A DNA stretch of 64,000 nt, taken from positions 7,257-71,256 of the forward strand of contig JAHFCF010000008.1 in the NCBI GenBank assembly GCA_023249645.1, given 5' to 3'. How positions within the stretch are numbered: the stretch's first letter is position 1; every line of letters begins with the position of its first letter. Origin of the DNA: Elusimicrobiota bacterium (lineage in GTDB: Bacteria > Elusimicrobiota > Elusimicrobia > UBA1565 > UBA9628). Positions 1-64,000 of this stretch are shown in pieces. Made by a program: the position numbers and the translations under genes. The notes under the pieces are model-generated. The model worked only from the letters and a program-made list of their open reading frames with translations. It did not search any database and was not told the DNA's origin.

Positions 1-1095
1 GGCGGGGTCATGAAGACGGCTTTCGACGGCGTTCCCATCCACATCCCCTCTGAGTATATGTTTGCTTTCGGCAAGACGACCTACGCCAACTGCGACAATG
101 TCTCGGGACACTCCTTGGACCGGGTGCGCAGCGAGGCTGAGCGGCTTATTAAGGAATACCCGGACCGCTTGACCATGGCCTCGACCGGCGGCCCGGTCAG
201 CGGCAACGACGAGGCGGACAAGAAGGGCTGGCAGCACAACACCAAGAAGCTCGAGGACTGCGGCATCATGGGCATCGAGTACAGCCTTTCCTGCCCGCAG
301 GGCGGCGACGGGACCAAGGGCGACATCGTGTCCCAGGACGCTGAGCTCACGGCCAAGATCATCGGCTGGGTCCTGGAGGCGGGAGATCCGGAAATCCCCA
401 AGCTCTTCAAGCTCACGGCGGCCGTGACCTCGATCTATCCCATCATCACGGCCATCAAGGAAGTCTTTGCGCGCTACCCCAAGGCTAAAGCCGGGGTGAC
501 CTTGGCCAATACTTTCCCGACGCTGGCGTTCCGAAAGGGCCGGAAAGCGGCCTGGGATGAGGGAGTTGTCGTCGGCATGAGCGGCGAAGGGGTCATTCCG
601 ATCTCGAATCTGACCCTGGCTAATGTGTCGCGCCTGGGCGTGGTCGTCTCGGGCAACGGCGGGCCCATGGACTACCAGTCTGCGGCCCATTTCCTGGCGC
701 TGGGCGCTCGGACCGTGCAGTTCTGCACCGTCGCGATGAAGTATGGCGTCGGGATCATCGGCGAGTTGCACTCGGGCTTGAGCTATCTCATGGAAGATCG
801 CGGGATCAAATCCATGGACGAGCTCATCGGCCGGGCTTTGCCGGATCCCGTCCGAGGATTCATGGAGCTCTCCGCGACCAAGAAGATCTCGGCCGTGCGC
901 GAGGAGCTCTGCCTGCACTGCGGCAACTGCTCGCGCTGTCCCTATCTGGCCATCACCCTCAACGACAAGACGGTGCCCCAGACGGATCCGGAGAAGTGCG
1001 TGGGCTGTTCCATCTGCAGCCAGAAGTGTTTTTCAGGCGCTCTCTATATGCGCGAGCGCACCAAAAAGGAGCTCGCAGCTCTTAAGGAGGATTAG
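1..1095 (+). CDS. Dihydroorotate/dihydropyrimidine dehydrogenase-family flavoprotein with C-terminal 2x[4Fe-4S] ferredoxin domain (PreA-like); 5' end runs off the window
   Basis: ORF 10..1095 is open to the window edge. 'EYSLSCPQGG' is the DHODH-family active-site loop. The C-terminus has two CxxCxxCxxxCP ferredoxin motifs. About 45 aa of the N-terminus are missing relative to PreA-like proteins. Confidence 0.7.
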   Translation, partial: GGVMKTAFDGVPIHIPSEYMFAFGKTTYANCDNVSGHSLDRVRSEAERLIKEYPDRLTMASTGGPVSGNDEADKKGWQHNTKKLEDCGIMGIEYSLSCPQGGDGTKGDIVSQDAELTAKIIGWVLEAGDPEIPKLFKLTAAVTSIYPIITAIKEVFARYPKAKAGVTLANTFPTLAFRKGRKAAWDEGVVVGMSGEGVIPISNLTLANVSRLGVVVSGNGGPMDYQSAAHFLALGARTVQFCTVAMKYGVGIIGELHSGLSYLMEDRGIKSMDELIGRALPDPVRGFMELSATKKISAVREELCLHCGNCSRCPYLAITLNDKTVPQTDPEKCVGCSICSQKCFSGALYMRERTKKELAALKED

Positions 1096-1144
1096 AGGGT
1101 CAGGCATTGACTTTTGACTCAGTCAAAAGTCAATGCCTGACCCT
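1096..1144. repeat. 49-bp perfect palindrome (AGGGTCAGGCATTGACTTTTGACT c AGTCAAAAGTCAATGCCTGACCCT) filling the gap between the PreA-like gene and ssnA; candidate operator or attenuator
   Basis: Perfect 24-bp arms read directly. It ends 8 nt before the ssnA ATG. The half-site recurs near 21808 and, degenerate, near 8301. Confidence 0.8.
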
Positions 1145-1152
1145 AATTCAAT

Positions 1153-2472
1153 ATGCTGATAAAAAACGGGATCGTCGTCACGTTGGGGGAGGAGAATCGG
1201 GTTCTTTATAACCACGCCATCCTCTGCGAAGGCGGGTTGATCAAGAAGATCGCCCCGCAGAAAGAGTTCAAGGGAAAGCCTGGCAAGGTCATCGACGCCA
1301 AGGGCAAGGTCATCATGCCCGGGTTCATCAATACGCACATGCACTTTTACAGCACCATGGTCCGGGGCCTGGGCAAGGCAGCGCCTTCCAAGGATTTCCA
1401 GGAGGTCTTGGAGAATCTGTGGTGGCGCTTGGACAAGAAGCTGACCCTGGCCGACTCCTACTACAGCGCCCTTCTGCCTATGATCGACGCGATCAAGAGG
1501 GGCACGACCACCTTGATCGACCATCATGCCAGCCCCTTTGCCGTTCGCGGTTCTCTGGGGAAGATCGCGGAGGCGGTCAAGGAAACGGGCCTGAGGGCTT
1601 CCCTGTGTTACGAGCTCTCGGACCGCGACGGGGCCAAGATCGCGCAGGAGGGCATCGACGAGAACGTCGCCTTCATCAAACGTTGCGCCAAAGAAAAAGA
1701 CGAGCATTTAAAAGCACTTTTTGGTCTGCATGCTTCCTTTACCATCACGGACGCGACCATGGCCAAAGCCGCTGAAGCCGGTCAAGGATTGGGTGCTGGT
1801 TTTCATGTGCACACAGCCGAGGCCAAGTCAGACCAGGACTTCAATGAGAAGACCTTCGGCATGCGCGTGGTCGAGCGCCTCAATAAATTCGGGATCCTCG
1901 GTCCCAAGACCATCGCGGCGCACTGCGTACACGTGAGCGACGCCGAGATGGACATTTTGCGCGACACAGGCACCGCGGTCGCGCACAATCCGCAGTCCAA
2001 CATGAACAATGCGGTCGGCGTGGCGGACATCATCAAGCTGACGGAGAAGGGCGTTTTGGTTGGCCTGGGCACGGACGCCATGACCGTGAATATGCTCGAA
2101 GAGGTCCGCGTCGCTCTCTGGGCCCAGCACTTATCCCACAACAACCCCAGCGTGGGCTTCATGGAGGCGCTCTCGACCTTGATGTTCAACAATGCCAAGA
2201 TCGCCAATCGCTATTGGAACCCCCAGGTCGGGGTCTTGAAGGAAGGCTCCGCCGCGGACATCATCCTCATGGACTACTACCCGCCTACGCCTTTCAACGA
2301 GAACACCTTCCTGGGCCATCTGGGCTTCGGCCTTTCCCAGTCCTTCGTGGACACCACCATCTGCGCAGGCAAGGTGCTCATGGAGGGCAAGAAGCTCAAG
2401 ATCGGGGTGGACGAAGAGGAAGTCGCGGCCAAGTCTCTGGAGCTCTCCAAAAAACTCTGGGAAAGATTCTAG
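1153..2472 (+). CDS. ssnA: Amidohydrolase-family protein, SsnA-like putative aminohydrolase/chlorohydrolase
   Basis: 439 aa with an N-terminal metal-binding HxH motif ('INTHMHFY') and amidohydrolase-fold conservation (HVH, HCVH, GTD). It sits next to PreA-like and xdh genes, as in ygf-type clusters. Confidence 0.7.
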   Translation: MLIKNGIVVTLGEENRVLYNHAILCEGGLIKKIAPQKEFKGKPGKVIDAKGKVIMPGFINTHMHFYSTMVRGLGKAAPSKDFQEVLENLWWRLDKKLTLADSYYSALLPMIDAIKRGTTTLIDHHASPFAVRGSLGKIAEAVKETGLRASLCYELSDRDGAKIAQEGIDENVAFIKRCAKEKDEHLKALFGLHASFTITDATMAKAAEAGQGLGAGFHVHTAEAKSDQDFNEKTFGMRVVERLNKFGILGPKTIAAHCVHVSDAEMDILRDTGTAVAHNPQSNMNNAVGVADIIKLTEKGVLVGLGTDAMTVNMLEEVRVALWAQHLSHNNPSVGFMEALSTLMFNNAKIANRYWNPQVGVLKEGSAADIILMDYYPPTPFNENTFLGHLGFGLSQSFVDTTICAGKVLMEGKKLKIGVDEEEVAAKSLELSKKLWERF

Positions 2473-2475
2473 GTG

Positions 2476-3762
2476 TCAGGCTTTCTCGTATTTTCCGTAT
2501 TTGGCGGCAGCAGCGCCGGCAGAAAGCCCTGAGGCCCAGGCGAAATGGAGGTTGAAGCCTCCGCTGTCGCCATCCACATCGAGCATCTCGCCGGTGAGGA
2601 AAAGTCCTGGGACCTTGCGCGACTCAAAGGTCTTGGGGTCTACTTCGAGCGTGTCCACCCCGCCGGCCGTGGCCATGGCCTCACTCCAGGGCCGGGCCCC
2701 TGAGATCTCGAAGCGCCAGTCAGAGACGAGCGAGATAAGCCGCGTCAGGACATCATTGCCCAGCGAGTCCAGGGTCCGACTTGAGTCGATGCCCAAGGTA
2801 TCGTTGATCGCTCCCGCCAGTTGGGAGGGGAAAATGCCGAGAAAGAAATCCTTGAGCGGCCTTTGGGCCTTGGCCGCCCAGCGCGCCAAGAGCATGCTCT
2901 TAAGGCCTGGGGGGGAGAACTCGGGGAAGAGATTCAAGGAGCCTTGCACGGCGCCCTGACGCAGCGCCAGGACCGCTTCGCGGCTGACATCCAGAACAAC
3001 CGGTCCTGAAAGACCATAATCCGTGAACAGGACCTCGCCTTGGCTTCGGGAGATCACGCGGCCCTGGCTGAAGACCTGGATGGCGGCTTGAAGGCGCAGG
3101 CCTTGGAGGTGTTTCCAGGCATGGTCCTTGACGCAAAGCGGGACCAGGGCAGGGGAAGGCGGCGTGACGCTGTGCCCCAAAGACTTCGCCAGATCGTAGG
3201 CCTTCTCTCCCGCGCCCAGCGCGGGATAAGAGGTCCCGCCGCAGGCCAGAATGACGCGATCGAATCGGAACTCTCCAGCGGATTGAGGATCGGCCTGCGT
3301 TTTTTGCCAGGGCGCGGGTCCTGGCTGGGTCTGGACGAGAAAGCCTTCCTTTATAGGGCGGATGGCCGCGGCGTCGGTCAAAAGGAGGACCTTCACCGAG
3401 AGCCTTTCGAGTTCAGCCTTGAGCACATCGAGCACGGCTGCGGCCTTGTCGCAGCGCGGGAATATCCGGCCGTCCGGCTCCTCCACGGTCAAAAGCCCCA
3501 GGTTCGAGAAGAAGGCCAGGATCTCGCGCGCCTTGAAACGGGCGAGGGCCTCCTTGACGAAGTTCTTTTGGCCGCAGTGATAGTGCTCAGGCAGGATCTT
3601 GGAATTGGTGAGGTTGCAGCGCCCGGCGCCGCTGGCCAGGATCTTTCGTCCCAGCAAGTGGCCGCGCTCTAGAAGCGTGACCTCGGCGCCTTCCCTGGCC
3701 GCGGTGATCGCCGCAGTCAGGCCGGAGGCCCCTCCGCCGATGACGGCTACGCGGGTCTTCAT
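2476..3762 (-). CDS. HI0933-family NAD(P)/FAD-dependent oxidoreductase (BaiN/aminoacetone oxidase family)
   Basis: N-terminal Rossmann motif 'MKTRVAVIGGGASGLTAA' and C-terminal 'GGFNLHFAWASG'. The start was set 168 codons inside ORF 2476..4266 because the upstream part is Arg/Ser-rich GC-frame noise. This start abuts the stop of the next gene (3770). Confidence 0.8.
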   Translation of the reverse strand: MKTRVAVIGGGASGLTAAITAAREGAEVTLLERGHLLGRKILASGAGRCNLTNSKILPEHYHCGQKNFVKEALARFKAREILAFFSNLGLLTVEEPDGRIFPRCDKAAAVLDVLKAELERLSVKVLLLTDAAAIRPIKEGFLVQTQPGPAPWQKTQADPQSAGEFRFDRVILACGGTSYPALGAGEKAYDLAKSLGHSVTPPSPALVPLCVKDHAWKHLQGLRLQAAIQVFSQGRVISRSQGEVLFTDYGLSGPVVLDVSREAVLALRQGAVQGSLNLFPEFSPPGLKSMLLARWAAKAQRPLKDFFLGIFPSQLAGAINDTLGIDSSRTLDSLGNDVLTRLISLVSDWRFEISGARPWSEAMATAGGVDTLEVDPKTFESRKVPGLFLTGEMLDVDGDSGGFNLHFAWASGLSAGAAAAKYGKYEKA

Positions 3763-3769
3763 GCGCGGT

Positions 3770-5692
3770 TCAGCCGGAGCGTTTGGCGTAGTTGAGGACG
3801 CTGCCGGCCAAAAGGATCTTCCGCTCTCGCTGCGAGAATTCGATGCGCATGAGCATCTTTCGGCCGTTGACGAGGATCGGGATCTGGGATTCTCCCTTCT
3901 CCAGGGCTTGGCGGATCCCCTCGATGCGCACCTTCTGTCCCTGCGCCACGGCCTCAAAATCCGCGGCATCGGCGAAGACGAGCGGCACGATGCCGAAGTT
4001 GATGAGATTGGCCCGGTGGATGCGCGCGAAGCTCTTGGCGAGCTTGGCCTTGATCCCGAGGTAGCGAGGCGCCAGCGCCGCGTGCTCGCGCGAGGAGCCC
4101 TGGCCGTAATTCTCGCCGCCCACGATGAGTCCGCCGCCCGAGGCTTGGGCGCGTTTGGAAAAGCCCTCCTCCACGCCCGAGAACACGAACTCGCTGATGG
4201 CCGGCAGGTTGCTCCGGTACGGGAGGACACGGCTTCCCGCCGGCATGATGGCGTCCGTGCTGACATTGTCGCCGACTTTCAGCAGGATCTCTCCGTCGAT
4301 GGTTGGCGGCAGAGGCTCGAAGTGCGGCAGCGGCTTGATGTTCGGACCGCGGATGATCTCCACGCTTAAGGGATCCTTGGCCGGGCGGATGAACCAGGAT
4401 TCGTTGAAGGTGAATCTCTTGGGATACTCGACGGTCGGGCAGGTGCCGAGCGTGCGGGGGTCGGTGATGCGCCCCGTGAGCGCCGAGGCCGCTGCCGTCT
4501 CGGGAGAGCAGAGATAGACCTCGTCGTCCTTGGTCCCGCTGCGGCCCTTGAAGTTGCGCGGGAAGGTCCGCAGCGACTTGATGCCGGTCCCCGGAGCCTG
4601 GCCCATGCCGATGCAGCCCAGGCATCCCGCCTCGCAGATGCGTGCGCCCGTTTCGACGAGGAGCTTGAGCCCGCCCATGGCCAGGACGTTCTCCAGGGTC
4701 TGCCGGCTGCCGGGGTTGATCTGCAGGTCGACGGTCGAGGCCTTCACCTTGCCGGCCATCATCTGCGCCGCGACCATGAAATCCCGGTAGCTGCCGTTGG
4801 CCGAGGAGCCGATGAGGACCTGCTGGATCTCGACGTCGGAAAGCTCGCGGGCGGGCTTGACGTTGTCGGGGTTGGACGGGCAGGCGACCAGGGGCTCGAG
4901 GGAGGAGAGGTCGAGGGTCGTCTCCTGATCCCATTGCGGCTTGGGGCCGGCCTTGAGCTCCTTCCAGTCGGCCTCGCGGCCGTTGCGGGCGAGATAGTCT
5001 TTCGTCACCGCGTCGGAGGGGAAGATCCCCGCCGTGAAGCCCATGTCCACCGCCATGTTGGAGACGGCCGCGCGGTCAGCCATGGACACGCCGGCCACGC
5101 CGGGACCGAAGAATTCCAGGATCTTGCCGATGCCTCCCTTGCAGGAATGGCGCCGCAACAGCTCGAGGATCAGGTCCTTGCCGGAGACGAAGGGTTGGAG
5201 CTTGCCTTCCAGCCGCACGCCCCAGATCTTCGGGGTCATCAGATGGTAAGGCCGGCCCGCCATGGCCAGGGCCACCTCGACGCCGCCCGCCCCGATGGCC
5301 AGCATCCCGAGGCAGCCGCCGGTGGTCGTGTGGCTGTCCGAGCCGAGCAGGGTCTGTCCCGGCACGCCGAAACGCTCGCGGTGCACGTGGTGGGAGACGC
5401 CGTTGCCCGCCGGCGAGAGGATGACTCCGAATTTTTCGGCGCAGGACTGCAGGAAGCGGTGGTCGTCGAAATTGCGCGAATCGGTCTGGATGATGTTGTG
5501 GTCGATGTAGCTGACCGCCGTCTGGACCAGAACACGGGGCAGACCCAAGGTTTCGAACTCAAGATACACCATGGTGCCCGTGGCGTCCTGGGTGAGGGTC
5601 TGATCGATCTTGAGGCCGATCTCCTGGCCGGGTCCGGGATTTCCCTCCACGAGGTGTTCCTGGATGATTTTTCCGGCGAGGGTGTCTTTCAT
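3770..5692 (-). CDS. Aconitase-family hydratase (fused catalytic and swivel domains, about 640 aa type)
   Basis: Aconitase/IPM-dehydratase signatures 'GSDSHTTTGG', 'CEAGCLGCIG' (Fe-S cysteines) and 'GENYGQGSSRE' in the swivel domain. Confidence 0.75.
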   Translation of the reverse strand: MKDTLAGKIIQEHLVEGNPGPGQEIGLKIDQTLTQDATGTMVYLEFETLGLPRVLVQTAVSYIDHNIIQTDSRNFDDHRFLQSCAEKFGVILSPAGNGVSHHVHRERFGVPGQTLLGSDSHTTTGGCLGMLAIGAGGVEVALAMAGRPYHLMTPKIWGVRLEGKLQPFVSGKDLILELLRRHSCKGGIGKILEFFGPGVAGVSMADRAAVSNMAVDMGFTAGIFPSDAVTKDYLARNGREADWKELKAGPKPQWDQETTLDLSSLEPLVACPSNPDNVKPARELSDVEIQQVLIGSSANGSYRDFMVAAQMMAGKVKASTVDLQINPGSRQTLENVLAMGGLKLLVETGARICEAGCLGCIGMGQAPGTGIKSLRTFPRNFKGRSGTKDDEVYLCSPETAAASALTGRITDPRTLGTCPTVEYPKRFTFNESWFIRPAKDPLSVEIIRGPNIKPLPHFEPLPPTIDGEILLKVGDNVSTDAIMPAGSRVLPYRSNLPAISEFVFSGVEEGFSKRAQASGGGLIVGGENYGQGSSREHAALAPRYLGIKAKLAKSFARIHRANLINFGIVPLVFADAADFEAVAQGQKVRIEGIRQALEKGESQIPILVNGRKMLMRIEFSQRERKILLAGSVLNYAKRSG

Positions 5693-5763
5693 GATGAGTA
5701 AACCATGCCAAATTAACCGTTGGCGGGCAAGAGGTTCAAAACGGAATCGTTCTTAGCGGGTCG

Positions 5764-5801
5764 TTATCCACAAACTCGCTGCGCAGCGAGTTTGTGGATA
5801 A
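5764..5801. promoter_or_regulatory. 38-bp perfect inverted repeat carrying two DnaA-box consensus 9-mers (TTATCCACA ... TGTGGATAA)
   Basis: TTATCCACAAACTCGCTGCG|CAGCGAGTTTGTGGATAA read directly. It lies between the xdh stop (5833) and the aconitase-family start (5692). Confidence 0.6.
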
Positions 5802-5832
5802 GTCTTCTGGAGGATTCGACGCGAGTTGAAAC

Positions 5833-8274
5833 TTATTTTTCTCGGCGCTGCAGCGCCAAGGCGACCTTCTCGGCCGTGATGGGCATGGATTGGATGCGGA
5901 TGCCGACCGCGTCTTCGACCGCGTTGGCCACCATGGAGGCGGCCGGGATCATCGTATGCTCGCCCACGCCGCGCGCGCCGTAGGGCCCGTCCGGCTGGGC
6001 GGCCTCGACGAGGATGGGGACCACCTCTTCGGGAGCATCCAAGGCTGTGGGAATCTTGTAATCCGAGAAATTCGGATTCAACAGCCGGCCCTTGGCGTCA
6101 AAGCGCATGTCCTCGTAGAGAACGGTGGCCAAGCCCTGCAAAAGCCCTCCGGTCACCTGTCCGCGGATGAGCTCGGGGTTCAGCGCCTTGCCCACGTCCG
6201 CGGCCAAGACGGCCTTCAAGACCTTCATCTTGCCCGTCGCCTTGTCGACTTCGAGGATGATGCCGCCCGCGCCCGTGGTGTAGTGGACGTTGGGGTGTCC
6301 TCCCTGGCCCGTTTCCGGGTTGCTGATGGCCGAGGCGAACTCAGGCATGAACATTCCGTGGCCCATGATGGGTCCGCCCTTGTAGGTGTGGTCCGCGGCT
6401 TGGATGCCGTTGATGACGAAATCCTTCAGGGGGAGCTTCCAGCCCTTGCGCTTGCGGCAAAGGACGGATTCGTTCTCGAGATAAAGGTCCTCTGTGTTCA
6501 GGCACAGAGCGCGCGTGACCGTGTCGAAGATCTGATCGCGCGCGTTCAGCGCCGCTTTTTTGACCGCGTTGCCGCAGCCCCAGGTCACGTGCGAACCCAC
6601 GGTCTGCCACTCATAGGGGTTGCGGTCCGTGTCCGGGGTCTCGACGCGGATCTTGGACATGGGCACGGTCAGGATCTCCGAGACGATCTGGGCCATGACG
6701 GTCAAGAGCCCCTGGCCGAGCTCCATGCCGGAGACGAGGAGGTTCACGCTGGCGTCCTCGTTGAATTTCAGGAAGGCCGAGGAGGAGGCGTTGGGCGGCA
6801 TGGCCGGCGCCTTCCAGTAGAGCACGAGGGCTTTGCCGATGGACTTGGTCGGGTCCTTGGAGACTTCTTTCTTGCCCCAGCGGATCTCGGCGGCGGTCTT
6901 GTCGATGGCCTCGGCCAAAGCCGTGGGATTCATGTGCGCGCCGTAGGCCAGGACGTCGCCTTCTTTAATCGCGTTCTTCTTGCGCAAGGCGACCGGGTCC
7001 ATCTTGAGCTTGCGGGCCAATTGCGTCATGTGGGACTCGAGTCCGAAGCCGAACTCGGAGTAGCCGAAGCCGCGGTAGGGGCCGCCCGGCGGCAGGTTGG
7101 TGTAGACGCAGACCGAGTCGATCTTGACATGCTCGATCTTGTAGGGTCCGGTGGCGGAGAGCCCCGTCGCGTTGACCACATTAGCGCCATATTCGACGTA
7201 AGCGCCGGCGTCCCAGTAGATCGTGTGCTCCAGGGCCGTGATGGCGCCGTTCTTCTTGACGCCCATCTTGATCTTGGAGACGACGCCTTGGCGCTGATAG
7301 GTGTTGTAGAACTCCTGCGCCCGGTTCCAGAGGATCTTGACCGGGTGGCCCTGCACCGTCGTGGCCAGGGCCGCGCCCAAGATCTCCATGGAGACCCCGG
7401 CCTTGCCGCCGAAGCCGCCGCCGACATAAGGGGTGATGACGCGCACGTCCTTGTGGGAGATGCCCAAGGGCGCCAGGGCCTCGGCAAAGCCGTGGCGTTG
7501 GGTGAAGGGCGACTGGGAGGCGGTCCAGACCGTGAGCCGGCCCGAGGCGTCATAAAGCCCGATGGCGCCGTGCACCTCGATGGCGCAATGGGCGTAGCGA
7601 GGGACGGTGTAGGTGTCTTCCAAGACGAGGTCCGCGTCCTTGAAGCCTTGAGCCGCGTCGCCCTTGCGGATCTTGCGCCAGTGGGCGATGTTGGTGCCGG
7701 CCTTGGGAAAGAACCACGGCACGTGCTGGTAGCGGGCCAGGTCCGGGTGGATGAGGGTCGCGTTCTTTTCCAGGGCCTTCATCGGATCGACGAGAGCGGG
7801 GAGCTCCTCATAGTCGACTTTCACGAGGGCCGCGGCCTTGAGGGCGGCCTTGGGGTTCCAGGCGATGACGGCGGCGACCTGCTCGCCGACGAAGCGCGCG
7901 CGGTCCTGGGCGAATATGTAGCGGTCCTTCATGTAGAGGCCGAACTTGTAGGGGAAATCAGCGCCGGTGACGACCTTGACCACGCCCGGGACCTTGAGCG
8001 CGGCCGATGTGTCGATCTTCTTGATGAGGGCGTGCGCCAACGGGCTTTCCACGACAGCGGCGAAGAGGAGTTTGGGTCCGAATTCGATGTCATCGACGAA
8101 CTGGGCCGCGCCCATGACCTTCTCCAAACCGTCGATGCGCGGCACGGAGCGGCCGACGGTCTTCAGTTCTTCCTTCGGATGGGACGGCACGGATTTTTCG
8201 CCGATCTTGAGGCCGCGCTGAAGCCGCTTGTGTCCGTTGTGATGATGTTTAGCTAGGAGTTTTGTGTGCGCCAT
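5833..8274 (-). CDS. Xanthine dehydrogenase/aldehyde oxidoreductase molybdopterin-binding large subunit
   Basis: 813 aa. The MoCo-binding family shows 'GGGFGGK' and 'GQGLLTVMAQIVSEILTV', plus the conserved C-terminal dimerisation region. Confidence 0.9.
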   Translation of the reverse strand: MAHTKLLAKHHHNGHKRLQRGLKIGEKSVPSHPKEELKTVGRSVPRIDGLEKVMGAAQFVDDIEFGPKLLFAAVVESPLAHALIKKIDTSAALKVPGVVKVVTGADFPYKFGLYMKDRYIFAQDRARFVGEQVAAVIAWNPKAALKAAALVKVDYEELPALVDPMKALEKNATLIHPDLARYQHVPWFFPKAGTNIAHWRKIRKGDAAQGFKDADLVLEDTYTVPRYAHCAIEVHGAIGLYDASGRLTVWTASQSPFTQRHGFAEALAPLGISHKDVRVITPYVGGGFGGKAGVSMEILGAALATTVQGHPVKILWNRAQEFYNTYQRQGVVSKIKMGVKKNGAITALEHTIYWDAGAYVEYGANVVNATGLSATGPYKIEHVKIDSVCVYTNLPPGGPYRGFGYSEFGFGLESHMTQLARKLKMDPVALRKKNAIKEGDVLAYGAHMNPTALAEAIDKTAAEIRWGKKEVSKDPTKSIGKALVLYWKAPAMPPNASSSAFLKFNEDASVNLLVSGMELGQGLLTVMAQIVSEILTVPMSKIRVETPDTDRNPYEWQTVGSHVTWGCGNAVKKAALNARDQIFDTVTRALCLNTEDLYLENESVLCRKRKGWKLPLKDFVINGIQAADHTYKGGPIMGHGMFMPEFASAISNPETGQGGHPNVHYTTGAGGIILEVDKATGKMKVLKAVLAADVGKALNPELIRGQVTGGLLQGLATVLYEDMRFDAKGRLLNPNFSDYKIPTALDAPEEVVPILVEAAQPDGPYGARGVGEHTMIPAASMVANAVEDAVGIRIQSMPITAEKVALALQRREK

Positions 8275-8316
8275 GGCATTCTCCCTCTACCTTTGGGATT
8301 TTACCAATTTACCGGG

Positions 8317-11300
8317 TCAGTGATTGTCATCGAAGGGCAGCTTGTTCTGGCCGATCCGGAAAAGCACGAAGAAAGCGACATTGATCGCGGCGATCACGTA
8401 CCAGGTGAAGGGGAAAGCATGGGACTCTCCCCAGATCAGGGGGACCTGCTTGGCCGTGCCGTAGGTGGCCAGGGCGATGCTCGTGGCGATGTTGACGAAG
8501 GCTCCTCGGAATCCGGAGAAGTACTGCACCATGTTTGGCATCAATCTCTTCAGCGTGGCGGTGAAGTTCGCGCTGACCGTGTGCGTCGTGGGGTTGTGCA
8601 CCATGCCGAAGATGGCCAGGCTCAAGTAGAGCGACCACGGCGCCAAGTGGAAGAGGATCGGCAAAAAGCCCAGCACCAAGAGGGCCTTAGACTCAGCGCC
8701 CAGCCAATCGCGCTGTTTGATCTTCGGCGTCAGGTTGTGGATGAAGATGTAAAGCGGGATCATCACGGCGAAGACGACGGCCAGGCTGATCAAAGCGTGC
8801 GCCGACAGCAGGGCGGCCAACGACAGCTTGATCCCGGGTCCGAGGATCAGGCTTCTGGGCAGCAACAGGAGGCCCACCCAGGCGGCCATGCTCAAGGCTC
8901 CGAACCATTTCATGGCTTGTTTAAAGGTGGTCATGTGAGGGGAGATCATACCCGTGCCGGTCGGCATCTGTCCCATGTAAAAAGAGGCGAGGAGTTTTCC
9001 GAACAATTCACTCGACCCGGCGCCTTTGCCCGCCGTCTCAGTGGCCAGCACGCCCAGCACCGAGTTGCGCATGGGCAGTTCCATGAAGGCGCATATCATG
9101 ATGAAGGCCAGGCCCCATTTGAGCATGGGGTTCTTGGCGATGACCTGCGTGTAGGAGGGAGATTTCAGCAGCAGCCAGGCCGCCACGATCACGGAGGGGA
9201 GCGCGGACCTCGTCAGGAATGTGACGGGCCCAGTCCAAAGCCAAGAAACGGATAGCGGTGAAAAATGGAAGACCGGATAGGCGAGTGGAGGCAGGGGACA
9301 GAGGAAGAGGACCGCTAATCCGGCGAAGAGCAGCCCATAGCTTGCCCATCGCAGCCAGGTCCGGCGCGGGGTCGCCTTTAATATCGCATAGAGCTGCCGG
9401 CCCGCTTTATGGAGCTGTACCGCCGTGAACAGGACACTGTTCCAGAGGCGCGCGACGGGGGCGAGGATAGGCGGAGTCCTCGATGCGCGCACGTGTTTGA
9501 GGAATTCAGCGTTGACCCGAGCGTTGTCCACCTGCGGAGCGCCGACCTTGCGGCCTATGCCCGCCGGAATGGTCCGCCAGAGGACCAGCACCGGGAGCAT
9601 CTGCCCGGCGCCGGCGATGAGGAATGTCTTCATGTATCCCCAGCCGTCGACATGCTTTCCCAGCCATAGCCCCGACCCGACCGTGACGAGGATCGTGGCG
9701 ATCCGGATCATTGCTTCGTTGGAGCGCAGATCGTGCTCGTTGGTCGCCAGATCGGCCATCATGGCGAAGTCCAAAACGAACAGAAGCGCGAACTGTAGGG
9801 TGCTCAGCGCGGTCAGGACGAGCAGGGACGGGAAGCTCAGCATGGCGTACCCGATGGCCGCGGCGGTGATGAAGCTGATGACTGCCCGGAGGGCGAAATT
9901 AAAGAGGACGGCCGATTTTTTGTTTTGGATCCCGTCCATGATCTTGCCCACGGCCAGGGCCAGGCCGATGGCGATGATGCCTCCCAGCACGCCCAAGGTG
10001 AACATGCTCGCGGTGCCCACGGCCTTGATGATCATGGGGGTGTAGGCCAGGGTGATGAGCGAGCCGGCGACCATGGAGAAAAAGCGTGAGCCGAAGAGCC
10101 CCATGACCGCCGTTTTCTTCTGCTGGACGGACAAGTCGCTTTCATAAGTCAGCAGCGGGATGATCGAGGTCTTCTTCTGTTCGCTCGCCTTTATCTTTTC
10201 CCGGACAGAGACCAGATGTCCAGAGATGGACCGGACGCCCTGCAGGCCCATGTCGTCGAGCTTGTTGTCATACGCGACGATCTCCAGAGCGATGCGCGCT
10301 TCGGTCGTGCCGAGCGCGTCGAGACCGGCCATGGCCACCATGCGGTCGTTCTTGGGCTTGCCGCGGTCCGCGGCGATGGCTTGGAACTCCGCCACGAGGC
10401 CCGCGTCTGTGGCGCTTTTCTCAAGTTCAGCGCGGGCTTGAGGGGATCCGAAGGCGTCGAGGATCCTGACGGAGGCGACCCTGTCGGCCAGTACTTGCTG
10501 TCTGTCCCGGATGTTGGCGCCGAGCTGCGCGATCGCGGGAGAGACTTCCTGGACTGCCGGAGCCGCTTCGATGGCCCGGATGAAGGCCCGCAGCGCCCGC
10601 AGGGCCGTGACCCGGTCGGCGATCGGCTGGCGCGCGTTGCGGGCGACCTGGCCTAAGTCGGCGGAGAGGGGCGCGTCTTGAGCGAGGCGGACCAGGAACG
10701 ATTGGGCTTCTTCGCCGCGCGATTCGATGATCCGGATGGCCGCGATCCGATCCGCGATATTTTTTTGCTGGTTGCGCGCGATGCCGGCGAGGTCTTCAGT
10801 CGATAGATCGGAGAGCTTTGGCGCTTTGTTCGTGCCGAGCGCGTTGAGGCTGGCCATGGCCGCCATCCGGTCATTCTGGGGCCTGGCGCGATCCGCGGCA
10901 AGGACTTGAAGTGCCGCCACGAAGTCCGCATCACGAGCGCTTTTCTTGAGTTCTACGCGGGCTTGCGGGGATCCGAACGCTTGGAGGATCCTGACGGAGG
11001 AGACCCTATCGGCCGGGGGGTGTCGTTCGTCTCGGGTGTTGGCGCCGAGCTGCGAGATCGCCCAGGCGACTTCCTTGGCTGCGGGAGCTTCGTCCAGGGC
11101 CCGGGCGAGAGCCCTGAGGGCCCGCAGGGCCGCGATCCTGTCGGCGATCGGCAGGCGTGTGTCGCGGGCTGTATGGCCCAGGTCGACGGCCAAGGTCGCG
11201 TTTTGAGCCAGCCGGAGCAAAGACGGCCGGGCATCTTTTCCTTGCGACTCCACGAGCCGCAGGGCCTCGATCCGGTCTGTGATCTTTTTCTTCTGGTCAC

Positions 11301-11583
11301 GTGCGATGCCGGTCAGATCTTCCGTCGACAGAGGGGCTGCGCCGGTGATATCCGCGGCTTGCTGCGCAGGGTCTCCCTGTGGGAACAGAGGCGCGCCGGC
11401 ATCCCGCTTTCCTGGTTCAAGATCGAAATGCAGGAAGCCGAGATTCTTGGGACCCTGGGAGGCGTCCCCGGGAGGAGGAGTGCTTTTGGGAAGCGCTGCC
11501 CACGCTTGCTGGCCTGGGGAGAGGAGGATCAGGGTCGCGCAGAGCGCCCCTGCCAGAATGCGCTGCCAAAGCCGGATCCTCAC
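8317..11583 (-). CDS. Fusion protein: signal peptide + two tandem ~175-190-aa HEAT-like (PBS-lyase type) repeat units + C-terminal polytopic membrane domain (>=12 TM helices, MFS/nucleotide-transporter-like)
   Basis: N-terminal Sec signal (…PGQQAWA|A). Repeated 'ADRIAALRALRA / ADRVSSVRILQAFGSPQARVELKKSA / NDRMAAMASLNALG' motifs. The C-terminal about 600 aa is strongly hydrophobic with many helices. It is one uninterrupted frame. Confidence 0.6.
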   Translation of the reverse strand: MRIRLWQRILAGALCATLILLSPGQQAWAALPKSTPPPGDASQGPKNLGFLHFDLEPGKRDAGAPLFPQGDPAQQAADITGAAPLSTEDLTGIARDQKKKITDRIEALRLVESQGKDARPSLLRLAQNATLAVDLGHTARDTRLPIADRIAALRALRALARALDEAPAAKEVAWAISQLGANTRDERHPPADRVSSVRILQAFGSPQARVELKKSARDADFVAALQVLAADRARPQNDRMAAMASLNALGTNKAPKLSDLSTEDLAGIARNQQKNIADRIAAIRIIESRGEEAQSFLVRLAQDAPLSADLGQVARNARQPIADRVTALRALRAFIRAIEAAPAVQEVSPAIAQLGANIRDRQQVLADRVASVRILDAFGSPQARAELEKSATDAGLVAEFQAIAADRGKPKNDRMVAMAGLDALGTTEARIALEIVAYDNKLDDMGLQGVRSISGHLVSVREKIKASEQKKTSIIPLLTYESDLSVQQKKTAVMGLFGSRFFSMVAGSLITLAYTPMIIKAVGTASMFTLGVLGGIIAIGLALAVGKIMDGIQNKKSAVLFNFALRAVISFITAAAIGYAMLSFPSLLVLTALSTLQFALLFVLDFAMMADLATNEHDLRSNEAMIRIATILVTVGSGLWLGKHVDGWGYMKTFLIAGAGQMLPVLVLWRTIPAGIGRKVGAPQVDNARVNAEFLKHVRASRTPPILAPVARLWNSVLFTAVQLHKAGRQLYAILKATPRRTWLRWASYGLLFAGLAVLFLCPLPPLAYPVFHFSPLSVSWLWTGPVTFLTRSALPSVIVAAWLLLKSPSYTQVIAKNPMLKWGLAFIMICAFMELPMRNSVLGVLATETAGKGAGSSELFGKLLASFYMGQMPTGTGMISPHMTTFKQAMKWFGALSMAAWVGLLLLPRSLILGPGIKLSLAALLSAHALISLAVVFAVMIPLYIFIHNLTPKIKQRDWLGAESKALLVLGFLPILFHLAPWSLYLSLAIFGMVHNPTTHTVSANFTATLKRLMPNMVQYFSGFRGAFVNIATSIALATYGTAKQVPLIWGESHAFPFTWYVIAAINVAFFVLFRIGQNKLPFDDNH
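10190..11340 (-). repeat. Tandem direct DNA repeat (~527-bp period, 2 copies) inside the HEAT-repeat coding region
   Basis: Near-identical 45-50-mers occur at about 10442 and 10968 ('ggggatccgaaggcgtcgaggatcctgacggagg…'). The encoded protein units are about 60% identical. Confidence 0.6.
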
Positions 11584-11689
11584 GAATTCATTCTAACATG
11601 AGTGAAAAAATAACCTATAGGTCTTTGGGCTTAAAAAGGACCGGCAAAAGGCCCAGGCTGAAATAGGTCTATCGACCTATATTTTTTGG

Positions 11690-11742
11690 GGCCTTGCAAA
11701 AAAGACAGACATGTACTATAATATGTACATATTGGGGGATCC
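11690..11742 (+). promoter_or_regulatory. Putative promoter/operator of the phd-yoeB operon: TATAAT flanked by ATGTAC direct repeats, forming the perfect palindrome ATATGTACATAT
   Basis: Sequence 'acatgtacTATAATatgtacatattggggg' lies immediately 5' of the Phd ATG. Toxin-antitoxin operons are typically autoregulated at such palindromes. Confidence 0.45.
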
Positions 11743-11997
11743 ATGAGAAACATCACCGCCACGGGCGCACGCAATGATCTCTTCAACGTCATCAAGCATT
11801 CCATCAAGACGCATCAGCCTTGGCATATCACGTCCCGCGCCGGCGAGGCGGTCCTTTTGTCCTTGGAGGATTTCGAGGATCTCATGGAGACCCTGGAATT
11901 GCTCTCCACGCCGGGGGTTTTAGCGGGCGTCCGCAAGGCCAGAAAGGAGATCAGGGAAGGGAAGACCTACTCCTTCGCGCAAGTCTTCGGTCATTGA
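11743..11997 (+). CDS. Type II antitoxin, Phd/YefM family
   Basis: 84 aa. 'ARNDLFNVIKHS…HQPWHITSRAGEAVLLSLEDFEDLMETLELLS' matches the YefM fold. A YoeB toxin gene follows 3 bp later. Confidence 0.8.
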   Translation: MRNITATGARNDLFNVIKHSIKTHQPWHITSRAGEAVLLSLEDFEDLMETLELLSTPGVLAGVRKARKEIREGKTYSFAQVFGH

Positions 11998-12000
11998 ACC

Positions 12001-12255
12001 GTGCCTTACGAGATCCTCATCACGCGCCAGGCCCGCAAAGACGTCGAGATGCTCACTCCTAAGTTAAGGAACAAGTTGCGGGAACTTTTGATCCACGTCA
12101 TCTCTCAGGATCCCTATGAAGGCAAGAAGCTCTTGGGGGACCTGGCCGGGAGTTATTCTTACCGGTTAAGCTTGAAGGACCGCTTGATCTACAGCATCGA
12201 CGAGAGCAAGAAAACCGTTTACCTTGAGCGTGCCCGGACTCATTACGGGGACTAA
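12001..12255 (+). CDS. yoeB: Type II toxin, Txe/YoeB family mRNA interferase
   Basis: 84 aa, GTG start. C-terminal 'YSYRLSLKDRLIYSIDESKKTVYLERARTHY' is the YoeB signature. Confidence 0.8.
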   Translation: MPYEILITRQARKDVEMLTPKLRNKLRELLIHVISQDPYEGKKLLGDLAGSYSYRLSLKDRLIYSIDESKKTVYLERARTHYGD

Positions 12256-14189
12256 AACTTGAGCTTCTGGCACGCGGCGCGGAAGAGAAGGACGCCCATC
12301 GCAGCGAACGCCGCGACTGAGACCCAATCCGCATAGTTGCCGAACATCCCGATCAGGTTGAAGCGCTCGCCGAGATTGAGCACATTCGCGAAATAGCCTT
12401 CCTTGACGCCTGCCAGGATCGCGATGGCGATGCCGGCCAAGCATCCTCCGGCCACGAGCCCAGTCGAGTAGAGCATCCCCGAGCTGATCTCTCCCTCGGA
12501 CTCGGCTTTCTTCTGGCTGACCCAGGCGACCGCGGGATTGATCATTCCTCCCACGAAGATGGGGAAGGTGGTCGAGAGCGGCAGGTACACCCCGACGGCG
12601 ACCGGCAGCGAGCGCACGCCCAAGAGTTCCACGAAGACCGAGATGAGCATGCCGGTGAAGACCAGGCCCCAGGGAAGCTCCTGCGCCAGAAGTCCCTTGA
12701 TGAGGGTCGCCATCAAGGTCGCTTGGGGCGCGGCGAGTTTCTCCGAGCCGATGGGGCCGTAGGGCGAGGTGTGAAGAAGGAAGAGCGTCACGCCGATGAC
12801 GGCGGTTGAGGCCAAGACACCGATGATGAGGCCCAGCTGCTGCTTGTAGGGGGTCGCGCCCACGATATAGCCGGTCTTTAAGTCCTGCGAGGTCGCCCCC
12901 GCGTTGGCCGCCGCGATGCAGACGACCGCGCCCACGAAGAGCGCGATGGCCTGATACGAGGCGCCGGTCCAGCCCAGGGCCACGAAGATGAGGCAGGTGG
13001 CCATGATCGTGCCGATGGTCATCCCCGAGATGGGGTTGGAGGAGGAGCCGATGATTCCCACGATGCGGCTGGACACGGTCACGAAGAAGAAGCCGAAGAC
13101 GAGGATCAAGAACGACATGATCAGGCTCGCGGGGAACTTGCCCGGGAACTGGGGAAGCACGGACATGATCAGGGCCAGGCCGAGCGAGCCCCACAGGACG
13201 TAGGGCATAGGGATGTCCTGTTCCGTCCGCTTGAGGGCTCCGGACGCTCCCGCGTTTTTCAAGTCCTTGAGGCTCCCCTTAAACGAGGAGACGATGGTCG
13301 GGATGGTGTGGATCAGCGTGAAAAGGCCGCCGGCGGCCACGGCTCCCGCGCCGATGTAGCGCACATAGCCGCGGTAGATCTCCAGGGGCGACATCTGAGA
13401 GATGAGTAGGCCCTTCCAGCCGGGCAGCATCGTGATGGCCAGCTTGTCGCCGAAGAGGGTGATGAGCGGTATGAGGACCATCCAGGACAAGACCGAGCCG
13501 GCCACGATCTGGGCCGCGCCCTTGGGACCGATGATGTAGCCCACGCCCAGATACTCGGGCGTGATCTCCGAGCAGATCGTGGCGTTGGGGAGCTGGCAGG
13601 CGCGGCTGGTGATATAGGAGGGGGTGTCCTTCCATAGACCGAACACGCTCATGAGGAGCTTGTAGACGATGGAGGTGTAGAGGCCGGAGAAGACCACCTT
13701 GGCCAGGTTGCCGCCCTTCTCTCCGGCGACCAGCACTTCGGCGCAGGCCGTCCCCTCGGGGTAGGGAAGGACCCCGTGTTCCTTGACGATCAGGGCGCGG
13801 CGCAGCGGGATCATGAAGAGGATGCCGAGTATGCCGCCCACCAGGGCCAGGGTGAAGATCTGGAAATACTGGAAGTACTGTTCGCCGTTGGACAGGAAGA
13901 TCAGGGCGGGCACGGTGAAGACGACGCCCGCGGCGATGGACTCGCCGGCCGAGCCGATGGTCTGCACGATGTTGTTCTCAAGGATCGTGGACTTGCCGAC
14001 CTTCTTGAAGACCGCGATGGCCAGCACCGCGATGGGGATCGAGGCCGAGACGGTCAGGCCCGCGCGCAGGGCCAGGTACACGGTCGAGGCGCCGAAGATG
14101 ACGCCGAAGATCGCTCCCAGGACGACCGCCTTGAGCGAGAACTCGGCGATGGACGAGGCGTCATCGATGTAAGGCTTGAATTCGTGCAT
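12252..14189 (-). CDS. OPT-family oligopeptide transporter
   Basis: 645 aa polytopic protein with OPT superfamily conserved blocks ('NIVQTIGSAGES', 'DLKTGYIVGATP'). It is convergent with yoeB, with a 4-bp overlap. Confidence 0.8.
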   Translation of the reverse strand: MHEFKPYIDDASSIAEFSLKAVVLGAIFGVIFGASTVYLALRAGLTVSASIPIAVLAIAVFKKVGKSTILENNIVQTIGSAGESIAAGVVFTVPALIFLSNGEQYFQYFQIFTLALVGGILGILFMIPLRRALIVKEHGVLPYPEGTACAEVLVAGEKGGNLAKVVFSGLYTSIVYKLLMSVFGLWKDTPSYITSRACQLPNATICSEITPEYLGVGYIIGPKGAAQIVAGSVLSWMVLIPLITLFGDKLAITMLPGWKGLLISQMSPLEIYRGYVRYIGAGAVAAGGLFTLIHTIPTIVSSFKGSLKDLKNAGASGALKRTEQDIPMPYVLWGSLGLALIMSVLPQFPGKFPASLIMSFLILVFGFFFVTVSSRIVGIIGSSSNPISGMTIGTIMATCLIFVALGWTGASYQAIALFVGAVVCIAAANAGATSQDLKTGYIVGATPYKQQLGLIIGVLASTAVIGVTLFLLHTSPYGPIGSEKLAAPQATLMATLIKGLLAQELPWGLVFTGMLISVFVELLGVRSLPVAVGVYLPLSTTFPIFVGGMINPAVAWVSQKKAESEGEISSGMLYSTGLVAGGCLAGIAIAILAGVKEGYFANVLNLGERFNLIGMFGNYADWVSVAAFAAMGVLLFRAACQKLKF

Positions 14190-14250
14190 GGGACCTCCGT
14201 GGTCTGTTTGTCGAGAGCGTTCAGGGCGCGGATGAGGATCTGAGGGGATC

Positions 14251-15084
14251 TTATTTCGCCCCCATTATATCAGAGTCGAGGAACTCCCGGATCGCCCTTT
14301 CGACGATCTCCGATTTTTCCTCGTGGGGCACATGGCCGCATTCCGGGACGTGGAAGAATCTGGCTTGGGGCACCTCGCGGCAGAAGCGCTGGGCATCTTC
14401 GATGTGCACGAGGCAGTCATGCTCGCCGTGGATGAAGAGGACCGGGCCTTTGAGCTCGCGATAGCGCCTGAGGAAGCCCGCCACGTGTTTGTGGACGCCG
14501 CGGCGCATGGTCTCGGCGATGGAATGGCGTCCCTCGCGGGTCTGAAGGGCGATGGCGTATTCCTGGATCAGCTCCTCGGTGACGAGGTTTTGATCCAGGA
14601 AAGCCGTGGGCGCCACGACCCGGACGAGCCACGGGCCCAGGAGCGGCTCCAAGAGCCGGCCGAGCAGCGGGGTGCGCATGATGCGTATGATGCGCGGGAT
14701 GTGGCGCTCATCCACGGGCGTGCCGATCAGGACCAGGCGCGAGACGCGCGCTGGATGGTCCAGGGCCAGGGCAATCGAGATGGCGCCTCCCATGGAGCTG
14801 CCGATGAGCACGGCCTGGGGCAGGCCGAGCGTGTCCATGAAAGAGTTCAGCCAGCGCGTGAAGCCGACCAGGGAATAGTCGAAGTCGCGGGGCTTCTCCG
14901 AGCGGCCGAAGCCCGGCAGGTCAGGGGCATAGACCGCGTGGGTCTTGGCGAAGGCGGGCAGCAGACGGCGCCAGCCATAGGAGGAGGCGCCCATGCCGTG
15001 GAGGAAGATGAGAGGCTGGCCTTTCCCGCCGGAGAGCAGGTGGGTCCTGATTCCGGCGACGACGAGGGAGGACGGGGAGACCAT
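14251..15084 (-). CDS. Alpha/beta-fold hydrolase
   Basis: 277 aa. It has the nucleophile elbow 'GSSMGG', an N-terminal 'FLHGMGAS' oxyanion region, and a C-terminal 'HVPECGHVPHEE' His block. Confidence 0.8.
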   Translation of the reverse strand: MVSPSSLVVAGIRTHLLSGGKGQPLIFLHGMGASSYGWRRLLPAFAKTHAVYAPDLPGFGRSEKPRDFDYSLVGFTRWLNSFMDTLGLPQAVLIGSSMGGAISIALALDHPARVSRLVLIGTPVDERHIPRIIRIMRTPLLGRLLEPLLGPWLVRVVAPTAFLDQNLVTEELIQEYAIALQTREGRHSIAETMRRGVHKHVAGFLRRYRELKGPVLFIHGEHDCLVHIEDAQRFCREVPQARFFHVPECGHVPHEEKSEIVERAIREFLDSDIMGAK

Positions 15085-15100
15085 AAAGGATTATAGGCCT

Positions 15101-15185
15101 TTTGGACTAGAAAGGTCTAGGTCCTAATTCCCTGAAAAATTGCCCAAAGGACCCAGGCGGGTTTTTAGGCCATGGGGTATAATAA
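15101..15185 (+). promoter_or_regulatory. Conserved promoter cassette copy A (inverted-repeat operator-like GGACTAGAAAGGTCTAGGTCC + 'ccctgaaaaattgccc' + TATAAT)
   Basis: It is about 80% identical over about 95 bp to 17590..17701. It ends with 'ggtataataaatgcagATG'. Confidence 0.6.
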
Positions 15186-15917
15186 ATGCAGATGCAGGGA
15201 GATATGAACATGAACAAGAATATCTGGCCGCTTCTCGCCTTGGGCGTCGCGCTGGTTTCCGTCGGCGCGAACAGCGCCTGGGCCTTGGAGGATCTCCCTG
15301 CCGGAGGCCTCTCGCAGATCACTGGGAACGAAAAAACGTCCGAGGACGTTAAAGCGGCTGGCGACGTCAAGGCGTGGGATGTGGGTGCGGCTCTCAAAGC
15401 CAGGTTTTCCAATTTCAATGCGCGAGTTGTCCAGGCGAATCAGCAGGCTCGTCCGTGGTGTTCGTATGGACCATGCATGACGAATGGGATGGCTGCTCGC
15501 TCCGACACGCAGTCTGCTGCTCCGGACACAAAAAACTGTTGGAGGTATTGGGGAGCATGCCCGGCCGTGAATGAGCCGGCGGCAGTTCAAGCCGTCGTTC
15601 CTTTGACGCCGACGGACTTCGGGGCCGGCCATTATGCACCGTATGAAACGAGCGCCTCGCTGAAAAACAGCGCTCCTTCCGCCGGCGATCAGGCAGCCCA
15701 GACCGCCAACAACTGTTGGCGGCATTGGGGAGGGTGCGCGGCTCTGAATCTGTCGGTCGCTCCCAAAGCCGAGCTCGCGCCGAAAACAGACGCTCAGCCT
15801 GCATCAGAAACAGCCATCAGGCCTGCGCCGGAAGTCGCCCTTTGGTCTAACCGAAATTCTCATGCCATGAGGGGCTGCGCGGGTTCCGAGAGGGACTGCG
15901 ATCGGATCTGGCGGTAG
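15186..15917 (+). CDS. Secreted hypothetical protein with duplicated Cys/Trp motif N-C-W-R-[YH]-W-G-[AG]-C
   Basis: It has a signal peptide (…ANSAWA|LED). Motifs are 'KNCWRYWGACPAVNE' and 'NNCWRHWGGCAALNL', plus 'CSYGPCM'. No family was recognised. Confidence 0.5.
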   Translation: MQMQGDMNMNKNIWPLLALGVALVSVGANSAWALEDLPAGGLSQITGNEKTSEDVKAAGDVKAWDVGAALKARFSNFNARVVQANQQARPWCSYGPCMTNGMAARSDTQSAAPDTKNCWRYWGACPAVNEPAAVQAVVPLTPTDFGAGHYAPYETSASLKNSAPSAGDQAAQTANNCWRHWGGCAALNLSVAPKAELAPKTDAQPASETAIRPAPEVALWSNRNSHAMRGCAGSERDCDRIWR

Positions 15918-15920
15918 GGC

Positions 15921-17276
15921 GTGTCTTCGCCGCGCCCTCGATGGACGTTAAGCTTCCCCTGCGCGTGTCTGCTCCTGCCCTTCTCTGTTCCGTCCGCCTG
16001 GGCCCTGATCGGCAACGGGCACGACAGCTTCTTCCAGGAAGTTGAAGCGGACCTGAGGTCGCTGCGCGACGAAGCCGCCGGCCTTTCTCAAAGCGTCCAG
16101 GTCTTCCAGAGCGACATCGTCCCTTGGACCCTGCGGATCACCGCCGAGTTCGCCGATGCTCCACGCAACCTCCAGCTGCTGACGAGCGGCCAGGCAGCGG
16201 AGTGGCGTTCGGTCGGCAATCCCAACGATCCTGCTGCCTTCTGCAAGCAGGAGTTCTTGGACATCCTCTGGCACGGTTTTACCGATGCTTCCGGGCACGT
16301 TCACCGGAGCATCCATTACTATCTGGGCAAGGCCCGGTTCAGCGGTCTTTTGTCTTTGGTTCCGCTCAAGGGCACCTATTGGCCCGTGGCCGTCTGGAAG
16401 GTCCCGGATCCCTTCGACATCACCCGCGCCCAGGCTGAGGCGAAGGGTTTTGAGCAGGGGCTTCGTGAGCGTGAGGACTATTGGGCCCGGGAGAAAGCCG
16501 TCTACAATCGCTACCTGCAGGCGTTCGATCAGATGTTGTCCGTAGACCCTTCTTTGCCGTTGGTCACGGATGAATTCGGCCGTCAGCATCCGGCTTCGCT
16601 TCTCGTCTGGAGGGATCGAGAGAGGGGCCGGAGCGTCGAGGCCGAGGCTGCGGCCAAGGATTCTTTGGCGAGGCTCGATGCCGAGGCTGAAATCATCAAC
16701 CAAGAGATCTCGGCGGATGCTCCGAAGCTCCCTCTGATCTCGACATTGGCGCCGGGCCGATTAAAGGGCGTCCTGCCGATATATGCCGCTCAGTTGAGTC
16801 GACTCGAGACCCAGAGCAGGGGTTTGCTGCGAGCCGAGCTCAGGCCCCTGCTGGCTGCGTTCATTGCCGCTGACTACTATTTCATCCGATGGGCGCAAGC
16901 CGACGCTGATCTGGCGCAGATCGATCAAGCCATCCCTATCCTGGAGAGGGCTCGGGCTGGCTTCTTGGACAGCATGAAAATGTTCGATGAGGTGGCCTCG
17001 GACATCCAGGCGGATCGGATCTTTGTGGCCGCAGAGGAACACAGCGGAGAAGAGATACAGGCCATGTTCCATCGCAAGAAGGTCCTGATCCAAGACACCA
17101 TCCTGCCGCGCTTGAGGGAAGCCAAGGCTCTTCTGGGGAGCGAGACGAGCCCGGGCACGCTGCTCTGGCTCCTGCAGCAGCGCCTCTTGGCTGTGGATCC
17201 GAAAGGCGCCAGCGGGCCCTACTACGCCATTTTCTCGAATCAAGTGGCCTTGAGGGACCTGGTCGATCGGTTTTAG
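15921..17276 (+). CDS. Secreted hypothetical protein (GNPNDP-motif family); translationally coupled to the upstream Cys-motif protein
   Basis: 451 aa, GTG start 4 bp after the upstream stop. It has a signal peptide (…SAWA|LIG). It shares 'W[RS].GNPNDP[AS]A' and C-terminal 'LIQ…PRL' blocks with the 40670..41674 protein. Confidence 0.5.
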   Translation: MSSPRPRWTLSFPCACLLLPFSVPSAWALIGNGHDSFFQEVEADLRSLRDEAAGLSQSVQVFQSDIVPWTLRITAEFADAPRNLQLLTSGQAAEWRSVGNPNDPAAFCKQEFLDILWHGFTDASGHVHRSIHYYLGKARFSGLLSLVPLKGTYWPVAVWKVPDPFDITRAQAEAKGFEQGLREREDYWAREKAVYNRYLQAFDQMLSVDPSLPLVTDEFGRQHPASLLVWRDRERGRSVEAEAAAKDSLARLDAEAEIINQEISADAPKLPLISTLAPGRLKGVLPIYAAQLSRLETQSRGLLRAELRPLLAAFIAADYYFIRWAQADADLAQIDQAIPILERARAGFLDSMKMFDEVASDIQADRIFVAAEEHSGEEIQAMFHRKKVLIQDTILPRLREAKALLGSETSPGTLLWLLQQRLLAVDPKGASGPYYAIFSNQVALRDLVDRF

Positions 17277-17320
17277 CCGGAGGTAAGAGCTCGCTCCAGT
17301 GAAGTTTCGACCAGCGCAAG

Positions 17321-17510
17321 GCGACTTATCCACCGACTCTTCGCGTGAAGAGCCGGCGGGCGAACTTGGTGCGCACCAAGTCAATCAACTGGCGGTCACA
17401 GTTGCCCAATAGACAAAAGTGTAACCCATGTGCCCGGTCTGCTTTGTACCTATGTGGCCGGTCTGTACCCAGTTGATCAACTGTTGCCGGCAACAGTTGG
17501 CCGAAAAATC
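17321..17510. repeat. Palindromic intergenic repeat element, copy X (DnaA-box-like TTATCCACC + hairpins CTCTTCGCGTGAAGAG, TTGGTGCGCACCAA, GTTGCCGGCAAC)
   Basis: Core 'cttggtgcgcaccaagt…aactg…cagt.gcc' is shared with copies near 38250 and 42955. This copy carries an internal insert with direct repeats 'atgtg[cg]ccggtctg'. Confidence 0.6.
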
Positions 17511-17589
17511 GCATTGAATTGATGAGTAAGCGTTTCAGCGCGGGCTGAGAACTTTATTTGGGCGAGCTGTTACAGCCGAAGTGCCCTCT

Positions 17590-17701
17590 AGGTCTTTGGA
17601 CCTAGAAAGGCCCAGGTCCAAATTCCCTGAAAAATTGCCCGATAGGCCCAGGCGCTTTTCCCATCCCCAGGCTATAATAAGGAAAGATGTAAAGGGAGGA
17701 T
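17590..17701 (+). promoter_or_regulatory. Conserved promoter cassette copy B (GGACCTAGAAAGGCCCAGGTCC inverted repeat + 'ccctgaaaaattgccc' + TATAAT)
   Basis: Paralogous to 15101..15185. It ends with 'ggctataataaggaaagatgtaaagggaggatATG' (SD GGAGG). Confidence 0.6.
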
Positions 17702-18205
17702 ATGACCATGAATAAGTCAACCTGGAAGTGCGCGGGACCTGTTTTTGTGTTGGCCATCGTGCTGATCTCCGCGGGCGCCGATCGCGCGTGGGCCTTGACG
17801 GACGTGTGCACTGAAAACTGCGACGTCACCCTGGAAGCCGTGAAACAGCTTGGAAGAGATCTGGCCGCTTGGAATGCTCAGCGGAAGATGCGCCAGGCTG
17901 TGGAGAAGCGGGAGGCCAGCAAGATCAATGATGAAGTCTTCGGTCCCCAGGCTCGATTTGAGAAGATCCTCCAGTGGGCGGAAGGCATTTCAAAGAAGGA
18001 TATGATCGGCCCCGTTGAACTCCAGCGCAAGGTGGTGGTCAGCGCTTCTGAGACCGTGGTCGTCTATACGGGGCGCGCGGTGACGAAGAAGAAAAACTGC
18101 ACGGTGACTCTCAGGAACTACTATCCGAGCAATCTGGCTCTCGATTCTATCGGTTGCGGCGGCAAGGCCGAGAAGACCTTTGTCGCTCCGTTCCAAAGCC
18201 GGTAG
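17702..18205 (+). CDS. Small secreted hypothetical protein
   Basis: 167 aa with a signal peptide (…ADRAWA|LTD) and 4 Cys. It is driven by promoter cassette B. No family was recognised. Confidence 0.5.
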   Translation: MTMNKSTWKCAGPVFVLAIVLISAGADRAWALTDVCTENCDVTLEAVKQLGRDLAAWNAQRKMRQAVEKREASKINDEVFGPQARFEKILQWAEGISKKDMIGPVELQRKVVVSASETVVVYTGRAVTKKKNCTVTLRNYYPSNLALDSIGCGGKAEKTFVAPFQSR

Positions 18206-18208
18206 CGG

Positions 18209-18670
18209 CTACTTCTTCGTCGCGTCCTCGATGGCCTCGATGATGGGCGCATAGCCCGTGCACCGGCAGAGATTGCCGGCGATGGCTTCCTGGATCTCCC
18301 CGCGGTTGGGCTTGGGATTCTTCTGAAGAAGTTCGGTGGCGGATAAAACCATCCCCGGCGCGCAGAATCCGCATTGAAAGGAGCTGTGCGCCACGAAGCT
18401 CTTCTGCAGCTTGGTCGGGCCGTGCTTGGAGATGCCCTCCAAGGTCACGATCTCGGCGCCGTCCGCCTCGATGGCCAGGACCAGGCAGCTGCGCACCGTG
18501 CGGCCGTTCAAAAAGACCGTGCAGGTGCCGCAGTCGCCCCGGTCGCAGCCTATCTTGGGGCTCTTGACCCCGAGCTTCTCGCGCAGCACGTCCACCAGCA
18601 CGTCATTGGGCTCGATTTCGACCTGTCGCTTGACGCCATTGAGCATGAGCTGGATGGGGGTCTTCTTCAT
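18209..18670 (-). CDS. Xanthine dehydrogenase-family (2Fe-2S)-binding small subunit
   Basis: 153 aa. The plant-type ferredoxin motif 'GCDRGDCGTCTV' and second cluster 'CGFCAPG…CRCTGY' are present. Confidence 0.9.
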   Translation of the reverse strand: MKKTPIQLMLNGVKRQVEIEPNDVLVDVLREKLGVKSPKIGCDRGDCGTCTVFLNGRTVRSCLVLAIEADGAEIVTLEGISKHGPTKLQKSFVAHSSFQCGFCAPGMVLSATELLQKNPKPNRGEIQEAIAGNLCRCTGYAPIIEAIEDATKK

Positions 18671-19557
18671 AGGAGGCTTTCTCCCAGGGCAGGCCCTTTC
18701 CCTAAGAGCCGTGCCGCCGCAGCTTTGAGACCGCGCTCCAGCATGACCTCGGCCATGAGCTGGCGGTACTCCAGGCTGGAGCGGATGTCCGTGATGGGCG
18801 AGATCTCCTGGGACACGAGCTTGCGGGCCTTGCGGATGAGATCATCCGAGAGCTTCTTGCCTTGCAGGAGGGATTCGATCTTCGCGGCCCTCTTGGGGAT
18901 CGGTCCCACGGCGCAGAAAGCCACCCTATATATATTCTCTTCCTCTATAAGGACCGCCAGGCCGACCTGGGCTAAGTCCTCGCCCGAGTAGCGGCCCAGC
19001 TTCACATAAACCCCGGCAGTCTTCTTTTTTGGAACGGGGATGACCACGCCAGTCACGATCTCGTCAGTCAAAAGCGCGGTGCGCTTGGGGCCGGTGAACC
19101 ATTTGGAGATGGGGATCTCGCGCTGTTCGGCCGATCCGCGCGCGCACACGCGGGCATCATGGACCAGCAGGGCCGGCGCGCCGTCCAGGGAAGGCACGGC
19201 TGAGCAGAGATTACCGATGAGGGTGGCGCGATTGCGCACCCCGCAGGAGGCCACAGTCCTGGAGGCCTCCCAAAGAATGGGGAAGCGCTTCTTGACTAGG
19301 TCGGACTCGATGAGTTCGGCAAAGGTCGTTCTGGCTCCGATGTGGAGGGCGTCGTCCTTGATCTCCAGGCGCTTAAGCTCGCCGATGGCCTTGATGTCGA
19401 TGAGCGCTTCCGGGGATCTCATGCCTTCCTTGAGCCACACGATCAGGTCGGTCCCGCCGGCCAAGACCTGGGCGCGGCCCTTGTAGCGGACGAGGAGCTT
19501 GGTCGCTTCGGCCAGGCTCTTGGGTTTGTGATAATCGAAGTCGCAGGTGATGGGCAT
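18667..19557 (-). CDS. Xanthine dehydrogenase-family FAD-binding subunit (CoxM/XdhB-like)
   Basis: Start placed at 'MPITCDFDYHKP' (25 codons inside ORF 18667..19632), which sits behind a GGAGG Shine-Dalgarno. 'LAGGTDL' is the FAD-binding motif. It overlaps the downstream 2Fe-2S gene by 4 bp. Confidence 0.85.
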   Translation of the reverse strand: MPITCDFDYHKPKSLAEATKLLVRYKGRAQVLAGGTDLIVWLKEGMRSPEALIDIKAIGELKRLEIKDDALHIGARTTFAELIESDLVKKRFPILWEASRTVASCGVRNRATLIGNLCSAVPSLDGAPALLVHDARVCARGSAEQREIPISKWFTGPKRTALLTDEIVTGVVIPVPKKKTAGVYVKLGRYSGEDLAQVGLAVLIEEENIYRVAFCAVGPIPKRAAKIESLLQGKKLSDDLIRKARKLVSQEISPITDIRSSLEYRQLMAEVMLERGLKAAAARLLGKGPALGESLL

Positions 19558-19565
19558 GGGGCCTC

Positions 19566-20378
19566 CTACGGCATCCAGGCCACGATGCGGCACATGGAGC
19601 TTTCCAGCTCGATGCCGCGCAGGGGGAAGCACCCGATCCAGGCGCGCTTGTTCGAGAGCTTCTCGATGTCGCCGCCGATGTTCTCGGCGTGCACGATCTC
19701 CTTGGGAAAGAGTTTGATGTGCATGACCTGGTAGTACTCTTCCTGGGGGAACATCTCATCCCAGCCCTTGCCATAGTTGGCTTTGAGCTTCTTCTCCGCT
19801 TCCACGAAGGCCTTGGGATGCCAGCCGCGGATGATGGTGTTCATGGGATGATCGGCACTCCCGCAGTCGACCCCGATCCATTTGAACTTCATGTCCAAGC
19901 ACCACTTGTGGAAGGCCGGTCCCGGCCCCGGGTGCTTGACGAAATAGCGCAGTTCGTCGGACTGCTTCTGGTCCCAGGCGTAGCGATGATAGCCCGTGTT
20001 GATGATGAGGATGTCGCCCTTCTTGATGTCCACCTTGCTCTTGAGGAGGTCGGGCTCGTAGAGGTCGTAATCGCCGAGCTCCTTCGAGAGATCGACGACA
20101 GCGCCGGGGCCCACCCACTCGTTCATGGGAACCTGGCCGATGGAGCGGCCGCTGGCGTGGAAGTGGATCTCGCCGTCCATGTGTGTGCCCACGTGGTTGG
20201 AGGTCGTGATGACCTGGCCGTTGGCTCCCTGGCCCATGTGCGCGCCCGCGATGCGCTTGAAGTACTGCACGGAGAGCGGGATGTAGCTCGGCCACGGCGG
20301 GGTATGCACGCTCAGGCGCTGGGTTAAGTCATACATCTTGACCTTGCCCATCAGATCGAGGAACTGTTCGGTTTTCAT
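19566..20378 (-). CDS. Cyclase-family protein (kynurenine formamidase-like fold)
   Basis: 270 aa. 'HVGTHMDGEIHF' is the HxGTHxDxPxH cyclase-family signature. Confidence 0.75.
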   Translation of the reverse strand: MKTEQFLDLMGKVKMYDLTQRLSVHTPPWPSYIPLSVQYFKRIAGAHMGQGANGQVITTSNHVGTHMDGEIHFHASGRSIGQVPMNEWVGPGAVVDLSKELGDYDLYEPDLLKSKVDIKKGDILIINTGYHRYAWDQKQSDELRYFVKHPGPGPAFHKWCLDMKFKWIGVDCGSADHPMNTIIRGWHPKAFVEAEKKLKANYGKGWDEMFPQEEYYQVMHIKLFPKEIVHAENIGGDIEKLSNKRAWIGCFPLRGIELESSMCRIVAWMP

Positions 20379-21787
20379 GACTTGCCTCCGAGTTTTTTTG
20401 CCAAGCCGACGACGGCCTTCTGGAACGGCTCTGCGGGCGCGCTCAAGATGCCCGCGCCCACCTGTCCGATGCCAGGCTCTTTATGGGCCACGCCTGTGTC
20501 GATGAGGGGGAAGATGCCTTTTTCCACGACTTTTCTGGCGTCGATGCCTGTGGGACTGCCCCTGAAATCCAAAGCCGGGATCTGGTAGGCGGTGTTCTCC
20601 GCGATCGTGATCTCGTACATCTGCCGCGTGTAGTCAAGCGAGTCCGAGGCGCTGCCTCCCACGAACTGGACGATGGCCGGCGAGGCCGCAATCGAGAAGC
20701 CGCCCAGACCGTTGGTCTCCGTTATGGCGGAATCCCCGATGTCCGGGTTGGCATCCGCCTTGGTGAAGCCCGGGAAGTAGAGCGCGTCGGGCACTGGAGC
20801 CGGACCAGTGAACCATTCAGAACCAGTTCCCGAGAGTTGTATGCCGAAGTCGGTGCCGTTGCGAGCCATGACCGTGACGAACGAGCTCCCTTTGATATCG
20901 CGCGCCGCATCTAATGAGACTTTGCTCGCTGGCATGGAGAGATTGAGGAAGAAATGGTCGTTGCCATTGATGAATTCGAGCACCTGTGCCGCTGTCTCCG
21001 GGTCCGGGGCTGTGCGGACGATGGCCGGCGCGATGGCACGATAGAAAAGCGAGGTGGCCGCGCGGTTGCGGTTGTGCACCTCGTCTCCCATGTGCAGAGC
21101 CTGGGCGATGATGTTTTTTAAGTCGATCTTGCCGATCTTGGCCACGGCTTTCTTGAGCGTGGGATAAAGAACAACTTCCATCCATTTAAGCTTTTGAATG
21201 ACCGTTGGGCCATAAGCGCCGTAGCGCAGGACCTTGCCCAGACCCTCGTTCATGGTACAGAAGCCGAGATTGCCGTTCTCTTCGTTCTTGAGGACAAAGA
21301 CAGGCATGGAAGCGGAGATGATGCCTGCCATGGGACCCACGGCTGAGTGTTCGTGGCAGGGAGAAAAATCGATCTTTCCTGAAGCGGCCAGCTTGGAGGC
21401 ATCTTTGGGAGTCTTGGCCAGTCCTTCATACATCAGTGCCGCCATGATGCCGCCGCGCATGGGACCGCACATCCGATCCCAGGCGATGGGAGGCCCGGCG
21501 TGGAGGATGAGGTTCTTCTTCATCCCCGGGATGACGTCGAGAGCCTTGTCCAGGCCGATCAAGACCGGCTTGGCGGCCAAGACCTTGGCCGCGGCTTTGG
21601 CATTGGCCTTGTTTATTTCTTCGGATTTGGCTTGAAGGATCTTGCGGGAGGCTTCATCGATGGCCAGCGGCGGCCGCCAGTCCACATGCACGGACTTGGT
21701 CCCGCATTGCTCAAGACTCTTCTGGAAAGACTCAAGGCCCAGATTGACGACCTTGAGCTCGCTTTGAAACAGGTCCTTCACGCTCAC
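20375..21787 (-). CDS. DUF1116-family protein (YlbE-like; partner of FdrA/YlbF in oxamate/oxalurate-type clusters)
   Basis: 470 aa, GTG start. Assigned by size, composition and synteny with fdrA and the DUF2877 gene. Only family-level similarity was recognised. Confidence 0.6.
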   Translation of the reverse strand: MSVKDLFQSELKVVNLGLESFQKSLEQCGTKSVHVDWRPPLAIDEASRKILQAKSEEINKANAKAAAKVLAAKPVLIGLDKALDVIPGMKKNLILHAGPPIAWDRMCGPMRGGIMAALMYEGLAKTPKDASKLAASGKIDFSPCHEHSAVGPMAGIISASMPVFVLKNEENGNLGFCTMNEGLGKVLRYGAYGPTVIQKLKWMEVVLYPTLKKAVAKIGKIDLKNIIAQALHMGDEVHNRNRAATSLFYRAIAPAIVRTAPDPETAAQVLEFINGNDHFFLNLSMPASKVSLDAARDIKGSSFVTVMARNGTDFGIQLSGTGSEWFTGPAPVPDALYFPGFTKADANPDIGDSAITETNGLGGFSIAASPAIVQFVGGSASDSLDYTRQMYEITIAENTAYQIPALDFRGSPTGIDARKVVEKGIFPLIDTGVAHKEPGIGQVGAGILSAPAEPFQKAVVGLAKKLGGKS

Positions 21788-21807
21788 AGGGGAGATTATA
21801 ACAAATG

Positions 21808-21833
21808 GGGTCAGGCATTGACTTTTGACTGAG
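21808..21833. promoter_or_regulatory. Half-site copy of the ssnA-upstream palindrome (GGGTCAGGCATTGACTTTTGACTGAG), 21-46 nt upstream of the ylbE-like start
   Basis: It is a 23/23 match to the left arm of 1096..1144. A related 'gggtcagtgattgtcat' lies in the xdh 5' region at about 8301..8325. Confidence 0.6.
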
Positions 21834-21921
21834 CGGAAACTTTTTTGCCTCTCACTCGTATGGTATGTATGGAAAATCTAGAGATACTGGATAAATAGTA
21901 TAATAATAGTAGGAGAAAAGT

Positions 21922-22176
21922 ATGAATAATGCGATCAAGACCGCCATCAGCCTTCCCGCCGGTGTTTTCCGCCAGGCCGAGGTTCTGCGCCATCAAGCGG
22001 GGCTGTCCCGCAGTGCGCTTTACACCGAGGCGCTCAAGGCGTATTTCGAGTTTCAGCTCGTCCGCGAGAAAGAGGCGCGCTACGGCGCCGGCTATGAGGG
22101 GAAACCAGAAGACTTAAGCGTCATCTCCGCGGCAACGGCTGCGGGGGCCGCGAGCCTCAAGAAGGAGGATTGGTAA
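21922..22176 (+). CDS. Ribbon-helix-helix antitoxin (CopG/MazE-like)
   Basis: 84 aa. 'KTAISLPAGVFRQAEVLRHQAGLSRSALYTEALKAYF' is a beta-strand followed by two helices (RHH). It abuts a MazF gene and is preceded by an AT-rich promoter region. Confidence 0.7.
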   Translation: MNNAIKTAISLPAGVFRQAEVLRHQAGLSRSALYTEALKAYFEFQLVREKEARYGAGYEGKPEDLSVISAATAAGAASLKKEDW

Positions 22177-22488
22177 ATGCGTCGCGGAGAGGTCTGGTGG
22201 GCGCAGCTTCCGGCGCCGGCCGGGAGGCGGCCGGTGCTGCTCCTGTCTCGCGACAAAGCGATTTTGGTGCGCCAGTCCGTCACCGTGGCGCAGGTTACCC
22301 GGACGGTTCGTGAAATACCCACGGAGGTCCGTCTGGGGCGGGAGGAGGGCATGCCCAAGGCCTGCGTGGTCAACACGGATGTGATTTTCACCATTCCAAA
22401 GGCCCTGCTTTTGAACCGTATCTGCCGGCTATCGGTGGGACGACTCGACGAGGTCGGCGAGGCGATTAAGTTCGCTTTAGACCTTTAA
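22177..22488 (+). CDS. MazF/PemK-family endoribonuclease toxin
   Basis: 103 aa. 'RGEVWWAQL…RPVLLLS…VTVAQVT…KACVVNTDVIFTIPKALL…IGRLSV…' is the classic PemK/MazF pattern. Confidence 0.8.
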   Translation: MRRGEVWWAQLPAPAGRRPVLLLSRDKAILVRQSVTVAQVTRTVREIPTEVRLGREEGMPKACVVNTDVIFTIPKALLLNRICRLSVGRLDEVGEAIKFALDL

Positions 22489-24031
22489 CAACGCAGGTCG
22501 CGAATTTGGCCGCGGCCGCGTTCGTGGGCAGGACTAATGCACCTGCGGCCTTTAAAGTCTCTGCGACCTTGCTCCGCACCTGAGGGTCTTCTTCTGTTCC
22601 CGTCACGGAGCAGACGAAGATGAGATGCCGACCGGCTGCCTTGGCCGTTTTTTTGGCCGCGGTAATGGTCGGGCCGAGTTCACCAGCAGGATCGAGGTTC
22701 GAACCATAGCCCAGCACGACATCGAGAAGAATGACCGCTGTCTCAGGATCAGTGGCTTCATCCTGGATGCGGCGGTTGCGCAAAGAGAAATCGATCATGG
22801 GGTGGGGCCGGCCTACGGTGAAGGCGTCCTCGCCGAGATCCACGACCGTGTGGCCCTCGCTTTTCCAGGCATCCGCCAGAGTCTTGAAAGGCGAAAGCGG
22901 TGCGTTGGAATGAACCTCGGACAGCATTCCCCGGAAGATGGACTGGGCTTCGCCGCAGAAAGTCCCGCCGCTGAAAAGTCCACGGATGAATCTCTGACTT
23001 TTCTGGAGTTTCGAGGATTCTGTGGCCGCAAGCTCCGAGAGCTCCTTGTCACGATTCTGGATTTTTTGTCTTGCTGCTTCCGGACTCTTTTCCTGAGCGA
23101 GAGCTACGGCCACGAGAGCCGCTTCCTCCAAGGTCGAGGCCACTGTCATGTCCCGGATTGTTTCGGGGTCAGCTCCGAGGAACATGGCCACGATGGGTTT
23201 GGAGATTCCCTGGACGGCAGCGGAGAGTTTTTTCAAGACTTCCGCATGCGGGGGCTTGGAGATCAGCACAATGACTTTGGTGGATTCATCATCGGCCAGG
23301 GCTTTTAAACCCTCCAAGAACATGATGCCGCCGACCTCTTTTTTGACGTCGCGTCCGCCCGTGCCGATGGCCTGCGAAATGCCGGCTCCCTCGTTCGAGA
23401 TGATCGAGCTCACTTCCTGAAGGCCCGTGCCTGCCGCTGCCACGATGCCGATGGAGCCGCGGTTGACCACATTGGCGAAGGCGAGAGGCACGCCGTTGAT
23501 GATGGCCGTGCCGCAATCAGGTCCCATGACCAAGAGACCGCGGCTCTGAGCAAAGCGCTTGAGTTCGATCTCGGTCTCCAAGGACACATTGTCTGAAAAA
23601 AGCATGACATGAAGACCCTGGCGCAAAGCGTTCATCGCCGCTTCGCCCGCGTATTTGCCTGCGACCGAGATGACGGCCATGTTGGCTTGCGGCAGGACCT
23701 TGAGCGCGCCCTCGAGGCTTTTGGGGGAAGAGACGCCTTGGGTCTTGCCATTTTTGCGGATGTTTTTAAGAAGGGTTTCGACTTCGGACAAGGCCGTGAC
23801 CGCTGATTTCTCATCAGCGCTTTTGACAGCGATGAGCAGGTCCGCGTCCCCTGATTTGGCGAACTCAGGGCAGAGGAGGCCGGAGGATTTGAGGATGGAC
23901 CGGTTCTCCGGCGTTCCCATGACCACAGCCGCGTCAGAGACGCCGGGCCTGGCGGAGAGTTCGCGGCCGGCGATCATGAGAGTCACGGAGTCGAAATATT
24001 CGCCTGTCTTGACCAGGCCTTTTATAAACAT
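22466..24031 (-). CDS. fdrA: FdrA-family protein (CoA-binding / succinyl-CoA-synthetase-alpha-like)
   Basis: 521 aa. The N-terminus 'MFIKGLVKTGEYFDSVTLM' and domain order match FdrA. Confidence 0.8.
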   Translation of the reverse strand: MFIKGLVKTGEYFDSVTLMIAGRELSARPGVSDAAVVMGTPENRSILKSSGLLCPEFAKSGDADLLIAVKSADEKSAVTALSEVETLLKNIRKNGKTQGVSSPKSLEGALKVLPQANMAVISVAGKYAGEAAMNALRQGLHVMLFSDNVSLETEIELKRFAQSRGLLVMGPDCGTAIINGVPLAFANVVNRGSIGIVAAAGTGLQEVSSIISNEGAGISQAIGTGGRDVKKEVGGIMFLEGLKALADDESTKVIVLISKPPHAEVLKKLSAAVQGISKPIVAMFLGADPETIRDMTVASTLEEAALVAVALAQEKSPEAARQKIQNRDKELSELAATESSKLQKSQRFIRGLFSGGTFCGEAQSIFRGMLSEVHSNAPLSPFKTLADAWKSEGHTVVDLGEDAFTVGRPHPMIDFSLRNRRIQDEATDPETAVILLDVVLGYGSNLDPAGELGPTITAAKKTAKAAGRHLIFVCSVTGTEEDPQVRSKVAETLKAAGALVLPTNAAAAKFATCVVKGLKRT

Positions 24032-24843
24032 AGGACTTGCTCCTCTTTTTTGAGGGACATGAGAAATCCCACGGCTGTGTCCGCGCCTGAAGTCTCTCCT
24101 GATGCCAAGAGCTGAGTGATGGCGAGGTCAAGCTGGGCATTGTCTCCCCGCATGAGTGCCTTGAGGAGATTTTGCAGGGGTTCGAAACAGCGTCCTTCTC
24201 GAGCGCAGCGCAGGAAGGCTGCTGAAAGGGGATTGCTGCTTTTTGCTGAACTGAAGATCCTTTCGATCTCGGCGGAAAGATCCGTGTTGAAGAATTTTTG
24301 AGCGGCGTGAAGCCCCCAGAGCCAGCCGGCCAGGAAATCATCGCCGCTGGGCGTGAGGCCGAAGCCTGACCCGCGCAGGACCGACGCACCGGCTTCCAGA
24401 TTCCCGCGTCGGAGCTCCCGAAGGCCGTTGCTTATCCTGGCTGCGAATGCCTGATCAAACGCAGATGAAAAGTTGTTGCGCGGGGCGATCAGGAAGGACA
24501 GGCTCTTCGGGTGCGTGTTTTTGAGTCGTTTCTCCAGCTGGTTCAAGCCGCGCTGCAGGCCGGCAGGGTCGATGCTCCCCGCGGGGAATCCTGAAAGATA
24601 AAGCGGACGCTTCGGCAGGATCGTTTCTCCGCAGGAGAACCAGTCCTTGTCCACGTGCAGACTGAAGGTTTGGGTGAAATCCAGGGCTGAGACCACGATG
24701 TTGATGGGCCCGCCGCCGATCTGCGGGTCGACCAGGCAGATGAGCCGGTCATCTTGGATGAAATTGACGGCCTTGGCAAAACGCGAGTGGACCTGATAGT
24801 CGCCCAGTAAGATGCGGTCTCCAAAGCTGCGGACAACGATCAC
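24022..24843 (-). CDS. DUF2877-family protein (YlbF-like)
   Basis: The start was reassigned to a GTG at 24841-24843, giving a GTGA overlap with the upstream DUF35 stop. The rest of ORF 24022..25152 lies inside the DUF35 gene in another frame. The assignment rests on fdrA/ylbE synteny. Confidence 0.45.
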   Translation of the reverse strand: MIVVRSFGDRILLGDYQVHSRFAKAVNFIQDDRLICLVDPQIGGGPINIVVSALDFTQTFSLHVDKDWFSCGETILPKRPLYLSGFPAGSIDPAGLQRGLNQLEKRLKNTHPKSLSFLIAPRNNFSSAFDQAFAARISNGLRELRRGNLEAGASVLRGSGFGLTPSGDDFLAGWLWGLHAAQKFFNTDLSAEIERIFSSAKSSNPLSAAFLRCAREGRCFEPLQNLLKALMRGDNAQLDLAITQLLASGETSGADTAVGFLMSLKKEEQVLCL

Positions 24844-25172
24844 TTGGCCCTGAAGACCATCCCGTAGTACTTGTTGTACTCGTCCTTGCGCACGACCTGG
24901 ACCGTGGACTCTACCGCCATACCCATCTTGGGCTTGGGGATCTCGACTTGGCCGGTGACGCGCACGCCGTTGGAGAGCTCCACGATGCCCAGGGTCATCT
25001 CCGGCACATCGAAGTCGCCGGGCAAAGTCGAGAGGCGCGTGAAGGTCAGAAGCTTGCCGGCCTTGGGCAATGGCACTGGGACGAATGCATTGTTCTTGCA
25101 CTTGCCGCAGAGGGTCCTGTTGGGGTAGTTGATGTGCCCGCACTTCGAGCATTGATAGCCGTAGATCTCCAT
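24840..25172 (-). CDS. Zn-ribbon + OB-fold protein (DUF35; partner of SCP-x-type thiolases)
   Basis: 110 aa. 'CSKCGHINYPNRTLCGKC' is a rubredoxin-like Zn ribbon, followed by an OB fold. It lies 2 bp after the thiolase stop. Confidence 0.75.
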   Translation of the reverse strand: MEIYGYQCSKCGHINYPNRTLCGKCKNNAFVPVPLPKAGKLLTFTRLSTLPGDFDVPEMTLGIVELSNGVRVTGQVEIPKPKMGMAVESTVQVVRKDEYNKYYGMVFRAK

Positions 25173-25173
25173 G

Positions 25174-26349
25174 TTATCCCTCCCGCTGGAAGGCCAGGCA
25201 GACGACGTTGTTGCCGAAGCCTCCGAAATTGCAGGTGAAGCCTCTCTTGGCGCCCTTGACCTGGCGCGCCCCCGCCTCGCCGCGCAGCTGCAGGACGATC
25301 TCGTGGGCCTGGCCCACGCCGGTCGCGCCGACCGGGTGGCCCTTGGCCTTCAAGCCGCCGGATGTGTTGATGGGGATCTGGCCGCCGATCTTGGTCAATC
25401 CCTTTTCCAGGGCCTTGTGCCCCTCGCCCTTCTTGAAGAAGCCGGCTTCCTCGCTTTCGACGATTTCGAGGATGGTGAAAGCGTCGTGGAGTTCGGCCAC
25501 GTCGACCTGCGAGGGTTTGAACCCGGCCATGCCGAAGGCCTGCTGGGCTGCCAGGCGCACGGCTGTGACCTCGGTGGGATCCTTGCGTTCGTGCACCGCG
25601 TGGGTATCGGTCGCCTGGCCGACGCCGGCCAAGCGTACCATGGGTTTCTTGAGCTTCTTGGCGACCTCGCCCGTAGCCAGGATCAGGCAGGCCCCGCCGT
25701 CAGAGACCGGGCAGCAGTCGTAGAAGCGCAAGGGATCGGCCACCATGGGATTGTTGGTTCCCGCGTCCGGGCCGTCTTCGATGCCGTCCATGGTGATGAG
25801 TTCGTGCAGATGCGCGAAGGGGTTGAGCATGGCGTTGGCGTGCGCCTTGACCGCCACCATGGAGAGGTGGCGCGAGGTGACGCCGTACTTGTCCATGTAG
25901 AGGCGGGTGAACATGCCGGCCAAGGACGGCAGGGTCACGCCGTAGATATACTCGGCCAAGGGATGGGTCAAAGTCGCGACGAAGTCCGTGGTCTCCAGGC
26001 TGTTGGCCGCGCGCATGCGCTCCGCGCCGGTCACGAGGACTGTGTCATGCAGTCCCGAGGCCACGGCCATGTAGCCTTGTTTGATGGCTGAGGCGCCGGA
26101 GGCCGGGCCGTTCTCGATGGCTTCGGCTCCAGCGGGGGTGAGTGCCAGATGGTCCACGACTGCCGAGGCCAGGCCCGTCTGCTTGTTCAATCGTCCAGCG
26201 CCCATGTTGGCGACGTAGACATGATCGACGGAGCTTAAGCCCGCATCTTTCAAGGCCATCATGGCCGGATAGCCCGCGATCTCAACCAAGGGGTATTCGA
26301 GGCGGGAGAAGGAGGTGATGCCGATGCCGACGACGTAGACCTCGCGCAT
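25174..26349 (-). CDS. Thiolase-like protein (SCP-x / archaeal-type acetyl-CoA C-acyltransferase)
   Basis: 391 aa with the active-site Cys region 'CSSRFP…'-type and a C-terminal 'NTSGGLKAKGHPVGATG' thiolase block. Confidence 0.8.
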   Translation of the reverse strand: MREVYVVGIGITSFSRLEYPLVEIAGYPAMMALKDAGLSSVDHVYVANMGAGRLNKQTGLASAVVDHLALTPAGAEAIENGPASGASAIKQGYMAVASGLHDTVLVTGAERMRAANSLETTDFVATLTHPLAEYIYGVTLPSLAGMFTRLYMDKYGVTSRHLSMVAVKAHANAMLNPFAHLHELITMDGIEDGPDAGTNNPMVADPLRFYDCCPVSDGGACLILATGEVAKKLKKPMVRLAGVGQATDTHAVHERKDPTEVTAVRLAAQQAFGMAGFKPSQVDVAELHDAFTILEIVESEEAGFFKKGEGHKALEKGLTKIGGQIPINTSGGLKAKGHPVGATGVGQAHEIVLQLRGEAGARQVKGAKRGFTCNFGGFGNNVVCLAFQREG

Positions 26350-26351
26350 GG

Positions 26352-27140
26352 CTATCTCCTTGCCGCGGCCTTCTTCGGCTTGGCCACGGCCTTCGGCTGG
26401 CCGCCGAGGACCTGTCTTTGCAGAAGGAGCGCCGAGCCCGTGTTGTCGGACTGCGAGCGGGTCGCGGCCATCAAGTCCATGGGCGGCTTGGGCGGGTCCG
26501 AGGGGGGCATGATCTTGGCCTTGGCTTTGGCGAGGAGATTGGCGGGCACGGGCCTGTGGCCGGTCAAGAGCGTCGGGCGCACTCTCTCGAAGATCTCGCG
26601 GGTCAGGGCGAAGGAGGGAACGCCGCCCAACTCGTGAGGCGTCTCAAAGCGCTTCTCGAGCTTGTACTCGATCATCCAACGCCTGAAGCCGATGGGCGAC
26701 TCGGCCACGATCAAGACTTCCTTCTGCTTCAAGTAGTCGAAGTGGTACTCCATCTTGGCTGCGAAGGCATGCGCGCCCACGCGCAGGCCACGGCGCAAGG
26801 AGAGGGTGTGCAGCGAGACGCCGACCTCGGGATTGAAGCGCCGACCGTTGACCACCGCGCAGAGCTCGCCGTCGAGCTGGGCCACGAGCACGTATTCGTC
26901 CTGCACGCGGTAGCGGTAGTAGCCTAGAAGCTCTGCGTACACGCGGGCTGCCACGATGTCGTAAAAATCGCGTTCCACGTGGATCAAAGGCTCGACGTGG
27001 GGCAGGATGTCTGGGATCTCGTCGCGGTCCACCTGCCGGATCACCAGGGTCTCGCCGCCGGCCAGGGTCATGTATTTTGGGGGGAAGATGGGTGCTGGGT
27101 TGTCCACGGGACGAAGGATCTTTTCAAGGTCTGTGCTCAT
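26352..27140 (-). CDS. Hypothetical protein, possible GNAT-like acyltransferase fold with Lys/Pro-rich C-terminal tail
   Basis: 262 aa with 'LVIRQVDRDEIPDI' and a 'LRRGLRVGAHAF' Q/RxxGxG/A-like block. It is the first gene of the thiolase/fdrA array. Only weak similarity was recognised. Confidence 0.3.
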   Translation of the reverse strand: MSTDLEKILRPVDNPAPIFPPKYMTLAGGETLVIRQVDRDEIPDILPHVEPLIHVERDFYDIVAARVYAELLGYYRYRVQDEYVLVAQLDGELCAVVNGRRFNPEVGVSLHTLSLRRGLRVGAHAFAAKMEYHFDYLKQKEVLIVAESPIGFRRWMIEYKLEKRFETPHELGGVPSFALTREIFERVRPTLLTGHRPVPANLLAKAKAKIMPPSDPPKPPMDLMAATRSQSDNTGSALLLQRQVLGGQPKAVAKPKKAAARR

Positions 27141-27308
27141 GGGGCCTCCGGGTTGGACGTTAGCTTGGCTGACAAGAAGATTTTACCACGATGCCGGGAT
27201 TTTGTCACATGATTTTTTTCTAGGTCCAAATTGGGCCTTGACAAGATCGGCTGGGGGGGGGTAGACTATCGCTACTTGATGCCCATCTGTTAAGAGAGGT
27301 GAAGGCCG

Positions 27309-28346
27309 ATGAAAAAGCTGATTGGATTTGGGGGACTGGCTGCTATTCTCGTCGTGGGAATTCAAGGGTTCCATAGGTATCAGCAGAGCACTCTTCTCTC
27401 TGCCCAGGAAAAACAGTCCTTGAGAGATGCTGCTGCGAGTGACCCTAATCAGAATAACGGTCAGATTTACATCCCGGTGCAAACTTTGGACCAGGAGCCT
27501 GCTACGGTGGAAGGGAGAACCAAAGAGGCGCATTGGATGGTAGAAGAGATGAAAGCTATGCAGAAAAAACAAGCAGATCTCGATAGTTTGCTGAAGGCTC
27601 TGAAGGAGAAGGTCATTTATGACAAGTCAATTTCCGACGAGGATAAGAGGCAAGTCGTTTTAAAAATGTTGTCTAAAGTGAAAGACTATCCGAACGCGCG
27701 CCGCGATTTGGCGTATCCTCTTCTGTGGGAAGTCGTTCAATCCGGCAGTCCGGATAAGGATATGGTGCAACTTCTAATCAGTGAGGGCGGCTTGAATGAT
27801 GGGCCGTCTCAAGCGGCAGCTCCGATTAATTACATTCGGCCGAATAAATTTTTTCAGGAGCAGGATCCGTTTTATCGCGATGATGGGAATGTTTCCACGA
27901 CTCTTTTGATTTCTGCCATTCGCAATGCCCCTGCAGTCGTGGAAACCATGCTTAAGCTTGGTGCCGATCCCAATACCCCAGACTATTATATGGGGAAACC
28001 TATGAGGACTCCTCTGATGTGGGCTGCGATCATGCGAAAACCGGAGCTTGTGACAACCTTACTGCACTGGCATGCCAATATCGACAGCCAGGATCAGAAA
28101 GGACACACTGCTGCCGAGTACTCCGGCATCCACATCCCGAACCTCCTTGATTTTGGCATTGTGGAATTTAGTGAGCCGCAGGAAGCGGAATGTACCAAGT
28201 CTGCGCGGGGTTTCTGCAGGGCCCGGGATGCGTGGTTCGGCACTCTGTCATATTTCAAGGAGAAGCCTGAGATTTGTAAAGAAGTAGAAAAACTTCCAAA
28301 CGACAAAAAAGTCATCCAAATACTGCCCCATTGCCTGCCCTACTAA
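27309..28346 (+). CDS. Membrane-anchored ankyrin-repeat protein, encoded in a low-GC patch
   Basis: 345 aa with an N-terminal TM/signal anchor and ankyrin-like 'TPLMWAAIMRKPELVTTLLHWHANIDSQDQKGHTA'. Gene GC is about 48-50% against about 65% locally. It is followed by an AT-rich 200-bp spacer. Confidence 0.65.
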   Translation: MKKLIGFGGLAAILVVGIQGFHRYQQSTLLSAQEKQSLRDAAASDPNQNNGQIYIPVQTLDQEPATVEGRTKEAHWMVEEMKAMQKKQADLDSLLKALKEKVIYDKSISDEDKRQVVLKMLSKVKDYPNARRDLAYPLLWEVVQSGSPDKDMVQLLISEGGLNDGPSQAAAPINYIRPNKFFQEQDPFYRDDGNVSTTLLISAIRNAPAVVETMLKLGADPNTPDYYMGKPMRTPLMWAAIMRKPELVTTLLHWHANIDSQDQKGHTAAEYSGIHIPNLLDFGIVEFSEPQEAECTKSARGFCRARDAWFGTLSYFKEKPEICKEVEKLPNDKKVIQILPHCLPY

Positions 28347-28560
28347 AATAAGTGCGTGATGCGATCGGGGATCAGGGGGAAGGCCGTCCGCTAGCTGCTT
28401 CAATCAGCTGAAGCCCTAGGATTTTGCCACTAAACTGGGGAAATTTGTCGGAACTGAGCCAAGGCAGCGTTGAGTCAACCGCTCAAATCCACTAATTTAA
28501 TATTATAAGAACTTGACAAATAAGTCAATTTCATATTATATTAATATTTGAGACCCTCCT

Positions 28561-29331
28561 ATGGCCATCCCTTCTTTCGAGCTTCGAGAGTCCTTTCAGC
28601 TGGCTTTCCTGCGCCATCTGCACGCCCGGCTATCCCCGAGCCGCGCCTACGCGGTCAAGGGGGGGATCTGCCTGCGTTTCTTCCATCGCTCTCCCCGTCT
28701 CTCTCAGGACATGGACCTCGACATCGTGCCCGATTTTCCAGTTTCCACGCTCCAAAACGCAGTGGATTCCATCCTGGAGGGACGGGCCTTCGCCGCATCG
28801 CTCATCGGTCAAGGGATCACGAGGCTTGAGGTGCGCAAGCCCAAGCAGACTCAGACAACGCAGCGCTGGAAGATATCCCTCTTTATGAGCGTGGGCGAGC
28901 CTCTGCCCACCAAGATCGAATTCAGCCGGCGCCAGGAGGACATCCGCACTGCCGTGGCCGCTCCGGACGCTGAACTTCTGCGTCGCTATCGGATGACGCC
29001 CTTTGCCGCCCGCTTCTACGACGCGACGACTATGGCGGCCCAAAAGGTCGGCGCGCTTGCCGCGGCCTCGCGCTATGCCGCGCGCGATCTTTTCGACATC
29101 CACCATCTGCTGCGCGTCGTTCTGGTCAAGCCGGTCGAGGTCGCTGCTTTGGTCGAATCGAAGATCGTGGAAAATGCAGCTGACAAGGTCACGGCCTTCT
29201 CTTATGGCGACTTCAAGGAGCAGGTCCTGCCTTATCTTTCGGGAGAGATGATGGACCTTTACCGCGACGCGGCGGCTTTTGAACAGCAGAAAGCCGAAGT
29301 CGAAGAAGACTTGCTGGAGATGTTGCGATGA
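28561..29331 (+). CDS. AbiEii/AbiGii-family nucleotidyltransferase toxin (type IV toxin-antitoxin)
   Basis: 256 aa. 'ESFQLAFLRHL…VKGGICLRFFHRSPRLSQDMDLD' matches the DUF1814/AbiEii N-terminal signature. Confidence 0.7.
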   Translation: MAIPSFELRESFQLAFLRHLHARLSPSRAYAVKGGICLRFFHRSPRLSQDMDLDIVPDFPVSTLQNAVDSILEGRAFAASLIGQGITRLEVRKPKQTQTTQRWKISLFMSVGEPLPTKIEFSRRQEDIRTAVAAPDAELLRRYRMTPFAARFYDATTMAAQKVGALAAASRYAARDLFDIHHLLRVVLVKPVEVAALVESKIVENAADKVTAFSYGDFKEQVLPYLSGEMMDLYRDAAAFEQQKAEVEEDLLEMLR

Positions 29332-29936
29332 GCGCCGCCGGTCTGGTCAAGCTCATGCAGAAGCACTCCCTGCGGGTCTTTACGACTACGGATATGGCCG
29401 CGATCTCGGGCCTTTCGCCAGCTACGGCTAGCAAGGCCTTGGCACGGCTTTGCGCCCAGGACTTGGCCGTGCGGCTCAAGAAGGGCGTGTGGGTCAATAA
29501 GTTGGCCGCGGATCTGAATCCCTACGAGGCCGTGCCGTATCTGCGGATACCATGGCCTGCTTATGTGTCTCTGTACAGCGTTCTGGCGGATTGCGGCGTG
29601 GTCGAGGATATCCCGCAAGTGATTTATGGGGTCTCGGCGGCGCCGCCAAAATTCTATCGGACGCCTCTGGGAGAATTCCATATTCATCACCTGCCGGACC
29701 GGCTCATCTGGGGCTACGAGGTCCGGCATCAAGGACAGGCCCGATATCTTGCCGCTGAGCCGGAGAAAGCATTCCTCGACTTGGTCTATCTGGCGCTCAT
29801 CCCTAGGTGTCCGCTGAGTTTCCCCGTCAAACGCGGTAGGAAATGGGCGCTGGATGCGCAAAAACTTCGTTCCTACGCCAAGCGGTTTGGATTTCCTCCG
29901 CTCAGCTCCTGGCTCGAAGAAAACCGCCTCTTATAA
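29328..29936 (+). CDS. AbiEi-like antitoxin (N-terminal wHTH + AbiEi C-domain)
   Basis: 202 aa with a wHTH 'MAAISGLSPATASKALARLCAQDLAVRLKKGVWV'. It shares an ATGA overlap with the upstream AbiEii gene. The gene order is reversed relative to canonical abiEi-abiEii. Confidence 0.6.
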   Translation: MSAAGLVKLMQKHSLRVFTTTDMAAISGLSPATASKALARLCAQDLAVRLKKGVWVNKLAADLNPYEAVPYLRIPWPAYVSLYSVLADCGVVEDIPQVIYGVSAAPPKFYRTPLGEFHIHHLPDRLIWGYEVRHQGQARYLAAEPEKAFLDLVYLALIPRCPLSFPVKRGRKWALDAQKLRSYAKRFGFPPLSSWLEENRLL

Positions 29937-29940
29937 AAAT

Positions 29941-31368
29941 TCAGCGCCCTTCCTGCCACTGAGGAGTCTGGTCCGCGTTGTATTCGCGCCGGGCGACCTT
30001 CGAGACTTCTGGCCTGAGATAATCGTAGACCGCCTGCAGGTCCGATCCCTTCTCCTTGAGGCCCTTGAGGAAAAAATAGGTGAAGAGTCCGTGGCCCTTG
30101 TCCTGATAGCTGGACGAGATCTGATCGCCGGCCGCTGCCGTGATGACGGTCAGGTTCTGCGGCACATTGTTCGCGGCCATGGTGACCAAGGGCCGCGCTC
30201 CCCGGGCGATGACCGAGCGGCCTCCGGCGCCTGAAAAGCACGAGTCCATGGCCACGACGACCTTCTTGGCCGGCAGCTTGCCGAGATCGCGATAGAGCTT
30301 GGCGATCGAATATCCGGTCTGCTCGATGTAGGTCGGGTCGGCGTCGAAGGGGACGAGATACGCCTCGCCTGTCTTGGGGTTGGGGGCTCCATGGCCCGAG
30401 TAGTAGATGTAGATCGTGTCGCCCTCTTCGACCCTGTTGGGCAGCCAGCGTTCGAAGTACTTTTCGAAGTCGCTCTTCGCCGCCTGATCGTTGATCAGGA
30501 CCGCGACGTTCTCCTCCGGCACGCCGAGCACGCGCTCGTAGTACTTGGCGGCCAGGCGCGCGTCAGCGGCCGCGAAGTCGGCGTGCGGCAGGGCTTGGCG
30601 ATAGTTCTCGATCCCTATGACGATGGCGTGCGTGTGAGGCTGAGATATCGATGCGGGGGGAAGCGCGTCGATCTCGCTCGACACGGCGCTTGCCGGAAGG
30701 TTTGCCACCACGGGCGCGCGCTGCGGACGTGTCGGTGAGCGCAGGGCCTGCGCGTACTGGATGAACTTGGGGCCGTTGGTCAGGCTGAGCAGGACGTTGT
30801 TGATCGCTGTCGTAAAGGCCTCTTGCAGGCCAGTGCTGCGAGACCAGCCTTCCTGCGTGAAGGAGGCTTCGGCCAGGGCATGCTGGCCGGAACTGTCCAG
30901 GAACTTGGCAGGGACGCTGACAGTGTAGCGCCATTCGTCGGGAGGGACGAAGATGGGGAAGATCTCCCAGAAGGCGATGAATTGGAGGACGCAGACGCTC
31001 GATGCATCGAGTGTGGGAGGGGAGAATTCGATGAGGGCGTCGTACTGGCCCAAGGCCGAGGCCTTGTCCGCGACCAGATCGACTTCCTTGAATCTCGACT
31101 TGACCATCTCATAGGCCAGGCGGATGTATTCCTGATCGTAGGGGAGCGTCACGATGGTCTGGCCGATGATGCAGCGCGTCGGGACCACCACCGGCGGCAT
31201 GGCCGAGGTTTCCGGCATCACGAGACCGATCCTGAGGGGAATGGGTTGTGCATTGGTTATAGGAACGTTGTAGTTCGGATCGAATCTCACCTGGTGCTGC
31301 AGGGTGCAGGCTGCCAAGCTGCTGATGACGAGGCAGGCGAGGAGGGGCTTGAGGAATGATTTTTTCAT
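29941..31368 (-). CDS. Lipoprotein caspase-family protease (peptidase C14 / orthocaspase), paralog 1
   Basis: Start at 'MKKSFLKPLLACLVISSLAAC' (lipobox LAAC). The C-terminal domain carries the His-Cys dyad: 'HAIVIGIENY', 'YYSGHGAP', 'DSCFSGAGG'. The N-terminal about 240 aa is of unknown fold. Confidence 0.8.
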   Translation of the reverse strand: MKKSFLKPLLACLVISSLAACTLQHQVRFDPNYNVPITNAQPIPLRIGLVMPETSAMPPVVVPTRCIIGQTIVTLPYDQEYIRLAYEMVKSRFKEVDLVADKASALGQYDALIEFSPPTLDASSVCVLQFIAFWEIFPIFVPPDEWRYTVSVPAKFLDSSGQHALAEASFTQEGWSRSTGLQEAFTTAINNVLLSLTNGPKFIQYAQALRSPTRPQRAPVVANLPASAVSSEIDALPPASISQPHTHAIVIGIENYRQALPHADFAAADARLAAKYYERVLGVPEENVAVLINDQAAKSDFEKYFERWLPNRVEEGDTIYIYYSGHGAPNPKTGEAYLVPFDADPTYIEQTGYSIAKLYRDLGKLPAKKVVVAMDSCFSGAGGRSVIARGARPLVTMAANNVPQNLTVITAAAGDQISSSYQDKGHGLFTYFFLKGLKEKGSDLQAVYDYLRPEVSKVARREYNADQTPQWQEGR

Positions 31369-31372
31369 GGTT

Positions 31373-32881
31373 TCACCGTCCTTCCTGCCATTGGGGGGTC
31401 TGGTCCGCGTTGTATTCGCGTCGCGCGACCTTCGAAACCTCGGGCTTGAGATAATCATAGACCGCTTGCAGGTTCGGGCCTTTTTCCTTAAGACCCTTTA
31501 GGAAGAAGTAGGTGAAGAGTCCGTGGCCCTTGTCATCATAGCTCGTGGAGATCTGGTCGCCGGCAGCGGCCGTGAGCACCGTGAGGTTTTCGGGGACATC
31601 GGATGTCTTGAGTGTGACCAGGGGCCGCGCGCCCCGGGCGATGACCGAGCGGCCGCCGGCGCCGGAGAAGCACGAGTCCATGGCCACGACGACCTTCTTG
31701 GCCGGCAGCTTGCTGAGATCTCGATAGAGCTTGGCGATCGGATAGCCGGTCTGCTCGATGTAGGTCGGGTCGGCGTCATAGGGGACGAGATAAGCCTCGC
31801 CGGTCTTGGGATTCGGCGCGCCGTGTCCCGAGTAGTAGATGTAGACTGTGTCGCCCGCCTCCACGCGGTTGGGCAGCCAGCGCTCAAAATACTTCTCGAA
31901 GTCGCTTTTGGCGGCCTTGTCGTTGATAAGGAGCGCGACGTTCTCCTCCGGCACGCCGAGCACTCGCTTGTAGTACTTCGCGGCTAGTCGCGCGTCGGCA
32001 GCCGCGAAGTCGGCGCTCGGCAATTTCTCGCGGTAGTTCTCAACGCCGATGACGATGGCGTGGGAATGCGCGTTGGATGCCGAGGCGGAGGGAAGCTCGT
32101 CGATGTCGCTGCGCCGGGAGGCTGTCGTGGGCGCTGGCGGGGCAGCGGGCATCTGCGGCGAGGATTCAGCGGCGGGTTCTTCGGGAGCTGACATCGGTCC
32201 GGAGGGCGTCTGTTTTCTTTTCTTCGACCTTCGAGATGGAGTGGTCCTGGCCGTCGGCGCGGCAGCGACGATCTGTTGGCGCGAGGGGGCGCGGCCTTCG
32301 ATCAGCGCGACGAAGTCCTGGGATTCGAGGGTCGGCCCCATTCCCTGGACCGCGTTGGCGAGCGCTGTATTGATGGCTTGGCTGAAGCACGCATCCGGCC
32401 GGCCGAAGCCGGGGCGCAGGCCATTGGCCGTGCCCGTGAAGGTCCAGGAGAGCACGTTCTTTTGCCGGCGGTCCTTGATGGCCAAGGCGAAGGTGACCTT
32501 CCCGATGATCTTGTCATCAAGGCCTTCGGAACCGAGGTATCTGACGGACGCCTGCGTGAGCGAGGTTGCGAAGATCGCCTCGGCTTGAGCCGGATCCGTG
32601 GTCGTGGGCAGCTGCAGGCGGCCCAATTCTGTGACCAGGGCTTCCTGGAGGACCTCGGACATCGGACGATCCGCCTGCCAGAGCCCTTGATAAGTGGAGA
32701 TGCCTCCCGATAGATCGGTGGCAGCGTCCACGTAGACGATCGGCCGGCGCGGACCTTGGAAAGCGCGTGGGTTGGTTGTGGGATCGTACTTGAGGGTGAG
32801 GATGTCTGCGCAGCCGGAGAGCGTGCTGAGAAGCAGCGCGAGACTGGAAAATCTGAGGAGACGGCGCTCCATGTTCATCAT
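31373..32881 (-). CDS. Lipoprotein caspase-family protease (peptidase C14), paralog 2
   Basis: Lipobox 'LSTLSGC'. The caspase domain is about 90% identical to paralog 1 ('YYSGHGAP','DSCFSGAGG'). The N-terminal region is unrelated and has a Pro/Ala/Ser-rich linker. It lies 4 bp upstream of paralog 1. Confidence 0.8.
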   Translation of the reverse strand: MMNMERRLLRFSSLALLLSTLSGCADILTLKYDPTTNPRAFQGPRRPIVYVDAATDLSGGISTYQGLWQADRPMSEVLQEALVTELGRLQLPTTTDPAQAEAIFATSLTQASVRYLGSEGLDDKIIGKVTFALAIKDRRQKNVLSWTFTGTANGLRPGFGRPDACFSQAINTALANAVQGMGPTLESQDFVALIEGRAPSRQQIVAAAPTARTTPSRRSKKRKQTPSGPMSAPEEPAAESSPQMPAAPPAPTTASRRSDIDELPSASASNAHSHAIVIGVENYREKLPSADFAAADARLAAKYYKRVLGVPEENVALLINDKAAKSDFEKYFERWLPNRVEAGDTVYIYYSGHGAPNPKTGEAYLVPYDADPTYIEQTGYPIAKLYRDLSKLPAKKVVVAMDSCFSGAGGRSVIARGARPLVTLKTSDVPENLTVLTAAAGDQISTSYDDKGHGLFTYFFLKGLKEKGPNLQAVYDYLKPEVSKVARREYNADQTPQWQEGR

Positions 32882-32899
32882 TCCATTATACCATCCGGC

Positions 32900-33898
32900 C
32901 TAATTCTTTTTTTGAGCGGCTTTTTCCAGCGCCTTCAGTCCCGCATCGATGACGGCCTCATTGACGTTCCACAGCCGCAGGGTCTGGTCGTCGGATCCCG
33001 AAAGGACCCAGAGTCCGTCCGGGGAGAAGGCCACTGTGTTGACTCGGCCCGTGTGTCCGGTCCAGGTCTTGAGGCATTCGCCCGTCGCCGTCCTCCAAAG
33101 CTTGACCGTCATGTCGTAGCTGGAGGAGGCCACCAGTGAGCCGTCCGGCGAGAAAGCGGTCCAGTTCACCGTCTTGTCGTGCCCTTCCCAGATCGTCTTG
33201 AAGGCTCCGGTGTGCGCGTCCCAGAGCTTGATCGCGCCGTCCCATCCGCCGGTCAGGGCGATATTCCCGTCAGGGGAGAGTTCGGTCTCCGTGATCAGTC
33301 CTGTCGGAGAGGCCAGGGTGGCCAGGAGCTTGCCGGTGGCGACATCCCGGATCTCGGAGTCCGCGCCGCCGGCCAGCGTCTTGGTCCCGTCCGCGGAGAA
33401 GGCGACGGATTGGACATAGTCCCTGTGCACGGGCCAGTAAGGGACCTCACGGTCGGTGGATACGTCCCACAGCTTCAGGGTCTGGTCGGAGGCGCCGGAG
33501 AGGATCTTCTTGCCGTCCGGGGAAAACAGCGCGGTGTAGACGAAGATGCCGTGCCCCGGCGTTTCGAAGAGTTCCTTGCCCGTGGCCGCGTCCCAGGCTC
33601 GCAAGGAGAGCATGTCGCTGGCGGACAGCACGGTCTTGCCGTCCGGGCTGAAGGCGACGGCGATGACCGGGCTCGTGTGCCCCTGGAAGACGAAGAGGGT
33701 CTCTCCCGTGGACGTGTCCCAGAGGCGCACGGTCTGATCGCGGCTGCCGGAGAGGGCTTTGGTCCCGTCCGGGGAGAAGGCCGCGCAGAGCACGTCGTTG
33801 GTGTGGCCGTACCATATCGCCTGGAACCTCGTCGGATGATGGTTGGCAGAGGTGCAGCCCAGCGTGAAGAGAAAAGCGGCCGCCAACGCACGCTTCAT
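32900..33898 (-). CDS. WD40-repeat lipoprotein (7-bladed beta-propeller)
   Basis: Start at '[15 protein letters not shown]' (lipobox), 89 codons inside ORF 32900..34165. It has seven 'SPDG…W[DN]' repeats. Its ATGA overlaps the AsnRS-like stop. Confidence 0.8.
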
Positions 33899-35214
33899 GG
33901 ATAGATTCGATAGAGCATGCGCGGAAAGGCGATGGCCTCGCGGACGTGCTCGATGCCGCATAGCCACGAGGTGGTGCGCTCGATGCCCAAGCCGAAGCCT
34001 CCGTGCGGGACCGAGCCGTAGCGGCGCAGGTCCAGGTACCACTCGAAGGCCTCCTTCGGGAGCTTGTGCTTGGCGATCTGGGCTTCGAGGTAAGCCAGGT
34101 CGTCGGCGCGCTGGCCGCCGCCGATGATCTCGCCATAGCCCTCGGGGGCCAGGACATCCACGCACAGGGCCAGGCGCTCATCGGCCGGGTCGCGCTTCAT
34201 ATAAAAGGCCTTGACCTCGGCGGGGAAGCGGTGGACCATGACCGGCTGGTCGAACTCCGAACAGACGGCCGTCTCCTGGGGTGCGCCGAAGTCATCTCCC
34301 CAGACGAAGGGGACGTTCTTTCTCTTGAGGATGGCCGCGGCCTCGTCATAGCTGATGCGCGGGAAGGGGGCCGCGATCTTCTCGAGCTTGGAGGTGTCGC
34401 GCTCGAGCTCTTGGAATTCTTTGGGACAGGCCTTGAGCACATAATTCACGACGTGCGAGACGAAGCGCTCGGCCGTGTCCATGACGCCGTTCAAGTCGCA
34501 GTAGGCGATCTCCGGCTCCACCATCCAGAACTCGGTCAAGTGCCGCCGCGTCTTGGAGCGTTCAGCGCGGAAGGTCGGGCCCAGGCAGTAGACCTTGCCT
34601 AAGGCCATGGCCGCGGCCTCCATGTAGAGCTGGCCGGACTGGGTGAGGTAGGCCTTGCCCTCCTCGAAATATTCGAGCTCGAAGAGGTTCGTCGTGCCCT
34701 CGCAGGCGCTCGGCGTGAAGATGGGGGCGTCCACCTGGGTGAAGCCTTCTCCATCGAAGAAATCGCAGATCGCGCGCTTGACCTGATGGCGCACCCGGGC
34801 GATGGCCGCCTGCTTGCGCGAGCGCAGCCAGAGATGCCGTTGGCTGAGCAGGAAGTCCGGGCCGTGCTCCTTGGGGCCGATGGGGTATTCCGGGCCCTGG
34901 TGGACGACGACGAGGTCCTTGACCGCGAGCTCGACGCCTGAGGCCGCGCGCGCATCCGCCTTCACCGTTCCGCGAACGACGATCGCGGCTTCCTGGGCGA
35001 GGGACTTGGCCTTCTCGAAAACCTCGGGGGGTACGTCGCCCTGGAACAGGACGCACTGGCAGATGCCCGAGCCGTCGCGCACGAGCAGGAAGGCGAGCTT
35101 GCCCTTCAAGCGCATGTTGTAGAGCCAACCCTGGAGCGTGACCTCTTGGCCGATCTTTGAGGTCAGGTCCTGGATGCGCGCTGCGGGCGGGAACGTATCG
35201 GGCAGAGTGGTCAT
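33895..35214 (-). CDS. asnS: Class IIb aminoacyl-tRNA ligase, asparagine--tRNA ligase-like (or archaeal-type AspRS)
   Basis: 439 aa. It has the N-terminal OB anticodon-binding domain, motif 2 'FRAE', and motif 3 '[10 protein letters not shown]'. Its size fits AsnRS or short AspRS. Confidence 0.8.
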
Positions 35215-35260
35215 GAGGAAATCCTAGATAAGACGACTATACTTAAAATTGAAGGGCCGC

Positions 35261-38077
35261 TTAAGAGGGGTTCTTGCGCAGCGCCTCTGTGAGGGCCGTC
35301 CAATATCCAAAACTGCTTGCAAATTCTGACTGCAAGGGAGCATCAACGACTTCCGGTTCCGGTCGGGATTCTGAGGAGAACTTGTTGGGGAAATTGATTT
35401 TAGCCGATCGGATCAACTGCCCCTCGGATCCTACCAGGAAAAACATGGCTTTCCCATTTTCTCCCAAGGAGAAAATGTAATGTCCGACTTGCGATTTCCC
35501 TTGAGAGGAATAGGCGTAGGAATACAGGGCATGGAGCCTCTTGGTTCCATCAGGAGATTTTTCATAGAAACCCGGCATATGCCATGCTTTGATCTGTGAG
35601 TCTGCGGGCAGCCGGAACATCTTGATGGCACTCGCCGCATTATTCGAGGTCAGGGTTCTGCCCTTGCCGGCGACTTGTTCGACCATGAAGCTCCACGCTT
35701 GCGGCGGGATCTTCGGCGACTTGGGCTGGGCCGCTGCTTGGGTCGGTCCGCTCCCTTTAGTATTTGTGGGGCTGGCTGGCGGGGTCTCGGCTTTGGCCTG
35801 GGGTTGTTCGCTCGGAGGAGGCAGCTGTTTTTTTACGGTATCGAGGATGAATTCCTTCAGACCGGCAAAGCCGGTCTTCAGGTCCTTGGGCGTCGGGTTG
35901 TAGCGGATGCTCCCTTTGACTCCCCAGTCCTCGAGCGTATCTTTCAGGCTGCCATCGAGCAGCCTGCGGATGGCCATGCTGGCGGTGTAAGAAAAGCCGG
36001 CGATGCCTTCACTGTTGAGCAGCTCCAGGGAATGCACGACTCCGCCGGCGCCGGCCGTGTGCTCGCCGGCGACGCTGACGATCAGGGCGCGCCCATTGTC
36101 CTGCAGGATGGCGGGCATGAAGTCTCCGCCGGAGAAGTCCAGCGGGTTCGTCAAGAACACGATGGGCTTGGTGTAGCGCTCCTCCGCGTTGTCCACGGGC
36201 TGAATATAGTCGATGCCTTGCAAAGCCATGGGTTCCGTGAAGCGCGTCTTGACGTCGGCGAATTGCTCCACGATGAAGAGCGCATACTTAAAGAGGCCCT
36301 TCATGAATTCCGGGGTGATCGGATAGCCGTCCGCTGTAGGCTGCCTTCTCACAATCTTAGGCTGAGGTTGGGGCTGCGGGTTTTCTCCTGCGGCTTTCTC
36401 CGGAGCCTGGGGGCCGCCTGGGGGGGTCATCATCTGCTGAAGCCGGCTGAGAAGCTGCCTGGCCCAAGTGTATTCCGGCTCTCCGATCTTGAGCTGGTGT
36501 TTGGGGGTGATGAGAGGCTTGTCCGTGAGATGGGAGGCCAGGGCATAGAGGTAGAAGACAGAACCGCCCGGATTGTTCATCTGGTCGATGACCAAGCCGT
36601 CGGTTTCCTTTTGGAACAGGACGATGATCTTCTTGAACTCTGCGACTTCCTTATCGCTGCCGCTGTAGCTGGAGATGCGCAAAAAGCCGATCTTGCGTTG
36701 GTCCACGGTCTCGAAGATGGCAGGTCGGAAGGGATTGTCCGGGGGGCCCTGCCAGAGGATCTTCCCTAAGGGCGGGAGCATGCTCTCCGGAGAGCCGACC
36801 ATGTGGGGATTGCTCTTATGGGCTCCCTCCACCATCTGCTCGAAGATCGCGATATGCGGATGGGCGACCTTGGAGTAGGCGAGCTTGATGAGTTTGAGCA
36901 CCGCGTCCATCCCAGACTCGGGCGCGTCGTTGTCCGCATCGAGCCCCGATTGCGGCTGGTTGAGCCCTCCGCTGGCTTTGGGAGACGATGCATCGTCGGG
37001 AGGGACATCGCTTGGATACTGCTCCTCGGTGATGACCCATTTCGTCTTGATGTCGAATGCCTGGTCCGGCTGGCCCTGCGCCTCTCGGCGGATCTTGAGA
37101 GAAACCTCGTTGGAGGCGGGGAGTTGGTCGCCCCTAGCGCGGCGCTGATTGGTCAGGAAGATCGCAGCCAAGAGGCGGTTCGTGTCCGGAGAGCTGCCCC
37201 CCGCTTGGGCGGCCAGCTCGTCGATGGCGGCGGCCACGGGCCGGCCGTTGAATTCGACGATCTCGTCGCCGACCTTCAAAGCGGCCAGCTCGGGTTGCTG
37301 CGCGCTGGGGCTGATGAAGGCCACGTAGTATCTGTATTGGCCGTCCACGAGCATCGGGATCACCGTGAGCGGCAAGCGCGCCCCTCCGGTGGCATAGAAC
37401 ATGGTGCTGTCGTGATAGTTGAGTACGGCCGCGAAGAATCTTCGCAGGCGGACCTGGAATTCGGCGACCGTGATGTTCGGGTTGGAGACGATGGCTCTGT
37501 AGAACTCCTTGTAATGCCCCTGGATGTCGATGTGGAATCGTTCTTCCTTCTTGCGGAGGGGCGCATCGTTCTTGAGGAAAACGTTGTAGATGTAGTTGAG
37601 GCTGGTCCGCATGTCCTCGCGCAAGGCATCGAGAGGTTCGGACTGGCTGTCGGCCGACGCGCCGGCTCCGGCGGCGTCTTCCACGTCGTTGGTCAGCGCC
37701 TCGACGACTTCAAATCCAAGACCCTTGGCCGCGTCATCGGTCATTTTTCCGATCGGGCCGACCTCCAGGCCCCGCTGTACTCGCCGGGATTTCGCGGCGA
37801 TCTTGTCCCCGATGCTCCGCGGGCCTGTTTGAGGAGCGGGCATCGCTTGGGGAGTCGGAGCAGGGCTGAGGATCCCCGCGCTGGGCGGCAGGAGAGGCGG
37901 AGTTTTTGAGAATTGTTCTTGCGGAGCGGCGATGTTGGCGCCCACGGGCGGGACGAATACGGGCGGCAGCAAAACGGGGACCAGGAAGGCTTTCTTCGCT
38001 GTCGGTCCTTGGGCGAAGACAGGGTTCGAGAGGCAGGCCAGCAGCCCGACGGCGATGAATGCTTTAAAAAGGCGCAT
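35261..38077 (-). CDS. Secreted S41-family peptidase (C-terminal processing / tricorn-core-like), large multidomain
   Basis: Start at 'MRLFKAFIAVGLLACLSNPVFAQG' (signal peptide, GGAG Shine-Dalgarno). 'IDQMNNPGGSV' is the S41 hallmark, with a downstream 'LTNPLDFSGGDF' Ser region. It is Pro-rich with low-complexity linkers. Confidence 0.7.
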   Translation of the reverse strand: MRLFKAFIAVGLLACLSNPVFAQGPTAKKAFLVPVLLPPVFVPPVGANIAAPQEQFSKTPPLLPPSAGILSPAPTPQAMPAPQTGPRSIGDKIAAKSRRVQRGLEVGPIGKMTDDAAKGLGFEVVEALTNDVEDAAGAGASADSQSEPLDALREDMRTSLNYIYNVFLKNDAPLRKKEERFHIDIQGHYKEFYRAIVSNPNITVAEFQVRLRRFFAAVLNYHDSTMFYATGGARLPLTVIPMLVDGQYRYYVAFISPSAQQPELAALKVGDEIVEFNGRPVAAAIDELAAQAGGSSPDTNRLLAAIFLTNQRRARGDQLPASNEVSLKIRREAQGQPDQAFDIKTKWVITEEQYPSDVPPDDASSPKASGGLNQPQSGLDADNDAPESGMDAVLKLIKLAYSKVAHPHIAIFEQMVEGAHKSNPHMVGSPESMLPPLGKILWQGPPDNPFRPAIFETVDQRKIGFLRISSYSGSDKEVAEFKKIIVLFQKETDGLVIDQMNNPGGSVFYLYALASHLTDKPLITPKHQLKIGEPEYTWARQLLSRLQQMMTPPGGPQAPEKAAGENPQPQPQPKIVRRQPTADGYPITPEFMKGLFKYALFIVEQFADVKTRFTEPMALQGIDYIQPVDNAEERYTKPIVFLTNPLDFSGGDFMPAILQDNGRALIVSVAGEHTAGAGGVVHSLELLNSEGIAGFSYTASMAIRRLLDGSLKDTLEDWGVKGSIRYNPTPKDLKTGFAGLKEFILDTVKKQLPPPSEQPQAKAETPPASPTNTKGSGPTQAAAQPKSPKIPPQAWSFMVEQVAGKGRTLTSNNAASAIKMFRLPADSQIKAWHMPGFYEKSPDGTKRLHALYSYAYSSQGKSQVGHYIFSLGENGKAMFFLVGSEGQLIRSAKINFPNKFSSESRPEPEVVDAPLQSEFASSFGYWTALTEALRKNPS

Positions 38078-38249
38078 GCAGATCTCCTTGTCTGGAGGAT
38101 TTTCTCTGAGCATATACTAACATCACCCAGGCTTTTGCCTCTGGGTCCATTGGACTAGGAAGGGGGCGGCAAAGGACCTAGATGAAAATAGGAAAAAAGA
38201 CCTATTTTCTAAGAGCCGCTCGTCTCAGCAGGGATCGCTGGATGTTCCG

Positions 38250-38365
38250 GCAGACTGATCCACAAGCTCTTCGCGCGAAGAGTCTGTCAGATGAAATTGG
38301 TGCGCACCAAGTTGATGAACTGTGTCCGGACACAGTCGCCGATTGGGTCCAACTCGGCTCAGGCC
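38250..38365. repeat. Palindromic intergenic repeat element, copy Y (TGATCCACA + CTCTTCGCGCGAAGAG + TTGGTGCGCACCAA + TGTGTCCGGACACA + CCAACTCGGC)
   Basis: It has the same hairpin order as copy X. It lies between the S41 peptidase start and the XRE gene. The spurious ORF 38182..38373 covers it. Confidence 0.6.
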
Positions 38366-38468
38366 GAATTTGATGGATAGATCGGCCAGAAAGTTTGTTG
38401 AAACTTAGATATCTTATATGATATGTATCTATTTGGTTGAAAGCGGACTGGTTGAGGAGGAGCGCGGC

Positions 38469-38771
38469 ATGAAGACCAAGATGGGGGGCAAACGGATTCT
38501 TTTTCGCGATGATTTAAAGGAGCGGCTCAGGGATCCGAAGTTCCGCCAGGCCTTTGACGCGGCGGACGCGCCAGTCCGTCTGGCGGTCGCGCTGGCGCAG
38601 GCGCGGGTCAGCGCGGGGTTGACGCAGAAAACCCTCGCTCACGCTCTCGGCACCAAGCAATCGAATATTTCCCGCATGGAGAAGGGAATCCAGAATGTGA
38701 CAGTCGGCACCCTGGAAAAGATCGCCCAGGCGCTTCACCGGAAGCTGGAAATCAGGTTCCGTCCCGCTTAG
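38469..38771 (+). CDS. XRE-family HTH protein, HigA/antidote-like (orphan antitoxin)
   Basis: Start at 'MKTKMGG' behind GGAGG. 'LTQKTLAHALGTKQSNISRMEKG' is a classic Cro/C1 HTH. No partner toxin ORF is present in this window. Confidence 0.6.
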   Translation: MKTKMGGKRILFRDDLKERLRDPKFRQAFDAADAPVRLAVALAQARVSAGLTQKTLAHALGTKQSNISRMEKGIQNVTVGTLEKIAQALHRKLEIRFRPA

Positions 38772-40012
38772 GCCGCGCCGCTTTTCTCAGCGAGAAGGCG
38801 GACCAGATGGAGCGCGGTCTCGAGGGATTTCTCCATGGAGTAGAGCGAGGCCCATTCCGTCTTGGAGTGGGCGTTCGAGCCGCCCATCCAGATGTTGGGC
38901 GTGGGCAGACCCATGGCCGTCAAGCGCGAGCCGTCCGTGCCGCCGCGGATGGGGACCCAGCGGGGCTCCAACCCCGCGCGCTTGACCGCTTCTTCCAAGA
39001 CTTCGAGCACCAGGGGATTCTTCTCCAAGATGGGGCCCATGTTCCTGTAGGATTCAAGCGCTTCCACGGCGATCGCGGCCTTGGGATGGAGGGGCCGGAC
39101 CTCGGCGACGATGGCCTCCACGCGCTTTCTCAAGGCCCTGAGCCCCTCGGTCTCGAAGTCCCGCAGGAGGATCTTGACCACGGCCTTGCCCACTCCGGCT
39201 TCCAGGGCGTAGGGGTGGATGTACGGCTGGCGGCCTTCGGTCGTCTCGGGAGCCATGTCCTGGGGGAGTCTGGCCACGATCTCGCAGGCCGCGCGCGCGG
39301 CGTTGACCATGATGTCCTTGGCTGAACCGGGATGGATGTCTCGGCCTGTCACGGTCACCAGCAGCGTGTCCGCGCTGAAAGTCTCCTTGTTGATCTCGCC
39401 CGCCTTGTCGCCGTCGATGGTGTAGGCCATGTCCGCGCCGAAGGACTTGAGGTTGAAGAACTTGGAGCCTGAACCGACCTCTTCGTCCGGGGTGAAGGCG
39501 ATCTTGACGTCGCCGCGGGGCATCTTCGGGTCCTTCATCAAGGCCTCGGCCAGGGCCATGACGATGGCGACTCCGGCCTTGTCGTCGGCGCCCAAGAGCG
39601 TGGTGCCGTCCGTCGTGACGACGGTCCGGCCCATCTCCGAAGCGAGCTGCGGGTTCTCCGAGACGCGGATGACCGCGGAAGGGTCTTTGGGAAGGACGAT
39701 GTCCCCTCCTTTATAAGTGAGGATCTGTGGCTTGACGCCCGCGCCCGAGACCTCCGGCGAGGTGTCCACATGGGCGATGAAGCCCACGACCGGGACTTTG
39801 GGCCTGTTGCCCGCCAGCGAGGCCATGACATAGCCGTGCTTGTCGAGCTTGGCGGTCTTGATGCCGAGGGCTTTGAGTTCCTTGACGAGTATCCTTGAGA
39901 GGTCGAGCTGTTTGGCGGTGCTGGGGAAATCAGGCGAGTCTTCCTGGGATTGCGTGTCCACCTGCACGTAGCGCAAGAAGCGATCGAGGAGCGGGTTGCT
40001 TCTGGGCCTCAA
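38768..40012 (-). CDS. pepT: Peptidase T (tripeptide aminopeptidase, M20B)
   Basis: 414 aa with M20 metal ligands ('HVDT', 'GADDKAG', 'DEEVG') and an overall PepT architecture. Confidence 0.9.
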   Translation of the reverse strand: MRPRSNPLLDRFLRYVQVDTQSQEDSPDFPSTAKQLDLSRILVKELKALGIKTAKLDKHGYVMASLAGNRPKVPVVGFIAHVDTSPEVSGAGVKPQILTYKGGDIVLPKDPSAVIRVSENPQLASEMGRTVVTTDGTTLLGADDKAGVAIVMALAEALMKDPKMPRGDVKIAFTPDEEVGSGSKFFNLKSFGADMAYTIDGDKAGEINKETFSADTLLVTVTGRDIHPGSAKDIMVNAARAACEIVARLPQDMAPETTEGRQPYIHPYALEAGVGKAVVKILLRDFETEGLRALRKRVEAIVAEVRPLHPKAAIAVEALESYRNMGPILEKNPLVLEVLEEAVKRAGLEPRWVPIRGGTDGSRLTAMGLPTPNIWMGGSNAHSKTEWASLYSMEKSLETALHLVRLLAEKSGAA

Positions 40013-40668
40013 GGCTTCTTGGTCCCGGCCGAGTAGCGCGCGGCGGCCTTGTCGAGTTCGCGCAGATCCTCAGGGGAGAGCTCGGCTTGCCTGCCGGCCA
40101 GAAGCGTGCCTTGGACGACCTCGGCGAAATGCTCGACGAGCTCCATGCGGTTGGAGGCCTCGAAAAGGTTGCGGCCATAGACGACCACGCCGTGGTTGCC
40201 CATAAGGACGGCCTTATGGCGCGGGACGAGGTCCGCCATCGCGGCGGCCACATCCGGCGTGCCGGGAGTGCCGTATTTGGCCAGCGGTACGATGCCCAGA
40301 TCCATGGAGAATTCGCTGGCGATGGGCTGGTCGAGGGCCAGGCCGGCGCAGGCGAAGGCCGTGGCCTTGGGAGGATGGGCGTGGACCACGGCATGGATGT
40401 CGGGCCGCAGCTTGTAGATCTGCAGGTGCAGGTCCTTTTCCGAGGAGGCCTTGAGCCGGCCGAAGCGATGCTGCCCGTCGGGCGAGAGCACGACCATGTC
40501 CTCGGGCTTCATGGAGCCCTTGGAGACTCCCGTGGGCGTGATGAGGATGCGCCAGGCGTCGAGGCGCACCGAGAGATTGCCCGATGTCGCGGGGCAAAAG
40601 CCCTTGTCGCAGAAGAGCTTGCCGTAATGGACCAGCTCGGCCCGATGCTGCGCGTCGGTTTTATTCAT
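40009..40668 (-). CDS. Class II aldolase/adducin-family protein (fuculose-phosphate aldolase / MtnB-like)
   Basis: 219 aa with 'TPTGV' and the 'HAHP' metal site. It overlaps pepT by 4 bp. Confidence 0.8.
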   Translation of the reverse strand: MNKTDAQHRAELVHYGKLFCDKGFCPATSGNLSVRLDAWRILITPTGVSKGSMKPEDMVVLSPDGQHRFGRLKASSEKDLHLQIYKLRPDIHAVVHAHPPKATAFACAGLALDQPIASEFSMDLGIVPLAKYGTPGTPDVAAAMADLVPRHKAVLMGNHGVVVYGRNLFEASNRMELVEHFAEVVQGTLLAGRQAELSPEDLRELDKAAARYSAGTKKP

Positions 40669-40669
40669 G

Positions 40670-41674
40670 TTAAAAAGCTGCCTGGAGCGCTTCCTGGATC
40701 CGTCTTTTTTGATAGGGGATCAGGACTTTCGTGAACATGTCCTGAGCCTGCGTCAAGCGGGGAAACATTTTTTTCTGGATCAGGTCGCTTTTGCGGGCGA
40801 TGACGGTGGAGATCGGCGTGCCGGCGGCTTGGTCCTGGATGTCCTGGTCCGCATCCGCCAAGAGATCGTCGCACATCGTCACGAGGCGGGAGAAAGCCGC
40901 GCGCGCTTGCGGCAGGACCGGGTCCATGGCGTCGCGGATGGATCGGACGGCCGAGTCGCAGCGCGACCAGCGATCGAGAGTCTGCTCCAGAGGATTGTGG
41001 AGATGGGTGATGAGGGAGATGCGGCTGGTCGCCTGGAGGATCTGGTCGGGATCCGTCGGCATGCGGCCGGGCTTGAAAAGCAGGCTGAAATAACCGGGCA
41101 GGATGGTCCGGAGGTCTTGAAGCGGCATGGAGGCGAGGATCGGGGGGTCCGCTTGCGGGATCTCCGCGGCGTAGCCGTCGATGTGAGAGGCCAAGACGCG
41201 GGAAGTCTGCGCGTAGAGCGAGCGCCTCTTCTTTTCCACCCCCAGGCGTTGGGGAAGGGATCGGGGCAGGACGTCGCCGAACTCGTCTTGGACCTGTGTG
41301 TCGTTGTCCGGGTCCAGGGCGCTGTCGATCGCGGTCATGTATCCTTGATAGATCCGTTTGCGATTTTCCCATGAGATCTTGCGCGATTGGGGATCGGCCA
41401 TGAGGTGGAGCGCCATCGCTTGCGCCTGCTTGTGATCCGTGTTGGATAAGTGGTCATCGTCGATCAGGGCTTTGGAGATGTCGTCGTGGATCCTGGAGAA
41501 GTCGCGCTGGAGTCTGTCGAGCGACCAGGCGGAGGGGTCGTTCGGGTTTCCGTGCGTGCGCCAGGAGGCTACTTGAGCGGAGTTGACTGGTCTGCTTGCG
41601 GGCGCAGCCGCCCCAAGTCCCATGGGCAAGACCCAGGTCAGAACAGCGATTGTCGCCAGCTTGTTCTTCAGCAT
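40670..41674 (-). CDS. Secreted hypothetical protein (GNPNDP-motif family, distant paralog of 15921..17276)
   Basis: 334 aa with a signal peptide. 'WRTHGNPNDPSAW' and a C-terminal 'LIQKKMFPRL' block are shared with the 15921..17276 protein. Confidence 0.45.
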   Translation of the reverse strand: MLKNKLATIAVLTWVLPMGLGAAAPASRPVNSAQVASWRTHGNPNDPSAWSLDRLQRDFSRIHDDISKALIDDDHLSNTDHKQAQAMALHLMADPQSRKISWENRKRIYQGYMTAIDSALDPDNDTQVQDEFGDVLPRSLPQRLGVEKKRRSLYAQTSRVLASHIDGYAAEIPQADPPILASMPLQDLRTILPGYFSLLFKPGRMPTDPDQILQATSRISLITHLHNPLEQTLDRWSRCDSAVRSIRDAMDPVLPQARAAFSRLVTMCDDLLADADQDIQDQAAGTPISTVIARKSDLIQKKMFPRLTQAQDMFTKVLIPYQKRRIQEALQAAF

Positions 41675-41754
41675 GGATTCATTTTAGCGTAAAAAAGATT
41701 CTCGCGATAGAGTCCTTTGGGTCTTTTGGTCCGTTATGATATCCTTATGGAGCT

Positions 41755-42951
41755 ATGAAACCAGAGAAGATCCGCCCTGCCAGGCGCACGCGGGACATCA
41801 CCTATGCCGTGCGCGACGTCGTGGCCCTGGCCCAGGAAACGGCCAAGACCGGCCGCGAGATGCTTTACCTCAACATCGGCGACCCCAACAAGTTCGATTT
41901 CACCACCCCGCCGCACCTCATTGAGGTGGTGCTCAAGGCCATGCGCGACAATCACAACGGCTACTCCCCGTCCTCCGGCATCCCCGCGGCCGTCAAGGCC
42001 GTCGAGAAGGACTCCGCGGCCAAGGGCATCAGGAATATCCGCGATGTCTTCATCACCAGCGGCGGCAGCGAGGCGATCGAGATCGCGCTCACCGCCCTTG
42101 TGGACCGGGGCGACAATGTCCTCATCCCCTATCCCGGCTACCCGCTCTATGAGGCGGTCCTGGCCAAGCTCGAGGCCGAGGCCAGGCCCTATTTCCTCGA
42201 CGAGTCCAAGGGCTGGCTTCCTGATCTCGACGACATCCGCTCGAGGATCGACTCCAAGACCCGGGCGATCGTGCTCATCAACCCCAACAACCCCACGGGA
42301 GCGGTCTATCCCCGCGAGCTCCTGCGATGCATCTTGGCCTTGGCCGCTGAGAAGGGGATCCTGGTCTTCTCGGATGAGATCTACGACCGCCTGGTCTTGG
42401 ACACCGTCGAGCCCGTGTCCATCGCCTCCCTGGACAGCGAAGCGCCGGTCTTGACCTTCAACGGCCTTTCCAAGGGATTCCTCGCGCCAGGCTGGCGCAT
42501 GGGCTGGGGCGTGGCGAGCGGCAACGGCGAGATCCTCAAGGACTATCTGGCCGGCGTCAACAAGATCCTTCGCGCTCGGCTGTGCGCCAGCCACCCCATG
42601 CAGCACGCCGTGGCCGCGGCCCTGGAGGGGGAGAAGGCTTTCCTGGCGCAGACCCGCGAGAAGCTGCGCCGGCGTCGCGACATCACCTGCGAGATGCTCA
42701 ACGGCCCCGGCATCTCGACCGTGCGGCCTCAGGCCGCCTTCTACGCCTTCCCCAAGCTCGACATCCAGGGTACGGACGAGGATTTCGTCAAGAAACTCAT
42801 CCAGGAGACCGGCGTTGTGACAGTGCACGGTTCGGGCTTCGGCCAGAAGCCCGGCAGCAAGCATCTGCGCGTCGTGTTCCTGCCGAGCGAGGATGTCCTG
42901 CGCAAGGCTTATGGGAATCTCCTGGAGTTTCTGAAGACACACCGCCGATGA
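41755..42951 (+). CDS. Pyridoxal-phosphate-dependent aminotransferase, class I (AlaA-like)
   Basis: 398 aa. 'SKGF' carries the PLP lysine, and the fold-type I spacing and 'NPNNPTG' are present. Confidence 0.9.
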   Translation: MKPEKIRPARRTRDITYAVRDVVALAQETAKTGREMLYLNIGDPNKFDFTTPPHLIEVVLKAMRDNHNGYSPSSGIPAAVKAVEKDSAAKGIRNIRDVFITSGGSEAIEIALTALVDRGDNVLIPYPGYPLYEAVLAKLEAEARPYFLDESKGWLPDLDDIRSRIDSKTRAIVLINPNNPTGAVYPRELLRCILALAAEKGILVFSDEIYDRLVLDTVEPVSIASLDSEAPVLTFNGLSKGFLAPGWRMGWGVASGNGEILKDYLAGVNKILRARLCASHPMQHAVAAALEGEKAFLAQTREKLRRRRDITCEMLNGPGISTVRPQAAFYAFPKLDIQGTDEDFVKKLIQETGVVTVHGSGFGQKPGSKHLRVVFLPSEDVLRKAYGNLLEFLKTHRR

Positions 42952-42954
42952 GGA

Positions 42955-43050
42955 GAGCTTGGTGCGCGCCAAGTTGAGGGGTGCTGTGTCCGGACACAGT
43001 TCCAACGCTGGCCCAACTCGGCCTGGACCGAGTCGGTGGATAACTCCGCT
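42955..43050. repeat. Palindromic intergenic repeat element, copy Z (TTGGTGCGCGCCAA + TGTGTCCGGACACA + CCAACTCGGCC…CCGAGTCGGTGGATAA)
   Basis: It is the same family as copies X and Y. It ends with the reverse complement of copy X's 'TTATCCACCGACTC'. It overlaps the 5' end of the cupin ORF. Confidence 0.55.
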
Positions 43051-43483
43051 GATCCGGAGTCTGCGCTTGAAACCCCACGTGGAGGGCGGATTCTTCCGCG
43101 AGACGTATCGGGCGCCTGGCCGCATTTGCCGCGCGACGTCCATCCTCTTCCTGCTTCCAGCCGGGAGCGTGTCGCGGCTGCATCGGATCAAGTCTGACGA
43201 GATATGGTTTTTTCATCTCGGAGGCCCTCTTGTCATCGTCGAACTCGATGAGAGTTTAGGCCGCCTTCGTCGCACGAGGCTGGGTCCACAGTACTGTCTG
43301 CAGCACACGGTCAAGGCTGGGACTTGGTTCGGCGCTTATCCTGAGAAGGCGACGAAGTTTTCCTTGGTCGGCTGCGTCGTGGCCCCAGGCTTTGACTTTA
43401 AGGATTTTGAACTCGCTCAAAGAAAAACGCTTTGCCGTGCGTTCCCGCGCTATCGCCGGCTCATCGAGAGGCTTACCGCATGA
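42959..43483 (+). CDS. Cupin-fold protein (DUF985-like); 5' boundary uncertain because the first about 25 codons lie inside repeat element Z
   Basis: A 'LRLKPHVEGGFFRETYR' (PHPEGG-type) motif and a 'GTWFGAYP…GCVVAPGFDFKDFE' cupin core. The conserved domain begins about codon 25 (near 43031) with no canonical start codon nearby. Confidence 0.5.
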   Translation: MVRAKLRGAVSGHSSNAGPTRPGPSRWITPLIRSLRLKPHVEGGFFRETYRAPGRICRATSILFLLPAGSVSRLHRIKSDEIWFFHLGGPLVIVELDESLGRLRRTRLGPQYCLQHTVKAGTWFGAYPEKATKFSLVGCVVAPGFDFKDFELAQRKTLCRAFPRYRRLIERLTA

Positions 43484-45471
43484 TGGAGCTTCTCGCCCCA
43501 GCCGGAGATTGGGCCGCGCTGGAGTCGGCCCTGGAGGCTGGTGTCAATGCGGTTTACCTGGGATTGCGGGATCTCAATGCCCGCCGGCGGGCCAAGAATT
43601 TCGGCGTGGATGAGTTCGCTCGGGCCATCGAGGCTGCCCACGTCCGTCATGCGCGGGTCTATCTCACGCTCAACACGGACATCGCCGAGCGCGAGCTGGG
43701 AGAGGCGGCGCGATCCCTGGAGCTGGCGCGCCGATGCGGCGCTGACGCGGTCCTGGTGCGCGATCCGGCGCTCTTCGCTCTGCGGCCTCTTTATCCGGGA
43801 TTGGAATTCCACCTGAGCACGCAGGCCTGCGCGGCGAACAGCGCTGACGCGGCCGCGGCCCTCGCTTTGGATATGCAGCGGGTGGTTCTGGCGCGCGAGC
43901 TCTCTTTAAAAGAAATCGCCGCGGCTTCGAGCGTGCCTGGCATGAAGACCGAGGTCTTTGTCCAAGGGGCGCTTTGCTTCTCTGTCTCCGGGCGCTGCCT
44001 TCTCTCCAGCTGGGCCGGCGGCCGCAGCGGCAACCGCGGCGCTTGCGCAAGCCCCTGCCGTGTGCCCTGGACCGTGGATGGCGAGAGCGCCACGACCGTC
44101 TTATCCATGAAGGACCTTTGCGCCTTGCCTCATGTGGAGGGACTGCGGCGCGCGGGAGTCGCGGCCTTGAAGATCGAGGGGCGTTTGAAGAGCGCGGAGT
44201 GGGTGCGCCGGGCGGTCGGCATCTATCATCGGGCTTTGGCGGGGGAAGATCTGAGTCAGCTCGGTCTTGAAGCTCAAGCACTGGGCGATTACACGGGCCG
44301 CGAGCAGACCTGCGGCCATCTCGAGGGCCGCCACGAGGGATTGACCGGGGTCTTCGGCCGCCCGCAAGGGGAAGGCGGGTCGTTGAGAGCGGCGTCTGAA
44401 AAACCGGTGTATGACTTGGTCGTATCGGTTGCGGAAAAAACGATCTCATGCCGGTGCGCTTGGGCGGATCAAGTCCGGGAATGGTCCTTGCCTAAGACCG
44501 CGGTACGGCGTGTAAAAAAAGCTATATCTTTAAAAGATATTTTAAAGAGATTGGAAGAGGAATCCATCCAAGGGCTCAGGCTTGGTCATGCGGAGATCAA
44601 TGAGCCGGATCTCCTTCTGCCTCCTCGGGCGGCCAATGCCTTGGTCGACCGTCTTTCCGTCGAGCTTCGGCTCATGCGCAAGAAGCCCGAGAGAAAAATC
44701 CGTTTGGAATTGCCGGCTCCAGTCCGTGAAATCTTGGCTCCCACGAAGCTGAACCCCGGGAATCGGCTCTGTCTGGGAGATCCGTCCGATCGCGTCCGCC
44801 TTGCAGCGGCCCAGGTCGAGTCCTTCGCCGCGCTGATCCCTGCCGGAGGCGCGCTCGTCGAAGGGCTCGATGCTTCGCAGGTGCGCCAGGGTCCTTTCGT
44901 CGTGGCTCTGCCTTCTGTCTTTTTTGAGGACGACATCCCGAAGATCCAGGCGCTGATCTTGGCCTGCAAGAAGTTCGGCTTGCCTGTGGAGGTCAATAGT
45001 CTCGGAGGATGGCATCTGGCCAAGGAAGTCGGTGTGGCTATGGAGGGAGGACCTGGCTTGTCCGTCTTGAATTCTCTGGCTGCCCGGCGGTTGATGGAGA
45101 TGGGACTCTCCAGCGTTACGTTTTCTTTAGAAGCTGACAAGCAGCAGCTCGAGGACATGTCCGCGCATTGTCTTTTGCCCTGCTCGATCGTCGTCTATGG
45201 CAGGCCGGCGCTCATGACCACGCGCGTGAAGATCGGATTCGAAGGGAAGGTCATCGAAGACCGCCGGGGCGTTCGCTTGCGGGCCAGGAAGGAAGGCAGC
45301 GTCCGGGTCCTGCGTCCCACGGATCCGTTCGATTGGCGGGAGCTCAAGAATCCGCGCATCCGGGCAGCGCATCTGGTCGTGGACCTGGTCGGCTCGGCGA
45401 ATGCTGAGGGTGATTGGCGTTCCGCGCCCTCGAAAAACAGGTTTTTCAACTACAGCCGGACCTTGGCTTGA
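43480..45471 (+). CDS. Peptidase U32-family protein (collagenase-like, long form)
   Basis: Start at the ATGATGG overlapping the cupin stop. 'ELLAPAGDWAALESALEAGVNAVYLG' is the U32 N-terminus. The Cys block 'CFSVSGRCLLS…CASPC' and 'KIEGR' are present. It has about 200 aa of extra C-terminal sequence. Confidence 0.75.
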   Translation: MMELLAPAGDWAALESALEAGVNAVYLGLRDLNARRRAKNFGVDEFARAIEAAHVRHARVYLTLNTDIAERELGEAARSLELARRCGADAVLVRDPALFALRPLYPGLEFHLSTQACAANSADAAAALALDMQRVVLARELSLKEIAAASSVPGMKTEVFVQGALCFSVSGRCLLSSWAGGRSGNRGACASPCRVPWTVDGESATTVLSMKDLCALPHVEGLRRAGVAALKIEGRLKSAEWVRRAVGIYHRALAGEDLSQLGLEAQALGDYTGREQTCGHLEGRHEGLTGVFGRPQGEGGSLRAASEKPVYDLVVSVAEKTISCRCAWADQVREWSLPKTAVRRVKKAISLKDILKRLEEESIQGLRLGHAEINEPDLLLPPRAANALVDRLSVELRLMRKKPERKIRLELPAPVREILAPTKLNPGNRLCLGDPSDRVRLAAAQVESFAALIPAGGALVEGLDASQVRQGPFVVALPSVFFEDDIPKIQALILACKKFGLPVEVNSLGGWHLAKEVGVAMEGGPGLSVLNSLAARRLMEMGLSSVTFSLEADKQQLEDMSAHCLLPCSIVVYGRPALMTTRVKIGFEGKVIEDRRGVRLRARKEGSVRVLRPTDPFDWRELKNPRIRAAHLVVDLVGSANAEGDWRSAPSKNRFFNYSRTLA

Positions 45472-45598
45472 AAATTGTATGATTGAGATGTGGACTTTGA
45501 TTCAGAGGAGGCGCGCCAATGGGCACTCATGACGCCCGTTCAGCGCTATTTGGAGAGCTCTCAGCTCTGGTCCAACTACATCCTCCTGGGAGGTTCAC

Positions 45599-46348
45599 TT
45601 GATCCCGAGCCCGATTCACAAAGCCCTTTTGACTTTCCAGAACTGCAGCGCGCGGTTCCTTCTGATGGGAGGCCAGGCGTGCATATTGTACGGCGCGGCG
45701 GAATTTAGCCGCGATGTAGACCTCGCCATCGCCAGCGATGGGGAGAATCTGGAGCGCCTCAAGAAAGCCCTCGCCGAATTGCACGCGGAAAGCGTTTTCG
45801 TTCCTTCTCTGGACGCGGAGGTGTTGAAGCGAGGCCATTCCTGCCATTTCCGCTGCCATACTCCTGAAACCGAGGGTCTTCGCCTGGACATCATGGCCCG
45901 GATGCGCGGGTGCGATGATTTTGACGCGCTCTGGGAGCGCCGTACCACCATCCAAATCCCAGGAATCGGCGATTTGGGCGTGCTGTCTTTGCCGGATCTG
46001 GTCAAAGCCAAGAAAACCCAGCGCGAGAAAGATTGGCCCATGATCCGCCGATTGATCGAAGCGGACATTCTGCAGGCTCAAGACAAGGCGACGGAAAAGC
46101 AGATCCGGTTTTGGCTTCAAGAATGCCGCACAGTGTCGGAACTTGTGCGCTTGGCCCAAGAATGGCCGGATCTGTGCCGACGCACTTCCGGCCAACGGAA
46201 ACTTTTAGCTCATGCTCTTGCCGGAGATGCGGCAGCGCTTGAAAACAGCCTCCGCGAAGAGGAGTCGTCCGAAAAGGACGTTGACCGCCGCTATTGGACT
46301 CCCTTGCGCCTAGAGTTGGAAAAGTGGCGGCATGAAAGAAAGTCTTAA
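45599..46348 (+). CDS. Hypothetical protein, nucleotidyltransferase-fold-like N-terminus
   Basis: 249 aa, TTG start. 'LLMGGQACILYGAAEFSRDVDLAI' resembles minimal-nucleotidyltransferase-fold GG…D.D motifs. It overlaps the small ORF 45490..45708. Confidence 0.3.
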   Translation: MIPSPIHKALLTFQNCSARFLLMGGQACILYGAAEFSRDVDLAIASDGENLERLKKALAELHAESVFVPSLDAEVLKRGHSCHFRCHTPETEGLRLDIMARMRGCDDFDALWERRTTIQIPGIGDLGVLSLPDLVKAKKTQREKDWPMIRRLIEADILQAQDKATEKQIRFWLQECRTVSELVRLAQEWPDLCRRTSGQRKLLAHALAGDAAALENSLREEESSEKDVDRRYWTPLRLELEKWRHERKS

Positions 46349-46354
46349 CGCCGC

Positions 46355-47101
46355 TCAGCGGCTCTGCTGAAGCCCGCCGAAGGCCCACACGCCCCAGGCC
46401 GCGGCCGCGGCGGAGAAGACCAGGATCGCGGCCAGGTCCGTGACCGGCGAGAACACGCTCCAGCCCAGCATGACGTGGCGCATCAGGTCGACACAGTAGG
46501 TGAACGGGTCGAGGCACGAGGCAAGCCTGAGCCATTGGACGGATCCGGAGATGTCGAAGAGCGCTCCGCCGAAGAAGAACATGGGCCAGGTCAGAAAACT
46601 CATGACCAGGCCGAAGCCTTCCATGCTCTTCATGCGCGCGCCGATCGCGAGTCCGATCGTGGCCATGAGAAACGAGGTGAGAGTCGACACGAGCAGCGCC
46701 CAGAGGAACTGGGCGGGCCCCAGGGGCAGGATGATGGCCGCGCCGAGGATCATCAGGATCAAGGCTTCCAGGATGGCGCCGACCATCCCGCCCAGGGTCT
46801 TCCCCATGAAGAGGGTAGAGCGCGAGATGGGCGCGACCAAGACCTCCTTCAAGAAATCGAGCCGCTTGTCCCAGATGATGTAGAGCCCGTAAGTGATGGC
46901 GGTAAACAGGATGACCATGCAGACGATCCCCGGGAAGATGAACTGCTGGTAACTGTACCCAGGCACGGGGCTGTGTCCCGAGAGGCCGTGGCCCACCACG
47001 AAGAGGAAGAGGAGCGGCGAGATGAGGACGGCGAGTATGCGCTCCTTCTCCCGGAAATAGATCTTGACCTCGCGCAGCAGCAGGGCGTAGACGGCGTTCA
47101 T
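46355..47101 (-). CDS. ABC-2-type transporter permease
   Basis: 248 aa with six TM helices. It overlaps the upstream ATPase gene by 4 bp. Confidence 0.8.
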   Translation of the reverse strand: MNAVYALLLREVKIYFREKERILAVLISPLLFLFVVGHGLSGHSPVPGYSYQQFIFPGIVCMVILFTAITYGLYIIWDKRLDFLKEVLVAPISRSTLFMGKTLGGMVGAILEALILMILGAAIILPLGPAQFLWALLVSTLTSFLMATIGLAIGARMKSMEGFGLVMSFLTWPMFFFGGALFDISGSVQWLRLASCLDPFTYCVDLMRHVMLGWSVFSPVTDLAAILVFSAAAAAWGVWAFGGLQQSR

Positions 47102-48066
47102 CGGGATTTCTCCGCCGTGGCGATCCGCTCGAAGATCGTGTCCGCGCCTTCCTCGTCGCGCATCTGGCGGCCGGTGAACTTGAGGAAGACGTCCTCGAGA
47201 GTGACGCGGCGCACCTCGACCTCGTCGAGGGCGGGGCAGAGGTCGAGGATGGCCTTCAGGCGCTTGGGCGCGTCGATGACCGTGAGCCGCAGGGCTGCGT
47301 CCTCGCGCACGATCTCCTTGACGAAGTCGAGTCGGGCGAAGGCCTCCGGGCTCACGGCGCCTTTCAAGACCACGATGTCGCCTCCGACCTTTCGCTTGAG
47401 ATCATCGGGAGAACCCATCTCGCGGATGCGGCCATGGTCGATGATGGCCACGCGGTCGGAGAGGTCGTCGGCCTCCTCCATGTAATGGGTCGACAGGATG
47501 ACGGTGGTGCCTGAGCGGTCTTTGAGGTTGCGGATGTAGCCCCAGACGGCCTGGCGGCTGGCCGGGTCGAGGCCCAGGGTCGGTTCGTCCAAAAAAAGGA
47601 TCTTCGGCTCGTGGATGAGCCCGCGCGCGATCTCGAGCCTGCGGCGCATGCCGCCGGAATAGGTGCGCACGAGGCTCTCAGCGCGGTCGCTCAAGCCCAC
47701 CAAGGTCAGAAGCCGCTCCATGCGCGGGGCGATCTCTTTTCTGGGCACGCCGTAGAGCAGCGAGTGCAGCTGCAGGTTCTCGCGGCCGCTGAGCAGATCG
47801 TCCACGCTGGGTTCCTGGAACACGATGCCGATCTTGCGGCGCACCTCGAGGCCCTCGCGGATGATGTCGTGGCCGGCCACTTGCGCCGAGCCCGAGGTGG
47901 GAGCGATCAGCGTGCAGAGCATGCTGATGAAGGTCGTCTTGCCGGCGCCGTTGGGGCCTAGAAGTGCGAAGACCTCGCCTTCCTCGATGGAGATGTCCAG
48001 GCTGTCCACGGCCGTGAGCGGCCCGAAGCGTTTGGTGAGTTTTTCAGTCAGGATGGCGGCAGGCAT
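47098..48066 (-). CDS. ABC transporter ATP-binding protein (DrrA-like)
   Basis: 322 aa with Walker A 'GPNGAGKTT', signature 'YSGGMRRR' and Walker B 'LFLDEPT'. Confidence 0.9.
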   Translation of the reverse strand: MPAAILTEKLTKRFGPLTAVDSLDISIEEGEVFALLGPNGAGKTTFISMLCTLIAPTSGSAQVAGHDIIREGLEVRRKIGIVFQEPSVDDLLSGRENLQLHSLLYGVPRKEIAPRMERLLTLVGLSDRAESLVRTYSGGMRRRLEIARGLIHEPKILFLDEPTLGLDPASRQAVWGYIRNLKDRSGTTVILSTHYMEEADDLSDRVAIIDHGRIREMGSPDDLKRKVGGDIVVLKGAVSPEAFARLDFVKEIVREDAALRLTVIDAPKRLKAILDLCPALDEVEVRRVTLEDVFLKFTGRQMRDEEGADTIFERIATAEKSR

Positions 48067-48116
48067 CGGATACAGTAAAGCAATTTCCGCTCACAGGATG
48101 CTAAGAAGCAGCCAGC

Positions 48117-49157
48117 TCACGGCCCGAGGACGGATTGGGGACGCAGGAAGTGGCAGGTGTAGCCTTGAGGATGCTTCTGCAGATAGTCCTGATGTCCCTC
48201 TTCGGCCCGGTAGAACGGAGCGGCCCTCACGATCTGCGTGACGATGGGCGCTCCCCAATGCCCCTGCTGCGCCACGCGCGCTTTGACGGCCTCGGCGGTC
48301 TTGTGTTCATCGTCGGTATGATAAAAGATTGCCGAGCGGTACGAGGAACCGACGTCGTTGCCTTGGCGGTTGAGGGTGGTCGGATCGTGCATACGGAAGA
48401 ACCAGCCCAGCAGGTCCTCGAAGGAGAGCTTGTCGGGATCGAAGACGACCCGGACGGCCTCCGCGTGGCCGCTCACGCCGGAGTGCACCGCCTCATAGTT
48501 CGGTGAGAGGGTGAGACCGCCCGTGTATCCCGCCTCGGTGCTGAGCACGCCGGGGATCTTTCTTAAGAGTTCCTGCATGCCCCAGAAGCAGCCGCCCGCC
48601 AGCTCCACGGTCTCGCGGCGGCCTGCCTTGAAGAGCGTCCGGTAGCGGCCATAGCCCGCGGCCTCCAGTTTGCCGGCCGGGATGAAGCGCAAAGAGGCGC
48701 TGTTGATGCAGTAGCGCAGGCCGGTGGGGGCCGGACCGTCGTTGAAGACGTGGCCGAGGTGTGAGTCCGCGTGCTTGGAGCGCACCTCCACGCGTTCCAC
48801 GCCGAGAGAGCGATCGGATTTTTTGATCACGTTGTCCGGCTCGACGGGTTTGCTGAAGCTGGGCCAGCCGGTCCCTGAATCGAATTTGTCCGCGGAGGAG
48901 AAGAGGGGCTCGCCGCTGGCGATGTCCACGTAGAGGCCGGCTTCGTGGTTGTCCCAGTAGGCGTTGTGGAACGGCGGCTCGGTGGCCGCGTTGCAGACCA
49001 CGGCGAACTGCTCCGGCGTGAGGTGCTTTTTCAACTCTTGCTGGGAAGGCTTTTTGTATTCTGTCACGGGATCCTCCGGAGAGGACGGCGGGTCCTGCGC
49101 GCGGGCGCTCAAAGCCCCGAGCGTCGCTATCAGCAGGCCGATGATCGCCGTTCTCAT
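48117..49157 (-). CDS. msrAB: Secreted bifunctional peptide-methionine sulfoxide reductase MsrB-MsrA
   Basis: Start at '[20 protein letters not shown]' (signal peptide). The MsrB block has a '[11 protein letters not shown]' Cys, and the MsrA block has the active site 'GGCFWG'. Confidence 0.85.
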
Positions 49158-49164
49158 GCTTTGA

Positions 49165-49575
49165 TCACGCCGGAACCTGGAAGCGCTGGCGGACCTTCGC
49201 CGCGATCTGGCCATCGGTCATCTTGTCAGCGGTCTCGAGGCCGACGATGCTCTCGCCGAGCTTGCGGCTCTCCAGGAATTTTTTAAGCTCGAGCTTGGCC
49301 TCGCCGGGGCCGAAGATCAGCAGGGAGCGCGCATCGTGAAGGCGCTCGATCACCCGGTCGAAATATATCCCCAGATGTCCCGCGAAAGCCGCCTCGCGCG
49401 TGTCGTCTGCCGGCGCGTACTGCGTACCATAGGAGGGCGTGGAATTTAGGCCTCCCTGGCGGTGCGGCTGCTTCTCGACCTCGGATCGGATCTCCTCGAT
49501 GGATTCGCCCTTGTCCGAGAGGGTCACGACCACGGCCCGGCGATGGTCGATCCATACACCCATTCTCTTGGCCAT
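49165..49575 (-). CDS. Hypothetical protein, host-attachment-protein-like (PF10116-like)
   Basis: 136 aa. '[14 protein letters not shown]…[17 protein letters not shown]…[14 protein letters not shown]' resembles the Host_attach family pattern. Confidence is low. Confidence 0.35.
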
Positions 49576-49626
49576 AGATTTCCCCTATTTGAGTCGGTTT
49601 CTTCCTTATAATATAGGGGAAACAGG

Positions 49627-51095
<1,469 letters not shown>

Positions 51096-51114
51096 GCGGT
51101 GCTCTTCCGGTGCC

Positions 51115-51462
51115 TCAGGAGTTTTTAGCCGGGTTGGCCCGATACATCAGGACATGCACGGTCTCTATGGTGACCAAGCCTTCCTGGATCATCTCGTTGA
51201 GCTTGGGGATGAGCGTCTTGATCTTGTCCTCCGTGTCCACGATCTCGATGAGGACGGGCAGATCGTAGGAAAGTTCCAGAAGCTTGGTCGTGTGGATATG
51301 CGCTCCACGGCCGAATCCAAGGAACCCCCGGAGGGTGGTTGCGCCGGCTATCCCAAGGGAGCGGGCCTGCTGGATGATGGCTTCGTAGAGAGGCAGGCCG
51401 TTCCATTTGTCCTGCTCCAGGATGAAGATGCGCAGGAGTTTCTGTTCGCCTTCCAGTTTCAT
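51115..51462 (-). CDS. DUF190 (PII-like) protein, typical crcB neighbour
   Basis: 115 aa. 'KLLRIFILEQDKWNGLPLYEAII' is the DUF190 pattern. It lies immediately downstream of crcB. Confidence 0.6.
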   Translation of the reverse strand: MKLEGEQKLLRIFILEQDKWNGLPLYEAIIQQARSLGIAGATTLRGFLGFGRGAHIHTTKLLELSYDLPVLIEIVDTEDKIKTLIPKLNEMIQEGLVTIETVHVLMYRANPAKNS

Positions 51463-51472
51463 GTCGTCCTCC

Positions 51473-51847
51473 TCAGATGATCGCCCCGATATAAGTCCCT
51501 AGGCGATACAAGATGAATCCCGCAATGGCGCTGCCAAAAACATTGAGCAGGGCGCGCATAATTTCGCCGTCATTGAGCAGGTTCGAGGTCTCCAGGATCC
51601 AGGTCGAGAATGTGGAATAGGCGCCGCAAAAGCCGGTCATCAGAAAGAGCCGCGCCTGCGGTCCCAGCAGGGAACGAACTTCCTCCATGCTGTTGAAGAT
51701 GCCGAGCAAAAGGCACGCGGAGAGGTTGATGAGCAAGGTTCCATACGGGAAATCGGTACCGGCGAATCCGGGGACCCATCGGGCCACGATGTAGCGCAGA
51801 AAAGTGCCCGCGATGCCTCCTCCGGCAAGAAGGACCCATTTATTCAT
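51473..51847 (-). CDS. crcB: Fluoride-specific ion channel CrcB/Fluc
   Basis: Start at 'MNKWVLLAGGG', 138 codons inside ORF 51473..52261. It is 124 aa with four TM helices, and 'GTFLRY…GYGTLLINLSAC…GFCGAYSTFSTW' are CrcB signatures. Confidence 0.8.
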   Translation of the reverse strand: MNKWVLLAGGGIAGTFLRYIVARWVPGFAGTDFPYGTLLINLSACLLLGIFNSMEEVRSLLGPQARLFLMTGFCGAYSTFSTWILETSNLLNDGEIMRALLNVFGSAIAGFILYRLGTYIGAII

Positions 51848-52015
51848 GATCGCGGAGTGTGTCGTATGGACAACAATACAAGGAAAAAGGCCGGCTTGCA
51901 AGAGAGGCGCTGGAATCCCGATGGGAGTTGTCATCTTCTCGATCCAAATTATCCATAATGTCATGATGGCGGAGCGACGATGCAGGCTTCCTGTGCGGAA
52001 TGTTGAGGCGCACCG

Positions 52016-52756
52016 ATGAATCGACGCGCATCCGTGGTCCTGGTCCGGCTCGTTTTCGCCGCGTCTTTGCTTGGCGCCGCCGGCGGGGCCGGCGCTGAGG
52101 AGACCGCGTCCCGGGCGTGGAAGGACGTCGCCGAGCTTGGCTTCACGAACACCACCGGCAACAGCCGGGTCGCCACGTTCGAGGCGGACAATCTTTTCAG
52201 CTATGCCTGGAAACGCACGGGCCTGGAGCTCAAGGGGGGTGCCCTGACTTCCAAGGAACATGGCAAGACCGCGGACGAGGAGTATAACGCGAGCGAGAAG
52301 GTCACGCGGGAACTCGCCGGGAAGCTTTACGGATACGAGAGGTTCGGTTGGGATCGGAATCGTTTTTCCGGGATCCGCGACCGCTATAATTCTTTCCTAG
52401 GCGCCGGGGAGGAGCTGTGGAGCGCGCCGAAGGACAGCCTCGTCGGGGAAGCCGGCGCCGGCTATATCAGCGAAGAAAGGCCGGACAAGACTGACGCCTT
52501 CGCGTCCGGGAGACTCTACGTGAAATGTGTCCATGCGCTGAGCAAGACGGCCAGCGTTTTCCAGGACGCGGAGTACCTGTACAATTTCCAGGACGCCGCG
52601 GACTATCGGCTCAACACCGAGACGGCCCTTCTGGCCTCGATCTCCACCAACGTCGCGCTGAAGGCTTCCTACAAATGGAAGAGGGTCGAGAAGCCCGCCC
52701 CCGGCTTTATCAAGGACGATACGATCACGACCATGGCGCTGGTCGTCAATTATTGA
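52016..52756 (+). CDS. DUF481-family outer-membrane beta-barrel protein (YdiY-like)
   Basis: 246 aa with a signal peptide. It has alternating beta-strand periodicity, and 'TNTTGNS…' is the DUF481 N-terminal pattern. It ends with the aromatic 'VVNY'. Confidence 0.55.
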   Translation: MNRRASVVLVRLVFAASLLGAAGGAGAEETASRAWKDVAELGFTNTTGNSRVATFEADNLFSYAWKRTGLELKGGALTSKEHGKTADEEYNASEKVTRELAGKLYGYERFGWDRNRFSGIRDRYNSFLGAGEELWSAPKDSLVGEAGAGYISEERPDKTDAFASGRLYVKCVHALSKTASVFQDAEYLYNFQDAADYRLNTETALLASISTNVALKASYKWKRVEKPAPGFIKDDTITTMALVVNY

Positions 52757-53206
52757 TATTCAGCGGGCTTTCCAGTCCGCGTGTCAGGCTTGTTTCTTGA
52801 TCGAGAGACGGACATGCGCCTTGCTGGCGCCGGTCTCATCGGCCACCTTGTCTATCAATTCTGTCGCGCTCAAGCCTCGGCCGATGGAATGGCCGTATTG
52901 GTTGTGGGCGCGCCAGAATTTCATGCTCGCCTGTATCGCTTTCTGATTCTCTTTTGTCCGATCAAGGCCGGCGGACTGGTTCATGCCTCAGTGTATCATT
53001 TCACGAGGCGCGGCGGGGTCTTTGAAAAAAACTGGCGGGCCAGTCTGTGCAATAGATAAAACTCATCGCGTGGCCTTCTCATGGGCGGATTAAAATAATC
53101 CATTCGTGTCGTTGTTGGGCAAACGCCCGCAGAAAGGGTACAATTAAAATTGTCAACAGGTTCTATCCGGCAAGATGTTCCAGATGGAGCCGCAGTGGAG
53201 GAAAGG

Positions 53207-54619
53207 ATGTTGAAGAAGATGCTATGGCCGTTGGCGTCGCTGGTCTTTCTCGCCGGCTGCGCGTCCGGCCCGATAACGGCGGGCTTGCCCGGCCATCAGG
53301 CCGAAGTCGGGCCCCAGCCAACGCTCGAACGCTCCGCCGCTTCGGAGCCGGGGTTCTGCGTCGTCTCGGTGCAGTCGATGTGGCCCTCCCAAAGGTTCTT
53401 TCATTACGAGGCGTTCGCCGCCAACGCGTCCTTCCGAGATATCCGGCTGCTCACCGACAACCACCCCGGCCCGCAGGGCTGCGACGTCCTGCTCAAGCTC
53501 TTCACGCCCGGCCGAACCGCCTGGTCCACCCACAGGGTCGAGGCCTACTCCGCGTACACGCGCGAATTGGTGTGGGAAGGCTCCGCGCCGGGACAGACGA
53601 ACGCCATGGGTTACATGCGACTGGCGCCCGTCCTGCAGCGGGCCTTCCAGCCCGGTCAGCCGGCGTATGAGAGGATCGCGGCGGACAAGAAGGCCGGCCA
53701 CGCGCCCACCGTCGACGACGTCGAGCATTCCTTCGGCGGCCTCACGCCCGAGGCCGGCGAGTACGGTCTGGGCGCGTTCCCGAACGTCCGCGTCGGGGCT
53801 CGTCCCCAGGAGACGCCCGTCGCGGCCGCCGTGCCGGTCCACGCGCCGGCCCTGGCTCCGGCCCCGGAGTCCCCGCCGACGACCTCCGACGTCGACGAGC
53901 CTCCGGCGGCCTCCGGCCTCAAGCGCGGCCACGCGGTCATCGTGGGCGTCGAGCGGTACCGCGGCAATCTGCCCAAGGCGGACTACGCCGTGTCCGACGC
54001 CAAGACGATGGCGCGCTACGCCCACGCCGTCCTTGGCTATCCTGAGGAGAACATCGCGCTGCTGACCGGCGAGACCGCTACGCGCAGCGATCTGGTCAAG
54101 TACCTCGAGAAGTGGCTGGCCAACCGCGTGGAGAAGGACGACGAGGTCTTCGTGTATTTCTCCGGTCATGGCGCGCCCGATGTCAAGACCGGCGACGCGT
54201 ATCTGGTCCCCTACGACGGCGACCCAGCCTACCTCGAGGAGACCGGCTACTCCGTCAAGAAGCTCTACGCGGCGCTGGCCGCGCTGCCGGCCAGGAAGGT
54301 CACGGCGGTGCTGGACTCGTGCTTCTCCGGCGCGGGCGGGCGCTCGGTCATCGCCAAGGGCGCGCGTCCGCTGGTCACCGTGAAGGCCGCCGACGCGCCT
54401 GCGGGCGTGACGGTCATCGCCGCCGCGGGCGCCGGCCAGGTCTCCAACACCTACGACGAGAAGGGCCACGGTCTGTTCACCTACTTCCTTCTCAAGGGTA
54501 TGAAGGAGCGCGGCTCGGACCTCAAGCTCGTCTTCGACTATCTCAAGCCCGAGGTCGCCAGAGTGGCGCGGCGCGAGTACAACGCCGACCAGGAGCCGCA
54601 GTGGAGGGAGGGGCGCTGA
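53207..54619 (+). CDS. Lipoprotein caspase-family protease (peptidase C14), paralog 3
   Basis: Start at 'MLKKMLWPLASLVFLAGC' (lipobox). The caspase domain has 'HAVIVGVERY', 'YFSGHGAP', 'DSCFSGAGG'. It is about 70% identical to paralogs 1 and 2 in that domain. The N-terminal domain is unrelated. Confidence 0.8.
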   Translation: MLKKMLWPLASLVFLAGCASGPITAGLPGHQAEVGPQPTLERSAASEPGFCVVSVQSMWPSQRFFHYEAFAANASFRDIRLLTDNHPGPQGCDVLLKLFTPGRTAWSTHRVEAYSAYTRELVWEGSAPGQTNAMGYMRLAPVLQRAFQPGQPAYERIAADKKAGHAPTVDDVEHSFGGLTPEAGEYGLGAFPNVRVGARPQETPVAAAVPVHAPALAPAPESPPTTSDVDEPPAASGLKRGHAVIVGVERYRGNLPKADYAVSDAKTMARYAHAVLGYPEENIALLTGETATRSDLVKYLEKWLANRVEKDDEVFVYFSGHGAPDVKTGDAYLVPYDGDPAYLEETGYSVKKLYAALAALPARKVTAVLDSCFSGAGGRSVIAKGARPLVTVKAADAPAGVTVIAAAGAGQVSNTYDEKGHGLFTYFLLKGMKERGSDLKLVFDYLKPEVARVARREYNADQEPQWREGR

Positions 54620-54653
54620 GATGCGGCTCGCGCCGGGTTGGCTCTTACAAAAC

Positions 54654-54732
54654 TGGCGGGGTCGACGGGATTTGAACCCGCGGTCTCCGCCTTGACAGGG
54701 CGGCGTGTTAAACCAGGCTACACCACGACCCC
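54654..54732 (-). tRNA. tRNA-Asp (GTC), CCA encoded
   Basis: Reverse complement GGGGTCGTGGTGTAGCCTGGTTTAACACGCCGCCCTGTCAAGGCGGAGACCGCGGGTTCAAATCCCGTCGACCCCGCCA. It folds as a cloverleaf with anticodon loop CTGTCAA and T-loop GTTCAAATC. Confidence 0.85.
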
Positions 54733-54778
54733 AAAATCGAGGATTCACTATACCAAATTGCGGGGGCGAGAAAAAACG

Positions 54779-54850
54779 TGGGCCGTGTAGGATTCGAACC
54801 TACGACCTACCGCGTGTAAGGCGGCCGCTCTACCGCTGAGCTAACGGCCC
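54779..54850 (-). tRNA. tRNA-Val (TAC), CCA not encoded
   Basis: Reverse complement GGGCCGTTAGCTCAGCGGTAGAGCGGCCGCCTTACACGCGGTAGGTCGTAGGTTCGAATCCTACACGGCCCA. The anticodon loop is CTTACAC and the T-loop is GTTCGAATC. A T-run follows. Confidence 0.8.
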
Positions 54851-54901
54851 ATCTGCGCTCTACACATAGCACTTAACACATTTTCCAATATACGTGCTAG
54901 T

Positions 54902-54942
54902 GCCTGAAGGCTGCCGCCTTCAGGCCGCTGAGCTAACGGCCC
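54902..54942 (-). other. Perfect 10-bp-stem hairpin (GCCTGAAGGC tgcc GCCTTCAGGC) fused to an 18-nt duplicate of the tRNA-Val 5' end (ccgctgagctaacggccc)
   Basis: The 18-mer at 54925..54942 is identical to 54833..54850. It lies about 75 nt 5' of the tRNA-Val gene on the transcribed strand. Confidence 0.55.
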
Positions 54943-54959
54943 GATGATGCGGTATATTA

Positions 54960-55595
54960 CTACACTTTGGGACTGAGGAAGCGCCCGCCGAGCAGATAGT
55001 AGAGCATCTTGATCGGCTCCAACAAAGCCTCGCACACGAGGTCTCGGCGCGACCACCACCGCCGGGAGGATGCCTCATCGGGCGCCGCGCAGGCGAGAAT
55101 CTCGGCTTCAGGCAGGGTATGGCGAAAGATCCATTTAGATCGACGGGCATGGTAGCGCGATGTGACGACCAGGATGGTTTTCCCGTGCAGGTCTACGGCG
55201 CGCCGCAGGGCCAGCGCCTCGTTGGCCGTGCTCAGCACGGAGTCTCCGTAGAGATGGATCCGGGCCGCGGGGACGCCCAGGCGCCGGAGGACGGCTTGGT
55301 TGATCTCCTCTTCCGCGGGGATCGGCACGCCGAGGGCCGCGGCCTTGAGCTCGGCCGGGTTGCGGAGAGGCCGGGAGATCCATATCTCCGGCGCCCAGCC
55401 CTGCCGGAAGAGCTCCGCTCCATAGAACGGCCGTTCATAGCCGCCGGCCAAGACGACGATCATGTCCGCTTTCTGCGGCTGGTCGGAGAAATCGATGAAC
55501 CATCCGATGCTCCAGGCCGCTGTCATGGCCATGACAGCGGCCAGCAGGACCAGGACGATGGCCCATCGGATCGTCCGCAGGATTCTTGAGAGCAT
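54960..55595 (-). CDS. YdcF-family (DUF218) protein
   Basis: 211 aa with an N-terminal TM anchor. 'DMIVVLAGGYERPFYGAELFRQGWAPEIWISR' is the DUF218 core. Confidence 0.7.
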   Translation of the reverse strand: MLSRILRTIRWAIVLVLLAAVMAMTAAWSIGWFIDFSDQPQKADMIVVLAGGYERPFYGAELFRQGWAPEIWISRPLRNPAELKAAALGVPIPAEEEINQAVLRRLGVPAARIHLYGDSVLSTANEALALRRAVDLHGKTILVVTSRYHARRSKWIFRHTLPEAEILACAAPDEASSRRWWSRRDLVCEALLEPIKMLYYLLGGRFLSPKV

Positions 55596-55629
55596 GGCGC
55601 TGTATTATGCCATTTCAAAACAGATGGAA

Positions 55630-55727
55630 AGAATGTTTTTCGTGGTATAATGTCCCTAGGGTGACGTCAGCCCTTGCCGCGCAGTCAGCGGGCATACAAC
55701 GCATCAGTTAAGGAGAAGTTACCAGAC
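55630..55727 (+). promoter_or_regulatory. csp promoter (TATAAT at about 55643) and about 80-nt 5' UTR with AAGGAG Shine-Dalgarno
   Basis: Sequence 'ttttcgtggTATAATgtccc…ttAAGGAGaagttaccagacATG'. A long leader is typical of cold-shock genes. Confidence 0.5.
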
Positions 55728-55931
55728 ATGCCTACAGGAAAAGTGAAGTGGTTCAATGATCAGAAGGGTTACGGGTTCATCACCCCAGACGATGGCTCCA
55801 AGGATCTCTTCGTGCATCACTCGGCGATCTTAGGGGAGGGTTTCAAGACCCTGGCGGAGAATCAGGCCGTTGAGTTCGAAATCCAGGAGTCCGACAAGGG
55901 CCCCCGCGCCGCGAACGTCAAGAAACTCTAA
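55728..55931 (+). CDS. cspA: Cold-shock protein, CspA family
   Basis: Start at '[18 protein letters not shown]' (RNP1 'KGYGFI', RNP2 'VFVHHSAI'). 67 aa. Confidence 0.9.
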
Positions 55932-56016
55932 ACCTCAGGAAAGTCGTCGATCAAGGAAGCCCGCCCGCAAGGCGGGCTTCCCGCTTTATGGGGTGATTTA
56001 GTAGGATGGAGCGGCC

Positions 56017-58158
56017 ATGCGCAAGCGAGTCGTCATCGAAGGCATCTTGGGCGCCGTCGCCACGGCCGTCATCCTGGCCGCTTATGTCCTGCGCCTGGCG
56101 GCCTTCGAGGGCGCGGAGCTCAAGTTCTACGACCTGCGCTCCAAGCTGCGCCAGAACCTCACGGCCGCCGAGGAGGTCGTCCTCGTCGCCGTGGACGAGA
56201 AATCCATCGCCCAGGCCGGACGCTGGCCCTGGCCGCGCTCGCGCCTGGCGGCCATGGTCGAGAAGCTTTCCGCCTCCGGGGCGAAGGTCATCGGCTTGGA
56301 GACGCGCCTGGACCGCGAAGAGCCCAACGCGGGCTTGGCCGAGGTCCGGCGCCTGAAGGGCCTCTACGAGGAGCTCCTCAAGGCCAAGGCCCTGCGGGAC
56401 CGCAAGAACGTCTTCGGCTTGGAGTTCTCCTCCGCCATCGCGCAGGTCGACTCGGACGCCAAGCTCGAGACCGCCATGCGCCAGGCCGCCAACGTGGTCC
56501 TGCCCGTGCCGTTTTTGCACGGAGCGCTGCGCGGCGCGCCGGCCGAGGACCTGGCCGCCGTCTCCAGCTTCACCGTCGCTGCCCAAGGCGCGGCCCTGCC
56601 CGAAGACCGCGCGGCCGCGCTGCCGATCGCCCGGTTCTCTCTGGCCGCCGCCGGCATCGGCCACATGCTCCGCGAGCCGGATTTCGACGGCGTCATCCGG
56701 CGCGAGAGGCCGGTGTGCCGCTGGGGGGAGCTCTATCTTCCCTCCTACGCCCTCGAACTCGTCCTGGCGTACGAGGGTCTGAAGCCCTCCCAGGCGGTCT
56801 ACACCCCGGGCGTGGAGGTGCGGGCGGGAGCTTTCCGGATCCCGCTCGATGACACGGACCGCTGGCTGGTCACCTACAACGGCCCGGAACAGACCATCCA
56901 GACTTTTTCCTTCGAGGATGTGATCAACGGCAAGACGCCCCCCGATGCCTTCAAGGGGAAGATCGTCATCGTGGGGCTCACGGCCCCTGAGTCCGTCGCG
57001 CCTCTGGCGACGCCGCTGGGCCCGCTGCCTCCCATCGAGGCGACCGCCAGCGCCGTGGAGAACATCCTGCACCATCGCTTCCTGACGCGGCCGTCCTGGG
57101 CCGGCGCCGTGGAGCTGGCACTGGCGGTCTTGTGCGGCCTTTTCGCCGTGTTCGCCCTGCCGCGCTTGAGGCTCCTGCCGGCTCTTGTTTTCGCGCTGGC
57201 CCTGACCGCGGCCTTGGCCGCCGGGGGCTCCGTCCTCTTCGTCAACGGGCATTGGGTCAGGGTCGCCTACTCCGTTATGCTCCTGGCCTTGGCTTATGTG
57301 CTGCTCATCGCCCATCGCCTGGCCGAGGCCGCGCACGGCGTCGATGCGAAGGGGCCGCGCAAGCCGGGTTTCGGTTCCTATGAGATCGAGCGCGAGCTGG
57401 GGCGGGGGCCGCGGAGCACCGCCTATCTGGGACGCGACCCCCGCAGCGGGGGCCGGGCGATCCTCGAGGTCTGGACACAGCCGCCCGCGCCGGACGAGGA
57501 GGCCCGCAAGCTGGAAAACCGATTTTTGCGGGAGGCCACGGCCGCTCGCGGGCTCAAGCATCCCTCCCTGGTGCATGTCACTGAGGCCGGCGAGCGGGAC
57601 GGGCGGGCCTATGCCGCCGTGGAGCTCGTCGAGGGGCACGACTTTTCGCGGCATGCGTCGAAGACCGGCCTTCTGCCTTTGCTTCAAGCCGTGGAATCCG
57701 CTGCTCTCGCGGCCGAGGCCCTGGACGAGGCCCATGCCCGCGGCGTCGTGCACGGAGACTTGAAGCCCGCCAGCCTCATCCGGCTCAAGGACGGGGGGTT
57801 GCGCCTGGCCGGCTTCGGGCTGGCCTGCCTCTCGGACCCTGCGGCGGCGGCCCCCTACATGAGTCCTGAAGCGGCGGCCGGAAAACCCATGGATGGGCGA
57901 TCGGATCTCTACTCTCTCGCCGCGGTCCTCTACCAGCTTTTGACCGGCGAGCCGCCCTTCGCCGGCACCGGGGAGATCTCGGAGCTCCTTTTCCGCATCG
58001 CCAATGAGCCGGCCCCGGATCCCAGGGTCGTGAGGCCGGATCTGCCTCTGGGATTCACGCCGATCTTGGCCAAGGCCCTGGCCAAGAAGCCTCAGGACCG
58101 CTACGCGCGCGGCGCGGCCCTGGCCGCGGACCTGCGCGCCGCGGCGAGGATGGCGTGA
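56017..58158 (+). CDS. CHASE2-sensor Ser/Thr protein kinase
   Basis: 713 aa. The N-terminal CHASE2 extracellular domain is flanked by TM segments. The C-terminal Hanks kinase has the catalytic loop 'HGDLKPASL' and an 'APE'-like 'SPEAAAG' motif. Confidence 0.85.
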   Translation: MRKRVVIEGILGAVATAVILAAYVLRLAAFEGAELKFYDLRSKLRQNLTAAEEVVLVAVDEKSIAQAGRWPWPRSRLAAMVEKLSASGAKVIGLETRLDREEPNAGLAEVRRLKGLYEELLKAKALRDRKNVFGLEFSSAIAQVDSDAKLETAMRQAANVVLPVPFLHGALRGAPAEDLAAVSSFTVAAQGAALPEDRAAALPIARFSLAAAGIGHMLREPDFDGVIRRERPVCRWGELYLPSYALELVLAYEGLKPSQAVYTPGVEVRAGAFRIPLDDTDRWLVTYNGPEQTIQTFSFEDVINGKTPPDAFKGKIVIVGLTAPESVAPLATPLGPLPPIEATASAVENILHHRFLTRPSWAGAVELALAVLCGLFAVFALPRLRLLPALVFALALTAALAAGGSVLFVNGHWVRVAYSVMLLALAYVLLIAHRLAEAAHGVDAKGPRKPGFGSYEIERELGRGPRSTAYLGRDPRSGGRAILEVWTQPPAPDEEARKLENRFLREATAARGLKHPSLVHVTEAGERDGRAYAAVELVEGHDFSRHASKTGLLPLLQAVESAALAAEALDEAHARGVVHGDLKPASLIRLKDGGLRLAGFGLACLSDPAAAAPYMSPEAAAGKPMDGRSDLYSLAAVLYQLLTGEPPFAGTGEISELLFRIANEPAPDPRVVRPDLPLGFTPILAKALAKKPQDRYARGAALAADLRAAARMA

Positions 58159-58889
58159 GCGTCTGGGAGTTCGCGGGCCGCACTGATCTCGGCCGCGTGC
58201 GCTCCAACAACGAGGACAGCTTCCTCATCGACGAGGCGCTGGGCCTGCTTGTCGTGGCCGACGGCATGGGGGGGCATAGTTTCGGCGAGGAGGCCAGCGC
58301 CCTGGCCGTGCGCGCCATCCGCGAGGCCGCGGCTGAAGGCAAAGATCCGGTCTTATCCATCCGAGGCGCCAACGCGCTCATCCGCGAGAAGGCGCGGAGC
58401 TCTGCGGGGCATAAGGGCATGGGGACGACGGTGGTGGCGGTCTGGATAAAAGCAGATGCGTTCACCGTGGCCCATGTCGGCGACAGCCGCTGCTATCTTT
58501 TCCGGAAGGGCCTTCTTTCCCAGCTGACGCACGACCATTCCCTGGCGGAAGAGTCTCGGGGCTTGCGGCATATCCTCACCCGCGCCGTGGGCGCCGAGGA
58601 GACGGTGGAGGTGGACGTCTCCCGGCACGAGCTGAAGATCGGGGACAGGCTGCTTCTGGCGAGCGACGGGCTGACCACCATGCTCAACGATGAGGCGATC
58701 GGCCGTATTTTGGCGAATGAGTCTTCTTCCTCGCGTGCGGCCGCGGCCCTGGTGGAAGCCGCGCGCCAGGCCGGGGGCGCGGACAACATCACGGTCGTCT
58801 GCGGCAGGTTCTTGCCGGAGCGGCCGCGCGGGTTCTGGGAGAAAGCGGCGGATCTTTTTCGACGGGATTATCCTGAAAAGTTCAGTTGA
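58155..58889 (+). CDS. PP2C-family Ser/Thr phosphatase
   Basis: 244 aa, GTGA overlap with the kinase. 'VADGMGGH' and 'GDSRCYL' / 'ASDGL' are PPM metal-binding motifs. Confidence 0.85.
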   Translation: MSVWEFAGRTDLGRVRSNNEDSFLIDEALGLLVVADGMGGHSFGEEASALAVRAIREAAAEGKDPVLSIRGANALIREKARSSAGHKGMGTTVVAVWIKADAFTVAHVGDSRCYLFRKGLLSQLTHDHSLAEESRGLRHILTRAVGAEETVEVDVSRHELKIGDRLLLASDGLTTMLNDEAIGRILANESSSSRAAAALVEAARQAGGADNITVVCGRFLPERPRGFWEKAADLFRRDYPEKFS

Positions 58890-59327
58890 CCGGCTTCCCT
58901 CATAAGAAGTGGCCAAATAATTCTGTCCTTCGTTTTTTCACTTGAGCCCAGCATGATTTATCTAAAGGTTTTCAAAAAAATTCCACCTATTTCTCGAATT
59001 GTCATTATTTTATAAGTATTTTTTTTCGAGTACCGCCAGCGCTGGAGGTAAAATAAAAATAATGATTATAAAATAATAACTTTTCGATAATGCCCCGTCA
59101 TCTTGGGAACTTTTTCTCAGGAGATGAGTTCGTTCTTTAAAGAAAAATCTTTGGGCCGTTCATTTCATCAGAAGAATTCAGGTTAACCTTTGCCGGCAAA
59201 GGTTGAAAAAACAGAGAGAAAAATCGTCCCCGTCGCATGGTCTGCTTGCAAGGGGGCCAAAAGACCCAGACGCGCCTGGGTCTTTAAGCCCTCGATGAAA
59301 TCGGAAGCCGGGGCTATCTTGAGAGTC

Positions 59328-60602
59328 ATGAAGACTCTCGATCGGGTTGTCCGGGTTTTCCTGCTGATCGCCCCTCTGGCCGCGGCCCTTCCTGGCCAAG
59401 CCGCCCAGTTCGGCGGCGCGGGGGAGATCAAAGCCTGGAAACTTCCCTCCACATTCGTCGAAGCCGCGCCGGCGGAGACGGCGGCGCTCAAGGGGTTTTC
59501 GATGGAGCTGGCCGCTCTCGATGAAAAATCGCTTTTTGACCGCCAGCTGGCGGGGATGCTGGTCGATCCTCTGAGAAACTATCCGATACAGGATTGGCGC
59601 AACCACTTCTCGGAGGTCGATCAGGCCTTGGCGGACGCCCGCCAGAGGATGGAGCCCTTGATCAAGGCCCGGGAAGAGGAACTGCGGTCCGCGGTCATGC
59701 AGCGGACTCATCATTTCATCCAACAGGATCTCAGGGATGCCGCTGTTCAGATGGCCAAGTGCCGTGTTTTCGGCGGAGAGGTCATCAACGAAAGCATCCG
59801 GACCGTGTCTGACCTGGCCAATGCCGGAGATCTGGAGAAGGCCCGCCTGCTGGCTGCCGCGCTGATGATCATCCAGAGCGTCCCGGCGGTTCCCGCGGAT
59901 CCGGGTCCCAAGCCGTTGGCGCGCAAGCATGGCCGTTTGGCGCCTGCTCCAAGATCCATCGGCGAATCGATCACGCAGCTGATCCTGGATGACTTGGGAG
60001 ACAGACAATATGAGATAGGCGAGATCGGTCCCATGCGGCAGATCTCGAATTCGAACAACATCGTGGTGTTGCTGGGGGCGCCTGTGCCGCTGGAGAAGAG
60101 GGCGGATGAGGGGCTGTGGAGAATGAAGATATGGGATGCCCGGCTGGCGTCGAGGATCAAGGCCCTCTTGGACGCGAAGGGGATCGTCTTTAAAATCGGT
60201 GACAAGACTGCGAATTCAACGGAGCTCTATATCATGGACGCGGAAAAAATCTCGGCGTCGAAGGAGTCCGTTCCGCCGACTCCCGAAGCGCTTGCCGCGC
60301 TGCGTGCATCGATCATGCAGCCGATCCTTAAAAAGCTGGGTGAAGATCTTTATCAACTGGTGGCCGTTAATTTCAACAACCGCGCGCTCTACGTCATCCG
60401 CAGCTTGTCTGGGAGCAGGACCGGGGAGGACCTGATCGACGGTTGGTGTTCGGACTCTCCTGAGAAGGCGGGATTCATCCTTGTGCGAGCGCTTGAGCTG
60501 CTGCCGGCAGTCGAGTCTGCCTTGCGGGCTCAGGGGTTCGTCTTTAAACGAGAGACAACCGCTTCCATCATATCCATCTCCGTCCAGAAGCCGATGAAAT
60601 AG
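59328..60602 (+). CDS. Secreted hypothetical protein
   Basis: Start at 'MKTLDRVVRVFLLIAPLAAALPGQAAQ' (signal peptide), 46 codons inside ORF 59190..60602. No family was recognised. It is preceded by an about 280-bp AT-rich region. Confidence 0.45.
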   Translation: MKTLDRVVRVFLLIAPLAAALPGQAAQFGGAGEIKAWKLPSTFVEAAPAETAALKGFSMELAALDEKSLFDRQLAGMLVDPLRNYPIQDWRNHFSEVDQALADARQRMEPLIKAREEELRSAVMQRTHHFIQQDLRDAAVQMAKCRVFGGEVINESIRTVSDLANAGDLEKARLLAAALMIIQSVPAVPADPGPKPLARKHGRLAPAPRSIGESITQLILDDLGDRQYEIGEIGPMRQISNSNNIVVLLGAPVPLEKRADEGLWRMKIWDARLASRIKALLDAKGIVFKIGDKTANSTELYIMDAEKISASKESVPPTPEALAALRASIMQPILKKLGEDLYQLVAVNFNNRALYVIRSLSGSRTGEDLIDGWCSDSPEKAGFILVRALELLPAVESALRAQGFVFKRETTASIISISVQKPMK

Positions 60603-60677
60603 TCGCCGGCCTCTCGCGTTGATTCCTGCCGTCAGAAACGGTATATTCTTTTTAGATTTCTTGTATAAGAATCCCTT

Positions 60678-62552
60678 ATGGAGCAGACCATGAACAAGAC
60701 CAAGACGGCCAAGCGTTCCCCGGCTGAAGAGATCGACTCGGTCACCATCCGCTTCGCTGGAGACTCCGGCGACGGCATCCAGCTGACCGGCATGCAGTTC
60801 TCCACCGCCACCGCCCTGGCGGGCAACGACCTGAGCACCTCCCCCGACTACCCGGCCGAGATCCGCGCACCCCTGGGCAGCCTCGCGGGCGTGAGCGGCT
60901 ATCAGATCCATTTCAGCTCGGGCCAGGCCTTGACGCCCGGCGACGAACCGGACGTGCTGGTGGCCATGAATCCTGCCGCGCTCAAGGTCAACATCAAGGA
61001 CCTGCGCAAGGGCGGCCTGCTCATCGCCAATTCCGATGCCTTCAGCCCGGGCAACCTGGCCAAGGCCGGCTACGCCGCCAGTCCCCTGGCCGACGGCTCG
61101 CTGTCGGATTACCGGGTCATCACGGTGGAGCTCTCTCAGCGCACCGCGGAAGCCCTGCAGGGCCTGGCCTTGACCAAACAGCAGGTCGAGCGCTGCAAGA
61201 ATTTCTACGCCCTGGGCCTGATGTATTGGCTCTACGACCGGCCCATGGAAGGCACGCTCAAGTGGATCGAGGGCAAGTTCAAGAAGGCGCCGGTCATGGT
61301 CGACGCCAACAAGAAGGCCCTCCTGGCGGGCAACGCCTTCGCCGAGACGGCCGAGATCTTCGGCCAGTATTACCGCATCAAGAAGTCGTCCCTCGAGCCG
61401 GGACTGCACCGCAACATCACCGGCAATGAGGCGATGGCCCTGGGGCTTCTGACCGCGTCGCAGCTCTCGGGGCTTCAGCTCTGGTACGGCTCCTACCCGA
61501 TCACCCCGGCCTCGGAGATCCTCCATGAGCTCTCCAAGTTCAAGAACCTCGGGGTGAAGACCTTCCAGGCCGAGGACGAGATCGCGGCCATCTGCTCCTC
61601 GATCGGCGCCGCCTTCGCCGGCTCTTTGGGCGCGACCGGGACCAGCGGCCCCGGGGTGTCCTTGAAATCCGAGGCCATGGGCCTGGCCGCCATCGTCGAG
61701 CTGCCGCTGGTCATCATCAATATCCAGCGCGGCGGACCCTCCACGGGCCTGCCCACGAAGACCGAGCAGGCCGATCTCTTCCAGGCTCTCTACGGCCGCC
61801 ATGGGGAGTGTCCCATGCCGGTTCTGGCCGCGGCCACGCCGGCCGACTGTTTTGAGATGGCCATCGAGGCAGCCCGCATCGCCGTCAAATACATGACGCC
61901 CGTGATCCTGCTTGCCGACGGATTCCTCGGCAATGGCTCCGAGCCTTGGCGGGTCCCGGACGTGTCCAAGCTCCCTAAATTCCCGCCGTCGCCTCTGCCT
62001 GCGGCGGGCAAGTTCCAGCCCTATCAGAGAGATCCGCAGACCCTCGCTCGGCCTTGGGCCCTGCCTGGTATGGCGGGTTATGAGCACCGGGTGGGAGGCC
62101 TCGAGAAGTCCGATATCACGGGCACGGTCAACTATGAGCCGGAGAACCACGAGCGCATGAGCCTGCTGCGTCAGGCCAAGATCGACAAGATCGCGGTTGA
62201 GATCCCGCCCATCGAGGTCCTGGGTCCCAAGAGGGGCAAGGTCCTGGTGGTGGGCTGGGGCAGCACCTACGGCGCCATCACCGCCGCAGTCACCCGCTTT
62301 CAGGCCCGCGGCGAATCCGTGGCGGCCGTGCATCTGCGCCATCTCAATCCCTTGCCGTCCAATCTGGGAGAGATCCTGGGCCGCTACGAGCATGTAGTCG
62401 TGCCTGAACTCAATCTGGGCCAGCTGGTGCACATCCTGCGCGACCGCTATCTGGTGGCGGCCACGGGGATCAACAAGATCAAGGGACTCTCCTTCAAGGT
62501 CGCCGAGATCGAGAACGGCATCCAGGCGCTTTTGACGGGACGGAGGAACTGA
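60678..62552 (+). CDS. korA: 2-oxoacid:ferredoxin oxidoreductase subunit alpha (fused gamma-alpha, KorA-like)
   Basis: 624 aa. The N-terminal gamma domain ('IRFAGDSGDGIQLTG') is fused to the alpha domain. The alternative start ATG at 60690 is preceded by GGAG. Confidence 0.85.
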   Translation: MEQTMNKTKTAKRSPAEEIDSVTIRFAGDSGDGIQLTGMQFSTATALAGNDLSTSPDYPAEIRAPLGSLAGVSGYQIHFSSGQALTPGDEPDVLVAMNPAALKVNIKDLRKGGLLIANSDAFSPGNLAKAGYAASPLADGSLSDYRVITVELSQRTAEALQGLALTKQQVERCKNFYALGLMYWLYDRPMEGTLKWIEGKFKKAPVMVDANKKALLAGNAFAETAEIFGQYYRIKKSSLEPGLHRNITGNEAMALGLLTASQLSGLQLWYGSYPITPASEILHELSKFKNLGVKTFQAEDEIAAICSSIGAAFAGSLGATGTSGPGVSLKSEAMGLAAIVELPLVIINIQRGGPSTGLPTKTEQADLFQALYGRHGECPMPVLAAATPADCFEMAIEAARIAVKYMTPVILLADGFLGNGSEPWRVPDVSKLPKFPPSPLPAAGKFQPYQRDPQTLARPWALPGMAGYEHRVGGLEKSDITGTVNYEPENHERMSLLRQAKIDKIAVEIPPIEVLGPKRGKVLVVGWGSTYGAITAAVTRFQARGESVAAVHLRHLNPLPSNLGEILGRYEHVVVPELNLGQLVHILRDRYLVAATGINKIKGLSFKVAEIENGIQALLTGRRN

Positions 62553-62553
62553 C

Positions 62554-63603
62554 ATGTCAGACACAGAGATGCCGGACCACGGACTCACCCAGCTGCCGGG
62601 TGCGGGGCCCATGCGCAGCGCCAAGGACTTTGCCTCGGACCAGATGGTGCGCTGGTGCCCGGGCTGCGGCGACTTCGCCGTTCTGGCCGTGATCCAGAAG
62701 GTCCTGGCCTCCATGGACATCCCGCGCGAGAAGTACGCCTTCATCTCGGGAATCGGGTGCTCCTCGCGCTTCCCCTATTACATGAACACCTACGGCTTCC
62801 ACGGCATCCACGGCCGGGCCCTGCCCGTGGCCACGGGAGTCAAATGCGCCAATCCGGACCTGCAGGTCTGGGTCGTGACGGGAGACGGCGACGCCCTCTC
62901 CATCGGCGGCAACCACTTCATCCATGCCCTGCGCCGCAACGTGGACTTGAAGGTGATCCTGTTCAACAACCGCATCTACGGCCTGACCAAGGGCCAGCTC
63001 TCTCCGACTTCGGAGTTCGGCAAGAAGACGAAATCCACGCCCTGGGGCTCGATCGAGTATCCCATCAATCCCGTGACCATGGCCCTGGCCTCCGAGGCGA
63101 CCTTCGTGGCCCGGGGCATTGCCGTGGACATCGCCGGCATGACGGAGATCATCACGCGGGCCGCCAAGCACCAGGGCACGGCCTTCGTGGAGGTCTTCCA
63201 GAACTGCGTGGTCTTCAACGACGGGGCCTGGAAGCCGATCGAGGACCGGGCCACGCGCGAAGAGCGGGTCGTGCGCCTGCAGCACGGCAAGCCGCTGATC
63301 TTCGGCAAGGACCGCAACAAGGGCATCCGCCTGAAGGGTTTCGATGCCGAGGTCGTGCAATTCGAGCCCTCCCAGCCTCCCAAGGACCTAGTCGTGCACG
63401 ACGAGAAGGCCGAGTCCCCGCACATGGCCTACCTGCTCTCCAAGATGAACGAGGACGACTGCCCCATCCCGGTCGGCGTGTTCCGCGCCGTGCGTCAGCC
63501 CGCCCTGCATGAGCTCATGGAAGAGCAGATCATCAAGGCGCGCCAGGCAGCGCCGACCGACGTTCAGGCGGTCTTGAACGCTTCGGAGGAGGGCGGCTCG
63601 TGA
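62554..63603 (+). CDS. korB: 2-oxoacid:ferredoxin oxidoreductase subunit beta (TPP-binding, KorB-like)
   Basis: 349 aa. The 'CPGCGD' and 'GDGD…N…Y' TPP-binding motif and 'GIGCSSR' are present. Confidence 0.9.
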   Translation: MSDTEMPDHGLTQLPGAGPMRSAKDFASDQMVRWCPGCGDFAVLAVIQKVLASMDIPREKYAFISGIGCSSRFPYYMNTYGFHGIHGRALPVATGVKCANPDLQVWVVTGDGDALSIGGNHFIHALRRNVDLKVILFNNRIYGLTKGQLSPTSEFGKKTKSTPWGSIEYPINPVTMALASEATFVARGIAVDIAGMTEIITRAAKHQGTAFVEVFQNCVVFNDGAWKPIEDRATREERVVRLQHGKPLIFGKDRNKGIRLKGFDAEVVQFEPSQPPKDLVVHDEKAESPHMAYLLSKMNEDDCPIPVGVFRAVRQPALHELMEEQIIKARQAAPTDVQAVLNASEEGGS

Positions 63604-64000
63604 AGCTCCTCGAATACGAATCCAAGGAGATCTTCGCGGCACACCGCATCCCGGTCCCGCCTTCGGGCGGGGTGATCCGTAGCCTGACGCAGCTGAGCGC
63701 GGCTTTGAAACGGGCGGGCTCAGGTCCTTGGGTCGTCAAGGCGCAGGTCCTGGCCGGCGGCCGGGGCAAGGCCGGCGGAATCAAGCTCGCCAAGACCCGC
63801 TCTGAGGCCAAGGATGCGGCCCAGAAGATCCTCGGAATGACCTTGGCCACGCATCAGACCCACGGCCAGGGCCTCAAGGTGCGCGAGGTCCTCATCGAGG
63901 GCGGAGCCTCCATCGAGCAGGAGTTCTATCTGGCCGTGGCCATGGACCGGCAGGCCGTGGCCCCTGTCGTCATCGCCTCAGCCGAGGGCGGCATGGAGAT
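63600..64000 (+). CDS. sucC: Succinate--CoA ligase (ADP-forming) beta subunit, N-terminal part; runs off the window
   Basis: GTG start with a GTGA overlap with the korB stop. 'VKLLEYESKEIFAAHRIPVP…GPWVVKAQVLAGGRGKAGGIKL' is the ATP-grasp N-terminus of SucC. No stop occurs before position 64000. Confidence 0.85.
   Translation, partial: MKLLEYESKEIFAAHRIPVPPSGGVIRSLTQLSAALKRAGSGPWVVKAQVLAGGRGKAGGIKLAKTRSEAKDAAQKILGMTLATHQTHGQGLKVREVLIEGGASIEQEFYLAVAMDRQAVAPVVIASAEGGME

Follow-up and report, generated by a model that had tools for sequence, protein, structure and literature searches.

Correia elements of Neisseria are MITEs of 100–155 bp that occur in hundreds of copies and are accompanied by a TA duplication, and the transcribed Correia hairpin can be cleaved by RNase III, with changed expression of the neighbouring genes. 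Between malE and malF of E. coli, an intercistronic REP hairpin stabilises the upstream mRNA, and in genes 38 and 25 of phage T4 a hairpin brings a distant Shine-Dalgarno sequence close to the start codon. Arrays of several short boxes serve small repressors as operators, as with the heptads of the ribbon-helix-helix omega repressor and the tandem MetJ boxes; natural operators are degenerate and are conserved at orthologous sites. GGGGTC is a common start of the inverted repeats of the Tn3 family, whose transposons often carry toxin-antitoxin pairs and for which one-ended transposition is possible. REPINs are doublets of REP units in inverted orientation, and REP singlets are found alongside them (PMC3116915).

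The sequence analysed here, referred to as the window, is a 64,000-nt stretch of a contig from an Elusimicrobiota bacterium, and it contains a palindrome before ssnA (site A) and a half-copy of it before allG (site B). A reductive pathway of uric-acid breakdown, described only recently, includes XdhD, YgfK and SsnA, and in E. coli YgfK and SsnA carry out consecutive steps of it (PMC12507026). The named homologues that best match SsnA and AllG all come from Elusimicrobiota MAGs. The positions of the principal features are collected in Table 1.

Table 1. Features at the ygfK/preA-like to ssnA junction and before allG (positions refer to the window).
Feature	Position	Strand	Remarks
821-aa YgfK/PreA-like Fe-S flavoprotein gene, 3' part	10..1095	+	Cut by window start; stop TAG 1093-1095
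AAGGAGG ribosome-binding sequence	1084..1090	+	In last codons of upstream gene; only one available to ssnA
49-nt perfect palindrome (site A)	1096..1144	.	Arms 1096-1119 and 1121-1144, centre C at 1120
ssnA, putative aminohydrolase SsnA, 439 aa	1153..2472	+	NF005540 at 556 bits (cut-off 444)
allG/ylbE (DUF1116, oxamate carbamoyltransferase subunit AllG)	20375..21787	-	First gene of allG-cyclase-xdhFAD-xdh2Fe2S
Putative extended -10 box TGTTATAAT	21795..21803	-	7 nt upstream of allG GTG; kept in L015, L016, L017
Single 24-nt unit (site B), AGTCAAAAGTCAATGCCTGACCCC read towards allG	21807..21830	-	23/24 match to palindrome arms
mazE (ribbon-helix-helix-like, read from sequence)	21922-22176	+	
mazF	22177-22488	+	

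As the original prediction had stated, the 49 bp upstream of ssnA form a perfect palindrome: the two arms of 24 nt are 100% complementary and 1 nt apart, which is far beyond chance. The palindrome fills the gap between the PreA-like gene and ssnA, with its 5' end directly abutting the TAG stop of the upstream gene and its 3' end 8 nt before the ssnA ATG at 1153. Three further assemblies, from the same strain or near strains (L001–L003), carry it with the same flanks, so site A is not an assembly artefact; one of these, L002, is 1.2% divergent from the window strain, which is too close to inform on constraint on the palindrome. The half-site predicted before the allG (ylbE) operon was also recovered as 23 exact bases. 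Its one mismatch to the arms is at the outermost base, and the copy ends 19–20 nt upstream of the allG GTG (21787). A search of the 64-kb window for the 24-mer, allowing up to 3 mismatches, returned 3 sites against 0.00 expected, namely the two arms and 21807–21830. The third site claimed, at xdh, did not hold up. The stretch at 8314–8328 matches at only 12 of 15 positions, a level reached about twice per window by chance, and instead of lying in the 5' region of xdh it lies 40–54 nt upstream of the ATG (8274), where it overlaps the TGA stop of an upstream 1088-aa ORF.

Site A is a head-to-head doublet of a 24-nt unit, which reads 5'-AGTCAAAAGTCAATGCCTGACCC(C/T)-3' towards the downstream gene. 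Each unit carries three tetramer boxes, GTCA, a second GTCA 7 nt on and TGAC 9 nt further on, the last two of which make up a GTCA-N5-TGAC dyad. In the site A doublet the TGAC/GTCA boxes start at 1099, 1108, 1115, 1122, 1129 and 1138 (spacings of 9, 7, 7, 7 and 9), and its centre reads TTGACTT TTGACTC AGTCAAA AGTCAAT. GTCA-N5-TGAC was found three times in the window (0.63 expected), with no instance outside the unit copies, and in 124 kb of relatives' loci there was none besides a third copy of the unit in L011. The boundaries of the unit are sharp: the likeness among the site A, site B and L011 copies stops exactly at the 24-nt ends, and the flanks are unrelated.

The doublet is predicted to fold stably both as RNA (−43.6 kcal/mol, z = −9.1) and as DNA (−27.6 kcal/mol, z = −12). 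The single units at allG and in L011 do not fold; a single unit has only a 4-bp internal stem (GTCA/TGAC; −1.8 kcal/mol, z = −0.4) and contains no GTAG. The flanks of site A (...GATTAG / AATTCA...) hold no direct repeat in any register, so no target-site duplication was seen there. The promoter scan called no sigma-70-like promoter at site A. A sigma-70 promoter built on the TTGACT boxes was considered and rejected, as there is no −10 box at the right spacing, and on our own reading of the sequence the spacing is also wrong for the GG-N10-GC of a sigma-54 promoter. No T-run follows the palindrome on either strand, and the scan made no terminator call. An integron attC site is an imperfect palindrome with RYYYAAC / GTTRRRY cores and extrahelical bases; here the palindrome is perfect and has no GTTRRRY core. 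At the gathering score of Rfam, the window contains two tRNAs only, and the palindrome gave only sub-threshold matches to generic miRNA-precursor hairpins. The palindrome therefore belongs to no Rfam family, and it is neither a terminator nor an attC site nor a repeat of the Tn3 type.

When compared with the described systems, the unit works most like a REPIN or a small MITE, although several of the features that define these families were not seen for it. As in a REPIN, the palindrome consists of two short inverted units that can pair into a long hairpin as RNA or as single-stranded DNA; singlets occur elsewhere, the copies are nearly identical, and the place is extragenic and intercistronic, directly after a stop codon. 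Unlike in a REPIN, the two units are 1 nt apart with no spacer, the unit has its 4-bp stem only and no 5' GTAG, no RAYT (Y1 transposase) gene was found among the window ORFs scanned up to 52261, the copies occupy 2 loci in 64 kb, and all of them are just upstream of the start codons of one pathway. With the Correia elements the palindrome shares the build of a short element made from terminal inverted repeats and inserted beside genes, but it measures 49 bp, has no duplication and was seen in few copies. Of the inverted repeats typical of MITE or insertion-sequence ends, site A has the repeats and lacks the target-site duplication, and of the Tn3 inverted repeat (about 38 bp, GGGG...TAAG, 5-bp duplication) just the opening GGGG(TC) is seen, and this at site B. 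The ssnA stem-loop resembles malE-malF and the T4 genes in standing between cistrons, any effect on expression being predicted from sequence and folding alone, and it resembles T4 genes 38 and 25 in that the ribosome-binding sequence is predicted to reach the AUG only across the folded hairpin. The boxes of the unit, direct and inverted with 7-bp spacing and set over a promoter or a ribosome-binding region, recall the omega and MetJ operators; unlike those operators, the unit occurs in identical copies and lacks conservation in relatives.

The ygfK-ssnA junction was compared with that of relatives. The closest relatives (ENA ERZ1426817 and ERZ1426829) were compared by gene coordinates, not DNA, and in the closest of all (ERZ1426817, 91% SsnA identity) 6 nt separate the ygfK-like gene from ssnA. 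In L011 (from ENA ERZ27245846, the genome that also holds L016) and L012 (both 85% SsnA) the gap is 0 nt, the junction reads AAGGAGGCTTAAATG, and the AAGGAGG of L011 is 5 nt before the ssnA ATG. L013 (81% SsnA) has a 52-nt gap with no palindrome. L010 (86% SsnA) has a 94-nt gap with a different hairpin, GGGGACACAATACTTA...TAAGTATCGTGTCCCC, and a new AGGAGGG beside the ATG; the old AAGGAGG, kept in the window, is AAGGAAG in L010, which has this ribosome-binding site of its own. Since the junctions of the closest relatives measure 0–6 nt, the palindrome is a recent insertion, about 51 nt long and specific to this lineage, in a junction that was once tightly coupled, and the different hairpin in L010 argues that the junction repeatedly acquires insertions. 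The L010 insertion (9822–9873, up to 9904) consists of a 16-bp-arm hairpin, then a tandem CCCCAATTAGGA x2, then the new AGGAGGG. Its outer stem GGGGACA...TGTCCCC followed by AATT bears a faint likeness to the ends of the window palindrome (GGGnCA...TGnCCC ends, then AATT); this was too weak to call kinship.

In the ssnA transcript, a hairpin would begin right after the UAG and leave 8 nt to the AUG, a stretch that lacks a ribosome-binding sequence. The predicted RNA fold even pairs GGAUU of the old ribosome-binding site with AAUUC. The AAGGAGG would be 5 nt before the hairpin foot, and folding of the hairpin would bring it to about 13 nt from the AUG. Because no ribosome-binding sequence stands between the hairpin and the AUG, translation of ssnA would proceed by the upstream AAGGAGG, by coupling to termination, or by both. 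We infer that ssnA may be translatable only via ribosomes from the upstream gene or via AAGGAGG across the hairpin foot. The 23-bp perfect duplex would also be a plausible natural target of RNase III.

At site B, the sequence on the allG side is shared with relatives. The spacing of TGTTATAAT to the allG start codon, which is GTG in the window, is 7–8 nt in four lineages (the window, 21785–21803; L015, 5980–6003; L016; and L017), and this conservation suggests an extended −10 promoter with a leaderless or nearly leaderless allG transcript. Homology to the relatives on this side resumes at GTTATAAT; the unit is 4 nt upstream of TGTTATAAT and spans about −19 to −42 of the putative allG promoter. 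It would have replaced the native sequence over that part of an extended −10, leaderless-type promoter. Beyond the unit, the region upstream of allG has no significant similarity to L015–L017. Homology of the half-site to the sequence upstream of allG in relatives (TCAATGCC...CCCATTT in L015) was rejected as not significant, with 276 of 2000 shuffles doing as well, and a decayed second arm from 21831 onwards was rejected because its alignment is no better than that of shuffles.

The opposite strand on the other side of site B carries mazE and mazF, beyond which come allF and allH. L015, L016 and a third relative carry a hybrid kinase/receiver gene of ~640 aa on the opposite strand between allF and allG, and this gene is missing from the window lineage and its closest relatives; the two closest have only 50 nt (ERZ1426817) and 31 nt before allG. 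The hybrid histidine kinase/receiver genes at L015 3911–5824 and L016 7838–9772 are divergent from allG and have no Pfam DNA-binding domain. Between allF and allG, mazEF is a lineage-specific insertion, with the 24-nt unit as its edge on the allG side. The other edge is at the AllF C-terminus, whose last ~10 residues are unlike those of all relatives exactly where mazF overlaps. A relative of MazF at 84% identity is on a short contig, which ends before the position of the unit could show. The unit is unlikely to be an operator of MazE: about 70 nt separate it from the mazE −10 box downstream, and close to mazE there are no TGAC boxes.

A 24-mer scan of all fetched relatives found the third copy at L011 6352–6375, TGTCAAATGTCAAGACCTGACCCC, which matches the unit at 20 of 24 positions; by our own calculation, about 8e-4 such matches are expected by chance in the DNA scanned. 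The copy precedes the ADH gene, the first of an ADH-ygfK-ssnA operon, at a distance of 2 nt from the AAGGAG and 11 nt from the ATG, and its four substitutions are all outside the GTCA/GTCA/TGAC boxes. The unit is absent upstream of ADH in L010 and L012, where the homology to L011 resumes at GGAG. The C-rich end of the unit is close to the resumed homology in both cases, 4 nt at site B (−10 box) and 2 nt in L011 (SD), and the other side of the unit is lineage-specific DNA at both. The unit has the same orientation at ssnA, allG and the L011 ADH gene, 8–19 nt before the ssnA and allG starts. In all, it was counted at 2 loci in the 64-kb window and at 1 locus in 124 kb of relatives' DNA.

Searches were also made beyond these loci. 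Exact 20-mer scans gave one match in 596 Gb of genomes (L005) and four loci in JGI metagenomes (L006–L009), and the matches in L005 (3247–3269) and L006 (911–934), which are in other phyla, extend to 22–23 nt. These were rejected as members of the family, as the numbers of matches equal chance and the frames that were read (L005, L006, L007 and L009) are a coding coincidence: they encode G/C-Q-A-L-T-F-D in frame, in LamG-like domains or a Y1-like pseudogene. The Y1-like fragment beside the L005 match was set aside as a link to a transposase for the same reason. When very large collections are scanned for exact words, common peptide motifs turn up among the matches, which are to be read with caution. 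A degenerate pattern of the unit had no match in IMG/VR, and the unit had none in plasmid and phage records. Among the window ORFs scanned up to 52261 there was no transposase, RAYT, resolvase or recombinase, and in the same range neither Pfam nor NCBIfam identified a DNA-binding regulator beside site A or site B; the unannotated neighbours look secreted.

Other repeats and elements were recorded in the window. A 38-nt perfect palindrome, TTATCCACAAACTCGCTGCGCAGCGAGTTTGTGGATAA, occupies 5764–5801 in the gap between the aconitase-like and xdh Mo-subunit genes, and both of its ends are consensus DnaA-box 9-mers (TTATCCACA). The palindrome core TTGGTGCGCACCAA occurs in two intergenic regions, at 17364–17381 and at 38291–38316, the latter just upstream of an XRE-type HTH gene (38418–38771); this core looks more like a classical operator than the ssnA palindrome does. 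The long intergenic region 17276–17702, which holds the first of these cores, also contains a 22-nt perfect palindrome, CAACTGTTGCCGGCAACAGTTG, at 17478–17499. A dispersed intergenic module of ~100 nt is found at 15094–15194 and 17589–17689 (74% identity), with a partial third copy at 11618–11657. It contains CTAGGTC...GACCTAG, AAAGGCCCAGG and a TATAAT box, and precedes two genes for paralogous secreted proteins as well as phd, whose promoter has ATGTAC repeats around TATAAT (11710–11730). Three toxin-antitoxin pairs are present, Phd/YoeB-ParE-like (11743–12255), MazEF (21922–22488) and AbiEii/AbiEi (28561–29936); the Phd/YoeB and MazEF pairs are insertions in the purine cluster, on the strand opposite to it, and each overlaps a host gene (OPT and allF, respectively) 3' end to 3' end. 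The 1088-aa ORF at 8317–11583 (minus strand) has no Pfam or NCBIfam match and a membrane-like C-terminus. It contains internal direct repeats (10296–10595 and 10821–11120, 77%) and 27-nt repeats with alternating 135/390-nt spacing and a 525-nt period. Direct repeats at 29940–30481 and 31372–31913, about 540 nt in total, are 83–89% identical and 1432 nt apart, and cover the 3' part, the 5' end and the region just upstream of a caspase-domain gene (29941–31458, minus strand). At 58991–59090 there is an AT-rich imperfect palindrome of ~100 nt, 78% complementary, in a window that is otherwise 61.5% GC.

The explanation we lean towards, tentatively and at somewhat less than an even chance, is that the feature is a small non-autonomous copied repeat of the REPIN/MITE kind, whose effects on expression are incidental or secondarily used. 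The 24-nt unit would have been copied recently by a process at the DNA level, leaving a hairpin-forming doublet at ssnA and singlets at allG and in a related genome, and would not be an inherited operator. Pointing to a copied element are the perfect symmetry of the arms, the 23/24 identity, the sharp boundaries, the absence from the orthologous sites of relatives, the position where lineage-specific DNA borders shared sequence, and a gene cluster that in this lineage is full of insertions: mazEF, phd-yoeB (11743–12255) and a 3-kb secreted-protein block with the ~100-nt repeated upstream module. Against such a repeat are the low count (two loci in the 64-kb window, one in the relatives' 124 kb), the lack of a RAYT or other transposase among the window ORFs scanned to 52261, the lack of a target-site duplication, and a unit with only a 4-bp internal stem and no GTAG. 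The three loci are also before the starts of one pathway and in one orientation, for which we roughly estimate a random chance of a few per cent, and the box-sparing substitutions in L011 fit recognition by a protein, be it a regulator or a transposase. A copied repeat and a copied operator are not mutually exclusive readings. The main rival reading, which seems rather unlikely to us, is that the unit is a copied operator, at which a purine/oxalurate regulator binds one module at allG and two at ssnA and represses both. The module would be the GTCA-N5-TGAC dyad with an extra GTCA 7 nt upstream, to which ssnA adds a central TGAC-N3-GTCA dyad. The original prediction of a shared operator stands in so far as the same 23/24 unit is found in the same orientation before ssnA and allG, and fails at xdh, where the third site is at chance level. 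Orientation is the same at all loci, 8–19 nt before the ssnA and allG starts and 11 nt before the L011 ADH gene; the unit abuts a −10 box or a ribosome-binding site and at allG covers about −19 to −42 of the conserved putative promoter, a place for a repressor. The regular 9-7-7-7-9 box spacing, L011 substitutions confined to positions outside the boxes and in the N5 spacer, and the absence of GTCA-N5-TGAC elsewhere in the window and in 124 kb of relatives favour protein binding as well, and rewiring is plausible because the lineage lost the kinase/receiver gene beside allG. However, the motif is not kept at orthologous positions in the closest relatives, site A is inside an operon and without a recognisable promoter, no DNA-binding regulator gene was found near either site, and the 23/24 identity and the arm symmetry extend to positions that a regulator would not constrain. 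With identity at such unconstrained positions, a copying event is needed even if the unit is an operator. An operator is therefore possible but is not the best-supported reading of these sequences. The wider claim of a purine/oxalurate regulon gains from the third copy in L011 and from the unit over the putative allG promoter, and loses by the absence at orthologous positions and because no regulator gene was found nearby; a conserved regulon is not supported. A bolder form, in which a portable 24-bp box array was physically copied before catabolic genes, once as a doublet, and rewired the anaerobic purine/oxalurate cluster of a lineage that had lost its kinase/receiver gene beside allG, we consider distinctly unlikely; if true, a regulon would grow by copy-and-paste of a binding site and not by point mutation.

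The association with mazEF raises the possibility that the unit is the end sequence, or scar, of an element that delivered mazEF, that is, a terminal inverted repeat with GGGG at its outer end. Site B would be a one-ended remnant that retains mazEF, and site A two ends back to back without cargo. The mazEF insertion does have the unit as its outermost part, the G-rich end turned towards host DNA, and both G-rich ends of site A face outwards. We regard this origin as quite improbable, for no second end was found at the other edge of mazEF (up to 8 mismatches), no direct repeat flanks site A, the ORFs scanned to 52261 yielded no transposase or resolvase, plasmid and phage records gave no match, there is no Tn3-type 38-bp repeat ending in TAAG, and the L011 copy is not beside a toxin-antitoxin pair. 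A very improbable alternative is that only the RNA structure is selected, as an intercistronic hairpin that protects the upstream message or sets the protein ratio, with the allG half-copy as a by-product. The predicted hairpin is very stable (−43.6 kcal/mol), a second, unrelated hairpin is in the same junction of L010, and the upstream AAGGAGG kept in the window is weakened to AAGGAAG in L010, where AGGAGGG is new. The half-copies at allG and in L011, however, do not fold and yet match the arms at 23/24 and 20/24, the hairpin is absent from the closest relative, no Rfam family matches, and without a U-tract the structure is not a terminator.

Should the feature prove to be a small palindromic repeat that is mobile, the class would have an example in Elusimicrobiota; a description of such a repeat in this phylum was not found in the literature, which was searched without that aim. 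A mobile repeat at this site would also show cleanly, in a natural setting, how an insertion can break a coupled junction and make ssnA rely on a ribosome-binding site on the far side of a hairpin. If the feature is a copied operator, a regulon would have been extended by a duplicated binding module. In either case, identity this high between two "operators" speaks more strongly for recent copying than for shared regulation.

Follow-up and report, generated by a model that had tools for sequence, protein, structure and literature searches.

The gene at 8317..11583 (-) of the window, by which we mean the whole 64,000-nucleotide stretch analysed, encodes a protein of 1088 aa without any Pfam, NCBIfam or PDB sequence match. 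Its membrane half is predicted to adopt the fold of the major transporter superfamily MFS, and the half in front of it carries eight copies of a short repeat. We consider it fairly probable that the protein is a very divergent inner-membrane MFS-fold transporter of an Elusimicrobia clade, equipped with an amplified HEAT_PBS-like array that acts as a cytoplasmic scaffold.

A single gene and its relatives

The open reading frame runs without interruption from a GTG start to a TGA stop, which is included in the coordinates. The frame is closed by a TAG 10 nt before the GTG, and only this start yields the conserved N-terminus. The 3267-nt CDS is 100% identical in L001 (ENA ERZ27279563) and L002 (Logan SRR14366760), and the same CDS is present in three assemblies made by differing pipelines. 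The identity in L001 and L002 makes it very unlikely that a frameshift or sequencing error fused two genes, and it bears out the earlier note, which had assumed a single gene and had named evidence of two genes as a finding that would speak against it. We found no support for such an artefact. That an assembly or sequencing error joined the gene of a secreted repeat protein to that of a transporter is highly improbable, given that all three assemblies agree over the full CDS, that an N-terminal extension of 200-600 aa forms one ORF with the membrane domain in 9/9 full-length family members and in all paralogues, and that the region around aa 480 offers no in-frame ATG, GTG or TTG that the family would support as a start. 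The 1088-aa ORF is real and is not a frameshift artefact.

Relatives of the protein are few. An exhaustive HMMER search of 1.84 billion representative proteins returned only 22 matches, of which about 10 are clear relatives (10 reach E<1e-30); strong matches cover mainly the membrane half. When 5.8 billion clusters were searched with a word index, the queries being the complete protein, its membrane half and the profile of the family, the only matches among up to 8000 candidates per query were the protein's own fragment and one distant MFS protein. A PDB sequence search with the protein, the family profile and a repeat-unit profile gave nothing meaningful. Scanning of genome contigs and metagenome contigs with the protein itself yielded no relatives, and tblastn detected no second family member in the window. 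The GTDB loci of the family lie in Elusimicrobia MAGs (4/4), and NCBI names the relatives 'hypothetical protein [Elusimicrobia bacterium]'. As far as these searches reach, the family is a small unannotated clade whose every placeable member comes from an Elusimicrobia MAG. Clade-wide parts are a conserved signal-like N-terminus, a variable non-membrane N-region of 200-600 aa and a membrane domain of 16 helices. Elusimicrobia also encode paralogues of ~1000-1340 aa (P0013-P0020, P0023, L010 8300-12325 and 15543-19049, L007 11282-14959), which belong to the same MFS lineage with 27-30% identity to the window protein over helices 1-6 and which, like it, carry the N-terminal signal-like motif.

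The neighbouring genes encode a Phd/ParE toxin-antitoxin module, a xanthine-dehydrogenase-type Mo subunit, an aconitase and an OPT transporter, and none of them offers a clue to the substrate. The context that is conserved around the relatives (AddB-like nuclease, paralogue MFS, FlgD_ig/PorV) is absent at the window locus. We considered whether the gene works as an operon with those for the Mo-hydroxylase and the aconitase downstream, and rejected this because the relatives lack such a context.

The membrane half and the MFS fold

Hydropathy and AF2 place 16 helices between aa 486 and 1081, where the earlier note had counted on at least 12 in a transporter-like body. Provided with the family alignment, AF2 modelled aa 481-1088 with pLDDT values mostly of 80-96 per 10-residue block (~78-91, mostly 83-91, for helices 1-6) and with dips to 45-73 in the central loop (~aa 680-790) and in a loop at ~aa 911-930. 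Single-sequence AF2 was uninformative (pLDDT 40). The best 50 Foldseek matches against the PDB were all MFS transporters, each with a probability of 1.00, at E values of 4e-6 to 6e-5 and target-normalised TM scores of 0.42-0.67; they include SV2A, PepTSt, QacA, EfpA (TM 0.67) and MHAS2168. Judged by the model, the membrane half (aa 486-1081) is an MFS fold, that of the best-known transporter superfamily, and the transporter-like body can be named as such.

In this model an N-domain of helices 1-6 (aa 486-671, 9571..10128 (-); AF2, Foldseek, alignment and paralogue matches) is followed by a long basic central cytoplasmic loop (aa 672-739, 9367..9570 (-); hydropathy, AF2 and K+R count) and by a C-domain with extra helices (helices 7-16, aa 740-1081, 8341..9366 (-); alignment, AF2 and Foldseek). 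The inter-core segment aa 670-743 contains 13 K+R. Family-invariant residues of the C-domain are P975, G993, F1029, P1058 and W1061, together with an AFPFTWYV motif. Motif A of the MFS, G-x3-D-(R/K)-x-G-R-(R/K), belongs to the cytoplasmic TM2-TM3 loop. The corresponding loop 2-3 reads GKIMDGIQNKK in the window protein and GKxGDxMPLKKY in the family consensus; when these are aligned with motif A, the G, the D and the two basic residues at the end fall into register, whereas the middle is not conserved. The protein shares with the MFS the predicted 6 + 6 helix core, the long basic central loop and the position of both ends on the basic (inside) face, and its loop 2-3 resembles motif A in part. 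It differs in having 16 helices instead of 12 or 14 and in its 485-aa N-terminal extension with a signal-peptide-like start. To our knowledge, no MFS protein with a signal-peptide-led N-terminal extension has been described, and a literature search for MFS proteins with a signal peptide, 13 TMs or a HEAT fusion found no precedent except NTT-HEAT (see below).

At the sequence level the link to Pfam MFS_1 (PF07690) is transitive, running through the relatives only. The window protein does not match Pfam at E<=1, MFS_1 (gathering score 33.4 bits) included, and only 2/12 close relatives match MFS_1 (E<=0.1); a precomputed MFS_1 match exists for P0003. The distant relatives match MFS_1 at E<=0.01 in 10/10 cases and exceed the gathering score in 6/10, with 38-56 bits for P0014, P0015, P0016, P0020, P0021 and P0022. 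For 7/8 distant relatives tested the best NCBIfam match was TIGR00900 (TC 2.A.1.21, DHA3 H+ antiporters). The paralogues reach 19-54 bits against a cut-off of 319.6, and the window protein and its close relatives do not match this model, so that TIGR00900 appears as the nearest named subfamily and does not denote membership. The most distant detectable kin of the clade resemble DHA3-type H+ antiporters. The membrane domain may transport a small solute by the MFS rocker-switch cycle, probably in a proton-coupled manner.

Anatomy and age of the repeat array

The array comprises unit A (aa 85-259, 10807..11331 (-)), composed of four HEAT_PBS-like sub-repeats of ~44 aa each, and its tandem copy unit B (aa 260-434, 10282..10806 (-)). 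The tail of repeat 8 and a K-rich linker lead into TM1 (aa 435-485, 10129..10281 (-)). Aa 85-254 and aa 260-429 align without gaps at 64% identity (BLASTP E 3e-73), which confirms the proposed origin of the predicted helical repeat array by tandem duplication. At the DNA level, units A and B are 76% identical over 522 nt (blastn) and 74.7% identical over the full 525 nt. The duplication itself and its approximate location (10190-11340 in the earlier note) were correct, but one period measures 525 bp (175 codons) instead of ~527 bp. TRF, whose longest period is 500, missed the array. Across both units, the eight sub-repeats are anchored by DR pairs at aa 103, 148, 192, 238, 278, 323, 367 and 413, and this D-R pair is invariant in 8/8 repeats. 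Cross-unit, out-of-register BLASTP matches at E 7e-6 and 2e-4 indicate that the similarity among the sub-repeats is not due to chance.

We wondered how old the duplication might be, as the earlier note had seen a recent expansion in it. Between the two units 25% of the nucleotides differ; dS is 0.53 and dN/dS 0.46. A dS of this size indicates that the duplication is old, and the idea of a recent event had to be given up. The only other copies of the array, those in L001 and L002, are both identical to that of the window. No indels separate the units over 175 codons; together with dN/dS 0.46 at dS 0.53 this indicates that both units have been held in frame under some constraint.

The assignment of the repeats to the HEAT/PBS-lyase type found weak support. 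A single copy of the eight-repeat consensus scored 20.7 bits against Pfam HEAT_PBS (cut-off 20.9, E 5.6e-4, profile positions 2-27/27) and E 0.0032 against HEAT_2, the HEAT families tested being PF03130 and PF13646, and four controls (three shuffled, one reversed) gave 0 HEAT matches. The consensus thus falls just under the HEAT_PBS threshold, but the native sequence matches no HEAT family even at E<=10. A 4x-concatenated consensus reached HEAT_PBS at E 8e-14 and was discarded, since shuffled 4x controls reached E 1e-10 on unrelated families. AF2 modelled about two helices per 44 aa with pLDDT mostly <50, and cluster, representative and JGI metagenome searches supplied no homologues that could have deepened the array alignment. 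The array may form an alpha-solenoid.

Of 11 paralogues searched with the repeat HMM, 8 have a single matching site, located within aa 133-312 and in every case ahead of the MFS domain; these 8 correspond to 7 distinct proteins, as L010_1341 is the same protein as P0014. They share the motif as one copy, for example SRLAAVRVLEKV...RAALEEVA. Their one, perhaps two, repeats precede a weak HAD-IIB-like domain that contains a DxDxT motif; in the window protein, by contrast, the repeats number eight and a HAD-like part is missing. We propose that a motif which is single in the paralogues was amplified to four copies, that the resulting 525-bp block was duplicated in tandem long ago, and that both units have since been under moderate purifying selection. 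Tethered to TM1 at the cytoplasmic face, the putative alpha-solenoid could then dock a partner protein or ligand as a regulatory scaffold, by analogy with what has been proposed for NTT-HEAT.

Alternatively, the array might be a functionless by-product of evolution, a linker motif whose multiplication was tolerated in a variable N-terminal region, in a protein of which only the transporter domain matters. The N-terminal region is indeed the most variable part of the family and is low-complexity and repeat-free in the nine close full-length relatives. Moreover, a scan of JGI metagenomes with the two-unit repeat alignment identified no relatives of the 175-aa unit, and the repeat region had no clear match among the 1.84 billion representatives apart from the protein's own fragment, with a few matches reaching into aa 329-480. 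A by-product of this kind is hard to reconcile with the substitution pattern and the absence of indels described above, with the D-R pair kept in every repeat and with the retention of the motif at one position in the paralogues, and we regard it as quite unlikely.

HEAT-type repeats on a transporter have a counterpart. NTT-HEAT proteins, in which a TLC-type nucleotide transporter is followed by C-terminal HEAT/PBS-lyase repeats, are described and widespread, and their repeat domain is a proposed protein-interaction or regulatory module (PMC5381601). With these fusions on record and the membrane domain identified as MFS, the view that no characterised family has a comparable architecture is not supported. 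NTT-HEAT and the window protein both join a polytopic transporter and HEAT/PBS-lyase-type repeats in one polypeptide, with the repeats probably at a cytoplasmic terminus in both according to the MFS topology rule. The domain order is reversed, as the repeats of the window protein are N-terminal, and the transporter family differs, with no TLC/NTT match in the window protein. The 44-46 aa repeats of the window protein approximate the HEAT_PBS threshold only as a consensus, and its family is confined to Elusimicrobia MAGs whereas NTT-HEAT is broadly distributed. The cytoplasmic C-terminal HEAT domain of NTT-HEAT was counted toward a cytoplasmic placement of the array. So were the motif-A-like sequence in loop 2-3 and the HAD-IIB-like domain of the paralogues; the latter occupies the same position as the array and is of a type that would sooner be expected in a cytoplasmic enzyme.

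The signal-like N-terminus and the side of the membrane

The N-terminus (aa 1-29, 11497..11583 (-); sequence and family N-termini) reads MRIRLWQR-ILAGALCATLILL-SPGQQAWA|A. By inspection its n-region is basic, its h-region spans 13 residues and an AXA site follows; it has the Sec (SPase I) features, with an h-region in the range of 7-15 residues and small residues at -3/-1. It looks like the signal peptide that the earlier note had seen in it. The pattern h-region-[SA]PG-x5-6-AxA is conserved across both subfamilies of the family, and no second copy of it exists in the window. A lipoprotein and a Tat signal were rejected for lack of a lipobox and of an RR motif, respectively. A Pro/Gly-rich charged linker follows (aa 30-84, 11332..11496 (-); AF2 and sequence), which AF2 models as mostly non-helical with pLDDT 27-43. 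The relatives have in its place a long uncharged, Pro-rich hydrophobic stretch (Ala/Pro/Ser/Leu-rich) after the signal-like N-terminus, which the window protein lacks and which could represent a return crossing or a periplasmic linker.

In the MFS fold TM1 starts in the cytoplasm and the N- and C-termini of the core are cytoplasmic. We counted 31 K+R on the side of the membrane where TM1 starts and 8 on the opposite side, and nine longer homologues display the same bias (25-42 vs 2-9). This count places the start of TM1 in the cytoplasm. The number of helices is even and the C-terminal tails are K-rich; by K+R and helix count, both core ends of the window protein lie on the cytoplasmic side, as the MFS requires. 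MFS_1/TIGR00900 alignments of the paralogues begin at profile positions 3-9 on the helix that aligns to aa 486-522, which identifies this helix as the canonical MFS TM1. A hidden extra TM in aa 486-522 was rejected, as the segment is one single 37-residue helix. Hydropathy detected no hydrophobic segment between the signal-like N-terminus and TM1 (aa 21-486). With the start of TM1 in the cytoplasm and no hydrophobic segment before it, signal peptide and transporter topology are in conflict, and the two cannot both hold as read. The downstream topology is not compatible with export of a domain behind the signal-like segment. Charge bias, canonical TM1 and the lack of an intervening hydrophobic segment therefore speak against the secreted location outside the membrane that had been proposed, and the repeats probably reside inside the cell.

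The opposite reading takes the N-terminus at face value, as a functional Sec signal peptide or anchor that sends the HEAT-like array across the membrane. The array would then rest on the periplasmic side of the transporter, where it might, for instance, capture substrate or contact the outer membrane. The textbook appearance of the segment (basic n-region, 13-residue h-region, SPG, AWA|A) and its preservation in all full-length relatives and paralogues argue for export, and the low-complexity Ala/Pro/Ser region of the relatives resembles an envelope-spanning linker. The price would be a departure from the canonical MFS topology, in which either one more crossing has escaped recognition or TM1 fails to span the membrane. 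Such a topology is at odds with the positive-inside count in the protein and its homologues, with a TM1 that is the first MFS helix by profile register and fold, and with the lack of a second hydrophobic segment in aa 22-485, and an inverted domain would put >30 K+R into the periplasm. We therefore judge an exported array to be unlikely. Somewhat less likely still is the broader claim that the signal peptide is functional and that this clade is the first among the MFS transporters whose N-terminal domain really is exported. The exported domain would be a solenoid of eight HEAT-like repeats in the window protein and an enzyme of HAD-like type in the paralogues, and its export would again need, for example, an odd crossing number or a non-spanning TM1.

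Taken together, a protein that had no sequence match is now placed as an MFS-fold transporter, by its model, in a clade restricted to Elusimicrobia, and its repeat array has been dissected and dated, with a proposed growth from 1 to 4 to 8 copies. In this clade a conserved N-terminus that looks like a textbook signal peptide precedes a transporter core whose TM1 is expected to begin on the cytoplasmic side. Either the signal-like segment serves some other purpose (anchor, hairpin or targeting signal), or the topology rule of the MFS does not hold without exception. Beside the uncharacterised NTT-HEAT, the protein would represent a second, independent fusion of HEAT/PBS-lyase-type repeats, here to an MFS-type transporter, and two independent transporter-HEAT fusions suggest that this is a solution to which regulation or scaffolding has repeatedly led. 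On both points current understanding stays as it is unless the N-terminal domain is exported after all; in that case a periplasmic binding or enzymatic module would be coupled directly to an MFS core.

A single gene with an MFS-like membrane half

The transporter gene is a single unbroken ORF (8317-11583, minus strand) that starts with GTG, encodes 1088 aa and is preceded by an in-frame TAG 10 nt 5' of the GTG. No alternative start codon would yield the N-terminus common to its relatives. The 3267-nt coding sequence is identical in two further assemblies, an ENA MEGAHIT contig (L001) and a Logan contig (L002), whose flanks match the window at 99.99-100%, and the protein is present at NCBI too, on a 106.6-kb contig. 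A frameshift or a chimeric join behind the ORF is therefore very unlikely. The earlier note had raised the case of two genes joined by error; this is very unlikely for an unbroken ORF found identically in L001 and L002, and a repeat array and an MFS-fold membrane half are indeed combined in one gene.

Searches with the window protein gave no Pfam match at E<=1 and no pertinent one in NCBIfam or the PDB sequences. When 1.84 billion cluster representatives were scanned exhaustively with HMMER, only 22 proteins came back. Ten of these reached E<1e-30 (496-1052 aa) and matched mainly the membrane half. Ten weaker relatives, mostly of ~1000-1280 aa, all match Pfam MFS_1 (six above the gathering score), and TIGR00900, the DHA3 H+ antiporter model, is the best NCBIfam match in seven of the eight tested, far under its cut-off.

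We modelled aa 481-1088 with AF2 and a 12-sequence family alignment. The model is confident, with pLDDT mostly 80-96 per 10-residue block; the central loop and one later loop are weaker (45-73). Each of the 50 best Foldseek hits in the PDB is an MFS protein (probability 1.00 each), among them SV2A, PepTSt, QacA, EfpA, MHAS2168/Rv1410, EmrB and VMAT, with target-normalised TM-scores of up to 0.67. We interpret the 16 helices of the model as an MFS core with additional helices, and a motif-A-like sequence lies between helices 2 and 3 (GKIMDGIQNKK in the window protein, GKxGDxMPLKKY in the family). The model thus points to a very divergent MFS transporter, one that would resemble other MFS transporters in fold and in mode of working, while failing the sequence thresholds of MFS_1 and all named MFS subfamilies.

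All four family loci from GTDB species genomes belong to Elusimicrobia or Elusimicrobiota MAGs, and the NCBI names of the relatives are hypothetical proteins of Elusimicrobia bacteria. From this distribution alone, the window itself probably comes from an Elusimicrobiota genome. The description that fits the window protein best is membership of a new, unannotated MFS clade restricted to Elusimicrobia. Its membrane domain shares 33-41% identity with each other family member, which makes it a separate lineage within the family. No characterised family with this architecture had come to mind in the earlier note, a statement that finds no support here: the membrane half has the MFS fold, and an analogous combination of domains has been published, the NTT-HEAT fusion proteins, which are broadly distributed, annotated as PBS lyases and of no known function (PMC5381601). 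These carry C-terminal repeats and a TLC-type transporter, whereas the window protein has N-terminal repeats and no TLC match.

Longer paralogues of the clade frequently stand in tandem with family members. In related Elusimicrobia MAGs such sets comprise two or three MFS-clade paralogues (8001-14959 of locus L007 and 8300-19049 of locus L010). The longer tandem paralogues (1168-1341 aa) carry, in order, one repeat motif, a weak HAD-IIB-like segment (DxDxT; E 0.005-0.02) and the MFS domain, a phosphatase-like/transporter fusion that appears to be unannotated.

An old duplication in the repeat array

The N-terminal half contains a real tandem duplication. A direct-repeat search found a 300-nt pair spaced 525 bp, and aa 85-254 align to aa 260-429 without gaps (64% identity, E 3e-73), so the period is 525 bp, or 175 codons. 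The two units lie at 10807-11331 and 10282-10806 on the minus strand, and their DNA is 76% identical across 522 nt. Each is made up of four ~44-aa sub-repeats, eight in total, with the consensus DLGxxARDxxxPIADRxAAxRxLxAxG...A..L...A.DA and a D-R pair that is invariant in all eight. Since BLASTP also matched the two units out of register (E 7e-6 and 2e-4), chance does not account for the sub-repeat.

The earlier note took the duplication for a recent expansion, and here our data disagree. Over 175 aligned codons the units share 74.7% nucleotide identity, with dS 0.53, dN 0.24 and dN/dS 0.46; neither has indels and both keep the reading frame. These values point to an old duplication maintained under moderate constraint. 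An HMM built from the eight window repeats found one site in eight of the 11 paralogues searched, or seven distinct proteins, because L010_1341 and P0014 are the same protein. This site falls within aa 133-312 and in every case upstream of the MFS domain. The window array is thus no foreign domain: an element that the wider family possesses has been amplified here from 1 copy to 4 and then to 8.

The native window sequence does not match the HEAT families of Pfam even at E<=10. With the single 46-aa HMM consensus of the eight repeats, two HEAT families rank first and second among Pfam matches: HEAT_PBS (20.7 bits against a cut-off of 20.9; E 5.6e-4; profile positions 2-27 of 27) and HEAT_2 (E 0.0032). 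None of the controls, three shuffled and one reversed, matched a HEAT family. A fourfold concatenated consensus (E 8e-14) was discarded as shuffled concatenations gave spurious matches just as strong. The AF2 model places about two helices in each repeat, at pLDDT below 50. Given the sub-cut-off score and these low-pLDDT helices, 'HEAT/PBS-lyase-like alpha-helical repeat' is a reasonable, if weakly supported, label.

Gene neighbourhood and a possible mechanism

In the account with the best support, the membrane domain operates as an MFS secondary transporter by alternating access. A distant affinity to DHA3 and the membrane-embedded motifs conserved in the family (E-x-P-x-R-N, E964 and H/N-P) suggest that transport is probably proton-coupled, and the tethered HEAT-like solenoid would offer a surface for docking or regulation.

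The neighbouring genes gave no clue to the substrate. A xanthine-dehydrogenase-type molybdopterin hydroxylase subunit (5833-8274, minus strand) begins 42 bp beyond the stop codon of the transporter gene; as we found no convincing terminator in this gap, co-transcription is possible. Beyond it follow an aconitase, then an HI0933-like flavoprotein and an amidohydrolase. The relatives do not share this downstream arrangement, and the context conserved around them (AddB-like nuclease, paralogous MFS, FlgD_ig, PorV) differs from the window neighbourhood.

On the other side, a type II toxin-antitoxin pair, a Phd/YefM antitoxin and a ParE/YoeB-like toxin (11743-11997 and 12001-12255, plus strand), diverges from the transporter gene and separates it from an OPT oligopeptide transporter gene (12252-14189, minus strand). 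The window has four ATAGGTC heptamers, and three of them (11617-11623, 11663-11669 and 11674-11680) lie within 64 bp in the intergenic region between the transporter and Phd/YefM genes (11600-11742). Two of them form a perfect inverted repeat, ATAGGTCTATCGACCTAT, and a promoter-like site, TTGCAA-17-TATAAT (11694-11722, plus strand), adjoins them; the toxin-antitoxin module probably has its operator here. Further along are two adjacent plus-strand ORFs of 243 and 451 aa (15186-15917 and 15921-17276) with no Pfam match; genes of 235 and 451 aa, likewise without one, are called at the equivalent place in L001 and L002.

A signal-like N-terminus and the topology of the array

Every full-length member opens alike, with basic residues, 12-15 hydrophobic residues, [SA]PG, five or six residues and AxA. 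The pattern is conserved among P0002-P0009, P0013-P0023 and the relative at 9299-11647 of locus L008 despite just 27-40% identity, usually with a 40-50-residue uncharged Pro/Ala/Ser/Leu-rich stretch next; it was not found elsewhere in the window. Its conservation exceeds that of an ordinary signal peptide. In the close relatives, 200-480 aa of mostly Ala/Ser/Pro-rich low complexity without repeats follow the motif. The cluster of P0004, a close relative (PIP84338.1, PJA17012.1, PJB25735.1), has 628 aa in the NCBI gene call, named 'hypothetical protein', and 763 aa elsewhere; the deposited annotation therefore lacks the signal-like segment as well as some of the N-terminal region.

We counted K+R in the segments between the 16 helix cores of the AF2 model. 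The window protein has 31 on the side where TM1 starts and 8 on the opposite side, and nine longer homologues split 25-42 to 2-9. The central loop is long and basic (13 K+R in the counted segment), and lysine is abundant in the C-terminal tails. When paralogues are aligned to MFS_1 and TIGR00900, the match starts at profile positions 3-9, in the helix corresponding to aa 486-522, which is thus the canonical MFS TM1. Together with the charge distribution, this places the membrane-joining end of the N-terminal region in the cytoplasm. Nothing between aa 21 and 486 has the hydrophobicity needed for a membrane crossing; the top-scoring stretch of 17 residues reaches 0.96 and contains four charges.

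At face value the whole array is then cytoplasmic and the signal-like N-terminus is not an ordinary export signal. The 'secreted' repeats of the earlier note conflict with both the charge distribution and the lack of a crossing segment: export of the array, to which the signal-like opening would point, is unlikely, and we consider a cytoplasmic array the probable arrangement. The signal-like N-terminus and the transporter topology conflict. At aa 40-110 almost every relative carries a long, moderately hydrophobic stretch that is uncharged and Pro-rich and has a TM-like score in P0021 (2.42) and P0017 (2.11). With the first segment it could form an N-terminal membrane hairpin that keeps the next domain in the cytoplasm; the window protein does not have this stretch. 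Our literature search found no description of an MFS protein with a conserved signal-peptide-like N-terminus, and the topology conflict is the one feature that might make the transporter-repeat protein of wider interest.

What the first reader, a model, noticed from the sequence alone, without database searches (positions are those of the whole stretch)
15101..17701. Duplicated roughly 95-bp promoter cassette driving two unrelated small secreted proteins; a related motif sits at two other divergent promoters
The regions 15101-15185 and 17590-17701 are about 80% identical. Each has an inverted repeat GGAC(C)TAGAAAGG(Y)C(Y)AGGTCC, the block 'ccctgaaaaattgccc', and a TATAAT 7-15 nt before the start codon. 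They precede a 243-aa Cys-motif secreted protein and a 167-aa secreted protein, respectively. Shorter related motifs (ggtctttgg.c…aaagg.ccagg / ggcaaaagg.cc.ag) occur at about 11621-11660, between the HEAT-fusion gene and phd, and at about 38146-38200, between the S41 peptidase and the XRE gene. This pattern suggests a dedicated regulator or alternative sigma factor controlling a secretome regulon. The minus-strand ORFs 15107..15418 and 17602..17829 are just read-throughs of this repeat.
Basis: seen in the sequence. Interest (0 to 1): 0.55.

Follow-up and report, generated by a model that had tools for sequence, protein, structure and literature searches.

The report
Shared two-way promoter module for secreted proteins
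A roughly 94-base control region with a fixed layout of short DNA-binding motifs and promoter boxes recurs four to five times in this 64-kb stretch, each time next to a gene for an exported protein, so it is most likely the docking site of one unidentified regulator rather than a simple duplicated promoter.

Summary
The repeat is real: 15094-15194 and 17589-17689 are about 82% identical and share an identical 20-mer. It is not a free-standing promoter cassette. The homology runs on through the ribosome-binding site, the signal peptide and about 25 more codons, so the two proteins are N-terminal paralogues. Synonymous sites in that coding part are near saturation, so the better-kept upstream DNA is under constraint.

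Anchoring on the -10 boxes shows one architecture at four loci: A 15090-15183, B 17585-17678, C 11590-11683 and D 38114-38208. A half copy, F, lies at 41681-41729. The layout is: outward -10, 21 nt, half-site CTRGGYCYTTTGG, an A-rich gap of about 12 nt, inverted half-site CCAAARGRCCYAG, 21 nt, outward -10 (TAnAAT). One flank also carries the palindrome TAGGTC-N4-GACCTA.

The palindrome-free side always faces a signal-peptide gene. There is no conserved -35 box, and the core is centred near -41.

Best reading: an unidentified transcription factor controls two-way promoters of exported proteins. An alternative sigma factor does not fit the geometry. No comparative or expression data could be obtained.

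The parts
15090..15183 (.). Module A: complete two-way promoter module between the alpha/beta-hydrolase gene (14251-15084, minus strand) and the 235-aa secreted-protein gene
   Evidence: Alignment anchored on the -10 boxes; the outer -10 hexamers span 94 bp
15090..15095 (-). TATAAT -10 box for the hydrolase gene; 5 nt before ATG 15084, a leaderless-type arrangement
   Evidence: Promoter scan found TAGACC-18-TATAAT on the minus strand; leaderless pattern
15094..15109 (.). O1 palindrome, imperfect copy: TAGGCC-TTTT-GGACTA
   Evidence: 3 mismatches to TAGGTC-N4-GACCTA; same register as in B, C and D
15118..15123 (+). Half-site TAGGTC; also the core for the minus-strand promoter (GAATTAGGACCTAG + 21 nt + TATAAT)
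15126..15145 (+). 20-nt block AATTCCCTGAAAAATTGCCC, identical in A and B only; A-rich spacer between the half-sites
   Evidence: absent from genome and metagenome collections apart from chance hits
15143..15156 (+). Core CCCAAAGGACCCAG, 21 nt upstream of the -10 box; centred near -41 of the inferred start site
15178..15183 (+). TATAAT -10 box of the p235-p451 operon
15210..15917 (+). p235: orphan secreted protein with Cys-x5/6-Cys repeats (signal peptide ...SAWA|L); Shine-Dalgarno AGGGAG at 15196-15201
15921..17276 (+). p451: second gene of the operon, secreted, all-alpha; paralogue of p334
17585..17678 (.). Module B: same layout as A; its left-hand -10 box is decayed (CCTCTA) and no divergent gene is present
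17589..17604 (.). O1 palindrome, perfect copy: TAGGTC-TTTG-GACCTA
   Evidence: 0 mismatches
17613..17618 (+). Half-site CAGGTC
17638..17651 (+). Core CCCGATAGGCCCAG, 21 nt upstream of the -10 box
17673..17678 (+). TATAAT -10 box of the p165 gene
17708..18205 (+). p165: orphan secreted protein; its first ~57 residues are paralogous to p235; Shine-Dalgarno AGGGAGG at 17693-17699
11590..11683 (.). Module C: complete module between the 1088-aa secreted-protein gene (minus strand) and phd
   Evidence: outer hexamers span 94 bp
11590..11595 (-). TAGAAT -10 box, 6 nt before GTG 11583 of the 1088-aa gene (leaderless-type)
11617..11630 (-). Core GCCCAAAGACCTAT, 21 nt upstream of TAGAAT
11643..11656 (+). 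Opposite core GGCAAAAGGCCCAG, 21 nt upstream of TATATT (11678-11683)
11664..11679 (.). O1 palindrome, perfect copy: TAGGTC-TATC-GACCTA
   Evidence: 0 mismatches
8317..11583 (-). p1088: secreted protein with no known domain (signal peptide ...QQAWA|A)
38114..38208 (.). Module D: complete module between the CPAF-like S41 peptidase gene (minus strand) and the XRE side
   Evidence: outer hexamers span 95 bp
38114..38119 (-). TAGTAT -10 box (preceded by TGt) for the peptidase gene
38141..38154 (-). Core TCCAATGGACCCAG, 21 nt upstream of TAGTAT
   Evidence: 2 mismatches
38168..38181 (+). Opposite core GGCAAAGGACCTAG, 21 nt upstream of TATTTT (38203-38208)
38189..38204 (.). O1 palindrome: TAGGAA-AAAA-GACCTA (2 mismatches)
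35261..38077 (-). CPAF-like S41 peptidase, 938 aa counted from ATG 38077 (Shine-Dalgarno AAGGAG); has a signal peptide
   Evidence: NF033424, 409.5 bits against a cut-off of 250
41681..41729 (-). Half module F: TAAAAT -10 box (41681-41686), 21-nt spacer, core CCCAAAGGACTCTA (41708-41721) and an overlapping second half-site (41717-41729); 6 nt before ATG 41674
40670..41674 (-). p334: secreted paralogue of p451
   Evidence: 28% identity over 331 aa, E = 6e-20
59257..59288 (.). Site E: the same half-sites in the opposite arrangement, as a tight palindrome CCAAAAGACCCAG-acgcg-CCTGGGTCTTTAAG, about 40 nt upstream of the 424-aa signal-peptide gene (59328)
   Evidence: z = -3.7
27220..27227 (+). Site G: isolated half-site CTAGGTCC(AAATT), 10 nt upstream of a canonical TTGACA-18-TAGACT promoter of an ankyrin-repeat gene with an N-terminal membrane segment

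Best explanation
The two near-identical segments are the best-preserved pair of a family of rigid, roughly 94-bp two-way promoter modules.

**Layout.** Each module has two outward-facing housekeeping-type -10 boxes (TAnAAT). Each box is preceded at exactly 21 nt by one arm of a long-range inverted repeat (CTRGGYCYTTTGG ... CCAAARGRCCYAG). The hexamer half-sites are 26-27 nt apart. One flank also carries a 16-bp palindrome, TAGGTC-N4-GACCTA, which overlaps the spacer and -10 box on that side.

**Inferred mechanism.** No -35 hexamer is conserved. Counting from the -10 boxes, each core is centred near -41. I infer that one sequence-specific DNA-binding protein, probably a dimer of dimers, occupies these sites. 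On the palindrome-free side it would control the promoter from a class-II-type position. That side always reads into a signal-peptide protein: the p235/p451 operon, p165, p1088, the CPAF-like protease or p334. At the palindrome it would sit across the spacer and -10 box of the opposite promoter, a repressor-type position.

**Origin of A and B.** These two are especially alike because they descend from a duplication of a gene's 5' end: promoter, leader, signal peptide and about 25 codons.

**Shown versus inferred.** Shown: the sequence architecture, its statistics, the paralogy and the signal peptides (by inspection). Inferred: transcription start sites, protein binding, and whether regulation is positive or negative.
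For: - **A/B repeat and coding homology:**
- **Constraint on the upstream DNA:** in the aligned coding part, third codon positions are 26/50 identical, and 10/21 within identical residues. The adjoining upstream segment contains a 39-nt stretch at 92% identity and a 20-nt identical block, and the diverged 21-nt spacer keeps its exact length.
- **Motif enrichment:** the A/B-derived half-site hits other intergenic DNA 7 times against 0.47 expected. The 13-mer with at most 1 mismatch gives 9 hits against 0.72 expected, 7 of them in the 6.2% of the window that is intergenic.
- **Perfect palindrome:** TAGGTC-N4-GACCTA occurs twice with no mismatch. About 0.004 would be expected by chance (my arithmetic).
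- **Fixed geometry:** core + 20-22 nt + TAnnnT with at most 3 core mismatches gives 4 hits against 0.03 in shuffles; at most 5 mismatches recovers A, B, C, D and F.
- **Colinear alignment:** A+, B+, C- and D- align without gaps when anchored on the -10 box. 31 of 81 columns are invariant among A, C and D, against 5.1 +/- 2.3 for random intergenic triples.
- **Register check:** in ungapped scans of all 128,000 positions, the best non-self hit of C- is D- in exactly this register, and the best hit of A+ apart from B is C- in this register.
- **Spacing:** palindrome start to far -10 box is 84, 84, 84 and 85 nt. The half-sites are 26, 26, 26 and 27 nt apart.
- **Contrast with other promoters:** other promoters in the window have canonical TTGACA-like -35 boxes.
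- **-10 assignments:** -10 boxes 5-7 nt before start codons recur in the window, which supports the assignments.
- **Neighbouring genes:** all five modules abut signal-peptide genes. p334 and p451 are paralogues.
Against: - There is no transcription-start, expression or binding data.
- There are no orthologous loci. All public contigs recovered are 100% identical to the window, and the cargo proteins are orphans. Conservation is therefore judged only between paralogous or analogous copies within one 64-kb window.
- The architecture was recognised post hoc, so the statistics on register and invariant columns are not fully independent of how the alignment was chosen.
- Because the motifs are palindromic, profile searches also align C and D to A and B in the opposite orientation at weak E-values (1e-3 to 1.4).
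- Sites E, G and H carry the half-site but not the geometry.
- If both sides of each module are counted as promoters, 3 of 8 read into cytoplasmic genes, so the link to secretion weakens (my estimate: Fisher p of about 0.01).
- Four to five modules in 64 kb is unusually dense for a local regulon.
- No candidate regulator can be assigned. The XRE gene beside D is only a guess.
Confidence: 0.6

Rival explanations
1. The modules are copies of a propagating promoter-bearing repeat: a MITE or Correia-like element, or a 'mobile promoter'. It would have landed upstream of various genes and is now decaying. The shared blocks would be relics of common descent, not binding sites for a dedicated regulator.
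For: The unit has a discrete size (94-95 bp), internal inverted repeats, an A-rich centre and outward-facing -10 boxes at both ends. It is dense, with 4-5 copies in 64 kb. Other intergenic repeat families (X, Y) occur in the same window. A and B clearly arose by duplication.
Against: The inverted repeat is internal, not terminal. The 21-nt flanks between it and the ends are unrelated between the two sides and between copies, so there is no contiguous terminal inverted repeat and no visible target-site duplication. Copies other than A/B are only about 46-50% identical, yet they keep spacing to within 1 nt. That is the pattern of functional constraint, not neutral decay, which would accumulate insertions and deletions. 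The A/B duplication includes coding sequence. blastn found no similar DNA in plasmid or phage collections, and scans of genome and metagenome collections for the conserved 18- and 20-mer block gave only chance hits.
Confidence: 0.17
2. The half-sites are REP-like extragenic palindromes that act through DNA or RNA secondary structure, for example in transcript stabilisation or termination or as nucleoid-protein or gyrase sites. They would be unrelated to promoter control.
For: Regions C, D and E fold better than shuffled controls (z = -2.6, -3.3 and -3.7). On the minus strand, A and B give weak terminator-like hits: a GCCTGGG...GGGC stem followed by AATTTTT.
Against: A and B on the plus strand are not unusually stable (z = -0.95 and -1.5). 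The arms keep the same sequence (TAGGTC) rather than co-varying. All copies lie in 5' regions, and none lies between convergent genes or directly after a stop codon, unlike the GC-rich X palindromes, one copy of which lies directly after a stop codon. The fixed 21-nt distance to -10 boxes has no explanation under this model. Rfam gave no match even at E <= 1.
Confidence: 0.08
3. A and B are alike only because of a recent duplication or gene conversion of the 5' end of one gene. Their resemblance to C, D and F would be chance among AT-rich intergenic sequences.
For: The A/B homology runs into the coding sequence. The cross-family profile E-values are weak. Ungapped identities of 43-47 out of 93 are only slightly above the noise maximum of about 42.
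Against: Synonymous sites next to the conserved block are near saturation, so the duplication is old; a gene conversion confined to the non-coding part cannot be excluded. Shuffle controls that preserve local composition reject chance for the half-site, the palindrome and the core-to--10 geometry.
Confidence: 0.07
4. The core is the -35 element of an alternative (ECF-type or other) sigma factor dedicated to secreted-protein genes.
For: A conserved element lies upstream of a -10 box at a fixed distance in five promoters that lack a TTGACA-like -35 box.
Against: The -10 boxes are housekeeping-type (TATAAT, TAGAAT, TAGTAT, TAAAAT). The invariant GGAC of the core is 25 nt upstream of the -10 hexamer, and the 6 nt at the normal -35 position are not conserved. 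Sigma-70-family spacers are 16-19 nt (established knowledge). Read by eye, neither strand of the conserved block fits the sigma-54 layout TGGCAC-N5-TTGC. The module is symmetric and includes a separate palindrome, which is typical of dimeric regulators.
Confidence: 0.05

Closest known systems
Class II activator-dependent sigma-70 promoters (CRP/FNR type, site centred near -41.5)
   Same: A good -10 box and no -35 hexamer. The promoter-proximal half-site ends about 21 nt before the -10 hexamer. The positions are inferred from the sequence.
   Different: The partner half-site is 26-27 nt away instead of 6. The module serves two divergent promoters. The half-site sequence matches no operator I could identify. 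Whether regulation is positive or negative is unknown.
Phage lambda OR-type multipartite operator between divergent promoters (Cro/CI, XRE-family repressors)
   Same: Several related dyad or half-dyad sites, 22-24 bp centre to centre, lie between two back-to-back promoters. One site overlaps one promoter and another sits near -42 of the other promoter. An XRE-family gene lies beside module D.
   Different: Only O1 is a clear dyad; O3 is a weak pseudo-dyad and O2 is a single half-site. Three of the four modules have no regulator gene alongside. Nothing is phage-related.
Correia elements of Neisseria and the 'putative mobile promoters' reported across prokaryotes (both recalled from memory, not checked in a paper here)
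   Same: Roughly 100-bp repeated intergenic units with internal inverted repeats and outward-reading promoter boxes, found upstream of unrelated genes.
   Different: There are no contiguous terminal inverted repeats and no target-site duplication. The copies are highly diverged but keep their spacing. The A/B duplication includes coding sequence.
LysR-type divergent promoter regions (recognition site near -65, activation site near -35)
   Same: A long footprint (roughly -95 to -34) with a distal dyad and a proximal site overlapping the -35 position, in divergent intergenic regions.
   Different: There is no T-N11-A motif. No LysR-type gene is divergently transcribed. The distal dyad is centred near -88.

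Membership tests
Sigma-70 promoter under a class-II-type regulator | A -10 hexamer of TAnnnT type at a sensible distance from the start codon | tested here: met
   The hexamers are TATAAT, TATAAT, TAGAAT, TAGTAT and TAAAAT. Each lies either 5-7 nt before the start codon (leaderless-type) or 26-36 nt before it with a Shine-Dalgarno sequence.
Sigma-70 promoter under a class-II-type regulator | No functional -35 hexamer; operator overlapping -35 and centred near -41.5 | tested here: met
   Columns at -35 to -30 are not conserved. The 14-nt core occupies about -47 to -34 in all five promoters. Positions assume a start site 7 nt after the -10 box.
Sigma-70 promoter under a class-II-type regulator | Mapped transcription start and demonstrated protein binding or dependence | not testable with these tools
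   No transcriptome or binding data are available for this organism.
Alternative sigma (ECF) promoter | Conserved -35 and -10 elements separated by 16-19 nt, with a non-housekeeping -10 box | tested here: not met
   The conserved GGAC lies 25 nt from the -10 box, and the -10 box is TATAAT-like.
Sigma-54 promoter | GG at -24 and GC at -12 (TGGCAC-N5-TTGC) | tested here: not met
   Reading by eye, neither strand of the conserved block has this spacing.
REP / BIME extragenic palindromes | Stable stem-loops, mostly downstream of genes or between convergent genes | tested here: not met
   All copies lie in 5' regions. Fold z-scores for A and B are -0.95 and -1.5.
REP / BIME extragenic palindromes | An associated RAYT (IS200/IS605-like) transposase and hundreds of copies per genome | not tested
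   Only 64 kb plus about 4 kb of this genome was available.
MITE / Correia-like element | Contiguous terminal inverted repeats and a target-site duplication | tested here: not met
   The 21-nt flanks between the half-sites and the ends are unrelated between the left and right sides. No flanking direct repeat was seen.
MITE / Correia-like element | Many near-identical copies | tested here: not met
   Within the window, only A and B are similar (about 82%); the other pairs are 46-50% identical. Scans of genome and metagenome collections for the conserved 18- and 20-mer block found only chance hits.
Mobile promoter (homologous promoter upstream of non-homologous genes) | Homology confined to the non-coding upstream region | tested here: not met
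   The A/B homology extends about 170 nt into the coding sequence.
Known cis-regulatory RNA (riboswitch or leader) | Match to an Rfam covariance model | tested here: not met
   No match at the gathering threshold in the window, and none at E <= 1 in 14900-18300.
Lambda-type tripartite operator | Three similar dyad-symmetric sites about 23-24 bp apart between divergent promoters | tested here: inconclusive
   O1 is a clear dyad, perfect in B and C. O3 is a weak pseudo-dyad and O2 is only a half-site. In B the centre-to-centre spacings are 24 and 22 bp (my reading).

The most novel reading that the evidence does not exclude
The module may be a self-contained, switch-like, two-way promoter unit. 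On this reading it has been reused, by duplication or recruitment, to wire lineage-specific, effector-like exported proteins into one regulon in an uncultivated bacterium. Those proteins are a CPAF-like protease, a domain otherwise found inside giant 4-6 thousand-residue exoproteins, and small Cys-motif orphans. The regulator would be unknown, and its 14-12-14 bipartite site plus an accessory palindrome would match no described operator class.
Probability: 0.2. Interest if true: 0.65.

Novelty: new member of a known kind. Interest (0 to 1): 0.42.

Why it matters
If correct, the module gives a precise, testable signature: core, 21 nt, -10 box, with a TAGGTC-N4-GACCTA palindrome 84 nt upstream. 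That signature could be used to list the co-regulated exported proteins of an uncultured organism from sequence alone. It could also serve as bait to isolate the regulator.

The cargo is mostly orphan proteins plus a homologue of the chlamydial secreted protease CPAF. The regulon could therefore mark a host- or prey-interaction programme.

It is also a worked example of a point of method. A 'duplicated promoter' can be the visible tip of a diverged promoter family that shows up only when copies are aligned on the -10 box and both strands are considered.

Tried and rejected
- **Collection scans.** The 18-mer in genome contigs and the 20-mer in metagenome contigs gave only single chance hits with no matching flanks.
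- **Homologue searches.** Searches with p235, p451 and the shared N-terminal alignment found only the query proteins or nothing. No orthologous upstream regions could be compared.
- **Extending the genome.** Look-ups of window proteins added only about 1.5 kb and 2.4 kb of mostly coding sequence, with no further modules. All contigs recovered are identical to the window. A related contig (sample ERZ1426855) has no DNA on file.
- **Organism identity.** It could not be established. Cluster look-ups returned no names.
- **De novo motif search.** My own EM motif finder collapsed onto AT-rich sequence and was discarded.
- **First model.** I first treated C and D as plus-strand relatives of A and B carrying a 23-nt deletion. 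I dropped this once the minus-strand alignment proved gap-free and in register with -10 boxes.
- **Block interpretations.** Sigma-54, sigma-28, IHF and UP-element readings of the 20-nt block were considered by eye. None fits well. The A-tract may simply aid bending.
- **Mis-scored region.** 22177-22465 was first counted as intergenic, but it encodes a MazF/PemK-like protein.
- **Literature.** A search for the half-site sequence returned nothing relevant.
- **Cargo function.** The AlphaFold2 model of p451 is good (pLDDT 83), but it has no significant PDB fold match. The best hit has E = 0.02 and TM is at most 0.26. The weak excess of ClyA-type pore-forming toxins among the hits is not evidence.

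Full report
**1. The observation**

The two regions are a real repeat.
- MAFFT aligns 15085-15260 with 17575-17770 at 82% column identity.
- The repeat finder reports 15094-15194 vs 17589-17689 as family D9.
- The 18-mer TTCCCTGAAAAATTGCCC occurs exactly twice, against 0.06 expected. The identical run is 20 nt long (15126-15145 and 17621-17640).
- The inverted repeat is found only at these two places.
- TATAAT lies at 15178-15183 and 17673-17678.

Three details of the finding need correcting.
- The homology does not end at the start codon. BLASTP of the two products gives 40% identity over 63 aligned positions (E = 2e-7). This covers the signal peptide (...AWA|L in both) and about 25 further residues.
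- The likely starts are ATG 15210 and ATG 17708, each 8 nt after AGGGAG. Independent gene calls on public contigs give 235 and 165 aa. TATAAT therefore ends 26 and 29 nt before the start codon.
- In copy B, the ATG that corresponds to the upstream in-frame ATG of copy A is followed at once by TAA.

**2. The upstream DNA is constrained**

In the 50 aligned codons, nucleotide identity is 63%. Third positions are 26/50 identical, and only 10/21 identical within identical residues, so synonymous sites are close to saturation. The non-coding stretch just upstream is much better kept. It contains a 39-nt segment at 92% identity and the 20-nt identical block. The 21 nt between the core and the -10 box have diverged in sequence but not in length. 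This pattern of conserved blocks with free spacers of fixed length is the footprint of function. A gene conversion confined to the non-coding part cannot be excluded.

**3. The motif is not private to A and B**

- A half-site consensus taken from A and B only (CTRGGYCYTTT, at most 1 mismatch) hits the remaining 3.3 kb of intergenic DNA 7 times against 0.47 expected; 0 of 300 dinucleotide-preserving shuffles reach that.
- The 13-mer CTRGGYCYTTTGG with at most 1 mismatch gives 9 hits in the window against 0.72 expected. Seven of the nine fall in the 6.2% of the window that is intergenic.
- The 16-bp palindrome TAGGTC-N4-GACCTA occurs twice with no mismatch, at 11664-11679 and 17589-17604. Degenerate copies lie at 15094-15109 and 38189-38204.
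- The 9-mer GGACCTAGA/TCTAGGTCC occurs four times, all intergenic.

**4. The architecture**

The key step was to anchor on -10 boxes and allow either strand. A 14-nt core (consensus CCCAAAGGACCCAG) lies exactly 21 nt upstream of a TAnAAT hexamer in five promoters.

| Promoter | Core | -10 box |
|---|---|---|
| A, plus strand | 15143-15156 | TATAAT |
| B, plus strand | 17638-17651 | TATAAT |
| C, minus strand | 11617-11630 | TAGAAT |
| D, minus strand | 38141-38154 | TAGTAT |
| F, minus strand | 41708-41721 | TAAAAT |

- A scan for core + 20-22 nt + TAnnnT gives 4 hits at no more than 3 core mismatches, against 0.03 in locally shuffled sequence. At no more than 5 mismatches it recovers all five promoters.
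- Anchored this way, A+, B+, C- and D- align without gaps over about 94 nt.
- 31 of 81 columns are invariant among A, C and D, against 5.1 +/- 2.3 for random intergenic triples.
- In ungapped scans of all 128,000 positions, the best non-self match of C- is D- in this register. The best match of A+ apart from B is C- in this register.

The unit is symmetric. The core on one side pairs with an inverted half-site 26-27 nt away. That second half-site is itself followed, 21 nt further out, by a -10-like hexamer reading the other way.
- In A this is a perfect TATAAT (15095-15090), 5 nt before the hydrolase ATG. The promoter scanner also found it.
- In C it is TATATT, and in D it is TATTTT.
- The outer hexamers span 94, 94 and 95 bp in A, C and D.

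One flank of each unit carries the palindrome. Its last TA is the first TA of that side's -10 box. Its start lies 84, 84, 84 and 85 nt from the far -10 box.

No -35 hexamer is conserved. Other promoters in the window do have TTGACA-like -35 boxes: phd has TTGCAA-17-TATAAT, and others appear. Hexamers 5-7 nt before start codons recur in the window, which suggests frequent leaderless transcripts and supports the -10 assignments.

**5. What the modules drive**

The palindrome-free side always faces a gene with an N-terminal signal peptide, judged by inspection.
- The p235/p451 operon.
- p165.
- The 1088-aa protein.
- The S41 peptidase. This is CPAF-like (NF033424, 409.5 bits against a cut-off of 250). 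It probably starts at ATG 38077 after AAGGAG, giving 938 aa as in the public call.
- p334, a paralogue of p451 (28% identity over 331 aa, E = 6e-20).

All five modules abut such a gene, whereas only 8 of 24 promoter-bearing intergenic regions do. My hypergeometric count gives p of about 1e-3, or about 7e-3 if A and B are counted once. If both directions are counted as promoters, 3 of 8 read into cytoplasmic genes, and the association weakens to roughly p = 0.01.

The cargo proteins are orphans. The p451/p334 domain recurs inside giant signal-peptide proteins of 3.8-5.9 thousand residues with no Pfam domain. Its AlphaFold2 model is confident (pLDDT 83) and all-alpha, but it has no significant PDB match.

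**6. Mechanism**

Counting from the -10 box, each core spans about -47 to -34, centred near -41. That is the class-II position of regulators such as CRP or FNR (established knowledge). The palindrome is centred near -88 of the secreted-gene promoter and near -18 of the opposite promoter, which is a repressor-type position.

I infer a single sequence-specific regulator, probably oligomeric. It would bind the two inverted 13-14-nt sites across an A-rich 12-nt gap and also bind the palindrome, giving direction-dependent control. The sign of regulation and the identity of the protein are unknown.

An alternative sigma factor does not fit. The invariant GGAC is 25 nt from a housekeeping-type -10 box.

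**7. Rivals**

- **Correia- or MITE-like promoter-bearing repeat.** This is the most serious rival because of the discrete size, the outward -10 boxes and the density. Against it, there is no contiguous terminal repeat and no target duplication. The non-A/B copies are only 46-50% identical yet keep spacing to within 1 nt.
- **REP-like structural role.** This is unlikely. All copies lie in 5' regions, A and B do not fold unusually well, the arms keep their sequence rather than co-varying, and Rfam gives no match.
- **Pure chance or recent duplication.** Shuffle controls and synonymous-site saturation reject this.

**8. Limits**

- Everything rests on one 64-kb window.
- All public contigs recovered are identical to it, and both large-collection scans returned only chance hits.
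- The organism is unidentified.
- The architecture was recognised post hoc.
- Sites E (59257-59288), G (27220-27227) and H (about 53014) carry the half-site without the geometry.

**9. Verdict**

The repeat is real and functional-looking. It is one pair within a diverged family of two-way promoter modules next to exported-protein genes. This is a new example of a known kind of thing, a regulon-defining composite operator, with an unusually rigid and symmetric layout. Interest is moderate. It would rise if a genome-wide scan confirms a large effector-like regulon.

Noticed in passing
window 1097-1143 and 21808-21828: The 21-mer TCAAAAGTCAATGCCTGACCC occurs three times with no mismatch. Two copies form a 47-bp perfect palindrome just upstream of the amidohydrolase gene (1153). 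The third lies upstream of the leaderless-type AllG-like gene (GTG 21787). It may be the operator of a purine- or allantoin-type catabolic regulon.
   Followed up: partly
window 17335-17500, 38260-38340, 42955-43050: A second repeat family made of clusters of short GC-rich palindromes: CTCTTCGCGnGAAGAG, TTGGTGCGCACCAA and ACTGTGTCCGGACACAGT. It looks REP-like. One copy lies directly after the aminotransferase stop codon, and one lies just upstream of module B.
   Followed up: partly
window ~5773-5810: A 38-bp perfect palindrome whose arms contain the DnaA-box-like TTATCCACA. It lies between the xanthine-dehydrogenase-like gene and the aconitase gene.
   Followed up: no
window 35261-38077 (minus strand): The S41/PDZ peptidase scores as an equivalog of the chlamydial secreted protease CPAF (NF033424, E = 2e-122, 409.5 bits against a cut-off of 250), in a 61.5% GC genome that does not otherwise look chlamydial.
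   Followed up: partly
window 15921-17276 and 40670-41674; proteins P0014-P0050: The p451/p334 domain (about 370 aa, all-alpha, AlphaFold2 pLDDT 83) recurs once inside dozens of giant signal-peptide proteins of 3,800-5,900 residues. The giants sampled have no Pfam domain, and the model has no significant PDB fold match.
   Followed up: partly
window, many lead genes (e.g. 11583, 15084, 21787, 35214, 41674, 59328): A -10-like hexamer sits 5-7 nt before the start codon and no Shine-Dalgarno sequence is present. This suggests that leaderless mRNAs are common in this organism, including one apparent GTG start.
   Followed up: partly
window ~22173-22500 (plus strand): A MazF/PemK-like toxin reading frame follows the 84-aa ribbon-helix-helix-like gene (21922-22176). 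My crude gene map first scored this region as intergenic.
   Followed up: no
window 29941-31458 and 31373-32881 (minus strand); 53207-54619: Two tandem caspase-like (C14) lipoprotein paralogues are 87% identical over their C-terminal 245 residues. A third copy, 56% identical, lies elsewhere.
   Followed up: no
window 11700-11735: The phd-parE promoter (TTGCAA-17-TATAAT) is overlapped by its own palindrome, ATGTAC...GTACAT. This is presumably the antitoxin operator and is distinct from the module motif.
   Followed up: no
window 15186-15917: p235 contains four Cys-x5/6-Cys loops, two of them NCWR(Y/H)WG(A/G)C. No homologue was found among 5.8 billion proteins.
   Followed up: partly
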